Origin: a virus
Lineage: Duplodnaviria; Caudoviricetes
Reading direction: 5' to 3' (one strand)
DNA: 64,000 bases
Virus record (IMG/VR): IMGVR_UViG_3300006217_000025
Location: 1-64,000 of that record
Part shown: positions 1 to 64,000 of the stretch, piece after piece
Position numbering within the stretch: the stretch's first letter is position 1
How the letters are laid out: each line of letters opens with the position of its first letter
Made by a program: the position numbers and the translations under genes
Notes under the pieces: generated by a model
The model's database searches: none
Told to the model about the DNA's origin: nothing
The model's input: the letters and a program-made list of their open reading frames with translations, nothing else

Positions 1-3000
1 AATTTATAAGGAATTTAAAAATGGTATTTGGTTTTTTGGTTTTTTTTAAATCATTTTCAAGTTGAGTTGCATCTTTTGCATAATTTAGTGATAAATCGAC
101 AGGGTAGTTAAATGATTGTCCGATTTTCGCTTCAAAATATGAATTAATATTTTCTAGGTGCTGTTTAGCTTCTTTATCACTGTCATCTAAAGTCGCCAAC
201 CAGTTTTCAATTTGTTGCTTTGATTTTTTTAATTCATCTCCGCTAACATCTAAATTAATATCATATTTTTCATCTAATTCATTTAGAGCTTTAGTGGCAT
301 CTTCTGCTGAACCTCTTAAATTATCTAAAAATTCTAACGGTTCTGTAATTTTAATATCAAACCCGTAGTCACTCAAGTTTTTAAATAACAAATCGACCAA
401 GGAAACATCTAAGTCAAGAGATTTTGCCATATCTTCAAGTTCACCATTGATAATCCAACGCCCACTATCATCTTGAGCAGCATAACCTAAAGCATTCAAT
501 CTATCAACAAAGTATTCAGCTCCTGATGAGCCTTCGGTAAATAGCTTATTTATTTCAGAAATCTTTTTATCATAGATACGAACCATCTCATCGTAGTCAT
601 TAAAGTTAACATCATCAAAGGAAAGCATATCTACAAATCGAGCAAATTGATTCGTTCCAACTTTGCCCTGATCTCTTAAATTTTGCATATCTTCTAATTG
701 ACTTTGAAGATTAACATAATCATCACTTTCTTCACTGCCATCAGCAGCATTGAAATATTGTGTAACAGCACTGGTTAACCCCTCATATTGTGCTTGAAGT
801 TCTTGGGCTTCTTTAATTTGTTTCTTTAAAGTATCTCTTTCTTGGATAGCTTGTAATTTTGAAGTAGCACTAGCTGTATTATTGATAGATAAACAAGCAT
901 TTTCGTACTTTTCAACTAAATCATTGATAGCCTTATCATATTTTTCCTTTTCGAATTTTTCATATTCTTGCGTTAATCTATTTAATTCTTGTGCGTTTAA
1001 CTGAATTCCTTCGGCGGTACTTTCAAACAGTTTATCATAATCAAAATTTCCATCTTCTAAATCACTGAATGCATCAACAATTTCTTTAACCTGTTCTCCG
1101 GTCATACCAGTGGATTTGTATGATGCATCTATGGCTTCATTAAATTTATCCATTGTTTCTGTAACGGAACTTAAGTTTGCTTTTAAATCTTCTAAAAGGG
1201 CAGCTCCGTTTACTGAAGATGACAATAGATTATATTTGTTCTGTGCATCTGCCCAATCATTCGTTGTAGTAACACAGCTTCGCAGCAAATCTAATTCTTG
1301 TTTTGTGTTTATGCTATTTTCTTTGATAAAATTGCGAATTTTAGCATAATCTGAAGCTATTTCTTCAGAATTTCTGGATATACTCTTAGTAGTTCTATCC
1401 CATTTAGTATCTTGAGTTATTCCGAATGATTTTTTAGCAATATCATCAACCAATTGGTCATATTCATTTAATAATTCTAATTTATCTTCAATACCTAATT
1501 GAATTTTTAATTCATTTCTGTCTTCACCTAATTCGGTTGCCAGTATTCCAAGATTATCGTTTATAATTTTTTTGATTTCATCTAAATCTGTATTTTCGTC
1601 TATTGATAATAGTTCATTTAAAGAAATCGAAACTTTTTGATTGTCTTGTATTGAAGTAGCCATATTTTTGATATAATCATTAAGAATATCAACATCTTCA
1701 TCAGATGATAACTCCCTCATACGAGTCTCTGATATACCATCAATCAATTTGTTTATTTGAGATATCTGAGAAGAAGACAAGTCTATTTGTTCATTGATGA
1801 CTAATTCTTGCACATATTCTCTCATTAATTGGCGTAGATGAGATGAAGCGTCAGATAAAGTGTTTTCAATTTGTTCTATATTAGATTCTAAATCTTTGCT
1901 AAATGTCTTCCATATCTCTCGATTTTCTTGAGTGTCAAGATGAGATAAGCCAAACTCATTTTTTAGATAGGTATAGCTTATGCCAGATCCATTGGCTCCA
2001 TTAATAAATTGTTCGTAAGATAGTGATTTAACCTTGTTGAGTGTTTCCAGCTTTTCATATTCATCAAAGGCTCCATTTTTTATTTCATCAAAGAAGCCGT
2101 TTCTATTAACTAAATTGTTATAGTTTTTTAAATATGTATCAGCGTTGTTTTCACGATTTTCTTTTATTACTTCTAATCTTTGTTTTTCATAGGCGTCATT
2201 TAATGCTTCGACATTTCCTTTTAAGCGAAGAACAGCATTCCCTTGTTCGTCATAATAGTTAACCATTTCTGGGAAAATATCAGCAAGTTGATTGCATATT
2301 TCATGATATCTGTCAAATTCATCAGATGTTAATCCAATATTTTCGCCATATATATTAACACCTCTCGATAACTGTTCATATTCATTTGACAGACTATCAA
2401 TTTCCTGTTTAGAGTTAGCTAATAAAGATAATTTGTTCTGATATTCTTCACTTGCTTTGCTTGCTTCAGATAATAATTCGTCTGTAGTCTTAATAGAATC
2501 ATTGATTGTTTCAAATACTTTAAAAGCACCCCAAATCGCTAAACCGATTCCGATGCCTTTTACAGTTGGTGCAAGCTTACCAAGAGAAGTATTGGCTCCT
2601 TGTATTGCTCCCTTAAATTTGTCAACAGTCGACGTTCCTTTTACAAAGCCGCTAGCTATATTCTTAAAAATATCTTTTCCTGCCGCTACAAAACCTTTTA
2701 TGTTATCAAAACCACTCATAAAACCTTCTTTGAAAGTTTTACCGGTTTTTTTAGCTTCTATTCCTTGAACTATATTGTAGAGTAGGGTAGCGGTAGCTAC
2801 TAGTTTAACTAATGATGATGCAGAATTTCCAAGTTCTTCATCAATTAGTTTTACAGGAGATACGATCAAATCAACGATATTTAAAATATCACTGCCTAAA
2901 CCAACGATTTCCGATACTATTGATACTGCTCCACCTAATAAGTTAGCATCTAATAGTGATGCCCAAAACTCTTGCATACCAGCTTGTAGCTGTGCATTTT

Positions 3001-6000
3001 TAGCTATTAAGCTTTTTTCATATTTTTCTTGTGTTTCATCTATAAAGTTTGTATCTGTCAATGCATCTTTAGCAATTTTCTTTGCATCATCCCAAGATTT
3101 TATCATTGCATTGAATACGTTGACATTTCTTACTCCTGCCATTTGTTCAGCTATGTAGTTTTTTTGAGCATCTGTTAAAACGTCCCACTTAGCTGCTAAC
3201 TCGTCTAATGTTTTACTAAAATCTTGATATTCTCCATTTTGATTATATACACTAATTCCGATTGAACTTAGTGCTTTAGCAGCGTTGGAACGCTCTTCGT
3301 CTGTAACATTCTCGTCTGCTGTTTTTGAACGAGAGGTACGAGCCATTATGGTTTTCATGGCATTCGATATTTGGCTTCCATCACTTCTTGTAATTTCGGC
3401 TACTTTAGCTACAGAAGAAGCAAACTCTTCGAACTCCAAACCAGCCTCAGACGCATATAACCCAGCATTTTGTGTTCCTTCTGCTATAATCCCAATTCCA
3501 TTAGCAAAGTCAACAGCGATTTCACTACTTATTTTTTCGTAGGAATTTACAATTCTTCTTTCTTGCCCTTCTAATTCTGTAAACTGGTTTACAACCCCTT
3601 GAATTTGGTCTGCTGCGATTGTCGCATCAGATTGAGAAGCGTTTGCTAACATGATAGTAGGCTTAGCCTTATTTAAAATACTTTCCGCAGTTTCATTAGC
3701 GTTAGCATAAATAGCTGTTGCCTGTAAAACGTTCTGAGCGTTTGTGTGAAGCTCTTTTGCTACACCTATAGCATTGATGCCTAACTTAGTCAATTCACTG
3801 TTTGAAGTGCTCATAGTTTGATTTATAGTAGTTAATTGAGAGTTTAACTCTTTGACAAAGCTATATCCAGCTTTCATCTGGTTCCATGCTCTCATTACTA
3901 CTTCAATACCGGTAACGTATTGTGTTAAGTTTGCAATTTTCTTTCCAATACCGTTTGCCCATTGTTCAGTAGTAGAAAGATATCTTTTTTCGGCACTTTC
4001 AAAGTCTACTAATGCATATTTACCATCATTTGCGGCATCTTCAAGTTTTTGCATTTCAATGGTAAAGCTACGAATAGCATTTCCTTCTATTGTTTTAAAG
4101 CTACCTTTACCTGTTTTTTCATTAAATGAAAAGTCTTGGAGGTTTGAAAATTCTTTTTCGTAAAACTCTCTAATTGTGTCCGAATTAATTTCGTCTAATG
4201 TTTCGACTAAATCACGATTTCTATTACGTTTTGTTCTACCTTGACCTTGCTTAAATTCTGTACGGTACATAGAGGTATTAAGTTGATCCATTAGCCTAAT
4301 GGCTTCTTTAAGATCGTTTATATCTTTGTAATTGAAAGAAGGATTATCTTCCTTAAGCTTAGCAGTCAGGTTTAAATAGATTTTTTGTTGTTCAGCATAA
4401 ATCCTTTGAGCATCTAGATATTCCTTAAGTTCATCTCCATTCTTATCTATCATTTTAAATGGAGCTTTAATTTTGCTTGAAAATTCATCTGCTTTTATAT
4501 ATTTATATTTTTCTGCTTTTTTTACTAATTCTTCAAATGTTTTACCTAAATCCTCACTAGATTGAGTTGTAGTTTTAACAAAATCTTTTAAATTTTCTGA
4601 ACTTAATCCTTTGGCTAAAACATCTTGAATATTTTCAATTCTAATTTTAAGCTTTTGAACACTGCCATCAGCTTCAATAACGTCAGCAGTAAAACTAGCA
4701 ATTCCTGTATCTGTTATGTTAATCTTTCCAAGATTAATGCCATTTTCTTGTCCTAAACCTTCTTGTATTTTCTTAATTTGTTCCTGCATTTGAGATGCAT
4801 CAAGCTTAGGTTTAGTAGGGGAATTGCCTTTACTTTCGGCTTTTCGCAGTTCGGCATTTTGTTTTGTTAAATTGTCAATCTCTTTTTGTCTTTGTTTTGC
4901 TGTGTCTTGTAATTCTTTTATCTGAGATTTTAAACTGTTTGCCAATTCTTTAGAAGTGATATCTTTAACCGAAGTGAGCCCTAAGTTTTCAAGAGTTGTC
5001 TTAAGTTCATTTATTTTATCAATAAAATTTGCAATTACTTTTTCGGTCTGAACAAAGGAATCACTTACCTTAGATACAAATCCACCTAAATCAACATTAT
5101 TTAAGTTATTTACAGCTTCTTTTGTTTTATCTAGGCTTTTAATCTGTTTGTCAGTCAATGCTTTTGGCTTAGATTTGCTTTCTTCTTTTTCTCCGACTTT
5201 AATATTTTTTAAACTTTGAATTAAACTTTGCAATTTCTTTGCATCAAAGGTAATTGAAATAGGATTAATGCCAGATTCAATTGTTCTTTTAACTTTTGTA
5301 ATTTCTTCTTGAGTAACTTCTAGAGTAGGGGATAATGCCACTTTTCCGGAATTATCGTCGCTTATAAGTCCGATATCATCTTTAATTACATCATATTGTT
5401 TTTTGATATTAGAAAATTGCTTTGTTATGCTGTCAATAGGAATCTTAGTATAGGTTTTAAATATTTCTTCTATGCTTCGTGATTTATCTTCAATTTGTGC
5501 CAATAAATCTAGAGCAACAACTAGAGAGGCAGTATCCTCTTTATTTAAATTGTTTTTACCACTGCCTTTACTACTCAACTGTCGAACTTGTGAAATAAGT
5601 TCCATTTCATTTTTATCTTTTAGATTTTTATATGCACCAGTGATAGTATTAACTAAATCTGCTTTTCCATCAGTTTTTAATTTAATATTAACCGGTTTAT
5701 TCTTGATATTTTTTTGAATTTTAGATATGAACTTATCTAAATCGTCCGATCTTGGAGTAATTTGAATATCAGCAATCTTATGATTTGAGATTTTATAATA
5801 AAATTCTTCTAAATTGGAAGGGATAATTCTAATTTTTACTATTTCTTGCGATTCAAACGGTTCTTTGTCTTTTGAAATAGTTGTTTCTTTTTTTACAAAT
5901 CCTGTATTTACTTGCTTTTGGATAGCGGGGAAAATCGATTCAAGTTCTGCTTTCCTTTGTTTTAAGGTCTCCAAGCGTTCGTCTAATTCGTCTTGCAACT

Positions 6001-6853
6001 CTCCTAAACTACCACTAATGGAACTATAAGTATCATTATCTACAAATCTAATTTGTTTGATATCAAAGCTCTTTTTTAACGCTTCTTTCCATTCTTTTTC
6101 TGCTGCTTTTATATCAGATGTAGAAATTTTCTTATCTTCTATGTATTTATCAACAATATTCTGGATTTTATCAAAAGTAATCTCCATTTCACCGATGTCG
6201 CTTTCTGAATCGGTTAAATCTATACTCAATGTTAAATCATTCGAAAAGGCATTTTTCATACCTTTATCATAAATGTTGCTGATTGCAGCTAGTTTTGCAA
6301 CATCTTTTTTATGGTCGTCATTAACCTTAGGGATAACATTCCCTACCTTATCTTTTTGCATTACATTTTCAAACAACTCAGCAATATTTGATTTAGCTTT
6401 TGTTGTAATTGCGATTCTTTTTTTTAGAGGGTCAATCTTTTTTTGGAAACTATCAATTTCCTTTGATAATTCCTTTATATCAGAAATGTTATCCTTAATG
6501 TCTAACAATTTCTCAAAATCAACGTTATTAAGGAACCCATTCTGTAAGCTAGTAAATATACTATATATCAAATCTGAAAATTCTTTTACTTCATTTTTTG
6601 CGTCTTGAAATTGTTCTAAGAAAGAATTAGCATCAAAATCTATTTGGAAAGCTGTTTTCCCATCTTTTTTTAATTTATTAAGTATATTCTGTACTTCAAT
6701 TATATCATCGCCAAGGCAGCGTACTTCTAAATTTAATCCTTTATTTGAAATTTTGCTAAAACTTTTTAGTTGTCCTTCCATTTGTTTCATGGAATCTTTA
6801 TCATCAAAACGTAAATTAATGACAGCTTCCATTTCTGCAACTCTTTTTGCCAT
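1..6853 (-). CDS. Tail tape measure protein, 3'-truncated by the window edge (>2280 aa)
   Basis: ATG at 6853 with GAAAGGAG RBS; frame is still open at position 2; not in the ORF track because there is no stop in the window; TP901-type TMP core around 3100-3900 (QNVLQATAIYANANETAESILNKAKPTIMLANAS...EQMAGVRNVNVFNAMIKSWDDAKK); long helical low-complexity protein downstream of tail genes. Confidence 0.9.
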   Translation of the reverse strand, partial: MAKRVAEMEAVINLRFDDKDSMKQMEGQLKSFSKISNKGLNLEVRCLGDDIIEVQNILNKLKKDGKTAFQIDFDANSFLEQFQDAKNEVKEFSDLIYSIFTSLQNGFLNNVDFEKLLDIKDNISDIKELSKEIDSFQKKIDPLKKRIAITTKAKSNIAELFENVMQKDKVGNVIPKVNDDHKKDVAKLAAISNIYDKGMKNAFSNDLTLSIDLTDSESDIGEMEITFDKIQNIVDKYIEDKKISTSDIKAAEKEWKEALKKSFDIKQIRFVDNDTYSSISGSLGELQDELDERLETLKQRKAELESIFPAIQKQVNTGFVKKETTISKDKEPFESQEIVKIRIIPSNLEEFYYKISNHKIADIQITPRSDDLDKFISKIQKNIKNKPVNIKLKTDGKADLVNTITGAYKNLKDKNEMELISQVRQLSSKGSGKNNLNKEDTASLVVALDLLAQIEDKSRSIEEIFKTYTKIPIDSITKQFSNIKKQYDVIKDDIGLISDDNSGKVALSPTLEVTQEEITKVKRTIESGINPISITFDAKKLQSLIQSLKNIKVGEKEESKSKPKALTDKQIKSLDKTKEAVNNLNNVDLGGFVSKVSDSFVQTEKVIANFIDKINELKTTLENLGLTSVKDITSKELANSLKSQIKELQDTAKQRQKEIDNLTKQNAELRKAESKGNSPTKPKLDASQMQEQIKKIQEGLGQENGINLGKINITDTGIASFTADVIEADGSVQKLKIRIENIQDVLAKGLSSENLKDFVKTTTQSSEDLGKTFEELVKKAEKYKYIKADEFSSKIKAPFKMIDKNGDELKEYLDAQRIYAEQQKIYLNLTAKLKEDNPSFNYKDINDLKEAIRLMDQLNTSMYRTEFKQGQGRTKRNRNRDLVETLDEINSDTIREFYEKEFSNLQDFSFNEKTGKGSFKTIEGNAIRSFTIEMQKLEDAANDGKYALVDFESAEKRYLSTTEQWANGIGKKIANLTQYVTGIEVVMRAWNQMKAGYSFVKELNSQLTTINQTMSTSNSELTKLGINAIGVAKELHTNAQNVLQATAIYANANETAESILNKAKPTIMLANASQSDATIAADQIQGVVNQFTELEGQERRIVNSYEKISSEIAVDFANGIGIIAEGTQNAGLYASEAGLEFEEFASSVAKVAEITRSDGSQISNAMKTIMARTSRSKTADENVTDEERSNAAKALSSIGISVYNQNGEYQDFSKTLDELAAKWDVLTDAQKNYIAEQMAGVRNVNVFNAMIKSWDDAKKIAKDALTDTNFIDETQEKYEKSLIAKNAQLQAGMQEFWASLLDANLLGGAVSIVSEIVGLGSDILNIVDLIVSPVKLIDEELGNSASSLVKLVATATLLYNIVQGIEAKKTGKTFKEGFMSGFDNIKGFVAAGKDIFKNIASGFVKGTSTVDKFKGAIQGANTSLGKLAPTVKGIGIGLAIWGAFKVFETINDSIKTTDELLSEASKASEEYQNKLSLLANSKQEIDSLSNEYEQLSRGVNIYGENIGLTSDEFDRYHEICNQLADIFPEMVNYYDEQGNAVLRLKGNVEALNDAYEKQRLEVIKENRENNADTYLKNYNNLVNRNGFFDEIKNGAFDEYEKLETLNKVKSLSYEQFINGANGSGISYTYLKNEFGLSHLDTQENREIWKTFSKDLESNIEQIENTLSDASSHLRQLMREYVQELVINEQIDLSSSQISQINKLIDGISETRMRELSSDEDVDILNDYIKNMATSIQDNQKVSISLNELLSIDENTDLDEIKKIINDNLGILATELGEDRNELKIQLGIEDKLELLNEYDQLVDDIAKKSFGITQDTKWDRTTKSISRNSEEIASDYAKIRNFIKENSINTKQELDLLRSCVTTTNDWADAQNKYNLLSSSVNGAALLEDLKANLSSVTETMDKFNEAIDASYKSTGMTGEQVKEIVDAFSDLEDGNFDYDKLFESTAEGIQLNAQELNRLTQEYEKFEKEKYDKAINDLVEKYENACLSINNTASATSKLQAIQERDTLKKQIKEAQELQAQYEGLTSAVTQYFNAADGSEESDDYVNLQSQLEDMQNLRDQGKVGTNQFARFVDMLSFDDVNFNDYDEMVRIYDKKISEINKLFTEGSSGAEYFVDRLNALGYAAQDDSGRWIINGELEDMAKSLDLDVSLVDLLFKNLSDYGFDIKITEPLEFLDNLRGSAEDATKALNELDEKYDINLDVSGDELKKSKQQIENWLATLDDSDKEAKQHLENINSYFEAKIGQSFNYPVDLSLNYAKDATQLENDLKKTKKPNTIFKFLIN

Positions 6854-6881
6854 AAAACTTCTCCTTTCATAAGATTTCAAA

Positions 6882-6909
6882 TAAAAAAAGAGCAGGGGAG
6901 TTCCTGCTC
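6882..6909 (-). terminator. Rho-independent terminator
   Basis: GAGCAGG/CCTGCTC 7-bp stem followed by T8 on the minus strand. Confidence 0.75.
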
Positions 6910-7273
6910 AAACATAATTATCGAATATTTTTATATGCTTTAAATTAATGCTTTTTAATTCATAAAACTGTATTGTAGTAATTAAACCATTTTGTGTAAA
7001 AAAAATAAACATTTCCTCTTCAATTCGTAAGACGGAATTATAAAAGGGAATGTTTTTATATTTATTTTGCTATATCTTATGGGACAAGTCACAAACAAGT
7101 AACTAACTGAGTGTAGATATAGAAGTCTACAATTTAATATTTTTAGTTTGTTTTGTACCTATAATATGTAAAAAAAGTTTTTTATATGTAATAAGAAAAT
7201 AATCCTTCATTTTGTAAAACAAATATAGGATATTGAAAAGAATTGTTAAGTTTTTCTATCTTTTTATGTAACT

Positions 7274-7684
7274 TTAAATTTCTTTAAACCATTTTTCTAA
7301 AACATCAACAAGACGTGTATTAAATAGATATTTCACTATAAAGAAAATCATAGCAATAAATTCAGCAATAATTGTAGTAGTAAAAAACATCATAACATCA
7401 ATTAATTTAAAAAATTCTGCCTCAGTAAATATACTAAAGAAACCATGAACACTTAAAACAAACAATACGAATATTGAGAAAAAGACTAATTCCCATTTTA
7501 GAAAACTAAATATTATGTCTTTTGTTTCACTTCTAGGTTTAAATAAGTCTGTCTCTTGTTTTACCACATTGTCAATCAGTTGTTTTCTAATAAATAATTT
7601 CTTAACATCCAAATCTTCATTAGTAAAGACAAAATCGTCATCAGTTGTCTCTAGTTGTTGTTCTAATTCATCGAAATTATCCAT
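7274..7684 (-). CDS. Small membrane protein (two TM segments), moron
   Basis: ORF track; hydrophobic stretches LVFFSIFVLFVLSV and FFTTTIIAEFIAMIFFIVKYLF. Confidence 0.7.
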   Translation of the reverse strand: MDNFDELEQQLETTDDDFVFTNEDLDVKKLFIRKQLIDNVVKQETDLFKPRSETKDIIFSFLKWELVFFSIFVLFVLSVHGFFSIFTEAEFFKLIDVMMFFTTTIIAEFIAMIFFIVKYLFNTRLVDVLEKWFKEI

Positions 7685-7689
7685 AATGA

Positions 7690-8316
7690 CTATTGAATGA
7701 TTTTTAAATTTAATTCCTTAAATCTTATTTCTACCGATTTAACAGGAACTTCAAAATAAGTAGATAATTTCAAAATTAAATCATAATTTTTGAAGTTTTT
7801 TGAAAATTCACGATATTTTTTTAGAAAAGCATCTTTAGGCATTAGTAAACAAGCGGCAAAATAACTAGCTCTGTTTTCTTTTATGATTTCTTCTTTTTCG
7901 ACAGGGGGAGTTGACTTAAATGAGGCATTTAAAAATTTGTTATTACTCTCAAGAGAAAAATCATTAAATTCAAACAAATAATGTCCAAGCTCATGAGCAA
8001 TAATAAATCTCTTTTTAAACATATTTTCTTTTTTATTTAATTTAATTATTTTTTTATTCTTGAATTTATCTATATTTTCATCATTAATAGATATAAACCC
8101 TTCTACATTTTCTTCTCTGAACTGACTGCTATAAATTGAAAATCCCATTGCCCTAGCTATTTTTACAACATCAACATAGTCAGCATCTCCAATATAATAA
8201 TTTAAAATCATATTAACAATCTCATCTATTTGATCTCTGTTTTTTTCAACAGTATATTCAGTAATTACATTAAAATCGCTTTTCACAAGTTCCACAATTG
8301 GACACACCCAAATCAC
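7690..8316 (-). CDS. ImmA/IrrE-family metallopeptidase
   Basis: RFIIAHELGHY (HExxH) and ENRASYFAACLLMP motifs. Confidence 0.85.
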   Translation of the reverse strand: MIWVCPIVELVKSDFNVITEYTVEKNRDQIDEIVNMILNYYIGDADYVDVVKIARAMGFSIYSSQFREENVEGFISINDENIDKFKNKKIIKLNKKENMFKKRFIIAHELGHYLFEFNDFSLESNNKFLNASFKSTPPVEKEEIIKENRASYFAACLLMPKDAFLKKYREFSKNFKNYDLILKLSTYFEVPVKSVEIRFKELNLKIIQ

Positions 8317-8826
8317 CTCTTCATCACCTCAAGACAAGAATATCATACATGTCTTGGTATATTTTTGTCTATTTTGTAAAATGCATAACTTTTGTCCCTA
8401 TAAAAGCTATACCGTTACAGAAAATAGGCTGAATATATCCACATCCAACCCTTTGTAAATATATTCTTTTTAGAACTTTGTCATTTCTGACGCTTATATT
8501 ATACAGGAATTTCTAAAATCTGTCAATAATATGTCTATTTATGTCGATTTCTCACCCTCAATATGTTTATAAATGGGAGAAAATTCAATTTTGCTATTGT
8601 AAATCATTGTGGTTAATGTTATAATACATACGATTTAAATCATAAAGTTCGTATTTTTCATTAAGTTGTTACGTGCGAAACTTGGAAAGAAACTTTTGCT
8701 TTCTTTGGTTAAATTCAAAGCGAGCTATGTAGACGTACATAAAGTTTCTTTTTTTATTTGTCGAATTTTATAAATTAAACTAGGTTTTTATTAGAAATAT
8801 GGTAGAATTATTCAAAATAAGGAAAG

Positions 8827-9036
8827 GTGGACTTTATGAAAGATTTTAATGAATTTAAACAAATACTGCAAGACAATAATGCTCAAAGTTTGGCATTAGA
8901 CAATATAACCAAATTGTTAAAAGAATCGAAATTAGAAAAAATGGATCTCACTGCTGCTTGTAAACTTAGTGCAGCGGCTTCTTATTTAACTTTCTTGGAT
9001 GTATTGGAATTTTATCACTGGTGGTTAAATTCTTAA
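8827..9036 (+). CDS. Hypothetical protein (moron)
   Basis: AAGGAAAG RBS before GTG; 69 aa. Confidence 0.55.
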   Translation: MDFMKDFNEFKQILQDNNAQSLALDNITKLLKESKLEKMDLTAACKLSAAASYLTFLDVLEFYHWWLNS

Positions 9037-9373
9037 AATTCTTATCAATTCTTTTTTTGACATTGTTGTTGCATTTTAGGTTTTAATAAATCTGTCTTAA
9101 TTCATGCTAGATAAATATCTAGTTTTTTAATTTTACAAATAGTTCTTAAAATTCTTTTAAACTGCTTATGCAGAAATATTATCCATTCTGCAATACCAAA
9201 TAATTGAAAACTATTTCTAACATTTTTATAATTACAAGAAAATTTTACCAATACACTTTTCTATTTTTAATGTTTACAGCAATAAGGAAAGATATGTTTC
9301 CGATATAGTACACATTCACTTGTTTTCAAATTATAAAAATGTTAAAGTAAAAAAAATAGAAGGAGGGTGTAAT

Positions 9374-9610
9374 ATGATATTAACAATTCATACTAGAGGG
9401 GGAAACAAAGAAACATTTAAAAATGAATTTTCCATTAATGGAAGAGTGCTAAAAGATGAAGAATCATGTATTGAATATCTTACAGATATTATTTCTAATC
9501 AATCAAGCCAATCTTTGAAGATCAGAAAATACAATACGAGCTCATCAAAAAGTTCAAATGAGATATATGTATTTCCTGTTTCTTCATTAGATTACTTCAC
9601 ATTTGAATAA
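9374..9610 (+). CDS. Hypothetical protein (moron)
   Basis: AGGAGG RBS then ATG at 9374 (track start 9320 probably too long). Confidence 0.65.
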   Translation: MILTIHTRGGNKETFKNEFSINGRVLKDEESCIEYLTDIISNQSSQSLKIRKYNTSSSKSSNEIYVFPVSSLDYFTFE

Positions 9611-9642
9611 TCTATTAAGATTCCGAACTTGGCTCGTTGTTC

Positions 9643-9701
9643 AATAAGAACTTTACAATTTCCATGATAGTCAAACTATCTGATTTGTGAAAGTTCTTAT
9701 T
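9643..9701. terminator. Long hairpin between convergent genes, probable bidirectional terminator
   Basis: AATAAGAACTTT/AAAGTTCTTATT 12-bp outer stem with inner GATAGT/ACTATC stem. Confidence 0.55.
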
Positions 9702-9750
9702 TTATTTTTCAATAAATTTCATAATTTTTCATTAGATTATCCATCTGTTT

Positions 9751-10275
9751 CTACTTATTTATTTTTGATTTCACGGAACTTTCCCACTGACTCCATAATA
9801 CAGATGTCTCTAAGACGCCAAGCAGGGGAGGCCGCTGAATAAAATTATCATTTATCCAAATTCTATTTTCATCTAAATGATGCGGCCCCCATAATTTGTC
9901 ATGATTAACTGGTTTTGTTCCTCTTGCCGGCAAACCAATAATACCTTGATTTAATTGCAAATCAAGTACGTATAAGCTACTATCCATATCTGTTTCATGA
10001 TATTTACTCCATTGAGATGCACTTCCATAAAATAATAAACTTGGGTCTATATATGAAAGAACAGATACTTGAGCTCTATTTTCGCTATATACACGAATAA
10101 TAGGTTTATGTATCGTTGCAGCTATCATACTTTCTCCATTATATTCTCTAAACCAATTTCTAACTATCTGATCTCTAATTTCCTCAGAAGCTTGTTTTCC
10201 TGCTTGTGCATATAATTCAGCAGTTTGTTTCAAAGTGTTTCTTTTGAACTCATTTATTGTATTTTTATCAAACAT
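9751..10275 (-). CDS. Hypothetical tail-region protein
   Basis: ORF track; co-oriented with the tail operon. Confidence 0.6.
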   Translation of the reverse strand: MFDKNTINEFKRNTLKQTAELYAQAGKQASEEIRDQIVRNWFREYNGESMIAATIHKPIIRVYSENRAQVSVLSYIDPSLLFYGSASQWSKYHETDMDSSLYVLDLQLNQGIIGLPARGTKPVNHDKLWGPHHLDENRIWINDNFIQRPPLLGVLETSVLWSQWESSVKSKINK

Positions 10276-10278
10276 ATT

Positions 10279-10635
10279 TTAACCATTATTCGTACTTTTA
10301 ATATGAACTAAATTTTGCAATAATAGGCAATCCTGACCGATTGCTTCTATAATCTTAGAAATCAAATCTAATTCCTGTAACTTATCGTAATTTTCATAAG
10401 TTAATTCAAAATCTTGGATATCAGTATAATACTTTACTATCAGCAAATTAAAGAAAACATATCCAACTAAACCAGAATAACTAGAGAAATCTTTGATGTG
10501 TTCCGAAGTTAAATCTTCTAATTCTTCAATTAATTTCATCTTTTCTTCTATTTTGATGTATTTTTTTATTTTACAATTTCTAGACAATTCAGCTTTAGGC
10601 ATTTTCATCGTTGAAACAAATTCATTTATTTCCAT
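10279..10635 (-). CDS. Hypothetical protein, possible tail assembly chaperone
   Basis: ORF track; similar N-terminus to its neighbour (IKKYIKIEEK vs IKKYIPISAK); position upstream of TMP. Confidence 0.55.
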   Translation of the reverse strand: MEINEFVSTMKMPKAELSRNCKIKKYIKIEEKMKLIEELEDLTSEHIKDFSSYSGLVGYVFFNLLIVKYYTDIQDFELTYENYDKLQELDLISKIIEAIGQDCLLLQNLVHIKSTNNG

Positions 10636-10636
10636 A

Positions 10637-11215
10637 TTATTCACCACGTTTTAAATCAAGAGGATTTAAAGTTGACAAATCTGGCATTTTTACAGCTAAC
10701 ATCTCAATACCTTTTGATAAGTATTTAGCAATTTTATTTGGATCGCCCTTATCTAGCATTGTATTGACATGTTGCATTGTTTCGTCAAAAACTCCTAAAA
10801 CCTTTTGAGATAACATATAAGTTATTTGAGAAAGATTAGAATTTTTTTGCTCAAATTCACGTATTTTATTGTAAACAACGACTTCTACACTAAGCAATGA
10901 ATTTTCTTCAATATTTACAATATAATTATAGAGATTTGTTGTTTGCATTAAGTCAAATACTTCATATATATTATCACTTAAATCAATATTCGTATAATAA
11001 GCAACTAAAGCGTAGCAAAGTGCAATTTCCTTCAAATTATAATCAATAAATTTATATCCAACCTCTGATTCTTTTGTTGCTAACTCAATAATAGTATCAG
11101 CTATTTCTAGCTTTGCACTAATTGGTATATATTTTTTAATATTAATCATAGTTAGAATTTCATTTAATTCTTTCCCTTTTAATTCTTCCATTTTTACTGT
11201 ATTTTCGTTCTTCAT
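10637..11215 (-). CDS. Hypothetical protein, possible tail assembly chaperone
   Basis: ORF track with GGAG RBS; tail operon context. Confidence 0.55.
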   Translation of the reverse strand: MKNENTVKMEELKGKELNEILTMINIKKYIPISAKLEIADTIIELATKESEVGYKFIDYNLKEIALCYALVAYYTNIDLSDNIYEVFDLMQTTNLYNYIVNIEENSLLSVEVVVYNKIREFEQKNSNLSQITYMLSQKVLGVFDETMQHVNTMLDKGDPNKIAKYLSKGIEMLAVKMPDLSTLNPLDLKRGE

Positions 11216-11397
11216 TGTAATTCTCCTTTTTTCTTTTAATGAATGGGCTAGATTGATTTATTAAGAATCTATCACTATTTGTTGTAAGTGAACCAATAAT
11301 CAAACAAACATCCCATGGACTGTTTGTTTATAACTATAAGAATAATTCAACAAGACTGGGAGACTAGGGGGTATTTATGGATAAATCCATCTTCCAT

Positions 11398-11817
11398 TTA
11401 TCTCTTATTTGCTTTTTTTATTTTTTGATAATCTTCATATTCAATCCATCCTCCGTATTTGATTACTTTGGTTAACCATTTATAGTTAACATTTGGATAT
11501 TTAAACCAAAATAGTTTACGTTTTAATTTAGCAACATTGTCAGGCATTCCTTTAATATCTATAACTTCTTCACAACCATTAGAATAGACTAAATAAAAAT
11601 CAGCTATATATTTTATAGCTTGAACTGTTTTGCCGTTTCTTTTAAATTTTTCTTGTAGTATGTATTCTTTTTGAAGTTCAAAGCTAATAATTTCACCGGA
11701 TTCGTATTTTGGTTCAACGACTTCAATATAGAATTGCATTTCCATTTTAGAATCAAATACAATGCCTTTGTAACTTCTTTCTATTTTATTAGAAGATACA
11801 TTATATTTGCTTCTCAT
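11398..11817 (-). CDS. DUF1064-type PD-(D/E)xK nuclease / resolvase-like protein
   Basis: GIVFDSKME...FELQKEYILQEKF...YIADF...VIDIKGM motifs. Confidence 0.75.
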   Translation of the reverse strand: MRSKYNVSSNKIERSYKGIVFDSKMEMQFYIEVVEPKYESGEIISFELQKEYILQEKFKRNGKTVQAIKYIADFYLVYSNGCEEVIDIKGMPDNVAKLKRKLFWFKYPNVNYKWLTKVIKYGGWIEYEDYQKIKKANKR

Positions 11818-12052
11818 TGTTCAAATTCTCTTTGTGTTTGAGCCACTTTTCATATACAGGATTGCTTTCATCACGACTAACTACATATACCATAATATCT
11901 TCATCTGTTTTAAAGTCCTTACTTGGATAAAAATCCAATATTTCTATCCCATGATTCATATAATAAGCCATTTGTTTCATATTTAACAATCTAATTACTT
12001 TACTAGGCTCGTAGTACCGTCTAGTTGTATCACTGTAAATCATTTCTTTCAT
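11801..12052 (-). CDS. Conserved phage hypothetical protein
   Basis: ORF track; overlaps the next gene. Confidence 0.6.
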   Translation of the reverse strand: MKEMIYSDTTRRYYEPSKVIRLLNMKQMAYYMNHGIEILDFYPSKDFKTDEDIMVYVVSRDESNPVYEKWLKHKENLNNEKQI

Positions 12053-12061
12053 ATCGCACTC

Positions 12062-12976
12062 CTATGAAAATAAATCGGGCACAGATTCGATAACCTTTGC
12101 TCTAACTTCATCAAATAACTTTTTAAAATCAATGACTGGTTTTTTGTAGTCCTGAACAATATTCCATGTTTCTTCTTCAACTAAAACATGATAGCAAGTA
12201 TTTAATAATCTAGGGATTAAAATCTTTTTTTCGACATTACCATTTTCGATAATTTTATGATATTCTTTGTCAACAACAGATTTTGTGATGTATTTATTCA
12301 CAATTCTTTTCTCAATTGGGGTATCTAGATTTTTGTAAATATTTTTTCGACTTTTATCGGCTCTAGTGCTCGCAAATTCTTCACTAATTACTTTTGCCCA
12401 AACAGTGCGCCCGTATTTGTTAACAAAATCTGGTCTATGAATTACAATTCCTTCTCCGGTGCCAAATCCGTCTTTAATTAAATATGTATTTTTAGTCAAT
12501 AAAGCTTCTATATCGTTCTGTGAGGGATTTTCTATTTTAGCTAATAACGGAATATAGTCTATTTCAAACTCTTCTAACAGAGGCGTATAATCTTCGTATC
12601 TTAAATATTCAAACTTTGTTCCATCATCTTCTACAACATCAAACACATAAAATTTATCCCATGCGTTGTCTTTATATGTTTTTAAAGAATGAGGTTTTAA
12701 AAACTCACCATATAATCGGTGAGTAGGGTGCTTTTCTAAATATGATTTAATCCTTTTGTCTTTTGTGAAATGCCTCCAAAAGCCTTGATTATCTTGATGT
12801 TCTGATAATTCTTTTCTACGTGAACCAGCTTTCACTTCTCCGTTATCTAGGTATAAACAACCATTTGTGCCATCAATTTTTGGCATGATATAACAAGTCC
12901 CGTCTAAAATTCCTTCAACATCTTCTGTACCTAATCTACAGATGTGTTGATATGATTTGTATTCCATTTTTCTCAA
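12062..12976 (-). CDS. RNA ligase (Rnl2-like nucleotidyltransferase)
   Basis: Motif I PKIDGTN, LYGEF, FYVFDV, GEGIVI, WAKVISEEF. Confidence 0.8.
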   Translation of the reverse strand: MRKMEYKSYQHICRLGTEDVEGILDGTCYIMPKIDGTNGCLYLDNGEVKAGSRRKELSEHQDNQGFWRHFTKDKRIKSYLEKHPTHRLYGEFLKPHSLKTYKDNAWDKFYVFDVVEDDGTKFEYLRYEDYTPLLEEFEIDYIPLLAKIENPSQNDIEALLTKNTYLIKDGFGTGEGIVIHRPDFVNKYGRTVWAKVISEEFASTRADKSRKNIYKNLDTPIEKRIVNKYITKSVVDKEYHKIIENGNVEKKILIPRLLNTCYHVLVEEETWNIVQDYKKPVIDFKKLFDEVRAKVIESVPDLFS

Positions 12977-13079
12977 TCTCCTTTTTTATTCAATTAATAT
13001 TTTCAAATCTCTTTTTCTCTAACAAAAAAAGGCTACAAAACTCTTAGATAGTGAGTAAAGTAGCCTAATATGTTAATCA

Positions 13080-13451
13080 CTATCTATTCTTTTTAGAATA
13101 TGTTTTAGCTTTATACTGAGGCTGCTTCGGTTGAACTTTCCCAAGTTCAGAATTAGAAGATCCAACTTCCTTTGTTCGTTGATTTTCAATTTCAGCTAAC
13201 AAATTTTGAGTAGAGTGAGTAAAAGTATTTTTGATACTTAAATCAAACTTCTTTAAAGCTGTATAGGCTTCATCGGCATCAATTTTTTTTGCATAGAAAG
13301 AAGCCACTGTATTATAAATATTTTTACAGTTTTCAGAATCAAAACTCATTTTCCACGTTTCTTGTGTCATTCCTTCACGACAATTAGGACAATAAATTTC
13401 ATATTCTTTACCGCAAAGAACGCAATTTTTTTTGATTTTTCGAGTCATCAA
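13080..13451 (-). CDS. Hypothetical protein with CxxC...CxxC zinc ribbon
   Basis: CVLCG...YCPNC; GGAGG RBS. Confidence 0.65.
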   Translation of the reverse strand: MMTRKIKKNCVLCGKEYEIYCPNCREGMTQETWKMSFDSENCKNIYNTVASFYAKKIDADEAYTALKKFDLSIKNTFTHSTQNLLAEIENQRTKEVGSSNSELGKVQPKQPQYKAKTYSKKNR

Positions 13452-13563
13452 TAATCCTCCTTTATAAAGAAAATCAAAAACGAGAAGGATTTCTCGCTTC
13501 TCATTTTATTTATAAAAAATTATTTAGTAGAGAAGGGCAAGAAGCCCCTCTCTTGTATTTTGT

Positions 13564-14349
13564 TTAATCTTCATCGTCTTCTGCGAAATACATTTCGTAT
13601 AATACTTTATCTCCACCACAGAAATCGGCTTGCAATACCCCATTAAAAGGAATGCCGGAATCTGTATTGATTGTAAAATCAACATCTGGGGAAACCTGAA
13701 ATGAAGGAAATACAATATATGCAGAACGCACTGTATCAGCATTACATGGATCTACAGCTAGAACTTTTAATGTAAGTCTAATTGTTCCTGGGAATTGGTC
13801 GGCTCTATTAACGACCTTAACACCGTTTTGCATTAAGCGTTTATATCTTACTACAAATTGATTTACTTCTGGAGCTGGGGTTGTTGGTAATGTTATCGTA
13901 TCTCCTGCAACTGAGAATGCAGTTGAACTAGCTGCTGTGTCTTTTGAATAATCCGCAACTTTAGTTCCGTTGCCTGCGATACCGACAACACTAACTGAAC
14001 CTTCAACTAAATTTGATAATGCTATTGTTTTTTCATTAGATTTTAAAATTTTAATACTAACTGTTTCAATTGGGTTTTCTGCTGTAGCAACTAACTTTGG
14101 AGACCCAGAAGAAGCCGCCATAATATTGAAATCTAAATAAGCATTAGTAGCAGAGAATTCACCGCTTTTAGATGTTGGGAAACGTTTAATTAAAGTCCCG
14201 GTAGCATCTAAAGCATCTTTAGAATCACTTTTGATTGAAACAGATGCGTCTTTTAACTGAGTTAATGTGTATAAGATATTATTGCTAAAATCCTCAGCAA
14301 TACCCATTTGAATTCTATCAATGATGATACCATCAATTGTAAAAGCCAT
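13564..14349 (-). CDS. Major tail (tube) protein
   Basis: 261 aa, beta-rich, AGGAGG RBS, downstream hairpin, position after head-tail genes as in SPbeta. Confidence 0.7.
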   Translation of the reverse strand: MAFTIDGIIIDRIQMGIAEDFSNNILYTLTQLKDASVSIKSDSKDALDATGTLIKRFPTSKSGEFSATNAYLDFNIMAASSGSPKLVATAENPIETVSIKILKSNEKTIALSNLVEGSVSVVGIAGNGTKVADYSKDTAASSTAFSVAGDTITLPTTPAPEVNQFVVRYKRLMQNGVKVVNRADQFPGTIRLTLKVLAVDPCNADTVRSAYIVFPSFQVSPDVDFTINTDSGIPFNGVLQADFCGGDKVLYEMYFAEDDED

Positions 14350-14390
14350 ATTTTTTACCTCCTATTTTTTTGCATTTAAAAAGACAAGAT

Positions 14391-15170
14391 TTATGTAATA
14401 TACATATCTCTTGCCCAATTCAATTCTTTATCTAAATCTATGGACTTTGTATCAATCATTCCCATATACATTCCTGTCATTAATGACGTAGCACTTTCAT
14501 ATATATGCAATCTTTTAATACAATCCATAAATTCGATTAAACCAATTTCCTTTAACTCTTCACGCTTATATTTAAATCCCGGATGATTTAAAGCAGCTGA
14601 TATTAAAGGGAAAAGACGAGATGTTTTCCATCTTTGGTTTCTTCTTTTTCTTTTGTCTATTTTAATATTTTCTTCATCTTCCCAAATCAAACTTTTTTTT
14701 GTTACTTTGTTTTTAGCAAATTCATTTTTGGGATGGATATCAAGAACAGCTCGTATATAGTCAATTAATTTTTTATATCCACATTCATCAATTTGTATAT
14801 CTGCATTATTTAAATAAACTAACACTACGTGCGTTTCATTGTCGTCTTCGCTATTCAATGTTACAGGATAAAGTTTGCTTAAATCAAAGTCTTTAAGAAT
14901 AATTTGTGTTTTTGCTTTTGATAGCAGAGGAATTAGAATTTTGTAAAACAACTCAAAATCAGTTAGATCATTCCAGTCAATGCCATTATTCCACAGCATC
15001 AATCTAAGGCTTGTTGTGTTAGCGCACAGTAAATAGGCCATATCCCAAAATTGCTGTTCGCCATAGTCAATAATTTCTCCGATGGTAGGAATTCTTACAG
15101 AAATACCGTCAATAGGAGAATAGTCATATCTATAATACATTTTCAATATATCAAATGATTGATTCATCAA
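14391..15170 (-). CDS. Tail-completion-region hypothetical protein
   Basis: ORF track; synteny. Confidence 0.55.
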   Translation of the reverse strand: MMNQSFDILKMYYRYDYSPIDGISVRIPTIGEIIDYGEQQFWDMAYLLCANTTSLRLMLWNNGIDWNDLTDFELFYKILIPLLSKAKTQIILKDFDLSKLYPVTLNSEDDNETHVVLVYLNNADIQIDECGYKKLIDYIRAVLDIHPKNEFAKNKVTKKSLIWEDEENIKIDKRKRRNQRWKTSRLFPLISAALNHPGFKYKREELKEIGLIEFMDCIKRLHIYESATSLMTGMYMGMIDTKSIDLDKELNWARDMYIT

Positions 15171-15748
15171 AATTTATTCCTCACTTGATTTATTGTATTG
15201 TTTGGATTTTGAATGTTATAAACTAATTCTCTGTAATAATATCCTGATGTTGTTACATTTCCTCTGTCAGATTCTTTTCTTATTGTCATGCCCAATTCAT
15301 TAGACCAATCTAGTTGCTCTTTAATAATCAATGCCAATAAATCGTGTCGAGAAATACTATAATCTGTTTCAATATCATCCTGATATGAAACTGTTCTAAA
15401 TGTCAGTTTAGTTCCTATAACTTCGCCACCATATCCTATTTCATCAACATCAAAGCATACATAGTTTTTAACTGTATCCTTTAACTCAGGTAGCCTTAAA
15501 TAATCAAAAATATGAATATTTCTGTACGCATCACCGTTAGATACTGGAATAGAACCATGAAGGGCAGATAATAAATCTTCATTGTGTGTAAGTAACTGCA
15601 TAATCTTATACTTATATCTAAAAACACTATCCATACTGATACATTGATTATTCCCTTGAGTTATATCTTTTCCCATACTCCGATTCAAAACATCTTGTAA
15701 CTCAAAAGATAAAATTGGTTCTTTTTCTTTTGGATCAAAAATTACCAT
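15167..15748 (-). CDS. Putative tail terminator/completion protein
   Basis: ORF track; synteny upstream of the tail tube gene. Confidence 0.5.
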   Translation of the reverse strand: MVIFDPKEKEPILSFELQDVLNRSMGKDITQGNNQCISMDSVFRYKYKIMQLLTHNEDLLSALHGSIPVSNGDAYRNIHIFDYLRLPELKDTVKNYVCFDVDEIGYGGEVIGTKLTFRTVSYQDDIETDYSISRHDLLALIIKEQLDWSNELGMTIRKESDRGNVTTSGYYYRELVYNIQNPNNTINQVRNKF

Positions 15749-16920
15749 TATAACTTTACCTCCATTTCAATAGTATCGCTATTACTGTTATTAAACACTT
15801 TAATTGATACAATATATCCAACCATATTTTTATTTGTACATGCTATATCAATAGAAGTAGGGGATATGCTTATATCAAAATAATCTGTTAAATCTTCTAT
15901 CTGATATTCAACATTATCAATATATATATGGAAATCACAAACTTCTTCTGTATCTATATTTTTAGTTGCATTAACCGTAACAGCTGTCCCATTAACATAT
16001 ACATATTTGTCGCTAGATTCAAGTTTCCATACTAATTCTTCACTTTCATCAGTTTCAATAGGTGGTAAGCCCTTTGATGTGATACAATCGCAAATATTGT
16101 GATAGTTATCACCAAACCCGGTAGGCAAATTTGGAATAGGTAAATCGAATACAAAATCCCAATCTTTTAAATCGTTTATTTTACCACTAAAATCAGTATG
16201 GGGATTGAATAACCTTTCTTTTAGGTATATCTGTGTTGTACCAAGAGGAGAGGTGTCTTTAATCTTGACAGCCTCATATACTTGGGGGTTGTTGATATTA
16301 TCACTGATAATAAATCGATGACCTAATTTAATAGTATTCACAATTTGATTTGATGGTAAAATAACAGACATTTCGTCATTTATTGTTGTTCCGCCAACAT
16401 TAGAATCATTAATTAGATTTTTCATAGAGGAGTCTTTTGCATCTCGAATAACTGCTAAACAATTATGATATTTATTATGAGTAACCCATTCTAAACACCA
16501 ATTGCATTTATAAGCATTGTATCTATCAAAAGCAACCCTGTCATCTTTATTTACAATTAACCATTTCTCGTATATATTTTTTTGATAATCATATACATCA
16601 ATATAAAAGCCAAATCTTTCACGTTTATCCTGTTTATAATATAAATTCATATATTCAAACTCTGGATTAACATTTGGTCTGAAATGAACATAATATTCAA
16701 TCTCTTCTTGATCCGCTCTATGTGTTAGATGCTTTTCAAAAGAGAATTCTATATCATCAATATAATTCATGTCCCAATCATAAATTTTGCCTTTTTGATA
16801 ATTTCTATCGTTAGTGAATGTTTTATTCTTGATATAGTCTGACTCGTCAATCAATCTGCCCCCCAGAGCACCGTTGCGCTCTAAAATTAAATTCATTCTT
16901 TTATTAAATAAATTCAACAT
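15748..16920 (-). CDS. Putative head closure / head-tail joining protein
   Basis: ORF track; synteny with SPbeta-like phages. Confidence 0.5.
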   Translation of the reverse strand: MLNLFNKRMNLILERNGALGGRLIDESDYIKNKTFTNDRNYQKGKIYDWDMNYIDDIEFSFEKHLTHRADQEEIEYYVHFRPNVNPEFEYMNLYYKQDKRERFGFYIDVYDYQKNIYEKWLIVNKDDRVAFDRYNAYKCNWCLEWVTHNKYHNCLAVIRDAKDSSMKNLINDSNVGGTTINDEMSVILPSNQIVNTIKLGHRFIISDNINNPQVYEAVKIKDTSPLGTTQIYLKERLFNPHTDFSGKINDLKDWDFVFDLPIPNLPTGFGDNYHNICDCITSKGLPPIETDESEELVWKLESSDKYVYVNGTAVTVNATKNIDTEEVCDFHIYIDNVEYQIEDLTDYFDISISPTSIDIACTNKNMVGYIVSIKVFNNSNSDTIEMEVKL

Positions 16921-17243
16921 TGCTGTTCAACTTTTTCATTATTGATTCTATCAATTAGTTCATGCATATCAAAAATCAATTTTCTATAAATTTTAAAGTT
17001 AAATTCTTGTTGTAAAAATTCAATTTTGGCAGATTCAACTAAATTCATAATTTCTAAAATTTGAGTAGGGTACAAAAGCAATTCATTTAACCCATTTAAT
17101 CTTAATTGGACTTTATCAATATAGTCTAATAAAAGATTCGGTGCTTCTTCAGCATAGACTAAAAGCCAATGCACTAAACTATGTAGCCTTTTCTTATAAT
17201 CGTTCAATTGATTTTTTGGCACATAACCATATTTATAATTCAT
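16914..17243 (-). CDS. Head-tail region hypothetical protein
   Basis: ORF track. Confidence 0.55.
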   Translation of the reverse strand: MNYKYGYVPKNQLNDYKKRLHSLVHWLLVYAEEAPNLLLDYIDKVQLRLNGLNELLLYPTQILEIMNLVESAKIEFLQQEFNFKIYRKLIFDMHELIDRINNEKVEQQC

Positions 17244-17247
17244 TTTA

Positions 17248-17688
17248 CTAATCCTTTAAGTAGGGATTGTTATTTAATCCCCAACCTCTAAATAATTTTC
17301 TTGCTCTTAAACGAACATCCTCTTGAGCTTTCATCATCATATCTAAATGATTTTTTTGAGATTCCCATTTTTCATCTTTAGATGTAACAAATAGCAACGT
17401 ATGTTCTAAAGAATTGATTTTTGATTCATACCAAGCTACTACCATATACATAGAGACTAACACAATTTCATTTCTGTCTAAATTTGATACAAATTCTTCA
17501 ATTTCATCGTCTTTTTCAAAGGAATTTTTAATTTTCAATCCTTCCAATTCTATGTAAGCAAGAGCATCATCAAGCCAACCCAATAGTATTTTTGATTGAT
17601 CTTTCTTAGTAAACTTAGGTAAATCCTTATCTTCAATTCTTCTCGAAAAGGCTTTATAAATAGTTTTGTAAGGCGTACCCATTTTCAA
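17248..17688 (-). CDS. Putative head-tail adaptor
   Basis: MGTPY...EIVLVSMYMVVAWY helical adaptor-like pattern; synteny. Confidence 0.55.
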   Translation of the reverse strand: MKMGTPYKTIYKAFSRRIEDKDLPKFTKKDQSKILLGWLDDALAYIELEGLKIKNSFEKDDEIEEFVSNLDRNEIVLVSMYMVVAWYESKINSLEHTLLFVTSKDEKWESQKNHLDMMMKAQEDVRLRARKLFRGWGLNNNPYLKD

Positions 17689-17694
17689 TTACAA

Positions 17695-18279
17695 TTATTG
17701 TAGTAAACAACGCAGGTCTTTACCACAAATTTCATCAATTGCTTTTATTTTTTGTAATGAATCAAATTCATCATTATGAATTCTAGTTGCTACTTCTTCT
17801 ACTAAAGCCTCTGCATATCCTTTAGGTAGTTCTTCTAACATATTTCTAAACTCTGTATTTGATAAAGATAGTAATTTATCAATATCTGCTGATTTAGCTG
17901 TCTCATACATCTTTTTAATGTCTTTCCAGCGTGGCTGTTCTAAGAATTCCTCATCTTCAATAACAAATAAAGGCTCGTATAAATACTTTGATTTTTTGGC
18001 TTTTAAAGAGTTTAAATCTCTGACTTCAACTTCACAGGTGTCGTCTCTATTTGCAAATACGTATCTGCTTTCAGATTTAGCCCCAATATGAATAAGTTTA
18101 CCACCAGTAATTGAACGACACATAATCATATCATCTTCTTTATAAACTCTTGGTTGTTTAATTTCTTCTACAGAAATCACTTTTTGCTCTTTTCCCTTTT
18201 CTAGTTTTACTGTTTCATCATTGCCCACATCTGCGGATTTAGATTTAGCAGCTTCTTTTGTAGTTGGTTTTGTTGTCAT
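17695..18279 (-). CDS. Hypothetical protein downstream of the capsid gene
   Basis: ORF track; AAGGAG RBS. Confidence 0.65.
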   Translation of the reverse strand: MTTKPTTKEAAKSKSADVGNDETVKLEKGKEQKVISVEEIKQPRVYKEDDMIMCRSITGGKLIHIGAKSESRYVFANRDDTCEVEVRDLNSLKAKKSKYLYEPLFVIEDEEFLEQPRWKDIKKMYETAKSADIDKLLSLSNTEFRNMLEELPKGYAEALVEEVATRIHNDEFDSLQKIKAIDEICGKDLRCLLQ

Positions 18280-18347
18280 TTTGTTTATCTCTCCTTTTAA
18301 TCATCATTTAAAAGAAAAGGGGAGCATATTAGCTCCTCTCATCTCTA

Positions 18348-19442
18348 TTATTCAGCAATTTTAATTTGACCGAACTTTCTGTTAATTACAGTTGCAACAC
18401 CCATTTTTTGTTGGTATTCAGCTTCCATTGTCATGTCTCTGTTTTTATTAGAATCTGTATTTTCGAAGAATTGGGCTGAACCTTCATTAACAACTTTAAT
18501 AAACTTATTATCCGTTAAAGGCATTACTAACAATTTATTATTATCTACTAGTTTCTTAGTAGTGTCATTTAGTCCGAATGCTTGTGGAATTTCATATAAG
18601 CCATAGCCTTCCCATACGCCTAATCGCCCTGTTGTGTGTCTTTCATTTTTCATGTCATTTGAAATCCAATTAACATCTTGAATAGAACTTAATTTAGCTA
18701 ACGCTGCCTTTGTACCCATAAATACAACTTCACAACCATTTGCTAAACCAACATCATCTGCTAGTTCGATAATTTCATCTTTATTTGCCGAAACTAATTG
18801 TAATGTTTTTGTAAATTGAGAAGTAGGCAACACTTTATCGCCAGCAGACATAATTGCTTCGTGCAACATACCATTCATTTTGTAGTCAAAAGCTTGATAG
18901 ATCTTTTGAACAAATGTTGCCCAATCAATCTTGCCAGACATAAAATGCTCAAATTCTGCGTATATCTTCACTCCATAATGTGAAATTTTAACTGAGAAAG
19001 TTTGGCCTTCCCCTAAACGTTGTCTGATAAGATTATGATGTCCGCCAGAAATTTCGCTTACCGTTAAAATAACTTCATCTTTTACATAAAATTCATTAGT
19101 ATCTCCGGCATCTAAATTTTTATATTCTACAAATTTATCAAAGAAATCAGTATTAATCCATCCAGTTTCTAATAAATTTGGAACAATTTCCTCAATGATT
19201 TCATAAATATCTATTTTATGTCTACGAATAGCTTTACGTAATTCCTTCTTACTAGTATCTTCGCTGATGCCTAAAACTTCATTGAATACTTCTCTGATTC
19301 CATCATTTGCTTCATCAGCAGAATAATTTGATTTAATTTGGTTAGTTGCTGTATCTACTGTTAGTCTAACAAATTCATTTAAATCACGTTGAGCAAAAAC
19401 TTCTCTTGTACTAGGGTTTGAAAAACTCATTCTTTTAGTCAT
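18348..19442 (-). CDS. Major capsid protein
   Basis: 364 aa, strong RBS, GGAGC/GCTCC hairpin downstream, follows scaffold and decoration genes (SPbeta YonB position). Confidence 0.8.
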   Translation of the reverse strand: MTKRMSFSNPSTREVFAQRDLNEFVRLTVDTATNQIKSNYSADEANDGIREVFNEVLGISEDTSKKELRKAIRRHKIDIYEIIEEIVPNLLETGWINTDFFDKFVEYKNLDAGDTNEFYVKDEVILTVSEISGGHHNLIRQRLGEGQTFSVKISHYGVKIYAEFEHFMSGKIDWATFVQKIYQAFDYKMNGMLHEAIMSAGDKVLPTSQFTKTLQLVSANKDEIIELADDVGLANGCEVVFMGTKAALAKLSSIQDVNWISNDMKNERHTTGRLGVWEGYGLYEIPQAFGLNDTTKKLVDNNKLLVMPLTDNKFIKVVNEGSAQFFENTDSNKNRDMTMEAEYQQKMGVATVINRKFGQIKIAE

Positions 19443-19462
19443 TATTTTTATCCTCCTTTCTA

Positions 19463-19939
19463 TTAAGCTACCTTTTTAACCAATTTACCGTTTGTATTAG
19501 CTGTAACAATATCTCCGACTTCTGGAACGGCAGCGAATCCTTCTGCTGATAGCTCAAAAATATCATTGATGTCTAATTCATAAGAACGTACAATATCACC
19601 TTCGACATTGTAGAAATTACTTTCATGTTGCATTTGAGTTGTATATTCGTGGTATATTGTAGGTACTTGTAAAATCAATAAGGCACCTGCTGGTACTTTT
19701 ACTTCAACGTAGAAGTTACCATTAGATGCCTTATCAAGTACAATTGCCTCAAAATCTGTAGGAGTTGCCCCTTGTTTATAAACATCAGGTCGCACGTACT
19801 CTCCTTTAGAAATTATTGTGCCGTTGTCCATATCTGAAGATAAAAGGATATTGTGAATATGTTCACCATATGTAGCCTTTAACTTAGAACTTCCGCAAAC
19901 AGCATGTTTAGTCTCAAAATTTAAAAATGAAACAGCCAT
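19463..19939 (-). CDS. Capsid decoration/cement-like protein
   Basis: 158 aa between the protease/scaffold and MCP genes. Confidence 0.6.
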   Translation of the reverse strand: MAVSFLNFETKHAVCGSSKLKATYGEHIHNILLSSDMDNGTIISKGEYVRPDVYKQGATPTDFEAIVLDKASNGNFYVEVKVPAGALLILQVPTIYHEYTTQMQHESNFYNVEGDIVRSYELDINDIFELSAEGFAAVPEVGDIVTANTNGKLVKKVA

Positions 19940-19953
19940 TATATAAGCCTCCT

Positions 19954-21624
19954 TTATTTATCTTTTAATATTGTTCCATAAGGATTCTTTTTATGTTCCT
20001 TACTTGGTAATCCAAATTGTTTTCTTGTTATTTTATTAGACTCTTTTGTATCAAATTGCCCAATTTCTCTAACACATTTAGCAAAGGCAATTTCTGCTTT
20101 ATCCTTTAATTCGGCAACAGAATATTGAGATTTATTTGTAATTAATTCTTTGAATTCCTTTGTTTCTAAATATGTTTGATAATGTTCTTCTGCAAATACT
20201 TTATCTTTTTCAGCATTTAAAGCTTCTGCTTCATAAGAATTAACTTTTTCTTGTAAAACAGTATAATTAGAGCGCATTGTTTCTAACTCGACTTTTTCTG
20301 ATTCCGTTAAGAATTCTCGATACAATTTATATCTTTCTCCATCTAAAGAGATATTGTCCCCGTCTTTAATATATTTGCACCCATAGATAGAACCGTTTCG
20401 GCATCCTTCAAAGACAAATCTGTCATCATAAACAACAGAAATCCAATACCAATCGTTGTCTAATTCTTCAAACTGTTCAATTAAAGCATAAAGTCCGCTT
20501 CGAATATCTTCATGACTTAATTCAAATGTGACTGAAACGTCTCCATTTTCTAAAACTTCATATTTTTTAGAATTCGATGTTTTTTTCTTTTTATCATCGT
20601 CAATAACTTCTGGTTCATTATCTTTTGCTGTCTCTGTTGGTTCGCTGGTTTCGTCATCTTCAGAAGAAGTATCATCAGGTTCATCATCTGTTACTTCAAA
20701 CAATTCCGCAAACTTAGCTTCTAGTTCTTCATCTGACAATCCTTCAATTTCAAATGAAATATCTTCCTGTGTTTTGCCATATTTATTTAATAACTCTTCA
20801 AGTTTATTCATATCATGACCTCCTTCCTTTGAATTTTGAATATTGAAACTTAGTAGAGTAGAGTTAAGCTTCTCTAAAGTATCAACCAATTTTTCGTTTA
20901 GATTTTTTTGTGTAAATAACGAATTATTTTTCACACTAAAATCCTCAATATCAGCTCTTGATCCCAACATTCCTTCTTTGACTTCGGTTTCTGTTCCGTC
21001 TGAATAAACGTGAGTTCCCAACAAAGTAACGCCCTCATATCTGTAATCTTGAATTTCCAAATATTTTTCTTTTGCGTTGTAAGAAAATGAATAAATTAAA
21101 ATCTCACAACTGACTTTTGTACCGCCTTTTCTACGTATGATGGATGCAGTAGGGGTGTAAGATTCAGGGATCATTGCATAAGCACAAATATAAGTTTTAT
21201 CTTGCTTTTCGTCATATTCTAAAAATGGTTTTTCCTGAGTGAATGCCCCTACCTGTTTTTCAATATAGTTAATTTCTTCTTCACCATTTTCATTTGTGAC
21301 AATTTCCATATTATGACTATCAAAATCATATTCTCCATTACTTAGTTGATGAATTGCAGCCAAAACTGGACGCATTTTCAAAGATGACATAGCTTTCTTA
21401 GCTACTTCCTCTTTAATGAAAGACCTATTTTCGTTCAATAAAGTATGGGAAGTTTTAATCTTTAACCTCATCAAACCATCAGCACTATTTTCTTCAGTTG
21501 ATTCATATGTAGTAGGAATTTGTACTGCTAAAGAAAACCCCGATTTTTTTGATGAGAACTCATTAAATTGATAGGTTTCACAGAAATTAACCAAATCTGA
21601 AATTGTTAACAATTTCTTTGTCAT
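19954..21624 (-). CDS. Prohead protease-scaffold fusion
   Basis: N-terminal protease-like region (SHTLLNENRS...KVSCEI...EGVTLLG), acidic linker, coiled-coil C-terminus. Confidence 0.75.
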   Translation of the reverse strand: MTKKLLTISDLVNFCETYQFNEFSSKKSGFSLAVQIPTTYESTEENSADGLMRLKIKTSHTLLNENRSFIKEEVAKKAMSSLKMRPVLAAIHQLSNGEYDFDSHNMEIVTNENGEEEINYIEKQVGAFTQEKPFLEYDEKQDKTYICAYAMIPESYTPTASIIRRKGGTKVSCEILIYSFSYNAKEKYLEIQDYRYEGVTLLGTHVYSDGTETEVKEGMLGSRADIEDFSVKNNSLFTQKNLNEKLVDTLEKLNSTLLSFNIQNSKEGGHDMNKLEELLNKYGKTQEDISFEIEGLSDEELEAKFAELFEVTDDEPDDTSSEDDETSEPTETAKDNEPEVIDDDKKKKTSNSKKYEVLENGDVSVTFELSHEDIRSGLYALIEQFEELDNDWYWISVVYDDRFVFEGCRNGSIYGCKYIKDGDNISLDGERYKLYREFLTESEKVELETMRSNYTVLQEKVNSYEAEALNAEKDKVFAEEHYQTYLETKEFKELITNKSQYSVAELKDKAEIAFAKCVREIGQFDTKESNKITRKQFGLPSKEHKKNPYGTILKDK

Positions 21625-21680
21625 GATGTCCTCCTTTCAATTAAAATAAAAAAATATCTCACAAGAGGAATATGAGATAA

Positions 21681-21863
21681 TTAAAAATACATTTTATTCG
21701 TATATACAATTTTTAATTTGCTTTTGTCAAAATGGCTAATTTTATGATTGTTTATAAATGTATAAAATTCCCCATTTTTAGACAATTCTTGAAATCCAAG
21801 TTTTTTTAATACTTGTCTACTATTATCATCTTTAGTTAAGATAAAATTGTTTGTATTATCCAT
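21681..21863 (-). CDS. Small conserved phage protein
   Basis: 60 aa, coupled to the portal stop codon. Confidence 0.6.
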   Translation of the reverse strand: MDNTNNFILTKDDNSRQVLKKLGFQELSKNGEFYTFINNHKISHFDKSKLKIVYTNKMYF

Positions 21864-23383
21864 TATTCATTTGCCTCCCGTTTATCTCTAGAAGCTTCAC
21901 CGGAATCAGACATATCATTGCCGGATTCTTCTGATGTAGGTCTTCCGACAACTAACTCATTACCATTAGATGTGCTCGATGTTGCTAGAGGAACAAACAA
22001 ACTTTGAAGATTCAGAGCTTGATTGAATTTTGCCATAGATATAGTTTCAAGTTCAGAGAAACCATTCAATGTATTTAATAGCATAGCCACAGGGGCACCA
22101 AAATTCATATCCTTGATAAGACTATCTTTATATTCTTTTTTTGTATATTTAGTTACTTCTAAAAATTTAACTTTAGCTGGATTTTTCAATTGATAGCTCA
22201 GCCATCTGTTTAACCAAGCTTCTGTTTGAGGTAATAATGAACTAATTGCATAGTCTTCATCACTTTTAATTGCAGCACTATATGCTGTTGTACCTTGAGG
22301 TGGACATAATGTTTGAACCCCTCCAGATGTAGTTAGTACAGCTTTTGTTGCATTTTCTATTTTGCTAACATCTTGTGCTTGATCATGATTAAATTCAATT
22401 GTTTCGATTTCCACAGGACTAACAATTTTCTCCGTATAGTCTGGTGCTTCAAATCTATTAGCATATTCGACCGTAGTGGTTGGGTCAACTGCAAAATCAT
22501 TGACTTCTTTACTGCCACTGATTAAAGGCATTCGGAAAACTAACAATTTATAAATTTGCATTTCATCTGCGATTGCGGTTATTTCGTTTAAATCCTCAAG
22601 ATTAATTAGACTATTAAATAAAGCAATGTAAGGTGGGAGAGGGGTTTCCCAGTCATCTATATTAACTTTCAGACACAAGCAGTTTTTGTCTGGCATAGGT
22701 TGCCATCTTCCTTTAACTGTATTTTTCTGATACTCTTTATACATAGAAGTAAATGGTTCTCCCCACATTTCAAGTTGCTCTTTTCTACGAGTAAAATATG
22801 CCATGTCCATATCAAAAGCCAAATCACCTGTTGGATATATAGCAGTTACTTTACAGTAATCTGGATCTAAGGGTAGAACAAAGAATCCGGTATCATCAGA
22901 ATATACACATCCATAAAATACGTCTTCTCGCCAACAAACAATATACGCTTTTAATAATTCTAATGGTAAATTCATTTTGTTAATCAATAAAGATGTTTCA
23001 TAAAATGAATTCAGCAAATCATCTGTTTTCGCTTCTTTTTTATAATTAGTATTTATTGGTATTATCGTTCTTAGATTCAAATCAATCATGTTAGCGTTAT
23101 AATGAATTATTCTTCGATATACTTGTGAACGATAGTACAAATATCTACTTAAGTTTCTTAAATTCACATAGTTTGAAAGAGGGTTTTTTAAGAATGTTCT
23201 AAGCTGTTCTTTGTTAAAGGTGCTAAACACTTTAGTGTTTGAGGAACTCGGATCAAGCATTTGTAAAGCTTCTTTAGAGCGTTCAAAATTTTCTAAGTTT
23301 GCTTTGTTTTTAGCGTACCATTCTCTTATTTCTGAAACGCTTGGTGAATTTGGAGTGCCAATCTTTTCTTCATTATTATCTAT
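21863..23383 (-). CDS. Portal protein; probable non-canonical ATA start at 23383
   Basis: Between terminase and protease; frame open 41 codons upstream of the first ATG (23260) with no ATG/GTG/TTG; GAAAGGAGGG RBS 8 nt before ATA. Confidence 0.8.
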   Translation of the reverse strand: MDNNEEKIGTPNSPSVSEIREWYAKNKANLENFERSKEALQMLDPSSSNTKVFSTFNKEQLRTFLKNPLSNYVNLRNLSRYLYYRSQVYRRIIHYNANMIDLNLRTIIPINTNYKKEAKTDDLLNSFYETSLLINKMNLPLELLKAYIVCWREDVFYGCVYSDDTGFFVLPLDPDYCKVTAIYPTGDLAFDMDMAYFTRRKEQLEMWGEPFTSMYKEYQKNTVKGRWQPMPDKNCLCLKVNIDDWETPLPPYIALFNSLINLEDLNEITAIADEMQIYKLLVFRMPLISGSKEVNDFAVDPTTTVEYANRFEAPDYTEKIVSPVEIETIEFNHDQAQDVSKIENATKAVLTTSGGVQTLCPPQGTTAYSAAIKSDEDYAISSLLPQTEAWLNRWLSYQLKNPAKVKFLEVTKYTKKEYKDSLIKDMNFGAPVAMLLNTLNGFSELETISMAKFNQALNLQSLFVPLATSSTSNGNELVVGRPTSEESGNDMSDSGEASRDKREANE

Positions 23384-23400
23384 AATATAACCCTCCTTTC

Positions 23401-25476
23401 TTAATTGAACTTATATTTTCGTGTTGCTTTCTTATTATTTGAATACAACAAGTCTATTAAACTGCTCGTTGTATTTTTTTTTTGTTTTCTACTTCGTAAA
23501 CTTTCTTCACGTCTTGTTTGATATAAGGCATATCCTAGCATTGCAGTAACATAGGCTTTATCATCATGAATTCTATTTCTTTTTTCTGGTGCAAGTTCAA
23601 AACTGTCTTTAGTTCCAGTTTTTTTAATACGAACCATATTGACTAATTCTTCTTTTAAAGAATCTATGTTCCCGAGTGCCGCTTCATCTTGAATATCCAA
23701 TCTAACATTTTGAGTATCTATAATATCCGATTTAGTAATTTCATTTTCAATAATTTGATTAATTTCTTCATCTGTTTTACCTTTATTCTTGTGCTTAGAT
23801 ATCAAATCCTTACGAATTTTGGCAACTTTTTTTTCATCTCTGTTTACAATGGTGAGATATCCTTTATTGTCATATGTAGCCGTAAATTTTAAATGATTTT
23901 CAGTAATCATTTGTATTAATGCCTCATACATATCAGCTTTATATTGTCCGGGATTTAATAGCTTTACTTTATCTATGGCTTCTGGAAACATTTTGGCTTC
24001 GTCTCCAGAATATTTTTTATCAATAAGACCTCTATGCAATTCTCCATTAGAATCAGTCCAATCAAATCTTAAGAAATCAGCAATAGCTAAAGCTTGCCCT
24101 CCAGAGCCAGCATCAATATAAACACCTAAAATATTGCTATAGTGTTCATCTCCCCCTTGATTATAATCCAATATAATTTCACGAAGTGCATTAATTTGAT
24201 TAGGTATATTCATAGGTTTTTTATCTTTTTTTAAATAATCAAACAAAGTAATGCAATTGACAATACGTGCTTCATACCCTTTGTTTTTTTCAAAATAAAC
24301 TTCCCCAACTAAAACAACAGAATTATCTGTCATACGAGCAGGGTCATAACAAATAAAAAACTTTTTTTCCCCAGTATCATTATAGAGTAGGGGACGTCGC
24401 ACTTCTTCATTCCTTGCAATCATACTCCTTCTAATAATTGCATCTTTTCCTGCGTCTGAAGTGAATTCACAATAATATTCTCTACGTGCCTTTTCTGGAT
24501 TAGTTTTTAATGCTGTATCTATTTTATCTTGAGTTAAAGCAGATTTCATTGGTTTTCCTTTTACTGTAGGGTTCATCACTAAGTCGCAATCAATATGTGC
24601 TACAAAGTAGTTTGGATCACCAATTATCATTTTTTTTGTAAATTCAACATATAATCTATAAAATTCTGTATCTGTGCTTGAGGCAGATGACACATAAATC
24701 AATTGATTCGGTATTTCTTTTGGCAGAGTAGCATAGTGGACATAATCCATATCAGAACCATCGTCGTTAACTCCAGTCTTAAATCCCTTTTCAACAGCAC
24801 AGAATGCTTCATATACTTTAATTAAGTCTGCTGGTAAAAATCCACACTCATCGAATATAACACAATCTGCTCGAGCTCCACGATTTTTATCTACTGATGA
24901 GTTCAAAGTCATAGTAAATGCACCATTAAACAAATTATAGGTAAACCCAGCAGGATTATGGCTAAAACCATCACCGCTAGCAGCATTGATTTCAACTTCA
25001 TTTTTAAATATTGATCCAGTGCTGTTTAATAAACTTGAAATTCTATCATTTGCTATGTCCTCTAATTTTTTAAAGGTGGTAGCAGATTGTTGACCACTAC
25101 CCGAAGCAATATAACAATTCCAAGGGTAACTAGAAAGCATCTGTTTCGACATAATAAATAATACAACTAAAAAAGACTTCCCATAGGCACGAGAAGCGAC
25201 CAATAAAACGTTCTGAGTATTCCACATACTCTGAATAATGTAGGACTGACTGTCAATCAATTGTATATTAAAAAAGTCCCTGATAAATCTAACAGGATTT
25301 TCTTGATAATATTTTCTATACTTTGCTATTCTTTTATACCCTTGTACTTTTCTTGAACTTAATGAAAATTCTTTATTAGGAGCATATAAATGTTTAACCC
25401 CAAGTATTTCTCTAACAAAATCAGCTCCATACACACATTGTTGGGCAATCCGGTCATCATAAAAATCCACTAACAT
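23401..25476 (-). CDS. terL: Terminase large subunit
   Basis: Walker A ASRAYGKS, Walker B VIFDE, RNase H-like nuclease YDPA...HDD. Confidence 0.9.
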   Translation of the reverse strand: MLVDFYDDRIAQQCVYGADFVREILGVKHLYAPNKEFSLSSRKVQGYKRIAKYRKYYQENPVRFIRDFFNIQLIDSQSYIIQSMWNTQNVLLVASRAYGKSFLVVLFIMSKQMLSSYPWNCYIASGSGQQSATTFKKLEDIANDRISSLLNSTGSIFKNEVEINAASGDGFSHNPAGFTYNLFNGAFTMTLNSSVDKNRGARADCVIFDECGFLPADLIKVYEAFCAVEKGFKTGVNDDGSDMDYVHYATLPKEIPNQLIYVSSASSTDTEFYRLYVEFTKKMIIGDPNYFVAHIDCDLVMNPTVKGKPMKSALTQDKIDTALKTNPEKARREYYCEFTSDAGKDAIIRRSMIARNEEVRRPLLYNDTGEKKFFICYDPARMTDNSVVLVGEVYFEKNKGYEARIVNCITLFDYLKKDKKPMNIPNQINALREIILDYNQGGDEHYSNILGVYIDAGSGGQALAIADFLRFDWTDSNGELHRGLIDKKYSGDEAKMFPEAIDKVKLLNPGQYKADMYEALIQMITENHLKFTATYDNKGYLTIVNRDEKKVAKIRKDLISKHKNKGKTDEEINQIIENEITKSDIIDTQNVRLDIQDEAALGNIDSLKEELVNMVRIKKTGTKDSFELAPEKRNRIHDDKAYVTAMLGYALYQTRREESLRSRKQKKNTTSSLIDLLYSNNKKATRKYKFN

Positions 25477-25478
25477 AA

Positions 25479-26717
25479 TTATACCCCAATATATGTGTCA
25501 ACTAATTCATCTAAGTTAATCAAATCATAATCACTAATCATATTCTTTTTAATAAGATTTTCTCGTAAATCTAAATTTTCTATCAATAATATGCGGAGAG
25601 CTTCTTTATATGATTCGGCTAATTTATTAGCTTTTAGTAATTTTTCTCGTTGTTCAGCAACAATATCTGCATAATCTGAATCATCAAGTTTTATAGCTCT
25701 TACCATAGCTTCTGCACTTATTTCAGCGACTTGTGTCATCCCTTTGCATGTTCCAATGTCAAATCCGTTTATATCTTTGTCTCGAATGTTAAGGTCTTTG
25801 AGTTTCTTAAGTTTCCCTGTCCAAGTGTTTTCACCTTTCTTTGCATTCCTGCTGTTCTTTAATGAAATACAGCTTTCAGCAGCTAATTTTATTACCATTT
25901 CTTGAAGCTTCTGTTTGCTCTCGTTCAAAGACTTAATTGCCGAAGCATTAGCAGCAATAGCTTTTGCGTCTATCATATAAACGGAAATTGCGGCATCTAT
26001 CTTTTGAATTTGCAAAAAGTTTCGAACAATAGATACTATAGAATTTGTTCTCATCATATCATCATTATTGCTTTCATCACCCCTATCTAACATTCCTAAC
26101 AGTTGCGAATATAAAAATGGTTGATCATCAACTGGTTCAGCTAAAAATGGATCGTAGCCGATAAGTCTTTTGACATCTTCTTTATCTGTGATATATTGAT
26201 CGTAAACACTTTTATCTATTTTTTTTAAATAATTATCATCTTTTTCATCCTCATAAATAATAGGGGCTACATTTGTAAACATATCTGAATTTTCAAATGT
26301 CATTTGATTATAATTTTTTAAAGAAACATTTTTCATATAGCAGAAGAACACATCTCTATATCTGCCGGTTCTGCTTGATTCAGACTCTTGGATGCTAGAA
26401 TTATAGATAGTTTCTAAGAATGGTTTATCTAGATAGCGCAAAGCTTTTATTAGAGATTCTCTTGTTACAGAATGCTCTTTCCCATTATCATCAACCCGTC
26501 TGGCTATATTTGTTGCACATTGTTTACAAATGGGAGTTGTTCCAGACTTTCTTAATGGATCAGTGCTCATATAAAACATATCTTTTGGTTTATGCTTATC
26601 ACAGAGAGAACAATGTGCACCATCTTCAATTTCATCAAGACGTTTTGTCAACATTTCATTGTGTTTTTTTAATTGTGCCATTGTAGTCGTTGGTTTTTTT
26701 GTACTAGTTCTTGCCAT
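25479..26717 (-). CDS. Zn-finger protein, putative terminase small subunit
   Basis: CSLC...PICKQC; directly upstream of terL as in SPbeta. Confidence 0.5.
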   Translation of the reverse strand: MARTSTKKPTTTMAQLKKHNEMLTKRLDEIEDGAHCSLCDKHKPKDMFYMSTDPLRKSGTTPICKQCATNIARRVDDNGKEHSVTRESLIKALRYLDKPFLETIYNSSIQESESSRTGRYRDVFFCYMKNVSLKNYNQMTFENSDMFTNVAPIIYEDEKDDNYLKKIDKSVYDQYITDKEDVKRLIGYDPFLAEPVDDQPFLYSQLLGMLDRGDESNNDDMMRTNSIVSIVRNFLQIQKIDAAISVYMIDAKAIAANASAIKSLNESKQKLQEMVIKLAAESCISLKNSRNAKKGENTWTGKLKKLKDLNIRDKDINGFDIGTCKGMTQVAEISAEAMVRAIKLDDSDYADIVAEQREKLLKANKLAESYKEALRILLIENLDLRENLIKKNMISDYDLINLDELVDTYIGV

Positions 26718-26739
26718 AAATAAATACCACCTTTACGAT

Positions 26740-27054
26740 TTAAGACAGTAAAGTATTGTCATTCTCATCAATTTTATATGTTTCATTCTCATCATCAATT
26801 AAATTGTCTACTTGTTTTGAAATATCAAAAATAACATTTGATTGTTGTTTTGCAAGATTTTTATAAATATTTGATAAATTAGTAGCAAATCCTTTAAGTA
26901 AATACATAGATTTTTCAATTTCATATTCATTTAAATTCAAATTATTTTTAAATACTTTTTCAGCTTCTGAGATATAATTGTCTATAATTTCTAACACCTC
27001 ATTTAACAACAAAGCATCTTCTGCACATGTGACTAGTTTCATATAATTCACCAA
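26740..27054 (-). CDS. Hypothetical protein
   Basis: ORF track. Confidence 0.55.
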   Translation of the reverse strand: MVNYMKLVTCAEDALLLNEVLEIIDNYISEAEKVFKNNLNLNEYEIEKSMYLLKGFATNLSNIYKNLAKQQSNVIFDISKQVDNLIDDENETYKIDENDNTLLS

Positions 27055-27057
27055 ACC

Positions 27058-27333
27058 TTATTGGTTTAAAGAGCATTCATCATGTTTACAATCAAATGCG
27101 ATACATAATTTACAAATGTTAATAGAGTCGAGAATTTCATCCATTGAATCATAGAAAAGATCTAAAAACTCGCTCAAAGTATCTCGTATAGTAAGCTTTT
27201 TTGTATAACTCAAATCCTCATCATATGTATTATTCATTAAAATACCGCAAGTACCTTCTACTAACTTACATAATTCCCTAGTTGTATCTAATTTAGCTTT
27301 TTCATAAATATCTTGTGCTAATTGTTTGTCCAT
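27058..27333 (-). CDS. Hypothetical protein
   Basis: AAGGAG RBS then ATG at 27333. Confidence 0.6.
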   Translation of the reverse strand: MDKQLAQDIYEKAKLDTTRELCKLVEGTCGILMNNTYDEDLSYTKKLTIRDTLSEFLDLFYDSMDEILDSINICKLCIAFDCKHDECSLNQ

Positions 27334-27484
27334 TTTAGTTTCTCCTTTATTTTTTATTAGTCTTTGGATGAACGGCATGTAATACAGATTCTAATCCATT
27401 TTCGTTTAAAAATATTTTTAACGGAAAAGAGTAGTAATAAAAATACTTATTTATATCTAACTTACCTTTCTTTTATAATTTAAC

Positions 27485-28699
27485 CTAGTTTAATTCAACA
27501 TTATAAATACACTCAACACCATTGCTATTACAAACTAACAATGTTTGAGATGAATTTCCTGTTAATCTTTTTTCAATCGTATAATCATCACCAGAACCAG
27601 CCAAACTTCCACTTTGAATAACTTTAACTCCATTAAACTCCATCATAGCAGGAGAGTGGTTATGTCCTCTTAATATTGCATGTGGGAAACAGCCCACCAT
27701 CATACAAATATTAGATACACTTTGTTTAGTCATACTATCATAGTCACCATGTACAGCTAAATAAAATTTATTGCATACACTTAAATCTGCAATACCATTA
27801 TCTATATTTCTATGACTCATGTAATGAAAATTTTCAATATGATTTAAAGACAAGGCAACAGCCCAACCAATAACATCATCAAGTCTTTCATTGTGTAAAG
27901 CATCATCTTTTCTGTCAATTCTTGAATGATTTCCACTTACATTCGTAAATTGTACACATTGGAATATTTTAGTTAATTCATAGCAAAATGACGAAATATA
28001 TTCTGTAGTCAATTTAATTTGCTCAATAACATTTTCTTTATTTGTAATAGCAATACTTTTGTGAATTGATCCTGACAGTAAATCGCCGAGTCCAACTACA
28101 TGAACTTTCCAAACATTATGTAATTCTGCAACTTCTTTAATTTTATCTAAATATTTGTTTAATCTTTCTTTTGCTATGTCAGAGTTATATTTACCAAATA
28201 TAGAATCAAATGTTTGTCCTATATGCAAATCAGAAAGACAAACAATCATTTCTTTTCCAGTTGCTGAAACAAGTGGGGGAATGTGAACTTCAAAATTCAC
28301 TTTACCTAATTCTTTTAATTCTTCTTCAAGTAAAGAAAGAGTTTCAAATGCTCTAGCATCTGCATAGTTTTGCCTTTGCCAAGCATTTCGCTGGTCACGA
28401 TACTGTATTCTAGCTCTCTCTAACTCTCTTTTCTTTTCATCTAATTTAGCCAAATATTCATCATCAAAATCATTTGCTTGTTTTTCGTCAAAGTATTGTT
28501 TAACAAAATAAGAACCGAAAATGCCTGTACAATTTTTACGTAAATGGTCATGATTAATAGGGAGATTATATCTATCTACAATATCTTGCCATTCATCATC
28601 ACTTTCTCTGTTCATTTTCGCAAAGCAATCATTTATAATTTTTTCATATGTTTCTTTGTCAATATTCTTTTTTTTTAATGTTTGCTCAATATTATCCAA
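27485..28699 (-). CDS. Calcineurin-like metallophosphoesterase (SPbeta YonJ-like)
   Basis: SDLHIG, GLGDLLSG, SGNHSR, VHGD, GHNH motifs. Confidence 0.85.
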   Translation of the reverse strand: MDNIEQTLKKKNIDKETYEKIINDCFAKMNRESDDEWQDIVDRYNLPINHDHLRKNCTGIFGSYFVKQYFDEKQANDFDDEYLAKLDEKKRELERARIQYRDQRNAWQRQNYADARAFETLSLLEEELKELGKVNFEVHIPPLVSATGKEMIVCLSDLHIGQTFDSIFGKYNSDIAKERLNKYLDKIKEVAELHNVWKVHVVGLGDLLSGSIHKSIAITNKENVIEQIKLTTEYISSFCYELTKIFQCVQFTNVSGNHSRIDRKDDALHNERLDDVIGWAVALSLNHIENFHYMSHRNIDNGIADLSVCNKFYLAVHGDYDSMTKQSVSNICMMVGCFPHAILRGHNHSPAMMEFNGVKVIQSGSLAGSGDDYTIEKRLTGNSSQTLLVCNSNGVECIYNVELN

Positions 28700-28713
28700 A
28701 AATAGTCACATCC

Positions 28714-28872
28714 TTAATGCTTTCTAAGCGTATTTAAAGCGTTCATATTTTTTCTTAATTCGGTCATATAATAATGTCTCTTTTTGCTTTGTGTTCCATA
28801 AATATCTTTTCCAAAAATTAGTCCATAATTATTTTCTAGTTCGAATCTTTCTTTCTTTGTAATTTTAATCAA
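28714..28872 (-). CDS. Small basic hypothetical protein (52 aa), not in the track
   Basis: GAAAGAGG RBS, TTG start, MIKITKKERFELENNYG... Confidence 0.55.
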   Translation of the reverse strand: MIKITKKERFELENNYGLIFGKDIYGTQSKKRHYYMTELRKNMNALNTLRKH

Positions 28873-28901
28873 ATTTTATCCCTCTTTCTCATATATGTTT
28901 T

Positions 28902-28975
28902 TGGTAGCAGCAACAAGAATTGAACTTGTATTATACGATTATTAGTCGCAAGTTTTACCATTAAACTATGCCACT
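28902..28975 (-). tRNA. tRNA-Ile(AAU)
   Basis: Full cloverleaf, 3' CCA; anticodon stem UGCGA/UCGUA, loop CU-AAU-AA. Confidence 0.85.
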
Positions 28976-29162
28976 ATAATAGAAAAGACCTATGTTTCCA
29001 TAAGTCTTCTTCCGCACCGAGTGCCATTTAATTGTAATTGTAATTTAAGAATCTCTTTCTACTCTAGGCAGATAAGCTAAATTTGTGCCAATAAAGATAA
29101 TTAAGAATTTATCTCCATGTTAAAAAATAGAAATATTGTCCATTATATAATGCTAACATTTA

Positions 29163-29248
29163 TGGTGGATGTTCTTAGACTCGCACTAAGGGTGTTTCTT
29201 ACGTCACAGCTTTACAGGCTGCTGCCATCGCTACTAGGCTAAACATCC
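29163..29248 (-). tRNA. tRNA-Tyr(GUA) with atypical T-loop
   Basis: GGAUGUU/AACAUCC acceptor stem, loop CU-GUA-AA, long variable arm, T-loop UGCGAGU, CCA. Confidence 0.85.
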
Positions 29249-29256
29249 ATATTTTT

Positions 29257-29347
29257 TGGCGCACAACTGAGGTGTCGATCCCCAAACGTATCTCTACGTT
29301 CCCACTGTTTTCAAGACAGGTGCTAAGGCCGCTTAGCGTAGTTGTGC
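29257..29347 (-). tRNA. tRNA-Ser(UGA) with 8/4 fold and tRNA-Sec-like D arm
   Basis: 8-bp acceptor GCACAACU/AGUUGUGC, 6-bp D stem GCUAAG/CUUAGC with 4-nt loop CGGC, loop CU-UGA-AA, long V arm, 4-bp T stem, G73, CCA. Confidence 0.75.
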
Positions 29348-29399
29348 ATGGCGTGAATGCTAAAAGTCGAACCGAACATATATGGTGAACAATCATGTT

Positions 29400-29900
29400 A
29401 GTTAAAAACAATAGATTTTCATCTATACATCACTTAGCAGGTGAGTCCTAAGACCTCTTAGGTTTAATGTGCAAGATATATAAGAGGTTTTCGCATTTTT
29501 TTACTCCATAAGTCTGTAATCCTTCGTTCCCGGCTACTCCTTTACAACTCATTATTTCAACATTATGGCTTGTTTAGAGATTAGCTTTTCTCAAATCTTC
29601 TCTTATATTTTTGATATGCCTAGAAAAGTAAGTATACAATGCATTTTTGTTATACCATACCAAACACACAAACGTATATATATAAGTTCTATACACAATA
29701 TATAACTAGCCCCAACACGCTGTTATATCACATCTTCAGTCTGCTGATCAAACAGAATTTACAGTCAATCACACACATATAAAGTTGCACAATATATTTT
29801 ATGATTTCTGCAATAGATGCTTACCAATAGGTCTTACGTATCTACTCAAAAAGTTTTCCATAATATTTTCTATAATTAGATGTAAGTGTTTTATTAGTTC
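29400..29900 (-). ncRNA. Candidate large structured ncRNA inside the tRNA cluster (ROOL/GOLLD-like context); boundaries approximate
   Basis: About 600 nt without a credible ORF between tRNAs; local stems such as AUAGAU-GAAA-AUCUAU, ACCUCUUA/UAAGAGGU and UUGCA/UGCAA. Confidence 0.4.
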
Positions 29901-29986
29901 CAATTAGTTGTATTCGTTTTATTAGCAAGAACAACATTTACATGACTGTAGATATTTTTATGAAAACATTAGTGTTATTTAATTAT

Positions 29987-30063
29987 TGGTTGCTAACGCC
30001 TTGGAGTTGAACCAAGTTTTCAAGGGGTATGAACCCTCGCAAGATACCGACCTTCCGCCAGCT
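29987..30063 (-). tRNA. Atypical tRNA(CAU) with initiator-like features
   Basis: Loop UU-CAU-AC, GGG/CCC at the base of the anticodon stem, 1:72 mismatch, short D loop CGGU, CCA. Confidence 0.6.
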
Positions 30064-30067
30064 ATAT

Positions 30068-30144
30068 TGGTGGACTCTGTAGGATTCGAACCTACAATCT
30101 TTCGGTTATGAGCCGACAGCTTTAACCAACTAAGCTAAGAGTCC
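30068..30144 (-). tRNA. tRNA(CAU), probably Ile2 (lysidine type)
   Basis: Canonical cloverleaf GGACUCU.../AGAGUCC-A-CCA, loop CU-CAU-AA; closely resembles Bacillota tRNA-Ile2. Confidence 0.85.
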
Positions 30145-30160
30145 GAAAGATAACAAAATT

Positions 30161-30244
30161 TGGTGTGGGTAGTAGGATTCGAACCTACACGCCGAAGGCG
30201 CCTGATTCTAAGTCAAGTGTGTCTGCCAGTTTCACCATACCCAC
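30161..30244 (-). tRNA. tRNA-Leu(UAG)
   Basis: Cloverleaf with long V arm, loop CU-UAG-AA, CCA. Confidence 0.9.
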
Positions 30245-30257
30245 AATTTTCATAAGA

Positions 30258-30335
30258 TGGGGGAGAAGAGAGGCCTCGAACCTCTGAAACAGAAAGAAGT
30301 GATTCACAGCTATCTGTTTTACCACCAAGTTAAAT
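30258..30335 (-). pseudogene. Degenerate tRNA (His-like remnant)
   Basis: T arm AGAGG-UUCGAGG-CCUCU and a CCA-like end, CU-GUG-AA loop, but no pairing 5' acceptor strand. Confidence 0.4.
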
Positions 30336-30526
30336 TAGCAGTTGGTTAATGTTAATTTCTTTCTTTTTTTACGATATTGTTTTTCCTTTTGATGTGCCAC
30401 ATATTTTTTTAATAATTTACAATTACCACAATTATTTTTGTTTTTGCAACACCAGCAATAATCTGTATCATCCCAAAACCATTCAGGGGGTTGTGGTTTT
30501 GCTTTTCTACGTTTTTTCTCTGCCAT
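30335..30526 (-). CDS. Small Cys-rich basic protein (63 aa)
   Basis: AGGAG RBS, ATG at 30526; CWCC...CGNC; the track's longer start lies inside tRNA-Pro. Confidence 0.65.
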   Translation of the reverse strand: MAEKKRRKAKPQPPEWFWDDTDYCWCCKNKNNCGNCKLLKKYVAHQKEKQYRKKRKKLTLTNC

Positions 30527-30558
30527 ATTTATTCTCCTAATTTGAAGTAAATATTTAA

Positions 30559-30635
30559 TGGTTGGGAAGACAGGATTCGAACCTGTGACCATCTAGTCCC
30601 AAACCAGATGCACTACCAAACTGTGCTACTTCCCA
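30559..30635 (-). tRNA. tRNA-Pro(UGG)
   Basis: Cloverleaf, loop UU-UGG-GA, CCA. Confidence 0.9.
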
Positions 30636-30640
30636 ATAAA

Positions 30641-30716
30641 TGGCGGGCACTACAGGATTTGAACCTGTGACCTATTGATTAACAGTCAACCGCTCTGCCA
30701 ACTGAGCTAAGCACCC
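30641..30716 (-). tRNA. tRNA-Asn(GUU)
   Basis: Cloverleaf, loop CU-GUU-AA, G73, CCA. Confidence 0.92.
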
Positions 30717-30737
30717 ATAAAGAGATGTAAATCATCT

Positions 30738-31829
30738 CTAAATATTTCCTTTTAATCTACATGTATCTAAAACAGCTTTTAGAATGCTAATAAATTCATC
30801 TATAACAGCATAAGTAATACTATCATCAAACGATATTCGAATAGTATGTTTAGCTTCTTCTTCCGTTAAGTCGTAAGATAATAAAACTTTACTAGGCTCA
30901 TTATTACCACTATTACATGCACTTCCGGAACTCACCATAATTCCCCAATTATCTAACAAACTTATTAATTCTCTGTTTTCTATTTGAGGAACACAAGCAC
31001 TGATAATATTTGGCATAAAGCTTTCAACTAAAATAGGTTTTCTATATTTCTGGAAATTAACTTTAATACCAATTTCATATAATCTATTAACAAAATAATC
31101 ACATTTTTTAATAATATCTATACCAAAATATTTATTGCTATTTAAAACTATACCGGCGCATGCAATTGCCAAATAATTGTATGTACCACCTCTACGACCA
31201 TTGTTTTGGCTACCGCAAATCAAAGGCTTAAGTGGAACACCATTTTTTACATAAAGAAATGCACATCCCACAATTCCACCAATTTTTTGAAAGGCAGCAC
31301 TCATATAATCAATGTTTAGTTTTTTAACATCAATAAGATATTTCCCAAACATTGCAGTCGCATCCACATGAATATACATTTTCTTTCCATGAATAAATTT
31401 TGATATATTTTTGATGTCATAAATATGACCAGTTTCATTATTGGCAATCATTTGACAGTAAAGCCCATTTTCATAATCTTTATTATCAGAGAGCCAATCA
31501 AACAATTTTTCCTCATTTTCAAACCTAATTGCTTTACTTTCAGAAATTGATGAATGTTCAAAAGGGGAGCAAAATACTGTATTAAATGCATTCATAGCCA
31601 AAGCGTTTGACTCACTAGCACAAGATGTAAAAATAATTTCATCTGGATCAGCATTAATCATATCAGCAATTTTTTGTCTTACGTTTTCAATTTCTGCTAA
31701 GTTATTTCTTGCTAATTGGTAAGAAGAGGAGGGATTATAAAATCCCTCTAGTAAGGAAGGAAGTCTATCATTAATTTCTTTAGATATAGGGCTCATCGCC
31801 GCATTATCTAAATAACAAGTATTCATCAT
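30738..31829 (-). CDS. nifS: Cysteine desulfurase (NifS/IscS, class V PLP enzyme)
   Basis: YLDNAA, IIFTSCASES, EHSS, ANNETG, HVDA, PLP lysine in SAAFQKIGG, catalytic SSGSAC. Confidence 0.88.
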   Translation of the reverse strand: MMNTCYLDNAAMSPISKEINDRLPSLLEGFYNPSSSYQLARNNLAEIENVRQKIADMINADPDEIIFTSCASESNALAMNAFNTVFCSPFEHSSISESKAIRFENEEKLFDWLSDNKDYENGLYCQMIANNETGHIYDIKNISKFIHGKKMYIHVDATAMFGKYLIDVKKLNIDYMSAAFQKIGGIVGCAFLYVKNGVPLKPLICGSQNNGRRGGTYNYLAIACAGIVLNSNKYFGIDIIKKCDYFVNRLYEIGIKVNFQKYRKPILVESFMPNIISACVPQIENRELISLLDNWGIMVSSGSACNSGNNEPSKVLLSYDLTEEEAKHTIRISFDDSITYAVIDEFISILKAVLDTCRLKGNI

Positions 31830-33367
31830 AAATTAATACCAAACAAAGCCGTTTCAATAGCTTTATATCTATCAGAATTTAACACTTTCAACAAAGCTTT
31901 ATATGGATCTAAATCACCAGTTAAAGCCATATTTACAACTGCTGGACTAAATCCTGATAACAAAATCACACCTAAATCATTTTGTGTAAGAGGAATTGCA
32001 TTTGTTCTACCACATGTATTCCAAAAGACTAATCTTGGAAGATTATAGCCATATTCTGCAAATTCATCTTTAATTTCTTCAAACAATGCTTTATTATATC
32101 TGGCACCATCATCAAACTCCATATCAGAAATAACCAAGATATTAGGTATTTGTTCTTGAGTATATTTATTTTTGATAGCCACCTTAAGAACTAATTCAAA
32201 TACTGCTTTAATATTTGTATTAGCCACCTCAGAATATTTGTAACAAATATCTAATTTTTCTTTAAGCGACTTACCTTTAGACAAATCAACTAACTGTGGC
32301 CTACTAGAGAATGTAATGTATTTATCTTTATATTCTCCATCACATCTTTCAGCAAAATAGATAGCCAATGAATTAGCAACATCAATAGCCATAACTGAAT
32401 TATTGCTAATCCCGATATACATATACATGCTTCCAGAACCATCTGCAACAACTAGCGTATTAGATTCTCCGTTCACATAATTAGGAAGGTGTTTCCAAAG
32501 TTGTTCGTAGGTTTCGTTATAGTTATCACGTCCATACTTATCTACAATTTCATATGGGAATAAAGTTTTTGAATTAATTTTTGCTTTACCACTCTTTAAC
32601 AATGCTAAGAATTCAAGTCTTCTATCTGTGTCGTGCGTGATAAAAGCTTGATCATAGATAAGATTTGCTTTTGATGGAACAATAGAGTAATTAATTTTAT
32701 CCCATTCATTAGCGGACATTTGCTTTTCAACTACGTTTAGATATTCACGCAATCTAGATAGTGTTTTAGCATAAGATTTTCTGTTTAAATGGAATTCTGT
32801 CATAAATTTTGAGCAAAAATTCTTTTTTTGTTCATATTTTTTATATAATTCTTCTGAGTTATATTTAATAGCTTTCTTTTTATACTTAGCATAGTATGGA
32901 GACGGCAAATATTTAGCCAATAACGAAATAGATTTACCTTTTGAGACATTATCAATATCGTTAATAAATTGTACATAGCAATGTTGTAACATGATTTGCT
33001 CTAAAGGTGTATTGATTAATATAAACAAATCATCCCAACGTCCATATTCTGGCACTAAGTCAATTAAACGTTTAGCAATTTCAGTTTCGTTATATGCCAA
33101 ATATTCAAAAATCACTCTGAAGCTTCTTCTTTCACCTAAGCCTCCCCGCACATCTCTTAAATAAAAGAGCCATTTTAACGCAGTTAGCTTATCCTCATAA
33201 TATGCTTTAACAAACAATTTACAAATTTGTTCATTTGTAGCGTTTCTCAATGAACTTGTTTTAAAATGTAAATCTAACAATTCTTTGCCAGATGTTCTAA
33301 AACCTAGAGCTCCGTTTTCAGTTGTGATTAATTCTTTATTTAATTCTCTTTTTAAATCATTGATCAT
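31826..33367 (-). CDS. DUF2828-family protein with C-terminal vWA domain (TROVE/Ro-like architecture)
   Basis: TENGA, RDVRGGLGER, YGRWDDL, VADGSGSM (MIDAS), SDMEFD, FWN motifs. Confidence 0.8.
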   Translation of the reverse strand: MINDLKRELNKELITTENGALGFRTSGKELLDLHFKTSSLRNATNEQICKLFVKAYYEDKLTALKWLFYLRDVRGGLGERRSFRVIFEYLAYNETEIAKRLIDLVPEYGRWDDLFILINTPLEQIMLQHCYVQFINDIDNVSKGKSISLLAKYLPSPYYAKYKKKAIKYNSEELYKKYEQKKNFCSKFMTEFHLNRKSYAKTLSRLREYLNVVEKQMSANEWDKINYSIVPSKANLIYDQAFITHDTDRRLEFLALLKSGKAKINSKTLFPYEIVDKYGRDNYNETYEQLWKHLPNYVNGESNTLVVADGSGSMYMYIGISNNSVMAIDVANSLAIYFAERCDGEYKDKYITFSSRPQLVDLSKGKSLKEKLDICYKYSEVANTNIKAVFELVLKVAIKNKYTQEQIPNILVISDMEFDDGARYNKALFEEIKDEFAEYGYNLPRLVFWNTCGRTNAIPLTQNDLGVILLSGFSPAVVNMALTGDLDPYKALLKVLNSDRYKAIETALFGINL

Positions 33368-33815
33368 TTTTAATCCTCCAATTATAAAGAATATAACATA
33401 GGACGTGAAGGGAGGGCGGTCAAGGAATCAAACCTTGATTAAGCTATCTCATCCATAAATAGTAGTTATTTGAATTCTTTATAGTTTTTTTGCTGTTAGA
33501 GTTTATTTACATAATCTCATAATAAATTTTAGTAGGATAGACACATTACATTTAATGCGTCTATCATTGCTTAGCCTATGAATCATTCCGCCCATATTAG
33601 ACATCCCATATAGTCGCCAAAAATATACTTTGTTATCAAATTGCTGTGAGGGTTGTCTATTTAAGAAGTCCCATTTTAAACATTTAGCCATTTTCCTATT
33701 AGTTTATAAATTTGCTGTTAGGGTCTTCTATTAAAAGAAAAGTAAGGATAATATATGCCTTTATCTATTTCACATACATATTATACCACTTAATAGCATA
33801 TAAATCAAATAAACA

Positions 33816-33840
33816 GGGCATTATATCCTATTAAAATTAA
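33816..33840 (-). promoter_or_regulatory. Conserved 25-nt operator, copy 1, upstream of an extended -10 (TGGTATAAT, 33780-33788)
   Basis: GGGCAttatATCCTATTAAAATTAA; near-identical copies at 36996 and 38898. Confidence 0.6.
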
Positions 33841-34124
33841 TTTAATTCTTCTTTGAATTTTCTAGAAAACTTAACTCTTGGTGCTGTTTTTTCAGGAACC
33901 TCATATTTTTCTCCAGTTTGAATATTAGTCATAACTCTTGCATCTTGAACTGATGTATAGAATTTTGCAAAGTTTTTGAATGAAATTTCATCACCATTAG
34001 TTAAAACGTCCTTAATTGTTTCAATTAAACTATCTGTAACCATAGTTACTGTCTTAACTGAAATTTCTTCTCCTTGTTCAGCCATTTTTGCTGTTACTTC
34101 TTTCATTAAATCTTTTTTATCCAT
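33837..34124 (-). CDS. hup: HU-family histone-like DNA-binding protein
   Basis: ISFKNFAKF...RVMTNIQTGEKYEVPEKTAPRVKFS. Confidence 0.9.
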   Translation of the reverse strand: MDKKDLMKEVTAKMAEQGEEISVKTVTMVTDSLIETIKDVLTNGDEISFKNFAKFYTSVQDARVMTNIQTGEKYEVPEKTAPRVKFSRKFKEELN

Positions 34125-34321
34125 TTTCTTTTTTTCTCCTTTTTTTATCTAAAATTTAGTTTTTCACTTCTCTTATCATACTTCGCTTAATTTTGAAATC
34201 AAAGTGTCGGAAAATCCGAAACAAATGAAGCATAAAATTCTAAAGGTGGTCACTTTTACCCTTCGTTTTTGAATATTTTTTTCTCAGATGTAAACTACCA
34301 ATCAACTAAAACGAATGTTTT

Positions 34322-36871
34322 TTACTCAGATTTAAAACATTTGAGGAAACATTCTTTATTAACATCATATAAAGTTTTTAGCAATAATGGTCTATTTTTC
34401 TTTAAGTTGGAAAATATTTTTCCTTCCTGTGCCTTTACATTTGAGGTAATTAAGAATGCTCTATTAATCAACCAAGACATAAGTCCTATATAATTGTTAG
34501 AAATATATGTCTTTTTGATTTTTTCTACCATTTCATAAAAATTTTCCATTAAAAGAATAGAATTTTCTTGATTCTTAGCTACCAACCAATAGTGCAATGA
34601 ATATTCTTCTATTAATGCTTCAACCTTTTTAGATTTTCTTCTTGATAATTCTAAAGGCTGTTGTACAAAAAAATAATCCATAGGTAATGTTTTTAAATTT
34701 GATCTAGATCTAGCGAATTCGATAGAGGAAAGATAATTCATAGGACATTGTAGATTTTTATTGATACTCGTACATAATGAAGCCTCTTTGCTCATTTTCT
34801 TAGCGTTTTTATCTCTTATTTTGCCAAAAAATAGGGGATATCCATTATTTTCTACGTCTATATCTTTTTTAATGCGCCTTAATTCTTTATTTATATCAAT
34901 ATCAAAAGTGCGCTTGGCATTATCTATAGAACATTGAGCTAAAATCGCTAAAATGCATACATAATCTTGATATTTTTTATCAGTAAAGTTATAACAGTAA
35001 CTCAAGCACAATTGAGCTAAGTTACTGGACTCTCCAATTGCTCGACTCGCAGCAGCTAGCTTGTTGTCAATCAGAGCGAAATTAAGTAGAGTGTTTTCAT
35101 ATTTATTTGTTTCTTTAGGTATATTGTTGACAATTGTTGGATATCTGATAGAACATATTTTTGCATGATTAACAATTTCGTTATGGTTTGTCACAAAAAA
35201 TACATCAGAATCAAAATCGCAACCATTTGCACGATCTTGAATATCAGTATGAAGCGTATTAACTGCTAAAATCATTTTTCCAAAATCAAAATATCTAAAT
35301 AACTTATCATTATATACATTATGCAGATAACACAAATTATTGCGTCCGTTGAAAGGACTCCTAAATCCTGCTAAATATTCTCCATCATCAAATCTTCCCG
35401 TATAACATTGGGTACAATTAACTTCAGGACTAAAAGTATCATCGTTTTCAACATCTTCTCCGACTGCATGAAGTAGCATAGCATAAGGAGATCCAACTAT
35501 TGTTAAATTATCCGCATTTTGCATTAATCTACCACTTTTTAAATTCTGCACATAAGAATAAATAATAGTTTTCTTTCTATCTCTATAATATTCACTGCGT
35601 GTAAACTCATAATCTTGTTCGCATAAAGCTACCAAAACCTCATAATCATTAGAGAAATTAGCGTTCGCTTTAAGATACTTAATAAATTCAGCATCACTTG
35701 ATTTTAATGTTTCGACATATACTTTGCTCATCTCAACTACGCTAGGCATAATATCCATGCTAAGTGCGTTAACCATCTGATAACTCATACGTTGAACAGA
35801 GCCGAGCTTAGATGGGTGTGCCGTCTTAACAATTCCGAACAAATTGCCGTTTTCATTGACTTTTTTACACCAATAATCATAAGAAACTTGGAATTTGAGC
35901 CATTTACATGCGTTATCCGTGGTTATTAACTTAATATCTTTAGCTAGATGCTCGTTGCCAAACATATCTATAACAATAGCTGTCTCATACTCATCTCCAA
36001 AATAGTCCTTAAAGAATAGCTGAATGTTTGTTTTGAAGCTTGCCATTTTACAAAAATGATGTCGTAAGAGTATAAAACTATCAGCCCACTTAGGAAATAT
36101 GGAACTATCAATGAGTGCTTGACCATCAAATAATGTGTTTTTAACCTTATAATTCTCAATTTCTCGCGCAATACACTCTTTATTAGTGTTTGTTTCAACT
36201 GAAATAGCCTTTGTCTCGAAGAAAGAATCAATATCTTTTAATATTAGAATATTCCTTGGATTTATCTTAATTTTTCCAATAATCGTGCTTGTGACTAGGG
36301 AAGAGTAGGCACCAATTTCAACAATAGGAGCATTCTTCTTTGGTAGCTTAATACCCATGCGAAGATAATCAAGCGCCTTTTTATATAACTTTTCATTAAT
36401 GAACATACAAGCACCATTTTTAGCCTTTCCGGGAGTTCGATATAGCATTTTGTAGTGTATTTTCTTTGTGTAGTTGTGTGATTTATAATATATCGTTACT
36501 CCATTTTGGTAAAAATCTTTTCGTATTTCATCCGCTGAAAGTTCAATAAATTGATCTTGCTTAGCTTCTGCTTCTTCCATAACCTGCCGTAGTCTATCTT
36601 TATATTTTTCATCATCACTCATATCTATTAAACGCTGCATTTTCTTTTGATGGTTTTTGTAAGAGATGCTACCATAGTCAAAGTTAATGCAAATAATGTC
36701 ACGAGTTGATGTATCTTTATAGACCTCAAACCTAGTTGTATAAAGGTAATCAAGGAATAAACTGTTTGTTAGCATTGCGTCCTTCATATCATAATTATTT
36801 CTAACGCCACAGTTGTATTCATAGATAGAACCTGCTTGAAAATTCTTTATTTTTAATCCGTACTTACCCAT
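34322..36871 (-). CDS. yonO: YonO-like single-subunit DNA-dependent RNA polymerase (RdRP-like fold)
   Basis: 849 aa; FRSPFN and catalytic GCDFDSD motifs; TLFDGQALID; adjacent to HU as in SPbeta. Confidence 0.85.
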   Translation of the reverse strand: MGKYGLKIKNFQAGSIYEYNCGVRNNYDMKDAMLTNSLFLDYLYTTRFEVYKDTSTRDIICINFDYGSISYKNHQKKMQRLIDMSDDEKYKDRLRQVMEEAEAKQDQFIELSADEIRKDFYQNGVTIYYKSHNYTKKIHYKMLYRTPGKAKNGACMFINEKLYKKALDYLRMGIKLPKKNAPIVEIGAYSSLVTSTIIGKIKINPRNILILKDIDSFFETKAISVETNTNKECIAREIENYKVKNTLFDGQALIDSSIFPKWADSFILLRHHFCKMASFKTNIQLFFKDYFGDEYETAIVIDMFGNEHLAKDIKLITTDNACKWLKFQVSYDYWCKKVNENGNLFGIVKTAHPSKLGSVQRMSYQMVNALSMDIMPSVVEMSKVYVETLKSSDAEFIKYLKANANFSNDYEVLVALCEQDYEFTRSEYYRDRKKTIIYSYVQNLKSGRLMQNADNLTIVGSPYAMLLHAVGEDVENDDTFSPEVNCTQCYTGRFDDGEYLAGFRSPFNGRNNLCYLHNVYNDKLFRYFDFGKMILAVNTLHTDIQDRANGCDFDSDVFFVTNHNEIVNHAKICSIRYPTIVNNIPKETNKYENTLLNFALIDNKLAAASRAIGESSNLAQLCLSYCYNFTDKKYQDYVCILAILAQCSIDNAKRTFDIDINKELRRIKKDIDVENNGYPLFFGKIRDKNAKKMSKEASLCTSINKNLQCPMNYLSSIEFARSRSNLKTLPMDYFFVQQPLELSRRKSKKVEALIEEYSLHYWLVAKNQENSILLMENFYEMVEKIKKTYISNNYIGLMSWLINRAFLITSNVKAQEGKIFSNLKKNRPLLLKTLYDVNKECFLKCFKSE

Positions 36872-36995
36872 TTAAGTAGATAGCATCCTCAAGTTTCTAT
36901 CTTTCTTATATGCAATTTTCTTATTTTTTAATATCTGTACCACCACCTCTACAACTATAATTATATCATTTAACAGAATTTTTGTTTAGTTAAAT

Positions 36996-37020
36996 GGGCA
37001 AAATATTCTATTAAAATTAA
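36996..37020 (-). promoter_or_regulatory. Conserved 25-nt operator, copy 2, upstream of an extended -10 (TGATATAAT, 36960-36968)
   Basis: GGGCAaaatATTCTATTAAAATTAA; same 39-nt core-to-TATAAT spacing as copy 1. Confidence 0.6.
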
Positions 37021-37949
37021 ATTTTTATTCCTTTTTGTCTAAATAATTCTAAATCTAGAATATTAGGGGTAAAGAAACGATTATTTTCTGTGGCCAATCG
37101 TTGTTTCTTTAATTGAGCTTCGTTATAGTCTTTACAATCTTGAGCAAGCACCTCAAGTTCTTCTAATGGATATTCCTTTCCTTGCTTTAACCAGCGATAT
37201 TTCATTGTAATTGATCTGTCTCTGTCCGCTGTGTTATTACGGGTTTTGATTTTATATTTAGTATGCTTCTCAATATATTCCTTTAATAAATCCTCATTTT
37301 CTTTGTCGCAATACCATGATGAATAATTGAATAAACAGCCGTTATATACAAATGGCTTAATTTTGATGATTGAAATAACACCCAACTCCTTTAACTTATT
37401 CATTCTGTTTGACAATGTTGAACTAGAAACATTAAATAACTTAGTCATCTTATCAGTTGACATACTGTTGAATTTATATGCTAGTTTATTTTCTTTAAAT
37501 TCATTTTCATAAAATCCTCTATAGGAGCCTTTTAAAAAGCAATATAATCTCAATAGAGAACACCCACTATTAAAACTTGAATCGCTCATAATCTTTATAA
37601 ATACTTTATCACATGGTATGTTTACAAATTTTTTATTATTAAATGGAGCAATATTTTCAACATTTAATAGATATGAGTTTCCAAAGGTTTGATTAATCGT
37701 GATATATTTTTTTTCTTCTAAAGATTTTAAAAGTGATTTAATACACTCTCTTAAACGGCTCGTTGGCTTTTGTTGAAGTATCAATAGCAAAGTATCAATA
37801 TGAAGTGGCATATTTTTAAACCATGGATTGTCTTTATCATTTTGAATAGACCCCGAATAAATTCTAATAGAAGCAATTACACAAAGTTCCTCATCTGTAA
37901 TGTTTTTATTTTCATATTCTGCTTTATATAAGCTAATTGTTTTATTCAT
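37017..37949 (-). CDS. Winged-HTH protein, putative replication initiator or regulator
   Basis: AGGAG RBS then ATG at 37949; HTH-like STDKMTKLFNVSSSTLSNRMNKLKELGVI. Confidence 0.55.
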   Translation of the reverse strand: MNKTISLYKAEYENKNITDEELCVIASIRIYSGSIQNDKDNPWFKNMPLHIDTLLLILQQKPTSRLRECIKSLLKSLEEKKYITINQTFGNSYLLNVENIAPFNNKKFVNIPCDKVFIKIMSDSSFNSGCSLLRLYCFLKGSYRGFYENEFKENKLAYKFNSMSTDKMTKLFNVSSSTLSNRMNKLKELGVISIIKIKPFVYNGCLFNYSSWYCDKENEDLLKEYIEKHTKYKIKTRNNTADRDRSITMKYRWLKQGKEYPLEELEVLAQDCKDYNEAQLKKQRLATENNRFFTPNILDLELFRQKGIKI

Positions 37950-38105
37950 TTTAGTTCTCCTTGTTTTAGCTAGTTCACTTTTAGGTATAGTGACATGCAC
38001 TATACAAATTTAATTTTATATTACATTTTTACTAGTGTAATAATATAATAATACTATATATATATTAATATTAAATATAAAGAAGATATAATAAATTATA
38101 TCTTC

Positions 38106-38323
38106 TCAACGACTACCCTGCGGAGCCGTTGAACAAAAGGGGAGTTCCCCTTATACCCCCATCATTAATTGAGTGGGGATAAATCCCCAACCCCCTATAT
38201 CTAACATCTCGCAAGACTCGATGTTAGTTAACTTTCATTTTTTCACTAAAGTTCAAAAATTCAAGTTAAATATAAGAAACTACTTAAAATCACAAACGAG
38301 AAGGGACAAGTCCCTTACACCCT
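38106..38323. repeat. Array of GC-rich hairpins with repeated GGGA-loop-TCCC-A(n)CCC units; candidate replication origin
   Basis: AAGGGGA-GT-TCCCCTT-ATACCCCC, GGGGA-TAAA-TCCCC-AACCCCC, AAGGGA-CAAG-TCCCTT-ACACCC, plus TAACATC/GATGTTA. Confidence 0.5.
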
Positions 38324-38475
38324 AAATTGAAGACAAAAAAATACACCCCTTAATTGATCAATACTTTACTTGCAAATCTATGTATCATAAATTTACAAAA
38401 TAGGGGATAGATACCTTTTATTATATCAAGTGTTTTATTGTACCGGTATCTTAATTACAATTCACTTAAATAGAT

Positions 38476-38856
38476 TTATAACCAACGTATATCTAATGTA
38501 CAGTTGGTATTTTTTGCTTTAACTAAAAGTTTATCAACAACTTTTCTTGTTATACCTAATGATAACGAACATTGATTTTTATTTTTAAATGTCATCACTA
38601 GTTTGTTGTTTATATAATACCCGATTTTATCAGTTTTTAAGGGTATTACTGGTTCTGTTGGTATAACTAGATAATCACTTGGTTCTTTTTCAACCAATAC
38701 ATATTTATCTTCAAATATAGGATTGGAATCTATCCAATTTTCTAATTGAGATAAATTTAATCCTAATATTGAGAGTAGTTCGTCTGTCGAGATTTCTCCA
38801 CAAACATTACAATAATTATCCTTGTCTAAACATAGGAATACTTGATCTTTTTTCAC
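38476..38856 (-). CDS. Hypothetical DNA-binding-like protein
   Basis: AAGGAGG RBS, GTG start. Confidence 0.65.
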   Translation of the reverse strand: MKKDQVFLCLDKDNYCNVCGEISTDELLSILGLNLSQLENWIDSNPIFEDKYVLVEKEPSDYLVIPTEPVIPLKTDKIGYYINNKLVMTFKNKNQCSLSLGITRKVVDKLLVKAKNTNCTLDIRWL

Positions 38857-38897
38857 TATTGTGCCTCCTTTTTAAATGGAATGTTTCGACCTCTAAC

Positions 38898-38926
38898 GGT
38901 CAAATAATTCTATTAAAATTATAACA
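38898..38926 (-). promoter_or_regulatory. Operator copy 3, overlapping an extended -10 (TGTTATAAT)
   Basis: GGTCAaataATTCTATTAAAATTATAACA. Confidence 0.55.
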
Positions 38927-39439
38927 CATTTCGTTGATTTGTAAAGGATTATTTGTATGTTTTTCGATGTCGATTTCGATGTTCTTTCGTTAAATTTATA
39001 GCCTATAGTTATCCTTTCTTAATAAAATGGCTTTTGGTTTTAAACCACCCCCACCCATAAAATCGCATTTTCCGTATTTGATATAATACGATTGCAATTT
39101 AAAAAACCAATATGCATTCACTAAATTAGTTGCGTGTTGTCGGTAAATCTAAATTGTAATAATTTGAACGGAAAACAAAAGTAACATAAAAAAACGTTCA
39201 CCAACTGAACCGATATATATAGTATTCTGTTCAATATCTATCATTCTAGCTAAAGCTAGCGTGATAACACAAGTACATTAAAAATAGAATAGTCATAAAT
39301 TGGTATACGCTATGCACTTATTATCATGAATAGTAATTGTATAGGGTATACCAATATCCAAATAAAAAAATAAAGGTAGTTGCTTGTTACTACCTAACTA
39401 AAAAGAAAAAAACAAGTGGAGTACAAGAAAGGAAACATT

Positions 39440-40297
39440 ATGACAAAAACATTTACAAGTATTGAAAATTTCGATTTGAAAAAAATCGGGAAAGAACTTC
39501 AAAAGCTAGAAATTGTAAAAGCTGAGCGCTTAGAAAATTCAAAGGAATTACAGCAGAAGGCTATTGCCTTATTGCAAAATGACTTTGCCGATAAATTCAA
39601 AGGAATTTCAACCAATCGGCAGGAAGCTATTAACTTATGGATTGCGTTAAATTATGATTTAGAAACAAATAGCGCACTAAAAAGAACGTTGTTGAAACTT
39701 GCTAAAACTAGCGATGAAACAAGCGTTATCATCAAAATTAGTAACGCTAGTAACGTTTATCTAAGAGAGAAAAACAAAAAAACGCTTGATTTTATCAAGG
39801 TATTATCAAGTAATCTTGTCACAAAAACCGAGGTAAATAACAATCTTGAAAAGTTAGGATTGCACTTAACAGATGTTCAAATTAAGGCGCTACAAAATGA
39901 ATTTGTAAGAATTTCTATGGGCAAAGTGGATAAAGCGAACGGTAAACGAGCATTATTTAAAGTTCTAACAACAGCCTTACAAAACGCAAACGCCTTACCA
40001 GTGACAAAAGTGTTCAATATTGACTTGAGTAGTCTAAAACAAATTATCTTAATTGATGAAGAAGAAATTTCGACAGATAACGGACGCCCACAATATGCCG
40101 GGGATAAAATTCAGATGTTCCAAAAAATGCAATGGCTAAAACCTGAAAAATTTGATGCCATTGATTTAGAAGACAATAACAGCGTAACAAAATACATAAA
40201 TAACTGTCTAAATATGTGTGCCATTTTGAATGAAAATGAGCAGAAAGCCTTTGCAACCTTAATTGCAAGGGTAACAGAAAAAGAAAAAGGGGAATAA
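39440..40297 (+). CDS. Hypothetical protein, first gene of the plus-strand arm
   Basis: GAAAGGA RBS, ATG at 39440. Confidence 0.75.
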   Translation: MTKTFTSIENFDLKKIGKELQKLEIVKAERLENSKELQQKAIALLQNDFADKFKGISTNRQEAINLWIALNYDLETNSALKRTLLKLAKTSDETSVIIKISNASNVYLREKNKKTLDFIKVLSSNLVTKTEVNNNLEKLGLHLTDVQIKALQNEFVRISMGKVDKANGKRALFKVLTTALQNANALPVTKVFNIDLSSLKQIILIDEEEISTDNGRPQYAGDKIQMFQKMQWLKPEKFDAIDLEDNNSVTKYINNCLNMCAILNENEQKAFATLIARVTEKEKGE

Positions 40298-40308
40298 TTC
40301 CCTTTTTT
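40285..40308 (+). terminator. Rho-independent terminator
   Basis: AAAAGGGGAA-TAA-TTCCCTTTTTT. Confidence 0.7.
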
Positions 40309-41358
40309 CTTTATTTTTATAATTTTTATTTTTTTATAGCTTTTAGGAAAATCTGCTTTGGAGGATTTTTTTCTGTACTAGCGGACTTTTCTAAAAGGTG
40401 CAAAAAAATTGTGCCAAATCATGAAAAGAAGCATTCTATCTAAAAAATAGCGTGCTGTTTTCATGAACCATTTAAGGCGCATTCTACCTAAAAATAGCGT
40501 GCGTAACAACAAGCACTTTGACAACAATATACATAACAAGACTATTTTATACGACACTAGCATTATACTTGTATAGTCTGAAAATGTTATGAAACATGAA
40601 ACCTTGCTATGCGTTCACTGTCTGTTTAAAAAGGCATGCGACTGATACACCATGAGTACGCCTTTATTTAAGATATAACGAAAAGTATTGAGAATTGTTT
40701 TAGTATATCTAGGAAGCGCCCAAAATATACTAGAAGATAGTAGATTGTAGTTAAGCAGTCATGAGATCATAAAGGATAGACTATGTTTTTATAATGATAT
40801 AGCATATACTATGGTTAAGTGAATTATCCTATTGATAGGGTAAGTGTATTTATATGTGTTCAATCCGACGGAAAATTGTATAAGGTGGGATTATACCCAT
40901 ACCATACAATGAGGGTGTATATATTTAGGTATTTTCTAAATGTGCATTGTGGCGAGAGCTAGGAGTAAAAGACCCTTGAAGGGCTAGTATGATGGCTAGC
41001 ATAGGCTTTGGAACAGAGAAAAACCTTCAAGACAAGAGAACACAATGTGAAATAAACGGCATAGCCTTTCATCAGCTTTTTTGCGATCCTTAGAATGTGT
41101 AAGTTAAGAGGAACAACTAAGACAAAACTAAAAGGGGCTATAGTGAGGGGTGGGTAATGACTCCCTAAGGATTGTTCCTTCTATTTTAATATCATATAGT
41201 GATTATTATATGGTATTAAGCTAGAAATAGCTATAAAATTAGAGTGGTTGATAATTATTTGCTTTAAAATGGCAAGAAATTTTATAAAAGTAACTCTAAT
41301 TTTATTAAAATTGTCTATATGTATATATGAGAAGAAGTGAGCAAGAGGAGAATATTAA

Positions 41359-41661
41359 ATGAGAGTATTAATGATAGACATTGAATACACAAAAACAGAC
41401 TCAAATGGAGTCTATGATAAAATCAAGTTTTTTAAAAATGAAAAACAAGTTTATGATTGCTTGTATTCACTTTTGAAAAATGAAAATACAAAAGAAATCA
41501 AAAGTTTTGAAGTCCTATGGTTTGTCAATCCATTTGAATGGATTACTTATACGTGGGACGGGAAAAGTTTGAAAAATAAATATGGACGGACGCTGATGCA
41601 GGATAAAAACAGCATCAGTCGTTGTGAATATGACTATGAATGTTCAATAAAATATAAATAG
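41359..41661 (+). CDS. Hypothetical protein
   Basis: GAGGAG RBS; ORF track. Confidence 0.7.
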   Translation: MRVLMIDIEYTKTDSNGVYDKIKFFKNEKQVYDCLYSLLKNENTKEIKSFEVLWFVNPFEWITYTWDGKSLKNKYGRTLMQDKNSISRCEYDYECSIKYK

Positions 41662-41672
41662 GAGGAAAAGAA

Positions 41673-42005
41673 ATGAAAAATTTAAGAGAGGGAATTATTA
41701 ACGCGACACCACACACAATCAATGTGGTAAATGAACAAATGGAAATAGTGGCTACTTTTGAGCCGTCTATTTCTGTACGGGTAGCAAGTACTACTCAAAT
41801 AGTAGGAGAAATTTGTGGTATCCCACTAGATACCACTGTGTTTGGTGAAGTGGAAGGGTTGCCTAAATATCGAGAAGACGTTTACTATATTGTAAGCCGT
41901 CTTGTAAAATCGGCTTTACCTGATCGCAAAGATTTACTTTGCCCAGGGCAACAAGTCCGCAATGAAACTGGACAAGTTATAGGCTGTAAATCTCTATCTT
42001 TATAG
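41673..42005 (+). CDS. Conserved phage protein (N-x-TPH...IVSRLV...PDRKDLLCP...VR-x4-G-VIGC family)
   Basis: AGGAGG RBS; recognisable motif pattern, function unknown. Confidence 0.75.
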   Translation: MKNLREGIINATPHTINVVNEQMEIVATFEPSISVRVASTTQIVGEICGIPLDTTVFGEVEGLPKYREDVYYIVSRLVKSALPDRKDLLCPGQQVRNETGQVIGCKSLSL

Positions 42006-42027
42006 CCACAGTCTATAACTATTCATA

Positions 42028-42056
42028 TAGGCATAGTATAATTCTATGCCTTTTTA
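42028..42056 (+). terminator. Rho-independent terminator
   Basis: AGGCATAG/CTATGCCT stem then T-run. Confidence 0.65.
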
Positions 42057-42133
42057 TTATGGGGAAATTACGATTTGCATAGAAGCCATATTGAAAGTCA
42101 AGGGGACACTATGCATAAAAAGAAAGGAGTTTT

Positions 42134-42310
42134 ATGTTTTATCAATATATCATCAATGCCGTTTCAAAAGACAGCGTATTCGATACGCTAGAGGAAGCTA
42201 TAGCCCATGCAAAAAGTGGGGATAAGATTTATCTCTATGAATGTGAAGGTGGATACGATTTTTGGAATACACTAATTGTTTCTACACAGCTAATCGTGGA
42301 GGTAGCATAG
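42134..42310 (+). CDS. Hypothetical protein (58 aa), not in the track
   Basis: GAAAGGAG RBS, MFYQYIINAVSKDSVFDTLEEAIAHA... Confidence 0.65.
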   Translation: MFYQYIINAVSKDSVFDTLEEAIAHAKSGDKIYLYECEGGYDFWNTLIVSTQLIVEVA

Positions 42311-42385
42311 CATAACGCTATGCTTTTTATTATACAAAGAAAGATGACATCCATTTTGAAAATGGAAATTGAAAGGAGAGAGAAT

Positions 42386-42547
42386 ATGGAAAATTTATGT
42401 ACAAGTTTAGCCTTACTTGCGATGATGGGGTTATGTATGATAGGAGTCTTAATTTGTCTTGGGAGTCTTTTATTATGCGACCTGATTTTTAAGACAAGTA
42501 TAGGGCGAAGAACTTGTCGATGGTTTTTTAATGATGAAACCATGTAG
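42386..42547 (+). CDS. Small membrane protein
   Basis: GAAAGGAG RBS; single hydrophobic segment. Confidence 0.6.
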   Translation: MENLCTSLALLAMMGLCMIGVLICLGSLLLCDLIFKTSIGRRTCRWFFNDETM

Positions 42548-42655
42548 TTTGAGAAAAGACAGAATATAGAGGGGTGGTTTAATAGTGCAACTTACAATTT
42601 AACTAGAATTAGGCACAATTTACAAAAAAATAAGGATAAAAAGGAGAAGATTAAA

Positions 42656-43090
42656 ATGTACAAACCATACGCTAGTTACAAATATTTAACGGATAAATTT
42701 GAAAAGAAAGATGTAAGAGAAAACTATTTGTTAAAATTTAGAAATATGACAAATGGTACAGAAGTATTTTATTTGGTTCAAAGTGTTGCCGTCAGAGTAA
42801 GAGGCGGAGTGAATTCAAATTCAATGTGTTTGATTGATCAATATGGAGAAACAGTGAAGTTATCGTGTATGAATGATAATGGAAACATCGATAAACTTAA
42901 CTTAGTTCTAACAGAAGCATATTCTCAAGTATTATGGGCTTGTTGCAAACATAGTACAATTGATTTATTCAATTCAACTCAAAGAGAATGCTTATATAAA
43001 AAAGACATTGTATTTATGACAACACAAGAAGCTTTAGATTATGTCCAACAAGTTGCATTAAGGAACAATAAACAAGTTGTCATTATTTAA
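42656..43090 (+). CDS. Hypothetical protein
   Basis: AAGGAG RBS; ORF track. Confidence 0.7.
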   Translation: MYKPYASYKYLTDKFEKKDVRENYLLKFRNMTNGTEVFYLVQSVAVRVRGGVNSNSMCLIDQYGETVKLSCMNDNGNIDKLNLVLTEAYSQVLWACCKHSTIDLFNSTQRECLYKKDIVFMTTQEALDYVQQVALRNNKQVVII

Positions 43091-43091
43091 T

Positions 43092-43165
43092 TTAGGAATA
43101 ATCGAAACTAGGCAATCGCCTAGTCACGTAAGGGATAAGCTCCTGCGTCTGATGAGATAGCTTAA
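43092..43165 (+). ncRNA. Type II hammerhead ribozyme
   Basis: GAAA (43104-07), stem III CUAGG/CCUAG, GUC cleavage triplet ending 43125, stem I ACGUAAGGG/UCCUGCGU, CUGAUGA (43149-55), stem II GAU/AUC. Confidence 0.85.
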
Positions 43166-43189
43166 ATAAAATCTAAGGAGGATAAAAGA

Positions 43190-43519
43190 ATGATTATTGT
43201 TAGAACAGCTCATCATGAGCTAAAAGAAATTGTAGAGGTTGAATATAGAAAAAAGGGAGAATTTGAACATGGTTTCATTTTTTCTTTTACTAAACAAGGA
43301 GTACCTTTGTTTAATAATAAAGGAATTAAGAATTATAACATGTGCATGACTTCCAATGACTATGTTTTCATTGGGGCACAAGTTAGAGTTAAGAGAATTT
43401 ATCATAGAGCCATGGGAATCTGTCCAGAATGCGGACGATTATTAGAGTTACACCCAATTGGTGCGACAAAATGCAAATGTGGCTCACTTTATGATACAAT
43501 TGGAAGAAAATTATTATAA
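43190..43519 (+). CDS. Hypothetical protein with C-terminal Zn ribbon
   Basis: CPECG...CKCG; AAGGAGG RBS. Confidence 0.7.
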   Translation: MIIVRTAHHELKEIVEVEYRKKGEFEHGFIFSFTKQGVPLFNNKGIKNYNMCMTSNDYVFIGAQVRVKRIYHRAMGICPECGRLLELHPIGATKCKCGSLYDTIGRKLL

Positions 43520-43571
43520 TTGGCTCTAAGATTCAAAAAAATGTATATATTAATATATGAAGGGGGATTTT

Positions 43572-44126
43572 ATGAATATAATTGTAAATGAAAACAAGGG
43601 GTTAGATGGCATTGAAATAGCTTTTGATATGAAGCCGTCAAATTCTATTTTACATATCTTAAAAAGCCATGGGTTTAAATGGCATTTAAAAAAGAAGATT
43701 TGGTATGCTAAAAGAACTAAGGAAAGACAAGATGTAGTTAATGCCATTGTGAATGGTAGCTATATAAAACGGAAAGAAAATGAACATAACATCAAAATAG
43801 GCGATTTATATTACATAAGTTGGGGATATAGCATGACTATAGTAGATTTTTATCAAGTTATTAGTATATCTCCTAAAATGGTTACAATTATTCCTGTTTG
43901 TCCTGAAAAATATGAAATGACAGGAGGAGGCTATCAAGGAAGTTTTAAAATTAAAATTCCTAAAAAAATATTACCTTTTGATAGACATGATGTGTTTATC
44001 AAAGATCCATTGGGAATGCGTAAGAAAGTTGAAAAAATAAATAACGAAGACTGTTTCTATATTAAATCACATTTAGCAAAAAAGGTGAGAGAGGGGCAGT
44101 CTTTTTATTATGACAATATGGATTAA
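43572..44126 (+). CDS. Hypothetical protein
   Basis: GIEIAFDMKP...GFKWHLKKKIWYAK module common in mobile-element proteins. Confidence 0.65.
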   Translation: MNIIVNENKGLDGIEIAFDMKPSNSILHILKSHGFKWHLKKKIWYAKRTKERQDVVNAIVNGSYIKRKENEHNIKIGDLYYISWGYSMTIVDFYQVISISPKMVTIIPVCPEKYEMTGGGYQGSFKIKIPKKILPFDRHDVFIKDPLGMRKKVEKINNEDCFYIKSHLAKKVREGQSFYYDNMD

Positions 44127-44194
44127 AAAATTAAATACTTTGAAGCGGACGAGCTAAATATGATGGATTGTTAAAGCAAATTTAAGGAGGAAAA

Positions 44195-44503
44195 ATGAAA
44201 TATTTAGTGTGCATTAACGGAGAAGAATATGACAATTTTATGAAAGCTTTAGGGGACTATGGTTTTCAATGGCATGGTGGAGCAATAGCAGGAGATGGAA
44301 CATGCGTATATGAAAAGTATTTTGATAGAAATTACGCAACTGCTTATTATCTTGATTTTGATAAAAAAGAAATAACATATTGTGTTGGTATGGAAATTTA
44401 CGCTCCATCTTCGTTTATGAGAGATGATAAAAAATATAATGAGTATTTGACGCAATGTAAAAGTTGTGAGTGGATTTTAAACAAATTAAAGGAGGAATAT
44501 TAG
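44195..44503 (+). CDS. Hypothetical protein
   Basis: AAGGAGG RBS. Confidence 0.7.
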   Translation: MKYLVCINGEEYDNFMKALGDYGFQWHGGAIAGDGTCVYEKYFDRNYATAYYLDFDKKEITYCVGMEIYAPSSFMRDDKKYNEYLTQCKSCEWILNKLKEEY

Positions 44504-44504
44504 A

Positions 44505-44753
44505 ATGTATACTTTAAGAATTTATGTTAAAAATGGTTCTAAATGGAATTTAGAAAATACTATGAGTAAGTCTGAATTGGACGTATTCAAGGCATATTTT
44601 GCCGCTAAAAACAAGTGTTCGTTAAATTCTAAAATCACAAATTTAAATTATAATGCAAGTGGTGATATTATACACATGGAAATAACAAACACGCTAGAAT
44701 TATCAAGTAGTGATAAGAAATATAAATATGTTTATGATAAGGAGGAAGAATAA
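44505..44753 (+). CDS. Hypothetical protein
   Basis: AGGAGG RBS. Confidence 0.7.
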   Translation: MYTLRIYVKNGSKWNLENTMSKSELDVFKAYFAAKNKCSLNSKITNLNYNASGDIIHMEITNTLELSSSDKKYKYVYDKEEE

Positions 44754-44755
44754 TT

Positions 44756-44941
44756 ATGAATTTAGAAAGATTATGTGTTTTAGTGATGTACGGTATTTTG
44801 GGGCTCATTGAAGATGACAGAGAAAGTGCCATTGAATACTTTCACGACACTATGGGAATGACACTTGGAGAGCTTGAATATTTTGGTGTTAACCTTACGG
44901 AAGATGAATTGAATAAATATAAATGGGAGGAAGGAAGGTAA
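44756..44941 (+). CDS. Hypothetical protein
   Basis: AAGGAGG RBS. Confidence 0.65.
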   Translation: MNLERLCVLVMYGILGLIEDDRESAIEYFHDTMGMTLGELEYFGVNLTEDELNKYKWEEGR

Positions 44942-44947
44942 ACTAAC

Positions 44948-45100
44948 ATGTTAGAAAAAATTAAAAACAATCCAGTAGCTTATGAAGATTTTAAAGCATG
45001 GGTTGAAAATGAATGTTTCGGAGAAGAAGAAAGCGAAGAACTTGCACAAGAGTATATTGAGCTTCTTGAAGTATTTAATCCTTTAGGAATAAAACTTTAA
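44948..45100 (+). CDS. Hypothetical protein (50 aa), not in the track
   Basis: GGAAGG RBS, MLEKIKNNPVAYEDF... Confidence 0.6.
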   Translation: MLEKIKNNPVAYEDFKAWVENECFGEEESEELAQEYIELLEVFNPLGIKL

Positions 45101-45175
45101 GGCACAAATAGTACAGTAAACATGTAAAAACTTACAGCTACTATTTCAATAACATTAGATAAGGAGAGAATAGCC

Positions 45176-45364
45176 ATGGAACAAAAAATCGTATTAAAAC
45201 AATATAAGGACTCATTCCTTATGCTGTGGGTTCATGTATCAGGAAGAAATGAATTTGTTGTATGTCGCAATTGGAATGGTAATTCGTGGGATTGGGGACA
45301 TTATTTTGGTAATGATTTAGATGGTGCTTTAGAATACTTTAACAAAGATAGAATGGAGGCGTGA
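45176..45364 (+). CDS. Hypothetical protein
   Basis: AAGGAG RBS. Confidence 0.65.
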   Translation: MEQKIVLKQYKDSFLMLWVHVSGRNEFVVCRNWNGNSWDWGHYFGNDLDGALEYFNKDRMEA

Positions 45365-45370
45365 TTTGAA

Positions 45371-45577
45371 ATGAGAGTATTGCAATTAACAGGTATGATG
45401 CCAAAAAATCAAAAAATTGACATTATAGATATATTTGATCGTCATGAAAAACCTCAATTTGAAGGTGTAGCGAATGATATCAACAAATATCATAGATATG
45501 CTGATAGATTTGTAACTAGAATTGAATCATATGAATATGAAGGTGAAAGTGTTATTTGTATGAAAATTTGTTATTAG
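45371..45577 (+). CDS. Hypothetical protein
   Basis: GGAGG RBS. Confidence 0.6.
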   Translation: MRVLQLTGMMPKNQKIDIIDIFDRHEKPQFEGVANDINKYHRYADRFVTRIESYEYEGESVICMKICY

Positions 45578-45606
45578 TTAAAAACATAGGGGAGAGATAA
45601 TTTGAA

Positions 45607-45768
45607 ATGAAAATAGAATTTGCAACAGATAATGCAGCATTTGATGAATATGGAGATATAGAAGTGAAACGTATCCTTGAGAAGATTATTAGTCAAGTAG
45701 AGAATGGCTATGAGAATGGTATCATTATGGATATTAGCGGAAATAAGATAGGGTGGTGGAGAAAATGA
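45607..45768 (+). CDS. Hypothetical protein (53 aa), not in the track
   Basis: GGGGAG RBS, MKIEFATDNAAF...DISGNKIG; ATGA overlap with the next gene. Confidence 0.65.
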   Translation: MKIEFATDNAAFDEYGDIEVKRILEKIISQVENGYENGIIMDISGNKIGWWRK

Positions 45769-46340
45769 AAAAACCAAGACAAAGAATTTTATATAATAAC
45801 TATGATTTAGATTTTGAGGGGGCAAAAGAAGAAGCAATTGAAAGATATTATGATTTTTGCGATTTTATTAAAAAAGAAATAGAAGGCAACTATGAACCAA
45901 GTGAAGAAAAAATTTGGGAAACTGCTCATGAACTAGATGGATTTTTTTGGGAAGAATTCCAGAATGATTTTGAAAAATTTATAGGGAATGATGTATTTAT
46001 CATTCAAGGCAATATAGGAAGGTGGAATGGGGTTGCAAGAGGTGGATTTACATTTAGTTCACTTGATGAATTATCTAGGGCATGGAAAGATTGTGATTAC
46101 ATTAAAATTTATGATGAAAATGGTCATTTATATATTGAATGTTCTCATCATGACGGAACAAACTTCTATGAAATAAGAAAACTTACTGAAAAAGGAAGGG
46201 AATATTTAAATAATCATAACTATTATGATAAAGAAGAACTTCACAATAAACTTATTAAAAATCCATATAGTGTTTTACCTAACTATGCTAACAAAGTATG
46301 GGGAAGTAAAAAAATAAAATATGAAGCAATTGAAAAATGA
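45765..46340 (+). CDS. Conserved phage hypothetical protein
   Basis: GNIGRWNG...CSHHDGTN; start by ATGA overlap. Confidence 0.7.
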   Translation: MKKPRQRILYNNYDLDFEGAKEEAIERYYDFCDFIKKEIEGNYEPSEEKIWETAHELDGFFWEEFQNDFEKFIGNDVFIIQGNIGRWNGVARGGFTFSSLDELSRAWKDCDYIKIYDENGHLYIECSHHDGTNFYEIRKLTEKGREYLNNHNYYDKEELHNKLIKNPYSVLPNYANKVWGSKKIKYEAIEK

Positions 46341-46459
46341 AGTTGATGAGCTAGGGTTAAGTGAATACTTTGAATTTGCACCAAATAGTGATGATTGTTA
46401 TATCATAATTTTTGGCGGAGTCATTACAGAATTATTATTTTAAGAAGAGGAATAAGATT

Positions 46460-46999
46460 ATGGCAAACACATGTAATTTTAGTATGAAAGTAATTGGAGA
46501 AAAGGCAAGCATAAAACAATTTTATAATGCTTTAATTCAAAATGGAAACTTATGGATTGGACGTGGAGCTGATTGTGAAATTATTTATGAAGACGAAAGC
46601 TATACTCAAATTGATGGTATTTGTAAATGGAGCATTCAAAGCGCATTGATTGATAACGCTATATCTATGAAAAAAGAACCTGAAAAATGGTATTTTGGGA
46701 AAAATGAATCAGATGGTTTGACATTTATTACTTTAATAGAAGCATCTGAAAAGTGGAATTTAGATATTGAAGTCTTTTCAAAAGAAACTGGATTCGAATT
46801 TATGGAACATTATCTAATAAGAAAAGGAGAAGTTGAGATTGATGATTGCATTGATTATCAAGAAATTTGGGTAGATGAATATGAAACAAAAGAAGAAGCC
46901 GAAGAAGATTTGGATACAACATTTACCGATGAAGAATGGGAAAATAGGGAATGTGGATATATTCAACGTGGTGGCGTTGAATGGGACTTTGAAATTTAA
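46460..46999 (+). CDS. Hypothetical acidic protein
   Basis: GAGGA RBS, ATG at 46460. Confidence 0.7.
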   Translation: MANTCNFSMKVIGEKASIKQFYNALIQNGNLWIGRGADCEIIYEDESYTQIDGICKWSIQSALIDNAISMKKEPEKWYFGKNESDGLTFITLIEASEKWNLDIEVFSKETGFEFMEHYLIRKGEVEIDDCIDYQEIWVDEYETKEEAEEDLDTTFTDEEWENRECGYIQRGGVEWDFEI

Positions 47000-47014
47000 A
47001 GGAGGAATAAAATT

Positions 47015-47727
47015 ATGTCACATTACACAGTAGCAGTATTTACAAAGGAAGGTCAAAGTGTTGACTGTTTATTAGAGCCATTTGATGAAAATATTGAAGT
47101 TGAGCCTTATGTAAGAAGAACAAAAGAGGAAGTTTTAAAAGAAATTGAAAAATATTGTGATGAAAACGAAGCTTTAAGAAAAAAATGGTTAACTTTATCT
47201 GATAAAGAGAAAATGAGAATTTGGGCTGGATATAATGACTTTGATGAAGACGGTAACCCTTTATCAACTTACAATCCTAATTCAAAATGGGATTGGTATT
47301 CAGTTGGTGGTCGTTGGGATAATTTCCTAAAAACAAAAAATGGTGAATATGTTAATGAATGTTTAGTTAAAGACTTAGACTTAACACCAAATAAAGAAGA
47401 ATATGATAAAGCTATTAGATTTTGGGAGTTAGTAATTGAACATCAACCTTTAGAAGAAGGCGAAAAATGCCATTCAATCTTTACAAAGAAGAATATTACA
47501 TCGAAAGATATGGCACTAAAGAAAATTATGCCAAAAAGAGTGCAATGTTTTCAACTTATGCAGTATTAACCCCAGATGGAGAATGGCATGAACCTGGTCA
47601 AATGGGTTGGTGGGGAATGTCTCATGCAAGCCAAGAAGATGAAAAATTATGGGATGAAGCATATGAAAACTTTTTAAAAGAAGCTGATCCTAATTGGACA
47701 ATTACAATTGTAGATTGTCATATTTAA
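47015..47727 (+). pseudogene. Conserved phage gene split by a -1 frameshift near 47463-47467
   Basis: ORFs 47015-47569 and 47467-47727 join into one coherent protein (MSHYTV...KWDWYSVGGRW...TPDGEWHE.G.MGWWG...VDCHI) if one A is added to an A5 run. Confidence 0.7.
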
Positions 47728-47762
47728 AGATCATATAAAGTTATAAAAGGAGAAATAAAATT

Positions 47763-48239
47763 ATGGGGTTAGATATGTATTTAATGAATGTTAGAAACGA
47801 AGAAAAAATCAAAGCTGAAAATTTTATTGAAGTGGGATATTGGAGAAAGGCAAATCAAATACACAATTGGTTTGTTAAAAATGTTCAAGGCGGAGTTGAC
47901 GATTGTGGTTATTATGGAGTTACTAAAGAAAAACTAGAATAGCTACTATCTATTTGTAAAAAAGTTAAAGAAAGTATTAAGTTGGTTGACGGAGATATTG
48001 CACCAATTAAAATGTTTCAGGATGGAAAACTAGTTGATACAGAATTACAATTAAAAATTATTGAAAATACAAGTGTAGCACAACAATTATTACCAACTCA
48101 ATCAGGTTTCTTCTTTGGAAGAACAGATTATGATGATGGGTATTTACAAGATATTGAAAATACCATTGAGATCTTAGAGGAAGTGCTTGAAGAAACAGAC
48201 TTTGATACAGAAATGATTGTATATATTTCAAGTTGGTAA
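47763..48239 (+). pseudogene. Conserved phage gene (MGLDMY...YWRKANQIHNWF) with an in-frame TAG at 47940-47942
   Basis: AAGGAG RBS, ATG at 47763 in frame with track ORF 47982-48239. Confidence 0.7.
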
Positions 48240-48271
48240 AATTAAATAGAATTATAAATGAGGAATAAATT

Positions 48272-48559
48272 ATGACAGGGAAAATGGAAACTTTTATGGA
48301 AATACTTGTTTATATCCCAAATGATATTCTTATTGAAACTGATGAATATTATATAAGTTATAATAATAAAGATGTTAATATTTATGGCTGTGATACTACT
48401 GCAATTGTAGCTTCCGATATGACAAAATTCCTTATTTTAAATGGGAACCATGTTAAACCATATTATGAAATAATACAAAAGGGTGGAAGTTATAAAGATT
48501 GTATTGTGTATTTTAAAAAACATATTGGGGAAAAATCAAGATTTAGTGATTTACCTTAA
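48272..48559 (+). CDS. Hypothetical protein
   Basis: GAGGA RBS. Confidence 0.7.
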   Translation: MTGKMETFMEILVYIPNDILIETDEYYISYNNKDVNIYGCDTTAIVASDMTKFLILNGNHVKPYYEIIQKGGSYKDCIVYFKKHIGEKSRFSDLP

Positions 48560-48600
48560 AGCAACATATCAAATAAAATTATAAAAAGGGGAAATTGATT

Positions 48601-49236
48601 ATGGGAAATAGAGCGATTATTAAACCAATAGATAGTACAAATTCTATCTACTTACATTGGAATGGTGGAAGAGATAGTATTGAGGCGTTTTTAAAATATT
48701 GTGAATTAAAAGGATATAGGGGGTTAGGTCAAGATACATCATATGGGCTAGCAAGATTAACACAAGTGATTTCTAACTTTTTTGGTGGGACTACAAGCAT
48801 TGGAATTTGTAATTGTGATGGAACAGAGAACAGTTCACCAGGAGATAACGGAATTTATATTGTTGAAGGTTGGGCTATTATAGATAGGGTTGATTGTACA
48901 TATGAACAAAGAGAATATGAATTAAATGAAATGCTTATTGTGATTGATAATGCTCAACCTAAAAATGAGCAACTTGGAGAATTTTTAACAGCGAAAGAAG
49001 TCCATACAAGTGAATTAAAAATTGATGATGTAGTTTATATCCAAGATTGGAGTGGAAAACTTGAAACATTCAAAATAGTTGGATTTGGCGGAAAAGATCA
49101 AATGAAGAATGGTCGTAAAGTTGAAAATGTTCCATATGTAAATAATTATGATCATGATGGAGATTATTCATGGAATATAAATAATTATATTTTTAATAAG
49201 ACTGTAAGAATTAAAAGAGCAGAAAGAGAGGAATAA
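48601..49236 (+). CDS. Conserved phage hypothetical protein (MGNRAII...YLHWNGGRDS)
   Basis: ORF track; AAGGGG RBS. Confidence 0.7.
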   Translation: MGNRAIIKPIDSTNSIYLHWNGGRDSIEAFLKYCELKGYRGLGQDTSYGLARLTQVISNFFGGTTSIGICNCDGTENSSPGDNGIYIVEGWAIIDRVDCTYEQREYELNEMLIVIDNAQPKNEQLGEFLTAKEVHTSELKIDDVVYIQDWSGKLETFKIVGFGGKDQMKNGRKVENVPYVNNYDHDGDYSWNINNYIFNKTVRIKRAEREE

Positions 49237-49238
49237 CT

Positions 49239-49517
49239 ATGCAAGAAATATTGACAAATGACCAAAGGCATGTTGTTTTAAAAATCATTGGAAGAGCAAA
49301 AGATATGAATATGATAAAAGATAGTTTAATCTCAACACTTATGGATATTGAAAGTGCAGTTTTACATTTCAATATGAGGTTGCAGGATTGGCTTGAAGCA
49401 GATGATTTTAATTTTGCTCATGACTTCTATGGAATTATAAATTGTATTGTAAGAGATGAATTCCCAAGTGTAAACTTTGGATATTTTTTACCTAGATTTG
49501 CAGGAAGAGGAGAATAG
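49239..49517 (+). CDS. Hypothetical protein (DUF6874-like, DDFNFAHDFYGI)
   Basis: ORF track; motif recognition. Confidence 0.6.
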   Translation: MQEILTNDQRHVVLKIIGRAKDMNMIKDSLISTLMDIESAVLHFNMRLQDWLEADDFNFAHDFYGIINCIVRDEFPSVNFGYFLPRFAGRGE

Positions 49518-49522
49518 AGAAT

Positions 49523-49717
49523 ATGGAAGAATTAATTTTAAAATTTGATATTGATTTTGAAGACGGAGAATTATTTATGGCTGAAGAATGTTCATCAGGT
49601 TGTACATATAGAGTTAAAACAAAAAAAGAATTATTAGAGTATATTCTTGAGTATGTAATGAATTATGTAGATGCAAATCATGAATTTGATTTTGCAATAA
49701 CTAAAAGAAATGCTTGA
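49523..49717 (+). CDS. Hypothetical protein
   Basis: GAGGAG RBS. Confidence 0.65.
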   Translation: MEELILKFDIDFEDGELFMAEECSSGCTYRVKTKKELLEYILEYVMNYVDANHEFDFAITKRNA

Positions 49718-49741
49718 CAATAGATATTGAAGGAATAATAC
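49714..49741 (+). promoter_or_regulatory. Sigma-A-like promoter
   Basis: TTGACA-N16-TAATAC, followed by an AGGGCAAT/ATTGCTCT hairpin and T-run. Confidence 0.45.
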
Positions 49742-49804
49742 TAGGGCAATTAAATATTGCTCTTTTTTGATATATAGAATTAAAAATTAAAAGGAGAGAA
49801 AAAA

Positions 49805-50413
49805 ATGAATATAAAAACAAGATCAGATATTGAAAATATCTTAGAATTACATTCAAAATGGCTGAAAGGTGAAAAAGATGGTAAACGGGCTGATTTTAGT
49901 GACGCTGATTTGAGTGGGGCTGATTTTAGTAATGCTGATTTAAGAAATGCAATTTTTTGTGGAGCTAATTTAAGTGATGCTAATTTGTGTGATGCTAATT
50001 TCAGTTATGCTAATTTAAGTGGAGCTGATTTCCGTGGGGCTAAAAAGATAGACGTCCGTTATGATGCAAACACTTCATTTTTTGCTTTGCAATGTCCGGA
50101 AGAAGGTTCTTTTGTTGGATGGAAAAAGATTGAGGAGGATTACATTGTAAAGCTATTAATTCCAGAAGATGCAAAACGTAGCAGTGCTACTTCTAGAAAA
50201 TGTAGGGCAAGTAAAGCTATCGTATTAGAAATTTATGATAGAAATGGGAATGTCATGAGGGATGATTTTATTGGACATTCAAAGCAAAATAATAATTTCA
50301 TTTATAGAAAAGGCGAAACAGTTATCCCAGATAGTTATGACGAAAACAGATGGAATGAATGTAGCCATGGTATCCATTTCTTCATTACCCGTAAAGAAGC
50401 TGAGTTATATTAG
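49805..50413 (+). CDS. Pentapeptide-repeat protein with C-terminal DUF5758-like domain
   Basis: A(D/N)(F/L)xx repeats; CPEEGSFVGWKK...RKCRASKA...WNECSHGIHFF. Confidence 0.85.
   Translation: MNIKTRSDIENILELHSKWLKGEKDGKRADFSDADLSGADFSNADLRNAIFCGANLSDANLCDANFSYANLSGADFRGAKKIDVRYDANTSFFALQCPEEGSFVGWKKIEEDYIVKLLIPEDAKRSSATSRKCRASKAIVLEIYDRNGNVMRDDFIGHSKQNNNFIYRKGETVIPDSYDENRWNECSHGIHFFITRKEAELY
49889..50038 (+). repeat. Ten 15-nt coding tandem repeats (pentapeptides)
   Basis: Units like GCTGATTTTAGTGAC / GCTAATTTAAGTGAT. Confidence 0.85.
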
Positions 50414-50430
50414 ATTAATGAAAGGAATGT

Positions 50431-50820
50431 TTGATAATGGGTCAAATGACATTAACTGAATTTGTAGATTACTTTGATTTTGATTATTGTCTATATGACA
50501 GTGGAAAAGAATTATTGATTGGTTTAATTGATAATCAAGGGGCTAATTTAGGGGATATTGAGCAGGATAGATTTCTAAACAATAAAGAAGGTGTATTAGA
50601 TATTATTGATAGACTTGAAACATATTATGAAGATTATATCTTTAATGACTTAGAGATAGAATTAGAAGAAAATGGAATTGATACTTCAAATATGAGTTGG
50701 AAAGATATGTATAATGCAACAAAAAAATTAGATTGTGGTAGTGAAATCATGGATTACATCTTTGGAAATAAAGAAGTGATTTTAGATAGTCAAGATAAAG
50801 AAATTGTAAAAGAATATTGA
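50431..50820 (+). CDS. Hypothetical acidic protein
   Basis: ORF track. Confidence 0.7.
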   Translation: MIMGQMTLTEFVDYFDFDYCLYDSGKELLIGLIDNQGANLGDIEQDRFLNNKEGVLDIIDRLETYYEDYIFNDLEIELEENGIDTSNMSWKDMYNATKKLDCGSEIMDYIFGNKEVILDSQDKEIVKEY

Positions 50821-50836
50821 AAGTAGGAACCTTAAA

Positions 50837-51367
50837 ATGTTAAAAAATTATAAAAAATATCAATTAGAATGGATGATTAGCCATGGTTATTCATTAGATG
50901 ATTTAATGAATAAGATGGCTGATATAATCAATGAAGAACTGACTGTTGAGAGCAATGCTCATATAATCATAGATGAAGCATTTGAAATATTGCAAGATGA
51001 ACGAGGATTTGTAGGGTCTGAAATTTGGGCTTGTGAAGATGAATGGGAACAGAATGAAAACGATGATGACTTTGAAACAAATTTTGAAGTTGCAATTAAA
51101 ATGTTAGAAGATAATCCATATGATTTTAATAAGCATAAAGATTTAGTATGTTTATTTTGTAGTGAACAAGAAACCCCATTTTATGAATCTACATTATATG
51201 AGTTTCATTTCTTTGTTGAAAGATTTTGGTTAGAGAAATATGTATTAGAAAATTATAATGTTATAAATTTACAAGAATGGTTGGAGGAAATTTATACAAG
51301 TGATGAAAGTATATATATATTATTTGATGGTATCAAAGCTGGCGTGGTAGCTGGAATTTATAAATAA
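50837..51367 (+). CDS. Hypothetical acidic protein
   Basis: ORF track. Confidence 0.7.
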   Translation: MLKNYKKYQLEWMISHGYSLDDLMNKMADIINEELTVESNAHIIIDEAFEILQDERGFVGSEIWACEDEWEQNENDDDFETNFEVAIKMLEDNPYDFNKHKDLVCLFCSEQETPFYESTLYEFHFFVERFWLEKYVLENYNVINLQEWLEEIYTSDESIYILFDGIKAGVVAGIYK

Positions 51368-51386
51368 AGGAAAAGGGTAGATATGT

Positions 51387-51821
51387 ATGGAAAAAAAATT
51401 ATCTCTCACAGAATGGATTAAAAGATCATTTGGTGATGTAAGTCAAGAAAAATTAAAAAAACTAAAACAGTCTAAAGATGTCCTAAATACTTATATTAAG
51501 TATTTGTTTTTTTTAAAAGAAGAATTAATTAACAATTATCCTAAGAGTGCAGCGTATGTTGAGTCTCATTTAGTGCAACCGCATAGGCTTTGCAATAGAT
51601 GTGGAAATTACATATTAAAATCTGATTTAGAACAATATCCGTATCAATGTATGTATTGCGATGAAGATTTATTTAGCATTGAAACTCATTTAAGAACAAA
51701 TGATTATGGACAATTAGTTAATGATGAGATAAGTATTTTTGCTTATTGTGATTTGATTGAACAAGTGTCTGCTTTATTATGTTTAGATGATTGGAAAGGA
51801 GATAGTATAAATGAAAATTAA
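51387..51821 (+). CDS. Hypothetical protein with CxxC...CxxC
   Basis: CNRCG...YPYQCMYCDED. Confidence 0.7.
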   Translation: MEKKLSLTEWIKRSFGDVSQEKLKKLKQSKDVLNTYIKYLFFLKEELINNYPKSAAYVESHLVQPHRLCNRCGNYILKSDLEQYPYQCMYCDEDLFSIETHLRTNDYGQLVNDEISIFAYCDLIEQVSALLCLDDWKGDSINEN

Positions 51822-52050
51822 TGGACAAGTAGTAGTTGGTAAAGAATTTGCTTATGATGGCTGCCATAAAATTTATATTATTGAAGATGAAGAAGATAAG
51901 AAAGAGGCTATAGACGGATATACAATTTTGCCTATTAGTTTATTAAAGAAAACATATGAAAATAGTTGTTCATTAAGATTTATTCATAATTGGAAATTAA
52001 ATAAGACATATGTTTTACAATTTGAAGAAAATGTAACATTTGAAGATTAA
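51811..52050 (+). CDS. Hypothetical protein (AYDGCHKIY family)
   Basis: ORF track. Confidence 0.7.
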   Translation: MKINGQVVVGKEFAYDGCHKIYIIEDEEDKKEAIDGYTILPISLLKKTYENSCSLRFIHNWKLNKTYVLQFEENVTFED

Positions 52051-52062
52051 GGAGTGATGTGA

Positions 52063-52563
52063 ATGAAAGCAATTAATATCAAATGGAATGTTGACTGTGA
52101 AAAGGATTTGGAAACATTACCAATTGAAATTGAAATACCTAGGGCGATGACTGATGATGACGTAATATCTGATTATATTTCTGATGTAACAGGATTTTGT
52201 CATTGTGGATATGAGATAGTAGAAACAAATAAAGTTCAACAGTTATTAGATAGAATTGAAGAATTAGGTTGGAATGTAATAAATGAAGAAGATGACTGTT
52301 ATTCATTATCTCAATTTTCACCAGCAGAGCAAGATTTTAATGTTCATATTAGAGCGGAAAATTCTGATGAATTAATACAATCGATCTATGAAGCATATGA
52401 AAATTATGATGTTAGTTATGAAACATATTTATGGTTAGATAGTACAGGTCACGGTACAAATGGCGCCCCATATGAATTAGATGATGTGTTAAAAGATATG
52501 AAATGGTGTGAAAATGCTATTTTGGAATTGTACAAAACTTTGATTAATGAAGGGAAGAGATAG
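52063..52563 (+). CDS. Hypothetical protein
   Basis: AAGGAG RBS. Confidence 0.7.
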   Translation: MKAINIKWNVDCEKDLETLPIEIEIPRAMTDDDVISDYISDVTGFCHCGYEIVETNKVQQLLDRIEELGWNVINEEDDCYSLSQFSPAEQDFNVHIRAENSDELIQSIYEAYENYDVSYETYLWLDSTGHGTNGAPYELDDVLKDMKWCENAILELYKTLINEGKR

Positions 52564-52565
52564 GA

Positions 52566-52832
52566 ATGAAACAAATAACATATCTTGTTATAGTTGAAGA
52601 AGATAAAAGACAATCAATTTTAAATTCAAAAATGGCACTAATTAGAGATTGGAATATGGGTTGGTTCGAAGTCCCACAAATATTTATTGAAGAATTTAAA
52701 AAAAATTTTGGTATAACTGGATTTGAGTGCGGAGTATGTAGAGAAAATATAACAAAAGAAGAAATCAATTATTTTAACCAAATTAGATGGCATGAAGGAA
52801 GTAATATAATGAATGAATCCGATGAAGAATAA
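52566..52832 (+). CDS. Hypothetical protein
   Basis: ORF track. Confidence 0.65.
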   Translation: MKQITYLVIVEEDKRQSILNSKMALIRDWNMGWFEVPQIFIEEFKKNFGITGFECGVCRENITKEEINYFNQIRWHEGSNIMNESDEE

Positions 52833-52864
52833 TTTGAGGAAATGTTAGAAAATTTACTTCATAA

Positions 52865-53086
52865 AAGAATGTCAATAAATATTTATATGAAGGTGAGTTT
52901 TGCTAGGCTTCATCAGCTTTGGGAACTATAAATGTAGAATCTGATTTACAAGGACTCAATAAATTCATATTAGATGCGATCAGAGCTTGCGATACAGGTA
53001 AATTAAAGATTGGAGGTCTTGATAGTGTGAATGATTTACCTGATAGAACAATTCTTAGAGGAAAGGGGCGAAACGTAAAGAGATAA
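52865..53086 (+). pseudogene. Relic C-terminal fragment of a second reverse transcriptase gene
   Basis: Translates NKYLYEGEFC*ASSALGTINVESDLQGLNKFILDAIRACDTGKLKIGGLDSVNDLPDRTILRGKGRNV, colinear with the intact RT's MKYLYEGERAWAMSCLSCINVESDIAEMNKFIMDCIKACKTGKKRIGGLGVAYNLPDKTIIRGKGKHV. Confidence 0.9.
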
Positions 53087-53173
53087 GACAGGGCATAGTG
53101 CTTAAGTAATAATTTAAAAATGAGTCCAGTTGTGTTTGAAGTAACAGTAAGAAACATGAAAGGTGATTATATT

Positions 53174-53368
53174 ATGTTTACAAGAAAATTTAAAAATATT
53201 CATGATGATGAAGTATGGACTTTAGAAGAATTAAGACAATTAAGAAACGATCATAAAAAACAAGGAATTGATGTGTATGATAGTTTTGATAAATGGATGA
53301 GCGTTCAATTATGCATGGATTTTGTAGAAATTTATAATAATTCAATGGAACAAAATATGAAAGGATGA
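53174..53368 (+). CDS. Hypothetical protein
   Basis: AAGGTGA RBS, ATG at 53174. Confidence 0.65.
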   Translation: MFTRKFKNIHDDEVWTLEELRQLRNDHKKQGIDVYDSFDKWMSVQLCMDFVEIYNNSMEQNMKG

Positions 53369-53760
53369 TGATTATGAAAAGAGAATTGAAAGGTCTTGAT
53401 GATGTTGTAATAAGATTAAATGATGGACTTGAAAGAACTTCAGAAGAATTAGAGGTGTGCAAAAAATGATTGTTTAAATTTGGACTAGCTAATTACATGA
53501 GTTTAAAATAGTTAGATGATATGTGTTTGAAGATTCTGTTTGGGTGTTTAAGCAAATATTTGGATAAAAATTAGAAAAGATAAAAGGATGATATATATGC
53601 TAATTTTGATTCTAAGTGTGAAGTATTTGTGATTGATGAATGTGCGGCTTGGGACTAGGAAGAAGTGCAAGAAAAAAATAAAAAGGTTGAAGAGATTTTC
53701 AAAAAAAGAAAATTTAAAAGAATATATTAAAAGAAATATGAAAGGGTAAAGGTGAATAAA

Positions 53761-54174
53761 ATGGCGAATTATAATTGCGTAATTAGGACAAATTATTTTC
53801 ATGTGAAAAACAATACTATGTTCGAAGATTTTATGAAAACTGTTTATGGTGAAGATGAAGTTTTTATGTTCAAAAAAGGTGATATGTATGGATTTGGATG
53901 TTATGGGGAAATTATGGGTATAAGAAATCCTGAGGATGAAAACGAAGATGAATATGATTCTCCATATGATGCATTCATCGATGGGCTACAAAAATATGTA
54001 ACTGACAATGACGCAGTGATTATTATGGAATTTGGTAATGAAAAATTAAGACATATATCAGGTACCGTCGGTGTTATTACAAGTAAAAAAGTTAAATATA
54101 TGGACACAACAGATTTAGCAATGGATATTGCAAAAAAATTGTTGAACAATAAAAATTATGAAACTCAGTTTTAG
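53761..54174 (+). CDS. Conserved phage hypothetical protein (MANYNCVIRTNYFHVK)
   Basis: AAGGTGA RBS. Confidence 0.7.
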   Translation: MANYNCVIRTNYFHVKNNTMFEDFMKTVYGEDEVFMFKKGDMYGFGCYGEIMGIRNPEDENEDEYDSPYDAFIDGLQKYVTDNDAVIIMEFGNEKLRHISGTVGVITSKKVKYMDTTDLAMDIAKKLLNNKNYETQF

Positions 54175-54291
54175 ATGCTGTATATTGATTCTTAGAGGAA
54201 TTCTATAATTTATGTGATAGATATAGGGCCTAGATTGATGCAAACTATTAAAATTGAGACTCAAATAGCTTAATACTAGGATGGAGGCAAT

Positions 54292-54690
54292 ATGACATTA
54301 GATGAGTATGATAAAAAAATAAACTCTTATATAAAACAATTATCATCTCTATATGGAGATGAATGGGAAAAGCTTTATGAAGAAATTTCACAATTACAAA
54401 AAGATTATATGAAAAGTGTATTAATAGAATATGAGAAAGAAGTTAATTGTAAAGCAAAAGAATGTATTTATAATTTATTGCAATATGCAATTGAATGGAG
54501 TGAAAGTGGAAATTCAATTGTTAACGTTGATTCAAAAGAAATTGCTGATGAAGTTGAAGAGATTATATGGGAAGAAATTGGTGTTTATTTGTTAGACTGT
54601 GAAATATATAAAGAAGATAATCATTGGTCTATTGATTGTATGTTTGCTGGCAATTATGTTCCATATTGGGATGGCTGGAAAGACGAATAA
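54292..54690 (+). CDS. Hypothetical acidic protein
   Basis: GGAGG RBS. Confidence 0.7.
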   Translation: MTLDEYDKKINSYIKQLSSLYGDEWEKLYEEISQLQKDYMKSVLIEYEKEVNCKAKECIYNLLQYAIEWSESGNSIVNVDSKEIADEVEEIIWEEIGVYLLDCEIYKEDNHWSIDCMFAGNYVPYWDGWKDE

Positions 54691-54758
54691 TTATAAAAAG
54701 GATAATAGTAAAATGAAAGACTTAAAAGAATATAGTAATAGGAAGGTTAAGAAAGCAA

Positions 54759-55049
54759 ATGAAAGAGCTTAATATAAAAATGTATGAAGAAGAAATTGGT
54801 GAAGAGTGGATTGTAATGAATGTCCCCGGTAACGTTTCTGATAGTGAAATTGCATATGCTGTACACATGGCTAGTAAATATGCTTGGATTGACGAAGATG
54901 ATATTAAAGAAAATTATGATGAGTTGTTTGATGATATGCTTAAATTAAAACAAGAAAACAATGGACAGTATGTATTCATGTCATATTTAAAAATGACAAT
55001 TGGTGCAAAATTTAAAAAAGGAAAATATGATTTTGAAATTGAATGGTAG
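54759..55049 (+). CDS. Hypothetical protein
   Basis: ORF track. Confidence 0.65.
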   Translation: MKELNIKMYEEEIGEEWIVMNVPGNVSDSEIAYAVHMASKYAWIDEDDIKENYDELFDDMLKLKQENNGQYVFMSYLKMTIGAKFKKGKYDFEIEW

Positions 55050-55067
55050 AAAGGTTGGGTTAAGAAT

Positions 55068-55376
55068 ATGAAAAACTTAAACACTATGGATACATTTGGA
55101 AATGGTTTTAGAATTGAAAGAGATGGGAAAATATTTACATTAACAGAAGAAGAAATGAGCGATTTCAGATATTTAGATCAAGCGACTACAGGAAGGTGTT
55201 GCTTAGAATTCTATAGTTGTAACGATGATGAAAAAGAAATTATTGATAAAATGATGAAAGATGAAGAAGTCTGCTACAACATTGAAGATGATGTTTTATC
55301 TTTTATTTTTGAAGATTGTGAAAAAATTGAAAGGATTGTTATTAAAGATTATATTAAAAATTTTAATACGAATTAG
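55068..55376 (+). CDS. Hypothetical protein
   Basis: ORF track. Confidence 0.65.
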   Translation: MKNLNTMDTFGNGFRIERDGKIFTLTEEEMSDFRYLDQATTGRCCLEFYSCNDDEKEIIDKMMKDEEVCYNIEDDVLSFIFEDCEKIERIVIKDYIKNFNTN

Positions 55377-55391
55377 ACTACGCGTATTAAG

Positions 55392-55718
55392 ATGAATAAA
55401 AGAGGGGAAATTATGGATTTAGAAAAACTGAAAGATTGTTATAGGAGACTGGATAAAGCATTAGAATTTGATGGTGATTTTCAAGACATGTACGATAATT
55501 TATCGGGGATCGTTTTAGATGTTATGAATGATTTGTTAATTGTAATTAGGAGTGGAAATGATGAAGTTTCACCTAAATTAACTAGAAAAGAAAAAAAGAT
55601 GGTTAAAAAGGCTTTAGATTATTATGGGGATAGCCTTGCAGATACAATAGGATACAGTGCTGGTGAAAAATATTGGGATTTAATAAATAAATTTCAAAAT
55701 AAGAGAAAGGATGCATAA
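55392..55718 (+). CDS. Hypothetical protein
   Basis: ORF track; start may be a few codons downstream (GAGGGG RBS). Confidence 0.65.
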   Translation: MNKRGEIMDLEKLKDCYRRLDKALEFDGDFQDMYDNLSGIVLDVMNDLLIVIRSGNDEVSPKLTRKEKKMVKKALDYYGDSLADTIGYSAGEKYWDLINKFQNKRKDA

Positions 55719-56148
55719 AATGAGTTATAAAGTTGTGTGTACAGGCGATAGTGTTAAATGGTTTGATCACTATCAAGATAGTGTTAATTATGTCAAAAAA
55801 GAGGTAACAAAGGAAGTAATAGAACTATATGAAAATGATGAAATTGATAAATATGGGGTGCAAGATATTTTATTTGACTTATATACATATATATATCATA
55901 CACGAGGATTTATACATCCGAGTTTAAGAAATGAGTACGAGATCGTGGAATATAAAATAAAAGAAGCAAATAACTTAGAGTTTATTGGACAGATTATTGA
56001 TATTTTTGAAGACTTTTTAGAAAAGAGAGGAATTCATATTCACAATGTCGAACAAGACAAAGATGTCGCCCTTATTTATGGAGAAGATTATTTTGAATTA
56101 GAAGATAGCCTGAAAGATATGCTCAAAAATTGGGTGGTTATTGTATAG
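55711..56148 (+). CDS. Hypothetical protein
   Basis: ORF track. Confidence 0.65.
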   Translation: MHKMSYKVVCTGDSVKWFDHYQDSVNYVKKEVTKEVIELYENDEIDKYGVQDILFDLYTYIYHTRGFIHPSLRNEYEIVEYKIKEANNLEFIGQIIDIFEDFLEKRGIHIHNVEQDKDVALIYGEDYFELEDSLKDMLKNWVVIV

Positions 56149-56150
56149 AA

Positions 56151-57428
56151 GTGGATATTTTAATAAAAAAGATGTTTGAATATGAACGTTGGAAAGAGTT
56201 ACTTGAAATTGCTTCTGAAAAAGAGTTAGATAAGGATTTAATTATCAAATTTATGAAACCAGATGAACGAAAGAAATTGGCTTATATTATTGCTTCGGAT
56301 AGTTATACTATTGCTCCCCCACATATCGCTTTTATCCCAAAAGACGATGGCACTATGAGAGAAGTATATGTAAACGAAGATTTAGATAGGATAGTATTAA
56401 CTTTAATAAATAATGTTCTTTGCGAAATTTTTAAAAATAAAATTCATCCTAAATGTGTATCATATCAAAAAGGATTAGGGACACAAATGGTAGTTGAACA
56501 AATTTCAAGAGAAATTACTCAAATGGGTATTGATAATCCTCATATAGAGCGCTGTGGTTATAAAAGTGATTTTTCTAAGTATTTTGATAATGTGTCTTTA
56601 AAAGCTATTGACAGGGTATTTAATGAGTGTGAACGGGGACTAGGTTATGAGTATAATAAGCATCCCGTTTTTAATTTGTTGCGGAGATATTATCATCAGG
56701 ATTTATATTTTAATAAAGATGGGAAATTGGGCAATAGATATCAAGGGCTCAAACAAGGGTGTGCAGTGGCTAGTTTTCTAGCAAATGTCGTTTTGTATGA
56801 ATTAGATGAATTTATGTCAAACAAATATAGGATTTATTATAGATATAGTGATGATTTAGTTGCAATCGACAAAAATACTGATGATGTTATTGATGATATC
56901 AATCGAGTTATTTGTAAATATGGCGTTACATTGAATCCTAAAAAAGTAGAACCAATCTACAAAGATGAATGGTTTAAGTTTTTAGGATTCATGATCAAAG
57001 GTAGCCAAATCACTTTATCTAAAAAACGCATCAAGAATTTTGAAAAGGAAATTAGAAAAAGAAGCGTTGATAAACGAAAATGCTCTGAAAGTAAGGCTAG
57101 ATATCTAATCATGAAGTATTTATATGAAGGCGAACGGGCATGGGCAATGAGTTGTTTGAGTTGTATTAACGTTGAATCTGATATAGCTGAAATGAATAAG
57201 TTTATTATGGATTGCATTAAGGCATGTAAAACCGGAAAGAAAAGAATAGGGGGACTAGGAGTTGCTTATAATCTACCTGATAAAACAATTATAAGAGGCA
57301 AGGGGAAGCATGTTACCTCAAATAAGGTTAACAATGGGTATATTGAAAGATATTTGAGTGTACAGTGTCTTAGAAAAGATTTAAAGTACAATAGAGACTT
57401 ATTCGATATTGTACTTAAAGGACTATAA
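56151..57428 (+). CDS. Stand-alone phage reverse transcriptase (not DGR, intron or classical retron type)
   Basis: IPKDDGTMR (RT1), DRIV (RT2), YKSDFSKYFD (RT3), GLKQGCAVASFLAN (RT4), YYRYSDD (RT5), LNPKK (RT6), FKFLGF (RT7); likely GTG start at 56151 (track start 56130). Confidence 0.93.
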   Translation: MDILIKKMFEYERWKELLEIASEKELDKDLIIKFMKPDERKKLAYIIASDSYTIAPPHIAFIPKDDGTMREVYVNEDLDRIVLTLINNVLCEIFKNKIHPKCVSYQKGLGTQMVVEQISREITQMGIDNPHIERCGYKSDFSKYFDNVSLKAIDRVFNECERGLGYEYNKHPVFNLLRRYYHQDLYFNKDGKLGNRYQGLKQGCAVASFLANVVLYELDEFMSNKYRIYYRYSDDLVAIDKNTDDVIDDINRVICKYGVTLNPKKVEPIYKDEWFKFLGFMIKGSQITLSKKRIKNFEKEIRKRSVDKRKCSESKARYLIMKYLYEGERAWAMSCLSCINVESDIAEMNKFIMDCIKACKTGKKRIGGLGVAYNLPDKTIIRGKGKHVTSNKVNNGYIERYLSVQCLRKDLKYNRDLFDIVLKGL

Positions 57429-57454
57429 GATAAAGAAAAAGTTGAGGTGAAACT

Positions 57455-57703
57455 ATGAAGTTATATTTAATTTTAGTTGGTGGTGATTATATTAGGGATT
57501 CTCAAATTTATACAGGGGAAAACATTGATGGGGACATTTATGATGATGATTCAACATGGAAAGATTTTTGTCCTACTCATGTTGTTGGCGTTGTATATGC
57601 TTCTACATATGAGAATTCAATTAAAAGATTTTTAGAATTATGCAGTGACTATGAAGAGTTTATGCTATCTGCATACGAAATTTCAAATGAGGTAATCTTA
57701 TGA
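57455..57703 (+). CDS. Small acidic hypothetical protein in the RT cassette
   Basis: GAGGTGA RBS; ATGA overlap with the next gene. Confidence 0.7.
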   Translation: MKLYLILVGGDYIRDSQIYTGENIDGDIYDDDSTWKDFCPTHVVGVVYASTYENSIKRFLELCSDYEEFMLSAYEISNEVIL

Positions 57704-58134
57704 CAATTTATGGACGATTGATTGAGGCAGGCCAATGTGGCTTGCCTTTTTATGTGGATTTTAAAAAGAAGAACTTGTTTGTTAACAAAAAATGTTTAAT
57801 TAAACATGGGGTGGTTTTGGAAGATGAAGATATCATGGATGACAAAGACTTGATACAAATTTATGAGAATCCACTTGATTATGTCAAAATTCTATATGAA
57901 AACTTCAAAAATTCTTGGGGAGATAACAGAAGTAAATACTTTATTGCAAAGGACAGTAAAGAAATGTCATTTGAAGCGATTATAGAGGCTTGTAGTGGAA
58001 GTTTAGCTAAAGCTAGACTTGAGGGTTTTGTTTTATTAACTATTCTCACAGGAGAATTTAAGTGGGAATGGGGAAATAAATGGTTCTACCAAGATGATGG
58101 GGGACTTATTTTACTAAAAGAATGGTTTTATTAA
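57700..58134 (+). CDS. Putative RT-associated accessory protein
   Basis: FYVDFKKKNL...LYENFKNS...ARLEGFVL...WGNKWFYQ...LILLKEW; position downstream of the RT. Confidence 0.65.
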   Translation: MTIYGRLIEAGQCGLPFYVDFKKKNLFVNKKCLIKHGVVLEDEDIMDDKDLIQIYENPLDYVKILYENFKNSWGDNRSKYFIAKDSKEMSFEAIIEACSGSLAKARLEGFVLLTILTGEFKWEWGNKWFYQDDGGLILLKEWFY

Positions 58135-58153
58135 AAAAGAGGAGGAAAATATT

Positions 58154-58852
58154 ATGAAAAAGAAAACGGCAGAAAGAATCGTGGAGTTGGTAAAGAATGG
58201 TGTAGATGTCAAAAAATTCAATGCATTAACAGATGAATTGACAATCGGTTTATCCACATCTAGAAATTTATTAAAGGTAAGGGAAGTAGAGATTGATGAG
58301 AGAAAAATTATTACTCTCGATACACCAAATATTGATATCGCAATTAAGACATTGAAAGCATTTAGTTATCAAGGCTATGATGCAGATACAGGAAAACATG
58401 AATTAGGATTTAATAGCTGGCTAAAGAATGAGGTATCATTTGCTAGTTTTATTTTTATGTTTCATAAACTGCATAAATGTGAAAGTCCCAATATTTCCTA
58501 TTTAGCAGAGCAATGCTTAATGAATTTTAAACAAACTTATACAGTGGAGGCATTAAGAAGAATAAAAAAAATCGGGGTAGTAAAATTAGGTAAAATTAAT
58601 CATGCTAATAAGCAAGATGTTGAAACAAGAATTTATGGGATGTTTGAAAGAATATATGAAGGTTATTATACAAGTGGTTTCTTTGAATATAAAAATGAAG
58701 CATGGAGAGATATTTGTAAATTATATTATGGATATTATACATATACATTTTTAAAGGAATATTTTCCGGAAAAACTAAATGGATTAGAAATTGATAGTGA
58801 AGAAGTAGAAGTAGCATATTTCTATATTCAACAATTAGAAAAAATTATCTAA
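58154..58852 (+). CDS. Putative RT-associated accessory protein (232 aa)
   Basis: GAGGAGG RBS; lies between the RT cassette genes and the structured RNA. Confidence 0.65.
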   Translation: MKKKTAERIVELVKNGVDVKKFNALTDELTIGLSTSRNLLKVREVEIDERKIITLDTPNIDIAIKTLKAFSYQGYDADTGKHELGFNSWLKNEVSFASFIFMFHKLHKCESPNISYLAEQCLMNFKQTYTVEALRRIKKIGVVKLGKINHANKQDVETRIYGMFERIYEGYYTSGFFEYKNEAWRDICKLYYGYYTYTFLKEYFPEKLNGLEIDSEEVEVAYFYIQQLEKII

Positions 58853-58876
58853 GTTTTTTTTGCTTTGTGTTGGGCT

Positions 58877-59058
58877 TGAATATAAGGTTTTACAAATGAT
58901 AAGAGGCTCCGCCTCTTATCACACCCTTCTGGATATAAGGAGGATTGTGACCAGAAGACAGCAGGACGACAGGAGTCGCAGCTGCCTCGGGCGGTTCGGA
59001 TTCTTACAGAATCCTCACAATATCTTAAAGAAAAACACCAGGTAAAACATTATATTTA
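58877..59058 (+). ncRNA. Structured ncRNA closed by a terminal inverted repeat; candidate RT template
   Basis: 58877-58893 pairs with 59042-59058 (one mismatch, one G-U); perfect 11-bp hairpin TGATAAGAGGC-TCC-GCCTCTTATCA (58897-58921); further stems at 58927/58951 and 58998-59014; GC content far above the flanks. Confidence 0.75.
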
Positions 59059-59082
59059 TTAAAATTTGAAAGGAGCAAGATT

Positions 59083-59730
59083 ATGGTTAATTCGGTTTCA
59101 GAATTTCGGAAGAGAATAGGGGTACATATTACCACAAGGCATAATGGTAAAATGGAAGGGATGCACTCTTTGAGTACAAGTTGTTTAAAAAACAATTTCT
59201 GTAAAGAACGCTCAAAAAACAAAGCCTCTATTTGCTCACATTGTTACGCTAGTAGGCTATTGAAAATGTATAAAAATACAGAATATTGTTTAAGCAAGAA
59301 CACCGACATTCTAACAAAAAAAGTGCTAATCGAAGAAGAATTACCAATATTAAATGTTTTATACTTTAGATTAGAAGCATTTGGAGATTTAATCAATACA
59401 ATGCAAGTATTGAATTATTTTAACCTATGCAATAAGAATCCTCAAACAAGATTTGCAATTTGGACTAAAAATCCACAGTTAATTGAACAAACTATTCATC
59501 AAGGACACCGAAAACCTCAAAATTTAAATGTGGTTTTGAGTAGTCCTTTTTTAAATAAAGAGATAAAGAATAAATATGATTTTGTTGATGTTATTTTTAC
59601 AGTGTATGACAAAGAAACAATTGACAAAGAGAAAATTTTAATCAATTGTGGTGACAAGAAATGTTTAGAATGTCTGAAATGTTATAAAAAGCATGAAGAC
59701 TTAATTTATATAAATGAAAAAATTAAATAA
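59083..59730 (+). CDS. Gp88-like Cys-cluster protein
   Basis: C-x4-C...CSHCYA, YFRLEAFGDL, FAIWTKNP, NCG..KCLECLKC. Confidence 0.7.
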   Translation: MVNSVSEFRKRIGVHITTRHNGKMEGMHSLSTSCLKNNFCKERSKNKASICSHCYASRLLKMYKNTEYCLSKNTDILTKKVLIEEELPILNVLYFRLEAFGDLINTMQVLNYFNLCNKNPQTRFAIWTKNPQLIEQTIHQGHRKPQNLNVVLSSPFLNKEIKNKYDFVDVIFTVYDKETIDKEKILINCGDKKCLECLKCYKKHEDLIYINEKIK

Positions 59731-59743
59731 AGGAGGGCTAAAT

Positions 59744-60265
59744 ATGAAAAAAACACTTGAACAATTAATTTCAGAGGTTAAACAAGATATGTCAATTGCT
59801 TTGTTGCCATTTGATGATGCAGTTCCTATCGTATTGAACCCTAGGTTAACCCGAGTTTTAGGAAGAGCAAAACATAGAGGAGAAAAAAATATTGTAGTTG
59901 AAATTGCGAAGAATGTCTATGAATTAGCCGATGAACAAACAATTAAAAATGTTATTTGCCATGAATTATTACATACAGCTTTTCCTTTAGACGGGCATTT
60001 AGGACAGTGGAAATTTTATGCGAATAAAGCAAATATCTTAATGCCAAAATATAATATTACGAGATGTAATACAGATAAAGAATTATATAAAAGAAGGCAC
60101 AAATGGTATAAGGTAAAGTGCTTAAAATGTGGAGAAACATGGGAAACACACAACAAGACCTGTGTCAAGTATCCAGAAAGATACTATCATGTAACATGTG
60201 GTGGGAATTTAACAATATTAGATGAGAAGGGAAAACAAAATGACAAACGAGGAAAGAGTAAATAA
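59744..60265 (+). CDS. SprT-like zinc metalloprotease
   Basis: RLTRVLG...VICHELLH...GHLGQWK, C-terminal CxxC...H-x2-C; AAGGAGG RBS. Confidence 0.8.
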   Translation: MKKTLEQLISEVKQDMSIALLPFDDAVPIVLNPRLTRVLGRAKHRGEKNIVVEIAKNVYELADEQTIKNVICHELLHTAFPLDGHLGQWKFYANKANILMPKYNITRCNTDKELYKRRHKWYKVKCLKCGETWETHNKTCVKYPERYYHVTCGGNLTILDEKGKQNDKRGKSK

Positions 60266-60914
60266 ATTTAGAAACGAAAAAATCGCAGTAAACTGCAAAA
60301 CAGAGGAAGAAGCAAAATCATTTATAGAGTGGTGCTATGAAAATGGAATTGAATGGGGGATTCCAGAGTTAGATGAAACACATTCAACTTGCTTTCGTTA
60401 TTATAGGAATGAAACATGTTATGCCTTTGGTTTTGATGGAGACATACACTTGGGATATGGCTCTAAACATTTTCACGAAGAAGAAGGCTATGAAGTCATA
60501 ACATACAAAGACTTCATGAAAGAAAAGAAAATGACTAATTTAGAATATTATGTTTCAAAAGGTTTAATCAACGAAGGTGCTATGTTATGTGTTGGCGCTC
60601 ATATTTGCAAATACGATGGTAAGTGTCATGATAAAGAGTGTTATAAATGCGAATTTAATAATGATGTAAATTTATGTGTTAAAACATTGCTTGAAGAATA
60701 CAAAAAGCCTATCAAATTAACAAGGTTTGAGTTTGATTACCTAGATGTTTTGAGAGAATACAATAATCCAAACGATGAATTTAGTATATATTTCTGTGAT
60801 TGCGTAAAAAAAAGCAAAGGATATTTTAAAGGCATTACAGATACATCTATGACAATTCAAGAAATCTTAGATAATTGTGAAATTGTGGTTGATGATTATG
60901 ATTTTGGAGAGTAA
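60240..60914 (+). CDS. Hypothetical two-module phage protein
   Basis: IAVNCKTEEEAK module plus a C-terminal Cys-rich module. Confidence 0.7.
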   Translation: MTNEERVNKFRNEKIAVNCKTEEEAKSFIEWCYENGIEWGIPELDETHSTCFRYYRNETCYAFGFDGDIHLGYGSKHFHEEEGYEVITYKDFMKEKKMTNLEYYVSKGLINEGAMLCVGAHICKYDGKCHDKECYKCEFNNDVNLCVKTLLEEYKKPIKLTRFEFDYLDVLREYNNPNDEFSIYFCDCVKKSKGYFKGITDTSMTIQEILDNCEIVVDDYDFGE

Positions 60915-60927
60915 AGGAAAATGAATA

Positions 60928-61266
60928 ATGAAAATGGAAAATAAAATTTATAGCCAATGGGCATTTACTGAAAACGAAAGAGAAAAAGCAAGAATTAATA
61001 GAGAAATTTATAATGAATTAAAAACAAAATATAGAGTTTATAGACACGATTTAAAACAAGATTTAAAAGATAAAGTAGATGTAAACTTTGATGAATATGA
61101 TGTAGTTATCGGTAGAAGTGCTTGCTATCTTCATGGAGAATATACAGTATATAAAAATGCACCAAAATTAAGTGATGATGAGTTAGCATTGTTATGTGAT
61201 AGTGGAAATTTATGTTTTGGGTATAAAAAAAGTGGTGTTAATGAATTTTATGTATATGAAGATTAG
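60928..61266 (+). CDS. Hypothetical protein (LALLCDSGNLCFG family)
   Basis: ORF track. Confidence 0.7.
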   Translation: MKMENKIYSQWAFTENEREKARINREIYNELKTKYRVYRHDLKQDLKDKVDVNFDEYDVVIGRSACYLHGEYTVYKNAPKLSDDELALLCDSGNLCFGYKKSGVNEFYVYED

Positions 61267-61280
61267 AGGAGTGATGAAGA

Positions 61281-61505
61281 ATGACAATTTTATTAGCAAA
61301 TGGTGAATTTGCATATATCACTGATATTTGTAATTGTGAGGATTGCAAAGCAAGAGGGGAAGTAGAATTTATAGTTGTTGATGAAAATCATGAACTCTTA
61401 GATTACCTTAAATATCATGAGTTGAAAGATAAATCAATTGTTAGTCATTACAATCCAAAAGATTTATGTGAGTTGTTTCATAGAAAGTTGATTGGAAAGG
61501 TGTGA
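61281..61505 (+). CDS. Hypothetical protein (CNCEDCKARG)
   Basis: AGAGGAG RBS. Confidence 0.7.
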   Translation: MTILLANGEFAYITDICNCEDCKARGEVEFIVVDENHELLDYLKYHELKDKSIVSHYNPKDLCELFHRKLIGKV

Positions 61506-61512
61506 GTGAAGA

Positions 61513-61794
61513 GTGAATAGTGCAGAATTTAAACATTTCAAACTTCATGCAGACAGTACGCTAAAAAGCATGACAAAAGATGAATTGGTTAGTTATATTC
61601 ATATGTTATATCACAATTGGGGTGTTGTTGATGAGAGATTGTGTAATGGTATTGATTATAGTCGCAAACTTGATAAAGCACTAGATAAAGCGTGTGAAGA
61701 ATTAGTAAGGGCTTATCCATGCGGTGTCAATAGGTGTAATACTAATTGTCATAAAGAAAGTTGGGAAGAGTGGTTGATGAAAAATGACTATTGA
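61513..61794 (+). CDS. Hypothetical protein
   Basis: ORF track. Confidence 0.65.
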   Translation: MNSAEFKHFKLHADSTLKSMTKDELVSYIHMLYHNWGVVDERLCNGIDYSRKLDKALDKACEELVRAYPCGVNRCNTNCHKESWEEWLMKNDY

Positions 61795-62710
61795 TGTGCT
61801 TGATAACGAGCTAATTCTGTTTGATCGATTAAATGTCATTAGAGATGTTGTTGAAAAATATAGTGAAGACAAATTCTATATCTCTTTCAGCGGGGGCAAG
61901 GACAGTACGGTACTTCATTATTTATTTGATGAAGCATTGCCAAACAATACAATACCTAGAGTATATTGTGATACGGGTATTGAGTACAACGATATAAAAG
62001 AATTTGTTTATGAACTGTCTAAAAATGATGATAGGTTCATCATTTTGAAGCCTAGTCAGAATGTGAAAGCCATGCTTGAAAAACATGGTTATCCATTCAA
62101 AAGTAAAGAACATAGCCATATTTTAGCGGTCTACCAAAATAGTGGTAAAACCAAAACGGTGGATAAATATTTATCAGGAATAAGGATAAAGAACGGAAAA
62201 GAAACTGAAACCTCGTTTAAGTGTCCTAAAATTCTTGCTTATCAATTTAACCAGGATTTCAAAATTAAAGTTAGCGATAAGTGTTGTAAGAGATTTAAAA
62301 AAGAGCCATTTAAAAGCTATGAAAAGCAGAGTGGCAGAAACATCTATATAACAGGAATGCGGAAATCAGAGGGCGGATATAGAAACAACATAAATTGCAT
62401 CGTTTATGACAATGACAAGCAAGTTAAAAAATTCCACCCTTTATCAAACGTTAATGACGAATGGGAAGATTGGTACATTCAAAAAAGAGGCATACAACTT
62501 TGCAAGCTGTATTATCCACCGTTCAATTTTAAAAGAACGGGGTGCAAGGGCTGTCCGTTTTCATTAAACCTACAAGAACAATTAGAAGTAATGGCAAGGT
62601 TATTACCGAATGAAAGAAAACAATGCGAAATGATATGGAAACCGATTTATACGGAGTACAGAAGACTTGGCTATAGACTTGCTGAAAATGAGCAAATAAA
62701 AATTTTTTAG
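61784..62710 (+). CDS. PAPS reductase-family (adenine nucleotide alpha hydrolase) protein
   Basis: ISFSGGKDSTVL PP-loop, CDTGIEY, SDKCC, GMRKSEG, RTGCKGCPF. Confidence 0.85.
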   Translation: MTIDVLDNELILFDRLNVIRDVVEKYSEDKFYISFSGGKDSTVLHYLFDEALPNNTIPRVYCDTGIEYNDIKEFVYELSKNDDRFIILKPSQNVKAMLEKHGYPFKSKEHSHILAVYQNSGKTKTVDKYLSGIRIKNGKETETSFKCPKILAYQFNQDFKIKVSDKCCKRFKKEPFKSYEKQSGRNIYITGMRKSEGGYRNNINCIVYDNDKQVKKFHPLSNVNDEWEDWYIQKRGIQLCKLYYPPFNFKRTGCKGCPFSLNLQEQLEVMARLLPNERKQCEMIWKPIYTEYRRLGYRLAENEQIKIF

Positions 62711-62723
62711 AAAGGAACTAGAG

Positions 62724-63353
62724 ATGAAAATACACAATAAAAAATTGATTCAGCCTTATTTTGATGATGTTTGGAACGGAAATAAAACATTTGAGATAAG
62801 GAAAAACGACTGTGATTATCAAATTGGGGATTTTCTAATTCTTCATGAATTGACAAATGAAACAATACAAATAGAAGGTAAAAAATTATACAGAATTAAG
62901 GCTTTGATTGATTTTGGTGATGTAAAAGCTGGAGATTTAGGCGGTTTTATAGAAAAAGAAAGTAATTTAAGCCATCTTGGTAGCGCTTGGATATATGATG
63001 ATGCTAAGGTGTATGGCAACGCTGAGGTGTATGGTAACGCTTGGATATATGATGACGCTGAGGTGTGTGGTAACGCTAGGGTGTGTGATGACGCTATGGT
63101 GTGTGGTAACGCTATGGTGTGTGATGATGGTGATTATGCATGTGTTAAAGGTTTTGGAACGGAATATAGAAACACCACGTTTTATAAACAGAAAAATGGA
63201 AGTGTTGGTGTGAATTGTGGGTGTTTCACTGGCACATTAGGGGAGTTTAGAAATCAGGTTAAAAAAACAAGAAAAGGGAAAATTGAAAAAGAATATTTGA
63301 TGATAGCTGATTTAATAGAATATCATTTTGCAGAAGAAGGAGAGGGATTATAA
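62724..63353 (+). CDS. Chimeric protein: DUF3850/ASCH N-terminus fused to a hexapeptide-repeat phage protein
   Basis: YFDDVWNGNKTFEIRKNDCDYQIGD then ELTNETIQ...LYRIKAL...GDLGGFIEKESNL and A-x-V-x-G-N repeats. Confidence 0.75.
   Translation: MKIHNKKLIQPYFDDVWNGNKTFEIRKNDCDYQIGDFLILHELTNETIQIEGKKLYRIKALIDFGDVKAGDLGGFIEKESNLSHLGSAWIYDDAKVYGNAEVYGNAWIYDDAEVCGNARVCDDAMVCGNAMVCDDGDYACVKGFGTEYRNTTFYKQKNGSVGVNCGCFTGTLGEFRNQVKKTRKGKIEKEYLMIADLIEYHFAEEGEGL
62985..63128 (+). repeat. Eight 18-nt coding tandem repeats (hexapeptides)
   Basis: Units like GCTGAGGTGTATGGTAAC / GCTATGGTGTGTGATGAT. Confidence 0.9.
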
Positions 63354-63634
63354 TAACAAAGGAAGAGTTAGAACAATACGTGCCGTTGAAGAAATGGAGA
63401 ACAGAGGCTATTAGAAATAATAGAAAAGAGGAAATTGCTATATTGGAAGAAAGAATGAAAGCCATAGAAAAGGCGATTTCAACAACATCATCTAATGTAG
63501 ATGTTTATAGAGCGCTACATTACAGGTACATATTAGGGATGGAGTTAAAGGCGATTGCAAAAAAAACAAACTTCTCTATTGCGACAGTTAGCAGAAATTT
63601 GAAAAAAGGTTTAAAGATGATAAACCATGCGTAA
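63350..63634 (+). CDS. ArpU/sigma-region-4-like HTH regulator; probable ATA start overlapping the upstream TAA
   Basis: GAAGGAGAGG RBS then ATA ATA ACA AAG GAA GAG TTA (xITKEELEQY); C-terminal HTH YRYILGMELKAIAKKTNFSIATVSR. Confidence 0.65.
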   Translation: MITKEELEQYVPLKKWRTEAIRNNRKEEIAILEERMKAIEKAISTTSSNVDVYRALHYRYILGMELKAIAKKTNFSIATVSRNLKKGLKMINHA

Positions 63635-63720
63635 CGTTTGCATGGTATCATATAGGTGCAGTCATGGAATTGCACCTCTTTCTTTTTAATTTTATAAGGT
63701 GGATAAAATCCACCGAATAA

Positions 63721-63796
63721 GGCAGGGTGGAGCAGAAGGAAGCTTATCAGTCTTATTAGCTGAGGGTCGCAGGTTCAAGTCCTGCCCCTGCAACCA
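63721..63796 (+). tRNA. Initiator (fMet)-type tRNA body with UAU anticodon
   Basis: G1.A72 mismatch, G2-C71, C3-G70, A11-U24, A73, T arm GCAGG-UUCAAGU-CCUGC as in Bacillota tRNA-fMet; anticodon loop CU-UAU-UA. Confidence 0.75.
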
Positions 63797-63847
63797 TTTA
63801 ATTTACCATGCTTCATAGCATGGATTTTTTTGAAAGGAATTAAAGAA

Positions 63848-63979
63848 ATGATAGAAAAAATGTTAGCGATCAAAAGGGAAATATATACAACGGATTCATG
63901 GAAGCGTAGAAATGATTTACAGAAGCATTTAGATAGCTTAGAAAAAGAATGGTTTAAAAACAAGAAGGTGATAAAATAG
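63848..63979 (+). CDS. Small hypothetical protein (43 aa)
   Basis: GAAAGGA RBS, ATG; MIEKMLAIKREI...SWKRRNDLQKHL. Confidence 0.6.
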   Translation: MIEKMLAIKREIYTTDSWKRRNDLQKHLDSLEKEWFKNKKVIK

Positions 63980-64000
63980 CTAGACCAAAAAAAGAAATTG
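63976..64000 (+). CDS. 5' end of a gene starting at ATA (MARPKKEI...), truncated by the window edge
   Basis: AAGAAGGTGA RBS; ATA overlaps the upstream TAG (ATAG); ARPKKEI is a typical phage protein N-terminus. Confidence 0.5.

What the first reader, a model, noticed from the sequence alone, without database searches (positions are those of the whole stretch)
56151..59058. Phage RT + three ORFs + IR-closed structured RNA: a retron-like four-gene/ncRNA system
Seen: an intact RT (YSDD, all seven RT motifs) is followed, co-oriented and tightly packed, by ORFs of 82, 144 and 232 aa, then a GC-rich 182-nt element whose ends pair over 17 nt. Established: DGR RTs carry an SQ motif in RT4 and need a TR/VR pair; group II intron RTs sit inside a six-domain intron and usually carry X/En domains; retron RTs have NAxxH and VTG motifs with msr-msd upstream. 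This RT has QG, no NAxxH, no VTG and no visible intron, and the RNA lies downstream of the accessory genes. From recall and unverified, the layout resembles the phage-borne, uncharacterised UG27-type RT cassettes from surveys of unknown-group RTs. Inference: the RT and accessory proteins form an RNP that copies the RNA into a short cDNA, used for anti-defence, phage-phage exclusion or regulation in the early region.
Basis: partly seen in the sequence, partly recalled or inferred. Interest (0 to 1): 0.92.

Follow-up and report, generated by a model that had tools for sequence, protein, structure and literature searches.

The report
Phage UG27 reverse transcriptase, single-RNA variant
A low-GC phage carries the already published UG27 reverse-transcriptase system (enzyme, two helper proteins and a folded RNA that is copied into short DNA), here in a stripped-down, atypical form with one odd RNA unit, so the feature is real but mostly known.

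Summary
There is an intact YSDD reverse transcriptase, three co-oriented ORFs, and a GC-rich 182-nt RNA closed by a 16-bp two-part stem (fold z = -5.2).

The RT is a full-length UG27 (class 2 UG/Abi) enzyme (PADLOC E = 2e-156). The 144-aa ORF is its catalogued small partner (RTas346). The 232-aa ORF is a very diverged, shortened large partner, visible only by profile-profile comparison. The 82-aa ORF is an orphan insertion, not a fourth component.

UG27 systems were catalogued in 2022. A September 2026 preprint showed that they copy the hairpins of ncRNA arrays into 50-100-nt ssDNA, and that all three proteins are needed. This scan has met them in at least 44 other genomes.

Three things are unusual here:
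- There is a single RNA unit, not an array.
- It has a multi-hairpin core and lacks the published AUC-N7-UANAG spacing and the UUYA motif. It is only a borderline match to my covariance model.
- Its centre is a 58-nt hypervariable patch between phages that are otherwise about 99% identical.

The role of the cDNA is unknown for the whole family. I rate this a variant of a known kind, of modest interest.

The parts
56151..57428 (+). UG27-type reverse transcriptase (425 aa from GTG 56151; the longest ORF starts at TTG 56130). The catalytic YSDD is encoded at 56844-56855.
   Evidence: PADLOC RT_UG27 E = 2.2e-156, profile 3-418/420; the next best, RT_UG26, scores 3.5e-33. Pfam RVT_1 full length. 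2178 homologues at E <= 1e-20; apart from near-identical copies the nearest is 63% identical. Start codon as called on L103-L106.
57455..57703 (+). 82-aa orphan ORF, a lineage-specific insertion between the RT and the small accessory gene. It is probably a real gene but not a conserved system component.
   Evidence: It has only near-identical copies in 5.8 billion proteins and no family hit. The region is not structured as RNA, z = +0.34. It has an RBS, and its stop overlaps the next ATG. Relatives carry other ORFs at this position.
57700..58134 (+). Small accessory protein of UG27 systems (sORF; cluster 346 of Mestre et al. 2022).
   Evidence: PADLOC RTas346 E = 1.4e-21, residues 2-143 on profile 2-144/147. 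tblastn finds 28-39% identical homologues next to the RT in related loci.
58154..58852 (+). Very diverged, shortened large accessory protein (bORF-like; cluster 337 position).
   Evidence: phmmer over 1.8 billion representatives finds only itself. A bORF HMM built from 65 loci gives E = 0.037, though this ORF is the best of 464 six-frame pieces of the window. hhalign against 10 close-clade bORFs scores 31.7 against 14.1 +/- 2.7 (maximum 25.2) for 150 shuffles. Three conserved motifs are colinear. Controls L001_351, L001_204 and L025_243 score within their null.
58877..59058 (+). Single atypical UG27-type ncRNA unit, the presumed cDNA template. It has a two-part closing stem and a multi-hairpin core.
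   Evidence: Fold z = -5.24. Covariance model R2, built from 31 units of the closest clade, aligns end to end to exactly 58876-59058: 14.2 bits, E = 1.1 over 10 kb and E = 0.026 within the gap alone. The element stays with the cassette when the downstream genes differ (L124). It is the only such element in the 78-kb record.
58897..58921 (+). Perfect 11-bp hairpin with a 3-nt loop, the first hairpin of the core. The stem is invariant in five near-identical phages.
58930..58987 (+). Hypervariable patch in the core of the RNA.
   Evidence: 15 of the 19 differences between the window and L103 in the 230-nt gap lie here, and 10 of them are transversions. The flanking genes differ far less: bORF 4/699, GP88 1/648, sORF 4/435, RT 11/1299. 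It is the fourth most divergent 60-nt window in 10 kb; the three above it all lie in 60.4-60.8 kb. The predicted local pairing is not conserved.
59020..59040 (+). 3' conserved motif block: AUAUC (59020-59024), one U, then UAAAG followed by the A-rich CNCCA stretch (59026-59040).
   Evidence: The 15-nt pattern TANAGNAANNCNCCA is taken from invariant columns of the post-bORF unit of canonical loci. It occurs once in the 64-kb window, here, with 0.09 expected. The exact published pattern ATC-N7-TANAG is absent from the element.

Best explanation
This is a phage-borne UG27 system (class 2 UG/Abi reverse transcriptase). It consists of the RT, its small accessory protein, a strongly diverged and shortened large accessory protein, and one atypical structured RNA unit just downstream, all read on the + strand as part of the phage's replication-module operon.

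The mechanism is inferred by analogy with the five UG27 systems tested in the 2026 preprint. The three proteins would bind the RNA scaffold (the two-part basal stem plus the UAAAG-CNCCA block). The RT would start near the AUC at 59022-59024 and copy the core (about 58894-59024) into a minus-sense ssDNA of roughly 130 nt that folds into hairpins.

What is shown here: family membership of the RT and sORF, a profile-level relation of the 232-aa protein to bORF, the RNA's stability, its physical linkage to the cassette, and its hypervariable core.

What is inferred: that this unit is transcribed, that it is used as a template, and where the cDNA ends lie.

The 82-aa ORF is lineage-specific cargo. 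What the cDNA does is unknown for the whole family.
For: - RT: PADLOC RT_UG27 E = 2.2e-156, full length. sORF: RTas346 E = 1.4e-21.
- The 232-aa protein scores 31.7 against a bORF profile versus 14.1 +/- 2.7 for shuffles (0 of 150 as high), with colinear motifs. Three unrelated proteins from bORF-slot or neighbouring positions score within their null.
- Related loci with RT 59-63% identity have the same order, RT - (gap or cargo) - sORF - bORF - gap, with ncRNA units in both gaps.
- Their units share a two-part basal stem, a UUUA block, a central hairpin, AUAUY-N7-UANAG and RAAUG. The stems covary: 73% of cells paired versus 53% shuffled, covariation 0.489 versus 0.171, 0 of 500 shuffles as high.
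- Model R2 aligns the window element end to end at its exact borders. E = 0.026 when only the gap is searched.
- The motif TANAGNAANNCNCCA is unique in the window and sits in the expected place.
- In L124 the RNA stays with bORF while everything 6 nt past its 3' end is different DNA.
Against: - The RNA does not reach significance with my covariance models in a regional search: 10.7 bits with R1, and 14.2 bits (E = 1.1) with R2, inside a list of chance hits.
- The published start motif AUC-N7-UANAG is absent. Either the 7-nt spacer is reduced to 1 nt, or the AUC is replaced by CAC.
- The UUYA stop motif is missing at its usual place. The model deletes those positions.
- The core is 120 nt of several hairpins rather than one hairpin of about 69 nt.
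- The large accessory protein lacks the conserved FRRW..AQTF block and about 60 C-terminal residues.
- There is no expression or cDNA data.
- The motif was chosen after I had seen the resemblance.
Confidence: 0.75

Rival explanations
1. Decaying cassette. The proteins are of UG27 descent, but the RNA is a degenerate leftover unit that no longer templates cDNA, and the system is inactive or doing something else.
For: - Both published boundary motifs are defective and the model match is not significant.
- The bORF is short and highly diverged.
- There is a single unit, whereas relatives have 3-8.
- A dead fragment of a second UG27 RT lies 3 kb upstream, at 52799-53080, with 6 stops.
Against: - The RT, sORF and bORF reading frames are intact in six independent contigs (five of them with the complete cassette; L124 holds only the end of the sORF, the bORF and the RNA). 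Changes are mostly synonymous in the RT (8-9 synonymous to 3-4 non-synonymous) and the sORF (4:0 and 8:4-5).
- The RNA scaffold is unchanged in all of them while the core varies.
- The element is far more stable than chance.
- A second phage (L001) has an element of the same unusual build.
Confidence: 0.15
2. The structured RNA is not part of the RT system. It would be a leader or regulator of the downstream GP88 gene, or an independent phage sRNA.
For: - An outer helix (58858-58866 with 59072-59080) would bury the GP88 ribosome-binding site.
- No promoter or terminator separates the element from GP88.
- A GP88 homologue is often near UG27 loci.
Against: - In L124 the identical element follows bORF but is followed by unrelated genes on the opposite strand, and the outer helix is lost.
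- Relatives have UG27 units in the same post-bORF position.
- The family motif and the end-to-end model alignment point to a UG27 unit.
Confidence: 0.05
3. The RT belongs to a retron, a diversity-generating retroelement or a group II intron.
For: The RT shows generic similarity to these enzymes: TIGR04416 95.5 bits, retron St85 47.9 bits.
Against: - Both scores are far below the curated cut-offs of 300 and 235 bits.
- UG27 scores 519 bits against at most 113 for any other RT model.
- No intron or retron RNA family is found in Rfam.
- There is no second copy of the RNA core in the 78-kb genome, so no template/variable repeat pair.
Confidence: 0.01

Closest known systems
UG27 systems of phages (class 2 UG/Abi RTs): Mestre et al. 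2022, NAR 50:6084 (PMC9226505); ncRNA arrays and cDNA in bioRxiv 10.64898/2026.09.22.753630 (2026)
   Same: - RT clade and YSDD active site.
- Small accessory protein (cluster 346) and a distant large accessory protein.
- Phage location in an early/replication module.
- A structured RNA next to the genes, with a two-part basal stem and the UANAG block.
- Sequence-variable core on a conserved scaffold.
   Different: - One unit instead of an array (the preprint's totals give about 5.8 units per locus).
- The unit lies after bORF only.
- The core is about 120 nt of several hairpins instead of one hairpin.
- AUC-N7-UANAG spacing and UUYA are not kept.
- The bORF is 232 aa against 251-382 aa in relatives and is not found by HMM.
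- An orphan 82-aa gene sits in the RT-sORF gap where arrays usually lie.
UG27 locus of IMGVR_UViG_3300011006_000010 (L001/L127; 118-kb phage, RT 44% identical)
   Same: At about 10091-10238 it has an element of the same unusual build: a two-part closing stem, three side-by-side hairpins, then UCACA - short spacer - UAAAG - NAANACACCA - 3' stem. It also lacks a standard large accessory gene.
   Different: That phage also has a unit with the exact canonical motif (at 8129). Its multi-hairpin element lies 3.8 kb from the RT, behind four other ORFs. Its slot protein shows no relation to bORF, whereas the window's does.
Retrons (msr-msd RNA + RT + effector)
   Same: An RT copies part of an adjacent structured RNA, closed by an inverted repeat, into a short ssDNA. 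Accessory proteins are needed.
   Different: - The RT clade differs; retron models score below 50 bits.
- The RNA lies downstream of the genes.
- There is no evidence of a 2'-5' branched msDNA.
- The system is carried by a phage rather than serving as host defence.
DRT2 / DRT9 (UG2, UG28; other class 2 UG/Abi RTs with ncRNA templates)
   Same: The same RT class, with a neighbouring structured ncRNA used as template.
   Different: Per the preprint, those make long or concatemeric cDNA, while UG27 makes short hairpin ssDNA. Here PADLOC Drt2 and Drt9 score only 48-77 bits.

Membership tests
UG27 system (class 2 UG/Abi RT) | RT falls in the UG27 group | tested here: met
   PADLOC RT_UG27 519 bits, E = 2.2e-156, profile 3-418/420. 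The next model, RT_UG26, scores 113 bits.
UG27 system (class 2 UG/Abi RT) | Catalytic YSDD motif intact | tested here: met
   YSDD is encoded at 56844-56855. Y239, D241 and D242 are invariant and S240 nearly so in 21 homologues.
UG27 system (class 2 UG/Abi RT) | Small accessory protein (cluster 346 / sORF) adjacent | tested here: met
   PADLOC RTas346 E = 1.4e-21, full length.
UG27 system (class 2 UG/Abi RT) | Large accessory protein (cluster 337 / bORF) adjacent | tested here: inconclusive
   A bORF HMM from 65 loci gives only E = 0.037. phmmer finds no relative. hhalign scores 31.7 against shuffles at 14.1 +/- 2.7, 0 of 150 as high, probability 27%. Controls lie within their null.
UG27 system (class 2 UG/Abi RT) | ncRNA unit with AUC-N7-UANAG on the 3' side and UUYA on the 5' side of the central hairpin | tested here: not met
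   The exact pattern is absent from the element, although it marks 5-8 units per canonical locus. UAAAG is present, with AUC 1 nt before it instead of 7. The model deletes the UUUA positions.
UG27 system (class 2 UG/Abi RT) | Tandem array of several units | tested here: not met
   There is only one candidate unit. No other match to R1 or R2 is found in the window or in the whole 78-kb record.
UG27 system (class 2 UG/Abi RT) | Unit matches a covariance model of UG27 units | tested here: inconclusive
   My model R2 (31 units of the nearest clade) gives 14.2 bits: E = 1.1 in 10 kb and E = 0.026 in the gap alone, end to end at the element's borders. The preprint's own models were not available.
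UG27 system (class 2 UG/Abi RT) | Carried by a phage | tested here: met
   The record is a 78,346-bp virus contig. Neighbours are GP88 and SprT-like genes and a weak, sub-threshold match to lambda-P replication protein; tRNA genes lie elsewhere in the window.
UG27 system (class 2 UG/Abi RT) | RT-, sORF- and bORF-dependent short ssDNA copied from the unit | not testable with these tools
   This needs expression and strand-specific DNA sequencing.
Retron | Retron-clade RT with msr-msd RNA | tested here: not met
   NCBIfam retron_St85_RT scores 47.9 bits against a cut-off of 235. The PADLOC retron RT model scores 34.9 bits. No retron RNA family is found in Rfam.
Group II intron | Intron-encoded RT/maturase inside a six-domain intron RNA | tested here: not met
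   TIGR04416 scores 95.5 bits against a cut-off of 300. No group II intron RNA match appears, even at E <= 10.
Diversity-generating retroelement | Template repeat with a near-identical variable repeat in a target gene | tested here: not met
   The RNA core has no second copy in the 78-kb genome. The differences between phages are not adenine-specific.

The most novel reading that the evidence does not exclude
The window element and the one in the 118-kb phage L001 may define a separate class of UG27-associated RNA. Its features would be several short hairpins on one scaffold, UCACA - short spacer - UAAAG - NAANACACCA in place of AUC-N7-UANAG, no UUYA, and pairing with non-standard large accessory proteins. 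It would then have different cDNA start and stop rules. Its payload would turn over fast (26% divergence in 58 nt between phages about 99% identical elsewhere), as expected if the cDNA sequence is under arms-race selection or is renewed by the RT itself.
Probability: 0.15. Interest if true: 0.6.

Novelty: new variant of a known kind. Interest (0 to 1): 0.33.

Why it matters
UG27 is one of the few reverse-transcriptase systems carried by phages rather than by their hosts. Its biochemical output (short hairpin ssDNA) is known, but its purpose is not.

A natural one-unit locus with a compact large accessory protein would be a convenient minimal model for three questions: which RNA features the enzyme needs, where cDNA synthesis starts and stops when the canonical motifs are altered, and what the product does.

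The localized hypervariability of the template core between near-identical phages is a small piece of evidence that the cDNA sequence itself is the evolving, functional part.

Otherwise this is one more instance of a published family that this scan has already met in at least 44 genomes.

Tried and rejected
- **Complex prediction** (RT alignment + sORF alignment + 232-aa protein): no verdict, score 0.00, and the partner's fold was uncertain. Not used as evidence.
- **AlphaFold2 of the 232-aa protein with the bORF alignment:** mean pLDDT 60, pTM 0.51. Foldseek against BFVD found nothing at E <= 0.001.
L103 loses the loop sequence. L105 changes both predicted partners to a G-G mismatch. Not supported.
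- **Wider search for the RNA.** A 20-nt exact scan of IMG/VR found nothing. A 23-nt scan of JGI metagenomes gave two chance hits inside marine coding sequence. A gapped pattern scan of IMG/VR found only the L001 phage plus four hits without an RT.
- **INPHARED phages,** blastn of the cassette: no match.
- **Second UG27 partner set next to the RT relic:** the ORFs at 52-55.7 kb have no PADLOC DRT hits.
- **The 82-aa region as a hidden RNA unit:** fold z = +0.34 and no model match.
- **Promoter and terminator scan:** counts equal to shuffles.
- **Relation of the 232-aa protein to L001's 351-aa or 204-aa ORFs:** none.
Full report

- ORF 56130-57428 (+) is the RT. Near-identical contigs call it from GTG 56151, giving 425 aa. 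It matches Pfam RVT_1 over the whole model and encodes YSDD at 56844-56855.
- It is followed on the same strand by ORFs of 82, 144 and 232 aa, separated by 26, -4 and 19 nt.
- The next 230 nt are non-coding and contain the element 58877-59058. Its ends form a 9 + 7 bp two-part stem.
- This gap folds to -69.2 kcal/mol, against -48.6 +/- 3.9 for shuffles (z = -5.2). The opposite strand folds as well, so folding alone does not give the strand.
- G+C rises to 0.42-0.47 in a 0.29 background. Rfam has no match.

**What the proteins are.**

- The RT is a full-length member of the UG27 group of class 2 UG/Abi reverse transcriptases: PADLOC RT_UG27 E = 2.2e-156, with the next model at 3.5e-33.
- Group II intron and retron models stay far below their curated cut-offs.
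- The 144-aa ORF is the catalogued UG27 partner RTas346, E = 1.4e-21.
- The RT has 2178 homologues at E <= 1e-20. Apart from near-identical copies (99%), the nearest is 63% identical, so this lineage is rather isolated within the family.

**What is known about the family.**

- Mestre et al. 2022 (PMC9226505) defined UG27, found it mostly in gut phages together with clusters 346 and 337, and predicted a structured RNA.
- A preprint of September 2026 (bioRxiv 10.64898/2026.09.22.753630) describes three conserved proteins (RT, sORF, bORF) and a variable array of roughly 150-nt RNA units.
[quoted passage not shown] Synthesis starts at the AUC of AUC-N7-UANAG and ends after a UUYA motif.
- YSDD>YSAA or deletion of either accessory gene abolishes the product. 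The role of the cDNA is stated to be unknown.
- I could reproduce the array signature in fetched loci. Canonical IMG/VR loci (RT about 41% identical) carry 5-8 exact motif copies spaced 155-185 nt between the RT and the sORF, plus one after the bORF.

**The 232-aa protein.**

- Sequence searches see nothing: phmmer over 1.8 billion representatives returns only itself.
- An HMM I built from 65 bORFs of fetched loci gives only E = 0.037, although this ORF is the best of all 464 six-frame pieces of the window.
- Profile-profile comparison with ten bORFs of the nearest clades scores 31.7. 150 shuffles gave 14.1 +/- 2.7 (maximum 25.2), and the reversed sequence gave 16.9.
- Three family motifs line up in order: an N-terminal ER..L...GVD..K[FY] block, a G[WF][DN]..L[KR] block, and an AW[KR]D...K...YYT block.
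- Three other proteins from the bORF slot or nearby in odd loci (L001 351 aa and 204 aa, L025 243 aa) score within their own null, so the test is specific.
- I read the protein as a strongly diverged bORF that has lost the FRRW..AQTF block and about 60 C-terminal residues. Membership stays 'inconclusive' by strict standards.

**The 82-aa ORF.**

- It has no homologue beyond near-identical copies and no family hit.
- The region does not fold better than chance (z = +0.34), so it is not a hidden RNA unit.
- Loci with RT 59-63% identity carry other, unrelated ORFs between the RT and the sORF: 86 + 97 aa, 252 aa, four ORFs, 54 aa.
- It is therefore lineage-specific cargo, not a fourth component.

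**The RNA: what the closest relatives look like.**

- In the closest clade, units lie both in the RT-sORF gap and after the bORF.
- Each unit has a two-part basal stem, a UUUA block, one central hairpin, AUAUY-N7-UANAG and then RAAUG.
- On 30 distinct units these stems covary: 73% of cells paired against 53% shuffled, covariation 0.489 against 0.171, 0 of 500 shuffles as high. Slid controls give 0.12-0.18.

**The RNA: how the window element compares.**

- Covariance models from these units (R1, R2) recover further units in relatives down to E = 1e-16.
- They score the window element at only 10.7 and 14.2 bits.
- The R2 alignment is nevertheless end to end at exactly 58876-59058. It pairs both parts of the basal stem, aligns the UAAAG block, deletes the UUUA positions and puts 120 nt where the family has about 69.
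- E is 1.1 over 10 kb and 0.026 if only the gap is searched.
- The published motif is not present as such. Either AUC (59022-59024) is followed by a 1-nt spacer instead of 7, or the 7-nt spacer is kept and AUC is replaced by CAC. The two alignments favour the second reading, and sequence comparison with the AUAUY block favours the first.

**The RNA: further links to the family.**

- The post-bORF unit of canonical loci is unusually conserved. Its invariant columns give the pattern TANAGNAANNCNCCA. That pattern occurs once in the 64-kb window, at 59026-59040, in the right place relative to the stem, with 0.09 expected. In 1.17 Mb of UG27 loci it occurs 67 times on the RT strand and 6 times on the other. 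I chose this pattern after seeing the resemblance, so it is supportive, not decisive.
- In contig L124 the bORF and the RNA are identical to the window, but homology ends 6 nt after the RNA's 3' end and unrelated genes follow on the other strand. The RNA therefore belongs to the RT cassette, not to the downstream GP88 gene.
- No other unit exists in the 78-kb record, and the core has no second copy there, so there is no DGR-type repeat pair.

**Variation of the RNA.**

- Four independent contigs carry this cassette at about 97% overall identity.
- Against L103, the RT, sORF, bORF and GP88 differ at 11/1299, 4/435, 4/699 and 1/648 positions. The 230-nt gap differs at 19.
- 15 of those 19 lie in 58930-58987, and 10 of them are transversions, with no base-specific bias.
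- The basal stem, the first hairpin's stem, the last hairpin and the 3' motif block are unchanged.
- It is the fourth most divergent 60-nt window in 10 kb; the three above it all lie in 60.4-60.8 kb, in a downstream gene.
- The predicted local pairing in the patch is not conserved, and the proposed pseudoknot is not kept.
- This picture, a constant scaffold with a fast-changing payload, fits the preprint's description of units that are structurally conserved but sequence-diverse. Recombination with a diverged allele would explain it as well as any special mechanism.

**A second example of the odd build.**

- The 118-kb phage behind L001 (RT 44% identical) has, 3.8 kb downstream of its RT, an element with the same architecture. 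It has a two-part closing stem, three hairpins side by side, then UCACA, a short spacer, UAAAG and the CNCCA stretch before the 3' stem.
- That phage also lacks a recognisable bORF. An earlier report of this scan made the same point.
- An IMG/VR pattern scan found no further case.
- Two cases are too few to define a class, but they argue against simple decay.

**Mechanism and confidence.**

- Shown here: family membership of the RT and sORF, a distant bORF relation, a stable RNA physically linked to the cassette, and a hypervariable core.
- Inferred from the published experiments on other members: the three proteins bind the scaffold and copy the core into a minus-sense ssDNA, here about 130 nt, which folds into hairpins under DNA parameters (-28 kcal/mol).
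- Not known: whether this unit is active despite its altered boundary motifs, and what the cDNA does.
- My estimates are 0.75 for an active UG27 variant, 0.15 for a decaying cassette, 0.05 for an RNA unrelated to the RT, and about 0.01 for retron, DGR or intron.

**Novelty.** The system is published, and this scan has reported it in at least 44 other genomes. The locus deserves the label 'variant' for four reasons: the single unit, the multi-hairpin core without the canonical motif spacing, the shortened large accessory protein, and the orphan insertion. Interest is modest.

Noticed in passing
window 52799-53080 (+): Dead fragment of a second, different UG27 RT. It is 48% identical to residues 302-396 of the intact RT, has six stop codons, and by eye looks closer to the clade consensus than to the phage's own RT. 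No UG27 partner genes or RNA units lie next to it.
   Followed up: partly
L036-L102, about 10200-10600 in each locus (post-bORF unit): In canonical UG27 loci the single unit after the bORF is conserved in sequence across loci, even at the base of its central hairpin, unlike the diverse units of the main array. Its invariant 3' block is TANAGNAANNCNCCA. It may be a functionally distinct 'terminal' unit.
   Followed up: partly
L001 10091-10238 (IMGVR_UViG_3300011006_000010): A multi-hairpin element of the same build as the window RNA, in a phage that also has a canonical unit (motif at 8129) and no recognisable bORF.
   Followed up: partly
window 59083-59730 and most fetched UG27 loci: A GP88-family gene (PF17338, cysteine-rich, function unknown) lies within about 1-5 kb of the UG27 RT in phages whose RTs are only 40-60% identical. 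This could be conserved replication-module synteny or a functional link.
   Followed up: no
window 58858-58866 with 59072-59080: An outer 9-bp helix around the RNA would sequester the ribosome-binding site of the GP88 gene. It is not kept in L124, where the downstream DNA differs.
   Followed up: partly
window 60222-60914: The gene with a weak lambda-P-like match is a mosaic hot spot: 25-35 differences per 60 nt against otherwise about 97-99% identical relatives (L103, L105).
   Followed up: no
window 28902-30716 (-) and 63721-63796 (+): A cluster of eight tRNA genes on the minus strand, and a separate tRNA with anticodon UAU on the plus strand near the late genes.
   Followed up: no

What the first reader, a model, noticed from the sequence alone, without database searches (positions are those of the whole stretch)
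58877..59058. ncRNA with a1/a2-like terminal inverted repeat, perfect 11-bp hairpin and possible pseudoknot
Seen: TGAATATAAGGTTTTAC (58877-93) pairs with GTAAAACATTATATTTA (59042-58). Inside are TGATAAGAGGC-TCC-GCCTCTTATCA (11 bp, 3-nt loop), TTCTGG/CCAGAA, CGAC-AGGA-GTCG, CTGCC-TCG-GGCGG and GGATTCT-TAC-AGAATCC. The loop sequence ATTGTGA (58944-50) is complementary to TCACAAT (59015-21), so a pseudoknot or conformational switch is possible. There is no U-tract after the hairpins, so this is not a simple terminator. Inference: msr/msd-like template-primer RNA of the adjacent RT, with the 11-bp hairpin as a candidate ssDNA stem (for example a decoy binding site).
Basis: partly seen in the sequence, partly recalled or inferred. 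Interest (0 to 1): 0.85.

Follow-up and report, generated by a model that had tools for sequence, protein, structure and literature searches.

The report
Divergent UG27 reverse-transcriptase template RNA
This folded, GC-rich RNA is most likely the template RNA of an already published phage reverse-transcriptase system (UG27), here in an unusual single-unit form whose middle part differs sharply between almost identical mouse-gut phages.

Summary
The hairpins and the 17-nt closing stem are real. The fold is far better than shuffles (z -4.8), and this is the most GC-rich 100 nt of the 64-kb window.

The reverse transcriptase (RT) 1.4 kb upstream is a UG27-class RT (PADLOC E 2e-156). It comes with the family's small helper gene and a very divergent large helper gene. 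UG27 RNAs were predicted in 2022 (PMC9226505). A September 2026 preprint (10.64898/2026.09.22.753630) showed that they template 50-100-nt DNA hairpins.

The element sits where relatives carry RNA arrays and keeps the family scaffold:
- a small 5' hairpin;
- a two-part basal stem;
- UUAAAGAAA;
- a 5-bp pseudoknot at the family's position.

It fails the published unit definition in three ways. It has no AUC-N7-UANAG motif. Its central domain has three to five hairpins instead of one. My family covariance model gives only 12.1 bits, which is background level. I therefore call it a new variant of a known kind, not a retron.

New here: a 69-nt cassette differs by 23% from a phage whose flanking genes differ by 0.7%. 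In another relative a 41-nt hairpin replaces it.

This scan has already reported UG27 arrays in at least 48 other genomes, but not this form.

The parts
56130..57428 (+). UG27-class reverse transcriptase (432 aa by the TTG start; 425 aa from 56151), with the YSDD active site
   Evidence: PADLOC RT_UG27 E 2.2e-156, covering 3-418 of 420 model positions. Pfam RVT_1 E 1.6e-18. YSDD is seen in the translation. 2178 homologues at E <= 1e-30; the nearest outside its own 90% cluster is 63% identical.
57455..57703 (+). 82-aa ORF of no known family between the RT and the small helper gene; possibly a lineage-specific extra gene
   Evidence: No Pfam, PHROG, NCBIfam or PADLOC match. Kept as an open frame in all near-identical contigs. 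The stretch is not structured as RNA (z +0.48), so it is not a hidden RNA unit.
57700..58134 (+). UG27 small accessory protein (sORF, cluster 346)
   Evidence: PADLOC RTas346 E 1.4e-21. A profile of six relatives' sORFs gives E 5e-29.
58154..58852 (+). Very divergent, shortened UG27 large accessory protein (bORF, cluster 337): 232 aa against 279-316 aa in relatives
   Evidence: A profile of six relatives' bORFs gives E 4.6e-9. hhalign gives probability 83%, E 8.7e-6, over the N-terminal ~110 residues only. Single-sequence searches find no relative outside its own cluster. No PADLOC match.
58862..58875 (+). Small 5' basal hairpin (stem GCUU/GGGC with two G-U pairs, loop UGUGUU). Its loop holds the 5' half of the pseudoknot (GUGUU, 58867-58871).
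   Evidence: Read from the sequence. RNAfold gives -1.5 kcal/mol. Model R1 aligns it to the family's basal hairpin, one base before the basal stem.
58877..58893 (+). 5' arm of the two-part basal stem (9 bp, a mismatch, 7 bp). UUUA at 58889-58892 is the only candidate for the family's UUYA stop motif.
   Evidence: Aligned to the family's basal stem by R1. Invariant in all six sequence variants.
58897..58921 (+). Conserved hairpin HP1 (perfect 11 bp, 3-nt loop), the first part of the predicted template
   Evidence: Its stem is identical in all variants; the only change is in the loop (58908 T to A).
58924..58992 (+). Hypervariable cassette (three small hairpins in this phage), the middle of the predicted template
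   Evidence: 23% different from L086, whose five flanking genes differ by 0.73% (1.4% at third codon positions); Fisher p 5e-13. Replaced by an unrelated 41-nt single hairpin in L094-L102. An assembly of one sample breaks exactly here.
58998..59014 (+). Conserved hairpin HP5 (7 bp, 3-nt loop), the last part of the predicted template
   Evidence: Its stem is identical in all variants; the only change is in the loop (59006 A to T).
59019..59033 (+). 3' single-stranded motif AAUAUC-UUAAAGAAA, the predicted start region of reverse transcription (AUC at 59022-59024)
   Evidence: UUAAAGAAA matches the family consensus at all nine positions. In the family, AU is invariant seven bases upstream of UANAG; here AUC lies one base upstream and the -10 position reads CAC.
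59034..59038 (+). 3' half of the pseudoknot (AACAC), pairing with 58867-58871
   Evidence: 5 Watson-Crick pairs, -4.7 kcal/mol. Same position as in the family, 2-4 nt after UANAG. In the family, own-partner pairing beats foreign-partner pairing (p 3.5e-13).
59042..59058 (+). 3' arm of the basal stem
   Evidence: Invariant in all variants.

Best explanation
The element, best delimited as 58862-59058 on the + strand, is the non-coding RNA partner of a UG27 reverse-transcriptase (RT) system. The system comprises the RT (56130-57428), the small helper (57700-58134) and a divergent large helper (58154-58852).

By analogy with five UG27 systems tested in the 2026 preprint, the three proteins would bind the scaffold. 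The scaffold consists of:
- the basal stem;
- the 5' hairpin, joined by a pseudoknot to the bases after UUAAAG;
- the single-stranded 3' motif.

DNA synthesis would start near the AUC at 59022-59024. It would copy hairpin HP5, the variable cassette and hairpin HP1 leftwards, and stop near the UUUA at 58889-58892. The product would be a free minus-strand ssDNA of about 125-135 nt in this phage and about 100 nt in the phages with the short cassette. That ssDNA folds into several hairpins.

Shown here:
- the class of the proteins;
- the position of the element;
- the scaffold geometry;
- the conservation of the scaffold;
- the hypervariability of the cassette.

Inferred:
- transcription of the element;
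- binding by the proteins;
- the start and stop points;
- the existence of the cDNA.

What the cDNA does is unknown for the whole family.
For: **System and position**
- The RT is UG27 (E 2.2e-156) and the small helper is RTas346 (E 1.4e-21).
- The large helper is recognised by a profile of relatives (E 4.6e-9; hhalign 83%).
- Relatives with 57-63% identical RTs carry 3-7 RNA units per locus in two places: the RT-sORF gap and after the bORF. The second is where this element lies.

**The family structure is real**
- My model R1 finds 99 units in the 38 relatives' loci searched, all on the RT strand.
- Covariation score is 0.519, against 0.157 in shuffles and at most 0.145 when the partners are slid.
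- In 125 units, basal-stem and pseudoknot halves pair better with their own partners than with foreign ones (p 5e-54 and 3.5e-13).

**The element fits that scaffold**
- R1 aligns it end to end (58848-59058). The 5' hairpin, the two-part basal stem and UUAAAGAAA fall on the matching model positions.
- Given a basal stem, random flanks show the three further features in the family's geometry in only 3.5e-4 to 8e-4 of trials. The features are UANAG 9-13 nt before the 3' arm, a hairpin 0-2 nt before the 5' arm, and at least 5 bp between that hairpin's loop and the spacer.

**It is the only candidate in this phage**
- It is the most GC-rich and a strongly structured stretch of the window.
- No other candidate unit turns up in the 78-kb record.

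**Variation pattern**
- All four scaffold substitutions among near-identical phages fall in unpaired bases (p 0.027).
- The predicted payload varies freely.

**Published support**
- RT-, sORF- and bORF-dependent cDNAs from the central part of each unit were shown for five UG27 systems (10.64898/2026.09.22.753630).
Against: - The family model gives the element only 12.1 bits. That is E 0.1 in a 321-nt search. In the search of the whole window it is not among the 25 best matches, the best of which scores 20.9 bits. Random AT-rich DNA nearby reaches 11 bits.
- A sequence-only profile does not find it.
- The published AUC-N7-UANAG motif is absent from the element.
- The central domain is 123 nt with three to five hairpins. 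The family has a single hairpin domain of 66-95 nt.
- UUUA lies inside the basal stem, not in an internal loop.
- The pseudoknot has only 5 bp and sits at the weak end of the family (94th percentile).
- The scaffold is invariant among the available relatives, so there is no covariation within this lineage.
- The geometry test was designed after I had seen the element.
- There is no evidence of transcription. The RNA-library contigs that cover the element may derive from DNA.
Confidence: 0.75

Rival explanations
1. A structured RNA that belongs to the UG27 operon but is not a template. It could be a processing, stability or regulatory element, or the 5' leader of the GP88-like gene that starts at 59083.
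For: - The family model does not recognise it above background.
- The exact start motif is missing.
- The element lies 24 nt upstream of the next gene's ribosome-binding site.
Against: - A leader or regulatory element would not be expected to keep the family's hairpin-pseudoknot-UANAG geometry.
- It would also not be expected to tolerate wholesale replacement of its middle while its ends stay identical.
- Every relative carries template units at this position.
Confidence: 0.12
2. A retron-type msr/msd RNA: a1/a2 repeats, priming from a branching G, and a 2'-5' linked RNA-DNA product.
For: Terminal inverted repeats close a multi-hairpin RNA near an RT.
Against: - Retron RT models score E 1e-12 and 2.5e-9, against 2e-156 for UG27.
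- The RNA lies 1.4 kb downstream of the RT, behind three ORFs, not directly upstream of it.
- No Rfam family matches.
- For UG27 systems the preprint describes short ssDNA products and needs two helper proteins.
Confidence: 0.03
3. A recombination or attachment site whose inverted repeats bind a recombinase. The variable middle would be a product of exchange.
For: - One metagenome contig (L103) follows the phage sequence up to about 59066. It then continues into unrelated DNA that carries a methyltransferase gene and a glycoside hydrolase family 42 gene.
- Contigs from one sample break inside the cassette.
Against: - The 78-kb record has no tyrosine integrase, although it is estimated to be only 50% complete.
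- The L103 junction lies outside the element and may be an assembly chimera.
- The pairing includes G-U pairs, which only work in RNA.
- This reading does not explain the family scaffold.
Confidence: 0.04
4. A small protein gene. Candidates are the 61-aa frame at 58860-59045, or a 32-aa frame that starts at GTG 58947 behind the AAGGAGG at 58937-58943.
For: An open frame exists. A Shine-Dalgarno-like AGGAG is present in all three cassette types.
Against: - The cassette lengths are 69, 68 and 41 nt, so the 61-aa frame is broken in the variants.
- The GTG becomes ACG in the L086 type, and no start codon is placed correctly in the L094 type.
- All three scaffold substitutions inside the frame change the amino acid.
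Confidence: 0.02
5. A template repeat of a diversity-generating retroelement. Its variable middle would reflect adenine-directed mutagenesis.
For: An RT lies nearby and one short stretch is hypervariable.
Against: - There is no second copy of the element or its cassette in the 78-kb record.
- No long direct repeat lies near the RT.
- Substitutions affect all four bases.
- The RT is not of the DGR class.
Confidence: 0.01

Closest known systems
UG27 reverse-transcriptase systems with ncRNA arrays (class 2 UG/Abi RTs of gut phages; PMC9226505, 2022; bioRxiv 10.64898/2026.09.22.753630, 2026)
   Same: - Same RT class, with the small helper and a recognisable large helper.
- The RNA is on the RT strand, in the spacer after the large helper gene.
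- The same scaffold is present: a small 5' hairpin joined by a pseudoknot to the bases after UANAG, a two-part basal stem, UUAAAGAAA, and a GC-rich structured central domain.
- Found in phages of the gut.
   Different: - One unit instead of an array.
- The central domain is 123 nt with five hairpins (three in a relative), instead of one hairpin domain of 66-95 nt.
- AUC lies 1 nt rather than 7 nt before UUAAAG.
- UUUA is buried in the basal stem.
- The large helper is shortened to 232 aa and alignable only at its N-terminus.
- An extra 82-aa ORF is present.
- A family covariance model does not score the element above background.
- The payload is hypervariable between near-identical phages.
Retron msr/msd RNAs
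   Same: A structured RNA closed by terminal inverted repeats, part of which is copied into a small multicopy ssDNA by a dedicated RT.
   Different: - The RT belongs to a different class.
- The RNA lies downstream, behind helper genes.
- Two helper proteins are needed in the UG27 family.
- No branching-G context has been shown.
- No retron RNA family matches.
DRT2, DRT3 and DRT9 defence reverse transcriptases with ncRNA templates (UG2, UG3+UG8, UG28)
   Same: Related UG/Abi RTs that use a neighbouring structured ncRNA as template.
   Different: - Those are bacterial defence systems, and the 2026 preprint cites long, concatemeric cDNA products for other class 2 UG RTs.
- UG27 is phage-borne, is not enriched in defence islands (PMC9226505) and makes short hairpin cDNAs.
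- The PADLOC scores of this RT for those classes are far lower: Drt9 E 3.6e-22, Drt2 E 2.4e-13.

Membership tests
UG27 RT-associated ncRNA unit | Encoded beside a UG27-class reverse transcriptase | tested here: met
   PADLOC RT_UG27 E 2.2e-156, full-length match. The RT lies 1.4 kb upstream on the same strand in a tightly packed operon.
UG27 RT-associated ncRNA unit | Small accessory protein (cluster 346) in the locus | tested here: met
   PADLOC RTas346 E 1.4e-21. Profile of six relatives E 5e-29.
UG27 RT-associated ncRNA unit | Large accessory protein (cluster 337) in the locus | tested here: inconclusive
   Profile of six relatives E 4.6e-9. hhalign 83%, E 8.7e-6, N-terminal ~110 residues only. 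No PADLOC match. No relative found by single-sequence searches of 5.8 and 1.8 billion proteins.
UG27 RT-associated ncRNA unit | Lies on the RT strand in a spacer that flanks the three genes | tested here: met
   It lies in the spacer after the large helper gene. The relatives L082, L085, L090, L091 and L092 carry 1-5 units at that position.
UG27 RT-associated ncRNA unit | Basal stem that closes the unit | tested here: met
   16 pairs in two parts. R1 aligns them to the family's two-part basal stem.
UG27 RT-associated ncRNA unit | Small hairpin at the base of the unit whose loop forms a pseudoknot with the bases after UANAG | tested here: met
   - Hairpin 58862-58875. Loop GUGUU pairs with AACAC at 59034-38 (5 bp, -4.7 kcal/mol).
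- The placement is as in the model.
- The joint geometry is rare by chance, 3.5e-4 to 8e-4.
- It is weak, and it is invariant in this lineage, so covariation cannot be used here.
UG27 RT-associated ncRNA unit | AUC-N7-UANAG motif on the 3' side of the central domain | tested here: not met
   No match in the element. UAAAG is present at 59026-30, but the -10 triplet is CAC and the nearest AUC is 1 nt upstream. AU at that position is invariant in 99 family units.
UG27 RT-associated ncRNA unit | UUYA in the asymmetric internal loop on the 5' side of the central stem | tested here: inconclusive
   UUUA at 58889-92 has the right order and distance, but it is paired within the inner basal helix. The 5' loop is only AAA.
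UG27 RT-associated ncRNA unit | One long central hairpin (unit about 135-167 nt) | tested here: not met
   123 nt lie between UUUA and CAC, against a family 5th-95th percentile range of 66-95 nt. There are five separate hairpins here and three in the L094 type. The unit is 197 nt long.
UG27 RT-associated ncRNA unit | Tandem array of units | tested here: not met
   No second unit in the window or in the 78-kb record. In the relative L004 I found only one unit, of the canonical kind, in the spacers I inspected, so this feature may not be strict.
UG27 RT-associated ncRNA unit | Significant match to a family covariance model | tested here: not met
   My model R1 (28 seed units) gives 12.1 bits. 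That is E 0.1 in 321 nt and below 25 chance matches window-wide. The two published models were not available.
UG27 RT-associated ncRNA unit | RT- and helper-dependent short ssDNA copied from the central domain | not testable with these tools
   Needs expression and strand-specific ssDNA sequencing. The public runs are held only as contigs.
Retron msr/msd | Retron-class RT with the ncRNA directly upstream of it | tested here: not met
   Retron models score E 1.1e-12 (NCBIfam) and 2.5e-9 (PADLOC), far below UG27. The RNA lies downstream of three further ORFs.
Diversity-generating retroelement template repeat | A template/variable repeat pair that differs at adenines | tested here: not met
   Only one copy in the 78-kb record. 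No long direct repeat within 50000-64000 apart from a hexapeptide-type coding repeat. Variant substitutions affect all four bases.

The most novel reading that the evidence does not exclude
The 69-nt cassette between two conserved hairpins is an exchangeable payload that is evolving far faster than neutral. The sequence or shape of the resulting DNA hairpins would decide what the system acts on. Phage lineages would swap or mutate the cassette under diversifying selection, possibly helped by error-prone cDNA recombining back into its own template locus. That would make this single-unit UG27 variant a natural handle on the open question of what UG27 cDNAs do.
Probability: 0.25. Interest if true: 0.8.

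Novelty: new variant of a known kind. Interest (0 to 1): 0.42.

Why it matters
UG27 systems are common in gut phages. Their biochemical output is known (short DNA hairpins), but their biological role is not.

This locus is a minimal natural version: one RNA unit with a conserved scaffold. At least three payload types occur in phages that are otherwise 96-99% identical, and they come from eight mouse-gut studies.

- If the payload alone differs, comparing these phages, or swapping their cassettes, could show what the cDNA recognises.
- The locus also shows that family covariance models miss some UG27 RNAs.
- It further shows that the published start motif is not universal.

Tried and rejected
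- **Rfam.** No family matches at gathering score or at E <= 10 in 58700-59200.
- **Near relatives in phage collections.** The large-helper protein found nothing in IMG/VR, and the operon DNA found nothing in the GenBank phage collection.
- **Sequence-only profile.** nhmmer with a profile of 28 family units did not find the element.
- **Automatic consensus structure.** RNAalifold on the MAFFT alignment of units gave none. I projected single-sequence folds onto the alignment columns instead.
- **Loose descriptor scan.** A scan for UANAG + UUYA + stem + pseudoknot gave dozens of chance hits in this AT-rich window and was dropped.
- **Duplex-energy comparison.** The basal stem is AU-rich and pairs about as well with foreign AT-rich arms, so this did not discriminate for the window.
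- **The 11-bp hairpin elsewhere.** It does not occur in 185,579 species genomes. It occurs once in JGI metagenomes, inside a bacterial miaA-like gene. I take that as chance.
- **Public sequencing runs.** They are held only as contigs. They show presence and variants but neither transcription nor cDNA. Two metatranscriptome runs carry a 96% relative on multi-kb contigs, which may derive from DNA.
- **RNA units near the RT relic.** None at 52500-54400.
- **Shared 6-mers.** I compared the cassette with family central hairpins: 5 hits against roughly 2 expected (my own estimate). This is not convincing, and the family sample is not independent.
- **Hypervariable payloads across the family.** The picture is mixed. 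Central hairpins diverge 2-3 times faster than the scaffold between L082 and L085, but they are less variable than the RT gene in the L060 group.

Full report
**1.

The finding lies in the 230-nt spacer 58853-59082. This spacer separates a 232-aa ORF (58154-58852) from a GP88-like gene (59083-59730).

- The ends 58877-58893 and 59042-59058 form 16 pairs with one mismatch.
- The 11-bp hairpin is perfect.

The + strand folds at -69.2 kcal/mol, against -49.4 +/- 4.1 for shuffles (z -4.8). The stretch is the most GC-rich 100 nt of the 64-kb window (57% against 30.4%), ahead of all nine tRNA genes. No Rfam family matches, and there is no terminator-like site at the element.

**2. The surrounding genes are a UG27 system**

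- The 432-aa protein at 56130-57428 is a UG27-class reverse transcriptase (RT): PADLOC E 2.2e-156, full length. Retron, DRT and group II models score far lower.
- The 144-aa ORF matches the UG27-associated small protein (E 1.4e-21; E 5e-29 against a profile of relatives).
- The 232-aa ORF is an orphan in single-sequence searches. A profile of six relatives' large helper proteins recognises it (E 4.6e-9). hhalign gives 83% probability, but only over the N-terminal ~110 residues.
- An 82-aa ORF of no family sits between the RT and the small helper. It is not structured as RNA (z +0.48).

**3. What is known about UG27**

Mestre et al. 2022 (PMC9226505) found UG27 RTs mostly in gut phages, together with two unknown genes and a predicted ncRNA.

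A preprint of September 2026 (10.64898/2026.09.22.753630) reports the following:
- The RNA occurs as arrays of about 150-nt units.
- Each unit has a basal hairpin, a pseudoknot, and short motifs that bracket a central hairpin.
- In five systems expressed in E. coli, the RT and both helpers are needed to copy each central hairpin into a 50-100-nt ssDNA.
- Synthesis starts at the AUC of AUC-N7-UANAG and stops after UUYA.
- The biological role is unknown.

This scan has itself reported UG27 arrays 91 times, in at least 48 other genomes.

**4. Relatives**

The RT has 2178 homologues at E <= 1e-30. Apart from its own 90% cluster, the nearest is 63% identical. I fetched 80 IMG/VR loci and seven loci of the 57-63% clade.

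In that clade the published motif, with AUU or AUC, marks 3-7 units per locus. The units lie in the RT-sORF gap and after the bORF.

Single-sequence folds of 28 units all show the same plan:
- a small 5' hairpin;
- a two-part basal stem;
- an unpaired AUUYAA;
- one long hairpin;
- a single-stranded AUAU(S)-N7-UANAG-AAAUG...

I built a covariance model, R1, from these units.
- It found 99 units in the 38 relatives' loci searched, including clades that were not in the seed. All are on the RT strand.
- The structure is supported by covariation: score 0.519, against 0.157 in shuffles and at most 0.145 with slid partners.
- In 125 units, basal-stem halves and pseudoknot halves pair far better with their own partners than with foreign ones (p 5e-54 and 3.5e-13).

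**5. Does the window's element belong?**

*For*
- It lies where relatives carry units, and it is the only structured, GC-rich stretch in the operon.
- R1 aligns it end to end (58848-59058). The hairpin 58862-58875 falls on the model's basal hairpin, the 9+7-bp stem falls on the two-part basal stem, and UUAAAGAAA falls on the model's UUAAAGAAA.
- The loop GUGUU (58867-71) can pair with AACAC (59034-38), exactly where the family's pseudoknot sits.
- Given a basal stem, random flanks reproduce this geometry in only 3.5e-4 to 8e-4 of trials. I designed this test after seeing the element.

*Against*
- The R1 score is 12.1 bits. That gives E 0.1 in the 321-nt search, and it is below 25 chance matches in the whole window. 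Neighbouring AT-rich DNA reaches 11 bits.
- The AUC-N7-UANAG pattern is absent. The AUC lies one base, not seven, before UUAAAG. The AU at the family position is invariant in 99 units.
- The central domain is 123 nt with five hairpins. The family has one hairpin domain of 66-95 nt.
- UUUA is buried in the basal stem.
- There is a single unit. In the relative L004 I found only one unit, of the canonical kind, in the spacers I inspected.

I conclude that it works like, and descends from, a UG27 unit. It does not satisfy the published definition of one.

**6. Near-identical phages show a hypervariable cassette**

Contigs from eight mouse-gut studies carry the operon. They give six distinct sequences of the spacer.

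The scaffold is essentially fixed. This covers the 5' hairpin, the basal stem, hairpin HP1 (58897-58921), hairpin HP5 (58998-59014) and the 3' motif. Its four substitutions (58908, 59006, 59019, 59041) all lie in unpaired bases (p 0.027).

The 69 nt between HP1 and HP5 (58924-58992) behave differently:
- They differ by 23% between the window and L086. The five flanking genes differ by 0.73%, or 1.4% at third codon positions (Fisher p 5e-13).
- The small hairpins are not kept by compensatory change. In L086 the partner of the 5' arm has moved to another place.
- In L094-L102, whose flanks differ by 4.1%, an unrelated 41-nt single hairpin replaces the cassette.
- Contigs of one sample break exactly inside the cassette, with loose ends of the other type. 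This suggests that types coexist in that sample.
- Substitutions hit all four bases, and no second copy exists in the 78-kb record. This is therefore not a DGR.

The rate is well above the third-position rate, so relaxed constraint alone does not explain it. Exchange by recombination, or diversifying selection, is needed.

Across the family the picture is mixed. Between L082 and L085, central hairpins diverge 2-3 times faster than the scaffold. In the L060 group they are more conserved than the RT gene.

**7.

ATTGTGA:TCACAAT is complementary in this phage, and it extends to a 14-of-18 pairing. It is destroyed in the L086, L087, L106 and L094 types. In L088 both sides of one pair changed, to G/G. 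It is a property of one cassette type, not of the element.

**8. Rivals**

- Retron, DGR and small-ORF readings fail on tested features.
- A leader or regulatory role cannot be excluded. It does not explain the family geometry.
- One contig (L103) leaves the phage sequence just after the element and runs into bacterial-type genes. The 78-kb record has no integrase, and the junction lies outside the element. I treat this as an unexplained side observation.

**9. Verdict**

This is a real, strongly structured RNA element. It is most likely the template RNA of a known phage RT system, in a divergent single-unit form that family models miss. The retron reading is not supported.

The system is known, so novelty is limited. 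The conserved scaffold with an exchangeable, fast-changing payload is the part worth following up.

Noticed in passing
window 52871-53158 (+): Relic of a second UG27-type RT. The stretch translates to about 100 aa that are 44% identical to residues 327-432 of the intact RT, with three in-frame stops. It looks closer to the consensus of the 57-63% clade than to the phage's own RT, which suggests that an older UG27 module was replaced. No RNA unit remains near it.
   Followed up: partly
L103:1030-3323 (JGI contig Ga0081460_1019938), junction at about window 59066: One metagenome contig is identical to the window through the whole element. About 8 nt after the basal stem it switches to unrelated DNA with a methyltransferase gene and a glycoside hydrolase family 42 gene on the other strand. 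It could be a prophage-host junction, a mosaic break point or an assembly chimera.
   Followed up: partly
L089:266-290 (-) (JGI contig Ga0209542_10173968): The 25-nt sequence of hairpin HP1 occurs identically inside a bacterial miaA-like (IPP transferase) gene, extended there to a longer hairpin. It does not occur in any of the 185,579 species genomes searched. Probably chance.
   Followed up: partly
window 57455-57703 (+): An 82-aa ORF with no family in any library sits where relatives have an RNA unit, between the RT and the small helper. It is kept open in all near-identical contigs. It may be an extra protein component of this variant system.
   Followed up: partly
window 58937-58943 and the matching place in L086 and L094: All three otherwise unrelated cassette types contain AGGAG (AAGGAGG, GAGGAGG, GAAGGAG). 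Several 6-mers enriched in family central hairpins (CTGAAG, TGAAGG, AGCTGG, GCAGGA) recur in the cassettes.
   Followed up: partly
L004:6285-6495: A relative with a 47% identical RT and a short (243-aa) large helper has one canonical unit between the RT and the small helper. My model R1 missed it with default filters at E <= 1, so counts of units from such models are lower bounds.
   Followed up: no
window 62984-63145 (+): Six 18-nt tandem repeats inside the gene at 62724-63353, which has a DUF3850/ASCH N-terminus and a beta-solenoid or hexapeptide-like repeat region.
   Followed up: no
window 28902-30716 (-) and 63721-63796 (+): Eight tRNA genes are clustered on the minus strand, and a lone tRNA with anticodon UAU lies on the plus strand. 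Other notes of this scan read the lone tRNA as an initiator-like tRNA.
   Followed up: no

Follow-up and report, generated by a model that had tools for sequence, protein, structure and literature searches.

An initiator-type phage tRNA with anticodon UAU and the ATA-started late genes that it may serve

In bacteria and in their viruses alike, the use of AUG, GUG and UUG as start codons, read by a single CAU initiator, is regarded as universal. Phage suppressor tRNAs reportedly recode stop codons, and the recoded codons are said to be concentrated in late genes (work of Borges et al. in Nat Microbiol, 2022). At AUA, the native initiator works at 0.1–1% of its level on AUG (PMC11744186). Engineered anticodon-mutant initiators, including the amber tRNAfMet(CUA), i-tRNA(AAC) and the sets of PMC11744186, move initiation to the complementary non-AUG codon by a change of anticodon, which is the principle considered here. 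In mitochondria, tRNA-Met with f5CAU reportedly reads AUA as start and as internal Met (PMC2655697). Our literature search found no publication describing a natural phage initiator tRNA with a private ATA start codon.

The window analysed here is the whole 64,000-nucleotide stretch of DNA from a tailed phage (Caudoviricetes; positions 1 to 64,000 of IMG/VR record IMGVR_UViG_3300006217_000025). Near its right-hand end, a tRNA gene stands between a small regulator and the gene of the terminase small subunit (terS), with which the series of ATA-started late genes opens:

63350 to 63634, + strand: small regulator with a sigma-70 region 4-like helix-turn-helix and a probable ATA start at 63350 (Pfam/PHROG matches, RBS, substitutions)
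63654 to 63687, + strand: terminator-like hairpin and T run, 3' of the regulator gene and 5' of the tRNA
63721 to 63796, + strand: tRNA of initiator type, anticodon UAU, CCA end encoded in the gene (ARAGORN and Rfam)
63806 to 63830, + strand: terminator-like hairpin and T7 run, immediately 3' of the tRNA
63848 to 63979, + strand: small ORF with an ATG start (43 aa); its TAG stop shares bases with the ATA of terS
63976 to 64000, + strand: 5' end of terS, start ATA 63976; the gene ends at 64353, beyond the window (PHROG terminase small subunit)

ARAGORN reports the tRNA as 76 nt long with anticodon TAT on the + strand, the Rfam tRNA model scores it at 48.6 bits against a cut-off of 29, and at minimum free energy it folds into a cloverleaf that leaves base 1 without a partner. 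The formylation determinants listed in the original prediction can be read directly from the sequence: a G1xA72 mismatch, G2:C71, C3:G70 and A73 at the acceptor end, where 4:69 is A:U and not G:C, and A11:U24 in the D arm, a purine 11/pyrimidine 24 arrangement that is the reverse of elongators. The anticodon is UAU in place of the CAU of initiators. The anticodon stem consists of U27:A43, C28:G42, A29:U41, G30:C40 and U31.G39, and of the three consecutive G:C pairs expected in initiators (29:41, 30:40, 31:39) the middle one is thus the sole survivor, as the prediction had cautioned; its other caution, an unusual U37, agrees with the loop CUUAUUA. The concern over the stem is softened because the retained pair, G30:C40, is the one that is essential in E. 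coli, where it can suffice and the flanking pairs add to fitness (Shetty et al., 2017; PMC5389676). The presence of one G:C pair of three still counts against an initiator role, as flanking pairs matter in E. coli. U37 is unusual for any tRNA and excludes t6A37. The identity set of E. coli IleRS comprises A35, U36, t6A37, A38, A73, C4:G69, U12:A23 and C29:G41, of which the phage tRNA matches A35, U36, A38 and A73 and differs by U37, A4:U69, G12:C23 and A29:U41, although the rules of the host may not be those of E. coli.

The closest real tRNA is an initiator of a Firmicute: a search of a whole Paenibacillus genome returned its three tRNA-fMet genes as best matches (78% over bases 2–76) and no full-length match to another tRNA type in that genome. 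A blastn comparison with E. coli genomes was uninformative, giving one odd tRNA-Met match. Global identity was 77% to tRNA-fMet and at most 66% to 36 other tRNAs. When 29 tRNA genes of Paenibacillus and the 8 further tRNAs of the phage contig were compared, A11:U24 was seen among these 37 in the three Paenibacillus initiators alone, and a genuine 1x72 mismatch together with A11:U24 was confined to these three and the UAU tRNA, which lacks the paired 1:72 and the pyrimidine 11 with purine 24 of elongators. By every sequence criterion that could be applied except the full three-G:C stem, the tRNA at 63721–63796 is of initiator type.

Further UAU tRNAs were reached through the tail-tube gene of related phages, since search patterns requiring GGAGCAG in the D arm miss the main family. 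This initiator-like family (G007, G009, G010, G011, G031, G038 and G043) has the 1x72 mismatch, A11:U24, G30:C40, U31.G39, CUUAUUA and a position upstream of ATA-started late genes, all of which are found in the tRNA of the window. The neighbours of the tRNA in G007 and G010 are likewise a small regulator-like ORF on its 5' side and ATA-started late genes on its 3' side. In an alignment of six phage UAU tRNAs with a real tRNA-fMet, 1:72 was paired in none of the 7 sequences while all other cells were 95–100% paired. Compensatory changes were seen at eight pairs, and the covariation score was reached in 0 of 500 shuffles. A11:U24, G30:C40, G2:C71, C3:G70 and A73 were invariant in the alignment, and the loop CUUAUUA with U37, as well as U31.G39, is strictly conserved across the UAU family.

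The genes on either side of the tRNA had been proposed to start at RBS-led ATA codons that overlap an upstream stop, and both arrangements were recovered. At terS, ATA 63976–63978 and the TAG of the preceding frame overlap as ATAG; GAAGGTGAT lies upstream of the ATA and GCT AGA CCA AAA AAA GAA ATT comes after it. At the regulator, ATA 63350–63352 overlaps TAA (ATAA), with AAGGAG 7 nt upstream. Further ATA starts lie past the window, given here in the same contig numbering, and in a second virion-gene module within it:

64350: terL
65671: portal
69471: major capsid
71261: neck
72063: tail tube
73509: tape measure
76421: tail protein
77467: possibly a further ATA-started late gene
21863 to 23383, − strand: portal of the second (SPbeta-like) virion-gene module, start ATA 23383 (PHROG portal, 1.8e-90)

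The expectation that relatives would carry ATG at the aligned position holds for terS (22 of 26 readable homologues, beginning MARPRKEI or MGRPRKEI); for the regulator, a word-index search and full HMMER returned only the protein itself. The codon aligned to ATA is ATG in 23 and GTG in 15 terL homologues, ATG in 51 homologues of the portal at 65671, in 79 of 80 of the major capsid protein and in 7 of 9 of the tail protein at 76421, and TTG or AGG in those of the tape measure. For the neck protein, the N-termini of homologues fit no start but the ATA, and the same is true of the portal at 23383, whose homologues are 505–520 aa long. This portal has AAAGGAGGG 8 nt upstream of its ATA, which is present in five independent assemblies; its first ATG lies 41 codons downstream, and use of it would remove a conserved block. 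Gene callers fell short by 41 residues for this portal, by 16 for the neck protein and by 10 for the regulator. About ten virion and packaging genes begin at ATA where relatives have canonical starts. The portal at 23383 belongs to a different module, which may have no link to the tRNA, and this counts against the model; independent assemblies break at ~38.7–41.2 kb, and the SPbeta-like and siphovirus-like modules may not be one genome. The phage and its terS relatives have no other late genes in common, and the tRNA at the same spot upstream of terS in L004 was set aside as an unrelated Gly(CCC) tRNA.

A genome-wide scan for SD-led ATA codons that open a long frame and have no canonical start close by found 12 sites in the phage genome, compared with 2–4 for ten control codons, whereas in 892 kb of related phages ATA behaved like the control codons. 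The number in this phage is more than chance would give. ATA starts are also unevenly distributed, being found in 0 of 43 early genes and in 9–10 of 20 late genes (Fisher p ~1e-6). About half of the late genes are still ATG-started, and the UAU tRNA is thus not needed for all of them, a point against the model. Sequencing error does not account for the ATA codons, because they are kept in two near-identical contigs, in two variants of 93–97% identity from other assemblies and in five Logan assemblies. A variant of 95–97% identity keeps all ten ATA codons with their SDs and an unchanged tRNA.

The regulator matches Pfam Sigma70_r4_2 at 6.9e-5, below the cut-off of that family, and PHROG transcriptional regulator, Q-like and sigma families at 1.6e-8 to 2e-4. 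No ATG, GTG or TTG occurs from the upstream stop at 63308 to 63380. Without homologues no alignment was possible, so the substitution pattern was used to place the start: the L150/L151 differences at 63373, 63376 and 63379 are all synonymous third positions in the 63350 frame. These differences show that translation of the regulator begins upstream of any canonical start, probably at ATA 63350. The 800-nt region contains 3 terminator-like sites where shuffles predict 0.3. The stretch from the upstream terminator to the tRNA yielded no sigma-70-type promoter, and this counts against the model. A weak TTGCAC-17-TATAAG upstream of the tRNA was noticed by eye and not accepted as evidence.

Among related records the tRNA and the ATA starts travel together. 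The tail-tube gene is ATA-started in 34 records; where such records are at least 90% complete, 17 of 18 have a UAU tRNA whose anticodon arm is the same, compared with 0 of 7 records with an ATG-started tail tube. ATA-start candidates number 10 in G007 and 6 in G010, against 0–2 for most control codons. Two observations count against the association. In G008, which is linear although CheckV rates it at 100%, no tRNA was detected beside 5 ATA-start candidates, and G004 and G005, whose UAU initiator-like tRNAs are of other sequence, show no ATA-start enrichment by the SD-based scan, which is blind in G005 given its few SD-led starts overall. A parallel comes from capsid relatives with a CCU initiator-like tRNA, which have 2.31 AGG-start candidates per 10 kb against 0.12–0.45 in others. 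In the tape-measure gene of these CCU-tRNA relatives, AGG occupies the position of the phage's ATA. No tRNA remnant was found upstream of the phage capsid gene, where the relatives keep theirs.

We consider it likely that the UAU initiator of the phage lets about ten late genes use ATA as an efficient start. The original prediction of an alternative initiator is upheld by the initiator-type build, by ATA at the start positions of homologues, by the co-occurrence of tRNA and ATA starts and by the CCU/AGG parallel; the translational switch that it added we can only infer, from the confinement of ATA starts to late genes and from the place of the tRNA at the head of the late block. In the proposed mechanism, a bacterial or phage-borne tRNA-fMet would have changed its anticodon from CAU to UAU. 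Once expressed, the tRNA would receive its amino acid from a host synthetase; the 1x72 mismatch, G2:C71 and C3:G70 would allow its formylation, and G30:C40 its acceptance in the P site. We consider isoleucine the most likely amino acid because IleRS reads A35 and U36 while MetRS needs C34, yet it is uncertain because U37 rules out t6A37, an IleRS determinant in E. coli. Strong SDs on late mRNAs would position the ribosome with the AUA codon in the P site, where perfect pairing with UAU would satisfy the codon–anticodon check policed by IF3. The users would be terS, terL, portal, capsid, neck, tail tube, tape measure and tail proteins, probably the late regulator and one portal of the neighbouring module, and their dependence on the UAU tRNA could act as a late-specific gate or a private initiation channel.

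We also lean, by a small measure, towards a broader proposal, namely that gut Firmicute phages run natural orthogonal initiation systems. A re-assigned initiator (UAU, or CCU in relatives) with a special arm (U31.G39, U37) would open a private start codon hardly used by host ribosomes; essential late genes would have been moved onto this codon, virion production would be gated by the phage tRNA, and the first residue of the proteins would be not methionine but probably formyl-isoleucine.

The alternative that survives best, though improbable, is an ordinary elongator tRNA-Ile(UAU) that supplies AUA in an AT-rich phage, with the ATA starts weakly read by host tRNA-fMet as deliberate low-level or coupled initiation. 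Elongator tRNA-Ile(UAU) is known in some bacteria and phages, ARAGORN labels the gene tRNA-Ile, ATA makes up 25–28% of Ile codons in the phage genome, and four of the ATA starts overlap an upstream stop as in translational coupling. Internal ATA use, however, is equal in late genes, early genes and the other module. A 1x72 mismatch disfavours EF-Tu binding; this mismatch with A11:U24 is seen in no panel elongator, 1:72 is never paired in the family, and the tRNA body is nearer to tRNA-fMet than to anything else. The most abundant product, which is the major capsid protein, would have to start at 0.1–1% efficiency, and CCU versions that track AGG starts would be left unexplained. A counter-defence function is less probable again: an initiator-like RNA, or spare part, would resist or soak up host nucleases that cut tRNA-fMet, and the match to ATA would be secondary or coincidental. 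Escape from anticodon nucleases has reportedly been suggested for phage tRNAs whose anticodon loops are altered (PMC10264068), and the strict conservation of an unusual loop (U37) and of U31.G39 would suit this idea. A UAU tRNA, however, cannot substitute for tRNA-fMet at AUG with full pairing, and neither the tight co-occurrence with ATA starts (17 of 18 versus 0 of 7) nor the match of anticodon and start codon in two separate systems (UAU/ATA and CCU/AGG) would be expected. That the tRNA is a decaying copy or attachment-site relic of a tRNA-fMet gene, and the ATA codons degraded or mis-called starts of genes being lost, is hardly credible: tRNA genes are common phage integration sites and canonical initiators with a single CAU-to-UAU change occur sporadically in bacterial genomes (e.g. 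an Arsenophonus endosymbiont), but this gene is complete, folds as a cloverleaf with compensatory changes across its family and is identical in the variants L150 and L151, whose neighbouring gene differs at 18 sites, and the genes that start at ATA encode essential virion parts, are intact and have kept their SDs.

If initiation by the UAU tRNA at ATA is true, it would alter the genetic code in a new way, at the start of genes rather than at their stop, and would account for the essential genes that gene finders cut short or overlook in such phages. It would offer synthetic biology ready-made orthogonal pairs of initiator and start codon, and phages a new way to time late proteins or to shield them from interference by the host or competitors. 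It also makes testable which initiator features Firmicutes truly require, given the single G30:C40, U37 and G1xA72.

The closest known counterpart by sequence is bacterial tRNA-fMet (Paenibacillus sp. CN-4; E. coli metZWV/metY), with 77–78% overall identity and, in common, the 1x72 mismatch, G2:C71, C3:G70, A11:U24, A73, G30:C40, the T loop UUCAAxU and the D arm GAGC/GCU. The phage tRNA differs in having UAU and not CAU, G1xA72 and not C1xA72, A:U at 4:69, U37, and A:U at 29:41 and U.G at 31:39 instead of G:C; it is also phage-encoded and matched by ATA starts in the phage's own genes. With elongator tRNA-Ile(UAU) it has the anticodon and discriminator A73 in common, but that tRNA has a paired 1:72 and pyrimidine 11/purine 24, and the phage tRNA has neither. 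Engineered initiators carry an amino acid that follows the anticodon-reading synthetase, as would be the case in the phage, but they are laboratory constructs, whereas the phage tRNA is natural, conserved under selection and paired with about ten essential ATA-started genes. Stop-codon recoding is similar in that a phage-borne tRNA changes the reading of one codon and the affected codons are mostly in late or structural genes, which suggests a timing gate; it acts at elongation or termination on stop codons, whereas the UAU tRNA would act at initiation on a sense codon. As it would in the phage, AUA serves mitochondria as a regular start codon. There, one tRNA-Met with a modified C34 serves initiation and elongation and AUA means Met throughout, whereas the phage would use a separate, dedicated initiator with a genomically encoded U34, and internal AUA is presumably still Ile.

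We consider it likely that the tRNA encoded at 63721-63796 (+), which has an initiator-type build and the anticodon UAU, works as an initiator at AUA. Of the nine tRNA genes called by ARAGORN on the contig, eight are clustered at 28.9-30.7 kb (-) and this one (anticodon TAT) stands alone; it scores 48.6 bits with the Rfam tRNA model against a cut-off of 29, and its minimum-free-energy fold is a cloverleaf with base 1 unpaired. Reading its parts from the sequence, we found the original description of the tRNA correct in every item:

Acceptor stem: G1xA72, G2:C71, C3:G70, A4:U69, G5:C68, G6:C67, G7:C66
D stem: G10.U25, A11:U24, G12:C23, C13:G22, with G18 and G19 present
Anticodon stem: U27:A43, C28:G42, A29:U41, G30:C40, U31.G39
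Loops and 3' end: anticodon loop C U U A U U A, T loop UUCAAGU, A73, CCA encoded

The only full-length matches in a Paenibacillus whole-genome search were three tRNA-fMet genes (78% identity). Within a panel of 37 tRNAs (29 Paenibacillus genes and the eight other tRNAs of the contig), tRNA-fMet is the closest, at 77% identity, and none of the others exceeds 66%. A genuine 1x72 mismatch together with purine-11:pyrimidine-24 is confined in this panel to the three initiator copies and the phage tRNA, all elongators having C:G or U:A at 11:24; a few rows without encoded CCA, mis-parsed at 72/73, were left out of the hallmark table. Just one initiator hallmark is missing: of the three consecutive G:C pairs in the anticodon stem, G30:C40 alone is kept. 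In E. coli, the middle G:C pair, in essence G30, is essential and able to suffice, and the flanking pairs add fitness (PMC5389676). Elsewhere on the contig, an oddly built CAU call at 29992-30066 (-), with three anticodon-stem G:C pairs, the loop UUCAUAC and no CCA, adjoins a regular CAU tRNA at 30068-30144. There is also a tRNA with anticodon AAU (Ile) at 28902-28975 (-); an A34 Ile anticodon is unusual in bacteria and phages.

The window covers the first 64,000 bases of its source record, and the analysis took in the remainder of the contig under the same numbering. That record (78,346 bp, 31% G+C, classed linear, about 50% complete by CheckV) carries two complete virion-gene sets on one contig:

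1-38.9 kb (-): SPbeta-like virion set, with Yon-family Pfams, YonG/YonD/YonB-type proteins and a tape measure of 2283 aa
23404-25476 (-): SPbeta-like terL
21866-23383 (-): SPbeta-like portal, start ATA 23383
63.9-78.3 kb, to 78346 (+): siphovirus-like virion set, with terS, terL, portal, capsid and tape measure

The contig may be two adjoining prophages or a chimera, since independent assemblies that include a gene at 41.4 kb end at about 38.7-41.2 kb. The early region includes a reverse transcriptase gene at 56172-57425 (+; Pfam RVT_1, 1.5e-18), and a PAPS-reductase-domain protein (61784-62707, +) immediately precedes the late block.

Start codons were scanned by requiring a Shine-Dalgarno (SD) sequence 4-11 nt before the site and at least 80 open codons after it, and by excluding any site that was preceded, after the upstream stop, by a canonical start in its frame or followed by one within 8 codons. 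The count of SD-led ATA starts proposed with the original prediction gave 12 sites in nine genes of this genome, against 2-4 sites for each of ten control codons; across 892 kb from capsid-related phages, ATA did not exceed the controls. Each candidate was compared with its homologues at the DNA level:

63976, terS: of 26 readable homologues, 22 have ATG at the aligned codon (MARPRKEI or MGRPRKEI) and four begin a few codons upstream
64350, terL: aligned codon ATG in 23 homologues, GTG in 15
65671, portal: aligned codon ATG in 51 homologues
69471, major capsid: aligned ATG in 79 of 80 homologues; MALTLAEAKVGM against its own (ATA)AITLEEAKVGM
71261, neck protein: homologue N-termini (e.g. MASNVKVEL) fit a start at ATA; the version called from ATG is 16 residues short
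72063, tail tube: own start at ATA, spaced 8 nt from AAAGGAG, in 34 of 46 related records
73509, tape measure: DGSLVFDTK two codons past the start; aligned start TTG in relative L095, AGG in relative L059
76421, tail protein: ATG at the aligned codon in seven of nine relatives

The proposed ATA start of terS thus faces an aligned ATG in most homologues, as predicted. For the tail tube, a sibling has ATG at the same base as the relatives' ATA, and the ATA of the phage itself is four codons upstream of that position. The candidate at 77467 is ambiguous, with an ATG two codons upstream that is just one base past the SD. The SPbeta-like portal has AAAGGAGGG 8 nt ahead of ATA 23383 (-); its homologues are 505-520 aa long, and a protein begun at the first ATG, 41 codons later, would lack a block of near-invariant residues.

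The small regulator before the tRNA has no homologue in either protein library searched, so its start cannot be placed by alignment. Comparison of the window with two natural variants, L150 and L151, shows 18 differing positions within this gene, three of which (63373, 63376 and 63379) fall between ATA 63350 and GTG 63380, the first canonical start in frame. All three are third-position changes, synonymous in the ATA frame, and therefore indicate that the stretch is translated; from there back to the stop at 63308 the frame has no ATG, GTG or TTG. ATA 63350 follows AAGGAG by 7 nt and overlaps the upstream TAA. The prediction that the regulator starts at AUA thus holds as far as translation beginning before the first canonical start; for the exact codon, ATA 63350 is the candidate, with ATT 63347 and ATA 63353 as alternatives.

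An artefactual origin of the ATA codons is ruled out by their retention across independent assemblies. In variants from other assemblies (L002 and L003, 99.7-99.9% identical; L151, 95-97%; L150, 93%), the tRNA is unchanged and every ATA is kept with its SD. Across the ten ATA sites, 2 of 370 nt are changed, compared with an overall divergence of 3-5%, and the portal ATA 23383 is kept in five Logan assemblies.

Among the relatives, 34 records start the tail-tube gene with ATA, and 22 of them contain the exact anticodon-arm 13-mer; none of seven records with an ATG start does. Of the four near-complete 'negatives', three have this tRNA in a version with a compensatory G29:C41, which places the UAU tRNA in 17 of 18 near-complete ATA-start genomes; the expected association of tRNA and start codon was thus recovered. 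The exception, G008, is a linear record sharing only the late region with its relatives, and is either incomplete or a real exception: neither Rfam nor the anticodon-arm pattern, with up to 2 mismatches allowed, detects a tRNA in it. Its SD-led ATA-start candidates number five (L235-L237; e.g. 33258, 35787, 37255 and 39847). The related records G007 and G010 have 10 and six ATA-start candidates, respectively, against 0-2 for most control codons, and both show a small regulator-like ORF, then the tRNA, then ATA-started late genes.

When six phage UAU tRNAs were aligned with one real tRNA-fMet, 1:72 was never paired, the other stems were 95-100% paired (36-53% in slid controls), and two-sided changes occurred in eight pairs, with a covariation score equalled in none of 500 shuffles. 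A11:U24 and G30:C40 are invariant, and U31.G39 and the loop CUUAUUA are found in all six UAU tRNAs. The G007/G009-type UAU tRNAs (L231, L234, L242, L243; 1501-1576) have a bulged T-stem base and the T loop UGCAAAU instead of UUCAAAU; two were missed by ARAGORN (Rfam 48-49 bits).

In many capsid relatives a tRNA gene lies about 650 nt before the capsid gene. Some of these tRNAs are initiator-like and keep CAU, in relatives that use ATG starts (L038-L040, L042, L047-L049, L053), and these may represent the ancestral state of the re-assigned tRNAs. Others (L059, L046 and 17 further loci, near 5277-5348 of each) have CCU, U37 and a 1x72 mismatch (C1xA72 or G1xA72). SD-led AGG-start candidates are enriched 5-20 fold in the CCU-tRNA loci (2.31 per 10 kb, compared with 0.12-0.45 in the other loci) and show no enrichment of ATA, and the tape-measure AGG start in these relatives is the codon aligned with the ATA of our phage. 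The anticodon thus shifts in step with the private start codon, a match that is difficult to account for if the tRNA does not read the start. Canonical-looking UAU initiators with the full 3-GC stem and A37 also occur sporadically in bacterial genomes and metagenomes:

Genomes: L121 (Arsenophonus endosymbiont), L122 (Collinsella MAG; UAU copy 1.9 kb from a near-identical CAU copy), L118, L119
Metagenome loci: L142-L149, L152

Within the genome, the 43 genes of the early region (41-63 kb) have canonical starts throughout; of the roughly 20 genes in the late block, which begins at 63.3 kb, 9-10 start with ATA (Fisher p about 1e-6 to 7e-6). Early region, late block and second module use internal ATA to the same extent, and hence give no sign that the late genes have a special demand for AUA decoding during elongation. 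Initiation by the native initiator on AUA reaches just 0.1-1% of that on AUG (PMC11744186), an efficiency that fits poorly with a major capsid gene in the absence of a matching initiator. In the proposed mechanism, the phage tRNA would be expressed, charged, formylated and used in the P site. The charged amino acid is probably isoleucine; Pallanck and Schulman reportedly found in 1991 that an anticodon-switched tRNAfMet initiates with the amino acid of its new anticodon.

The tRNA heads the late block between the small sigma-region-4-like regulator, which has a Q-like PHROG match (1.4e-6), and terS, and is bracketed by two terminator-like hairpins. A role as a putative gate on the late genes is plausible. 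The order of regulator, terminator, tRNA, terminator and late genes resembles a lambda-Q-type read-through layout, and such read-through at the tRNA region is a speculation from this likeness. In the published literature we found no natural phage or bacterial initiator for a codon outside the AUG family, only engineered anticodon mutants and mitochondrial AUA decoding. Whereas those mutant initiators were engineered, the phage tRNA is natural, and the system would join an initiator tRNA of re-assigned anticodon to a matching set of ATA-start genes.
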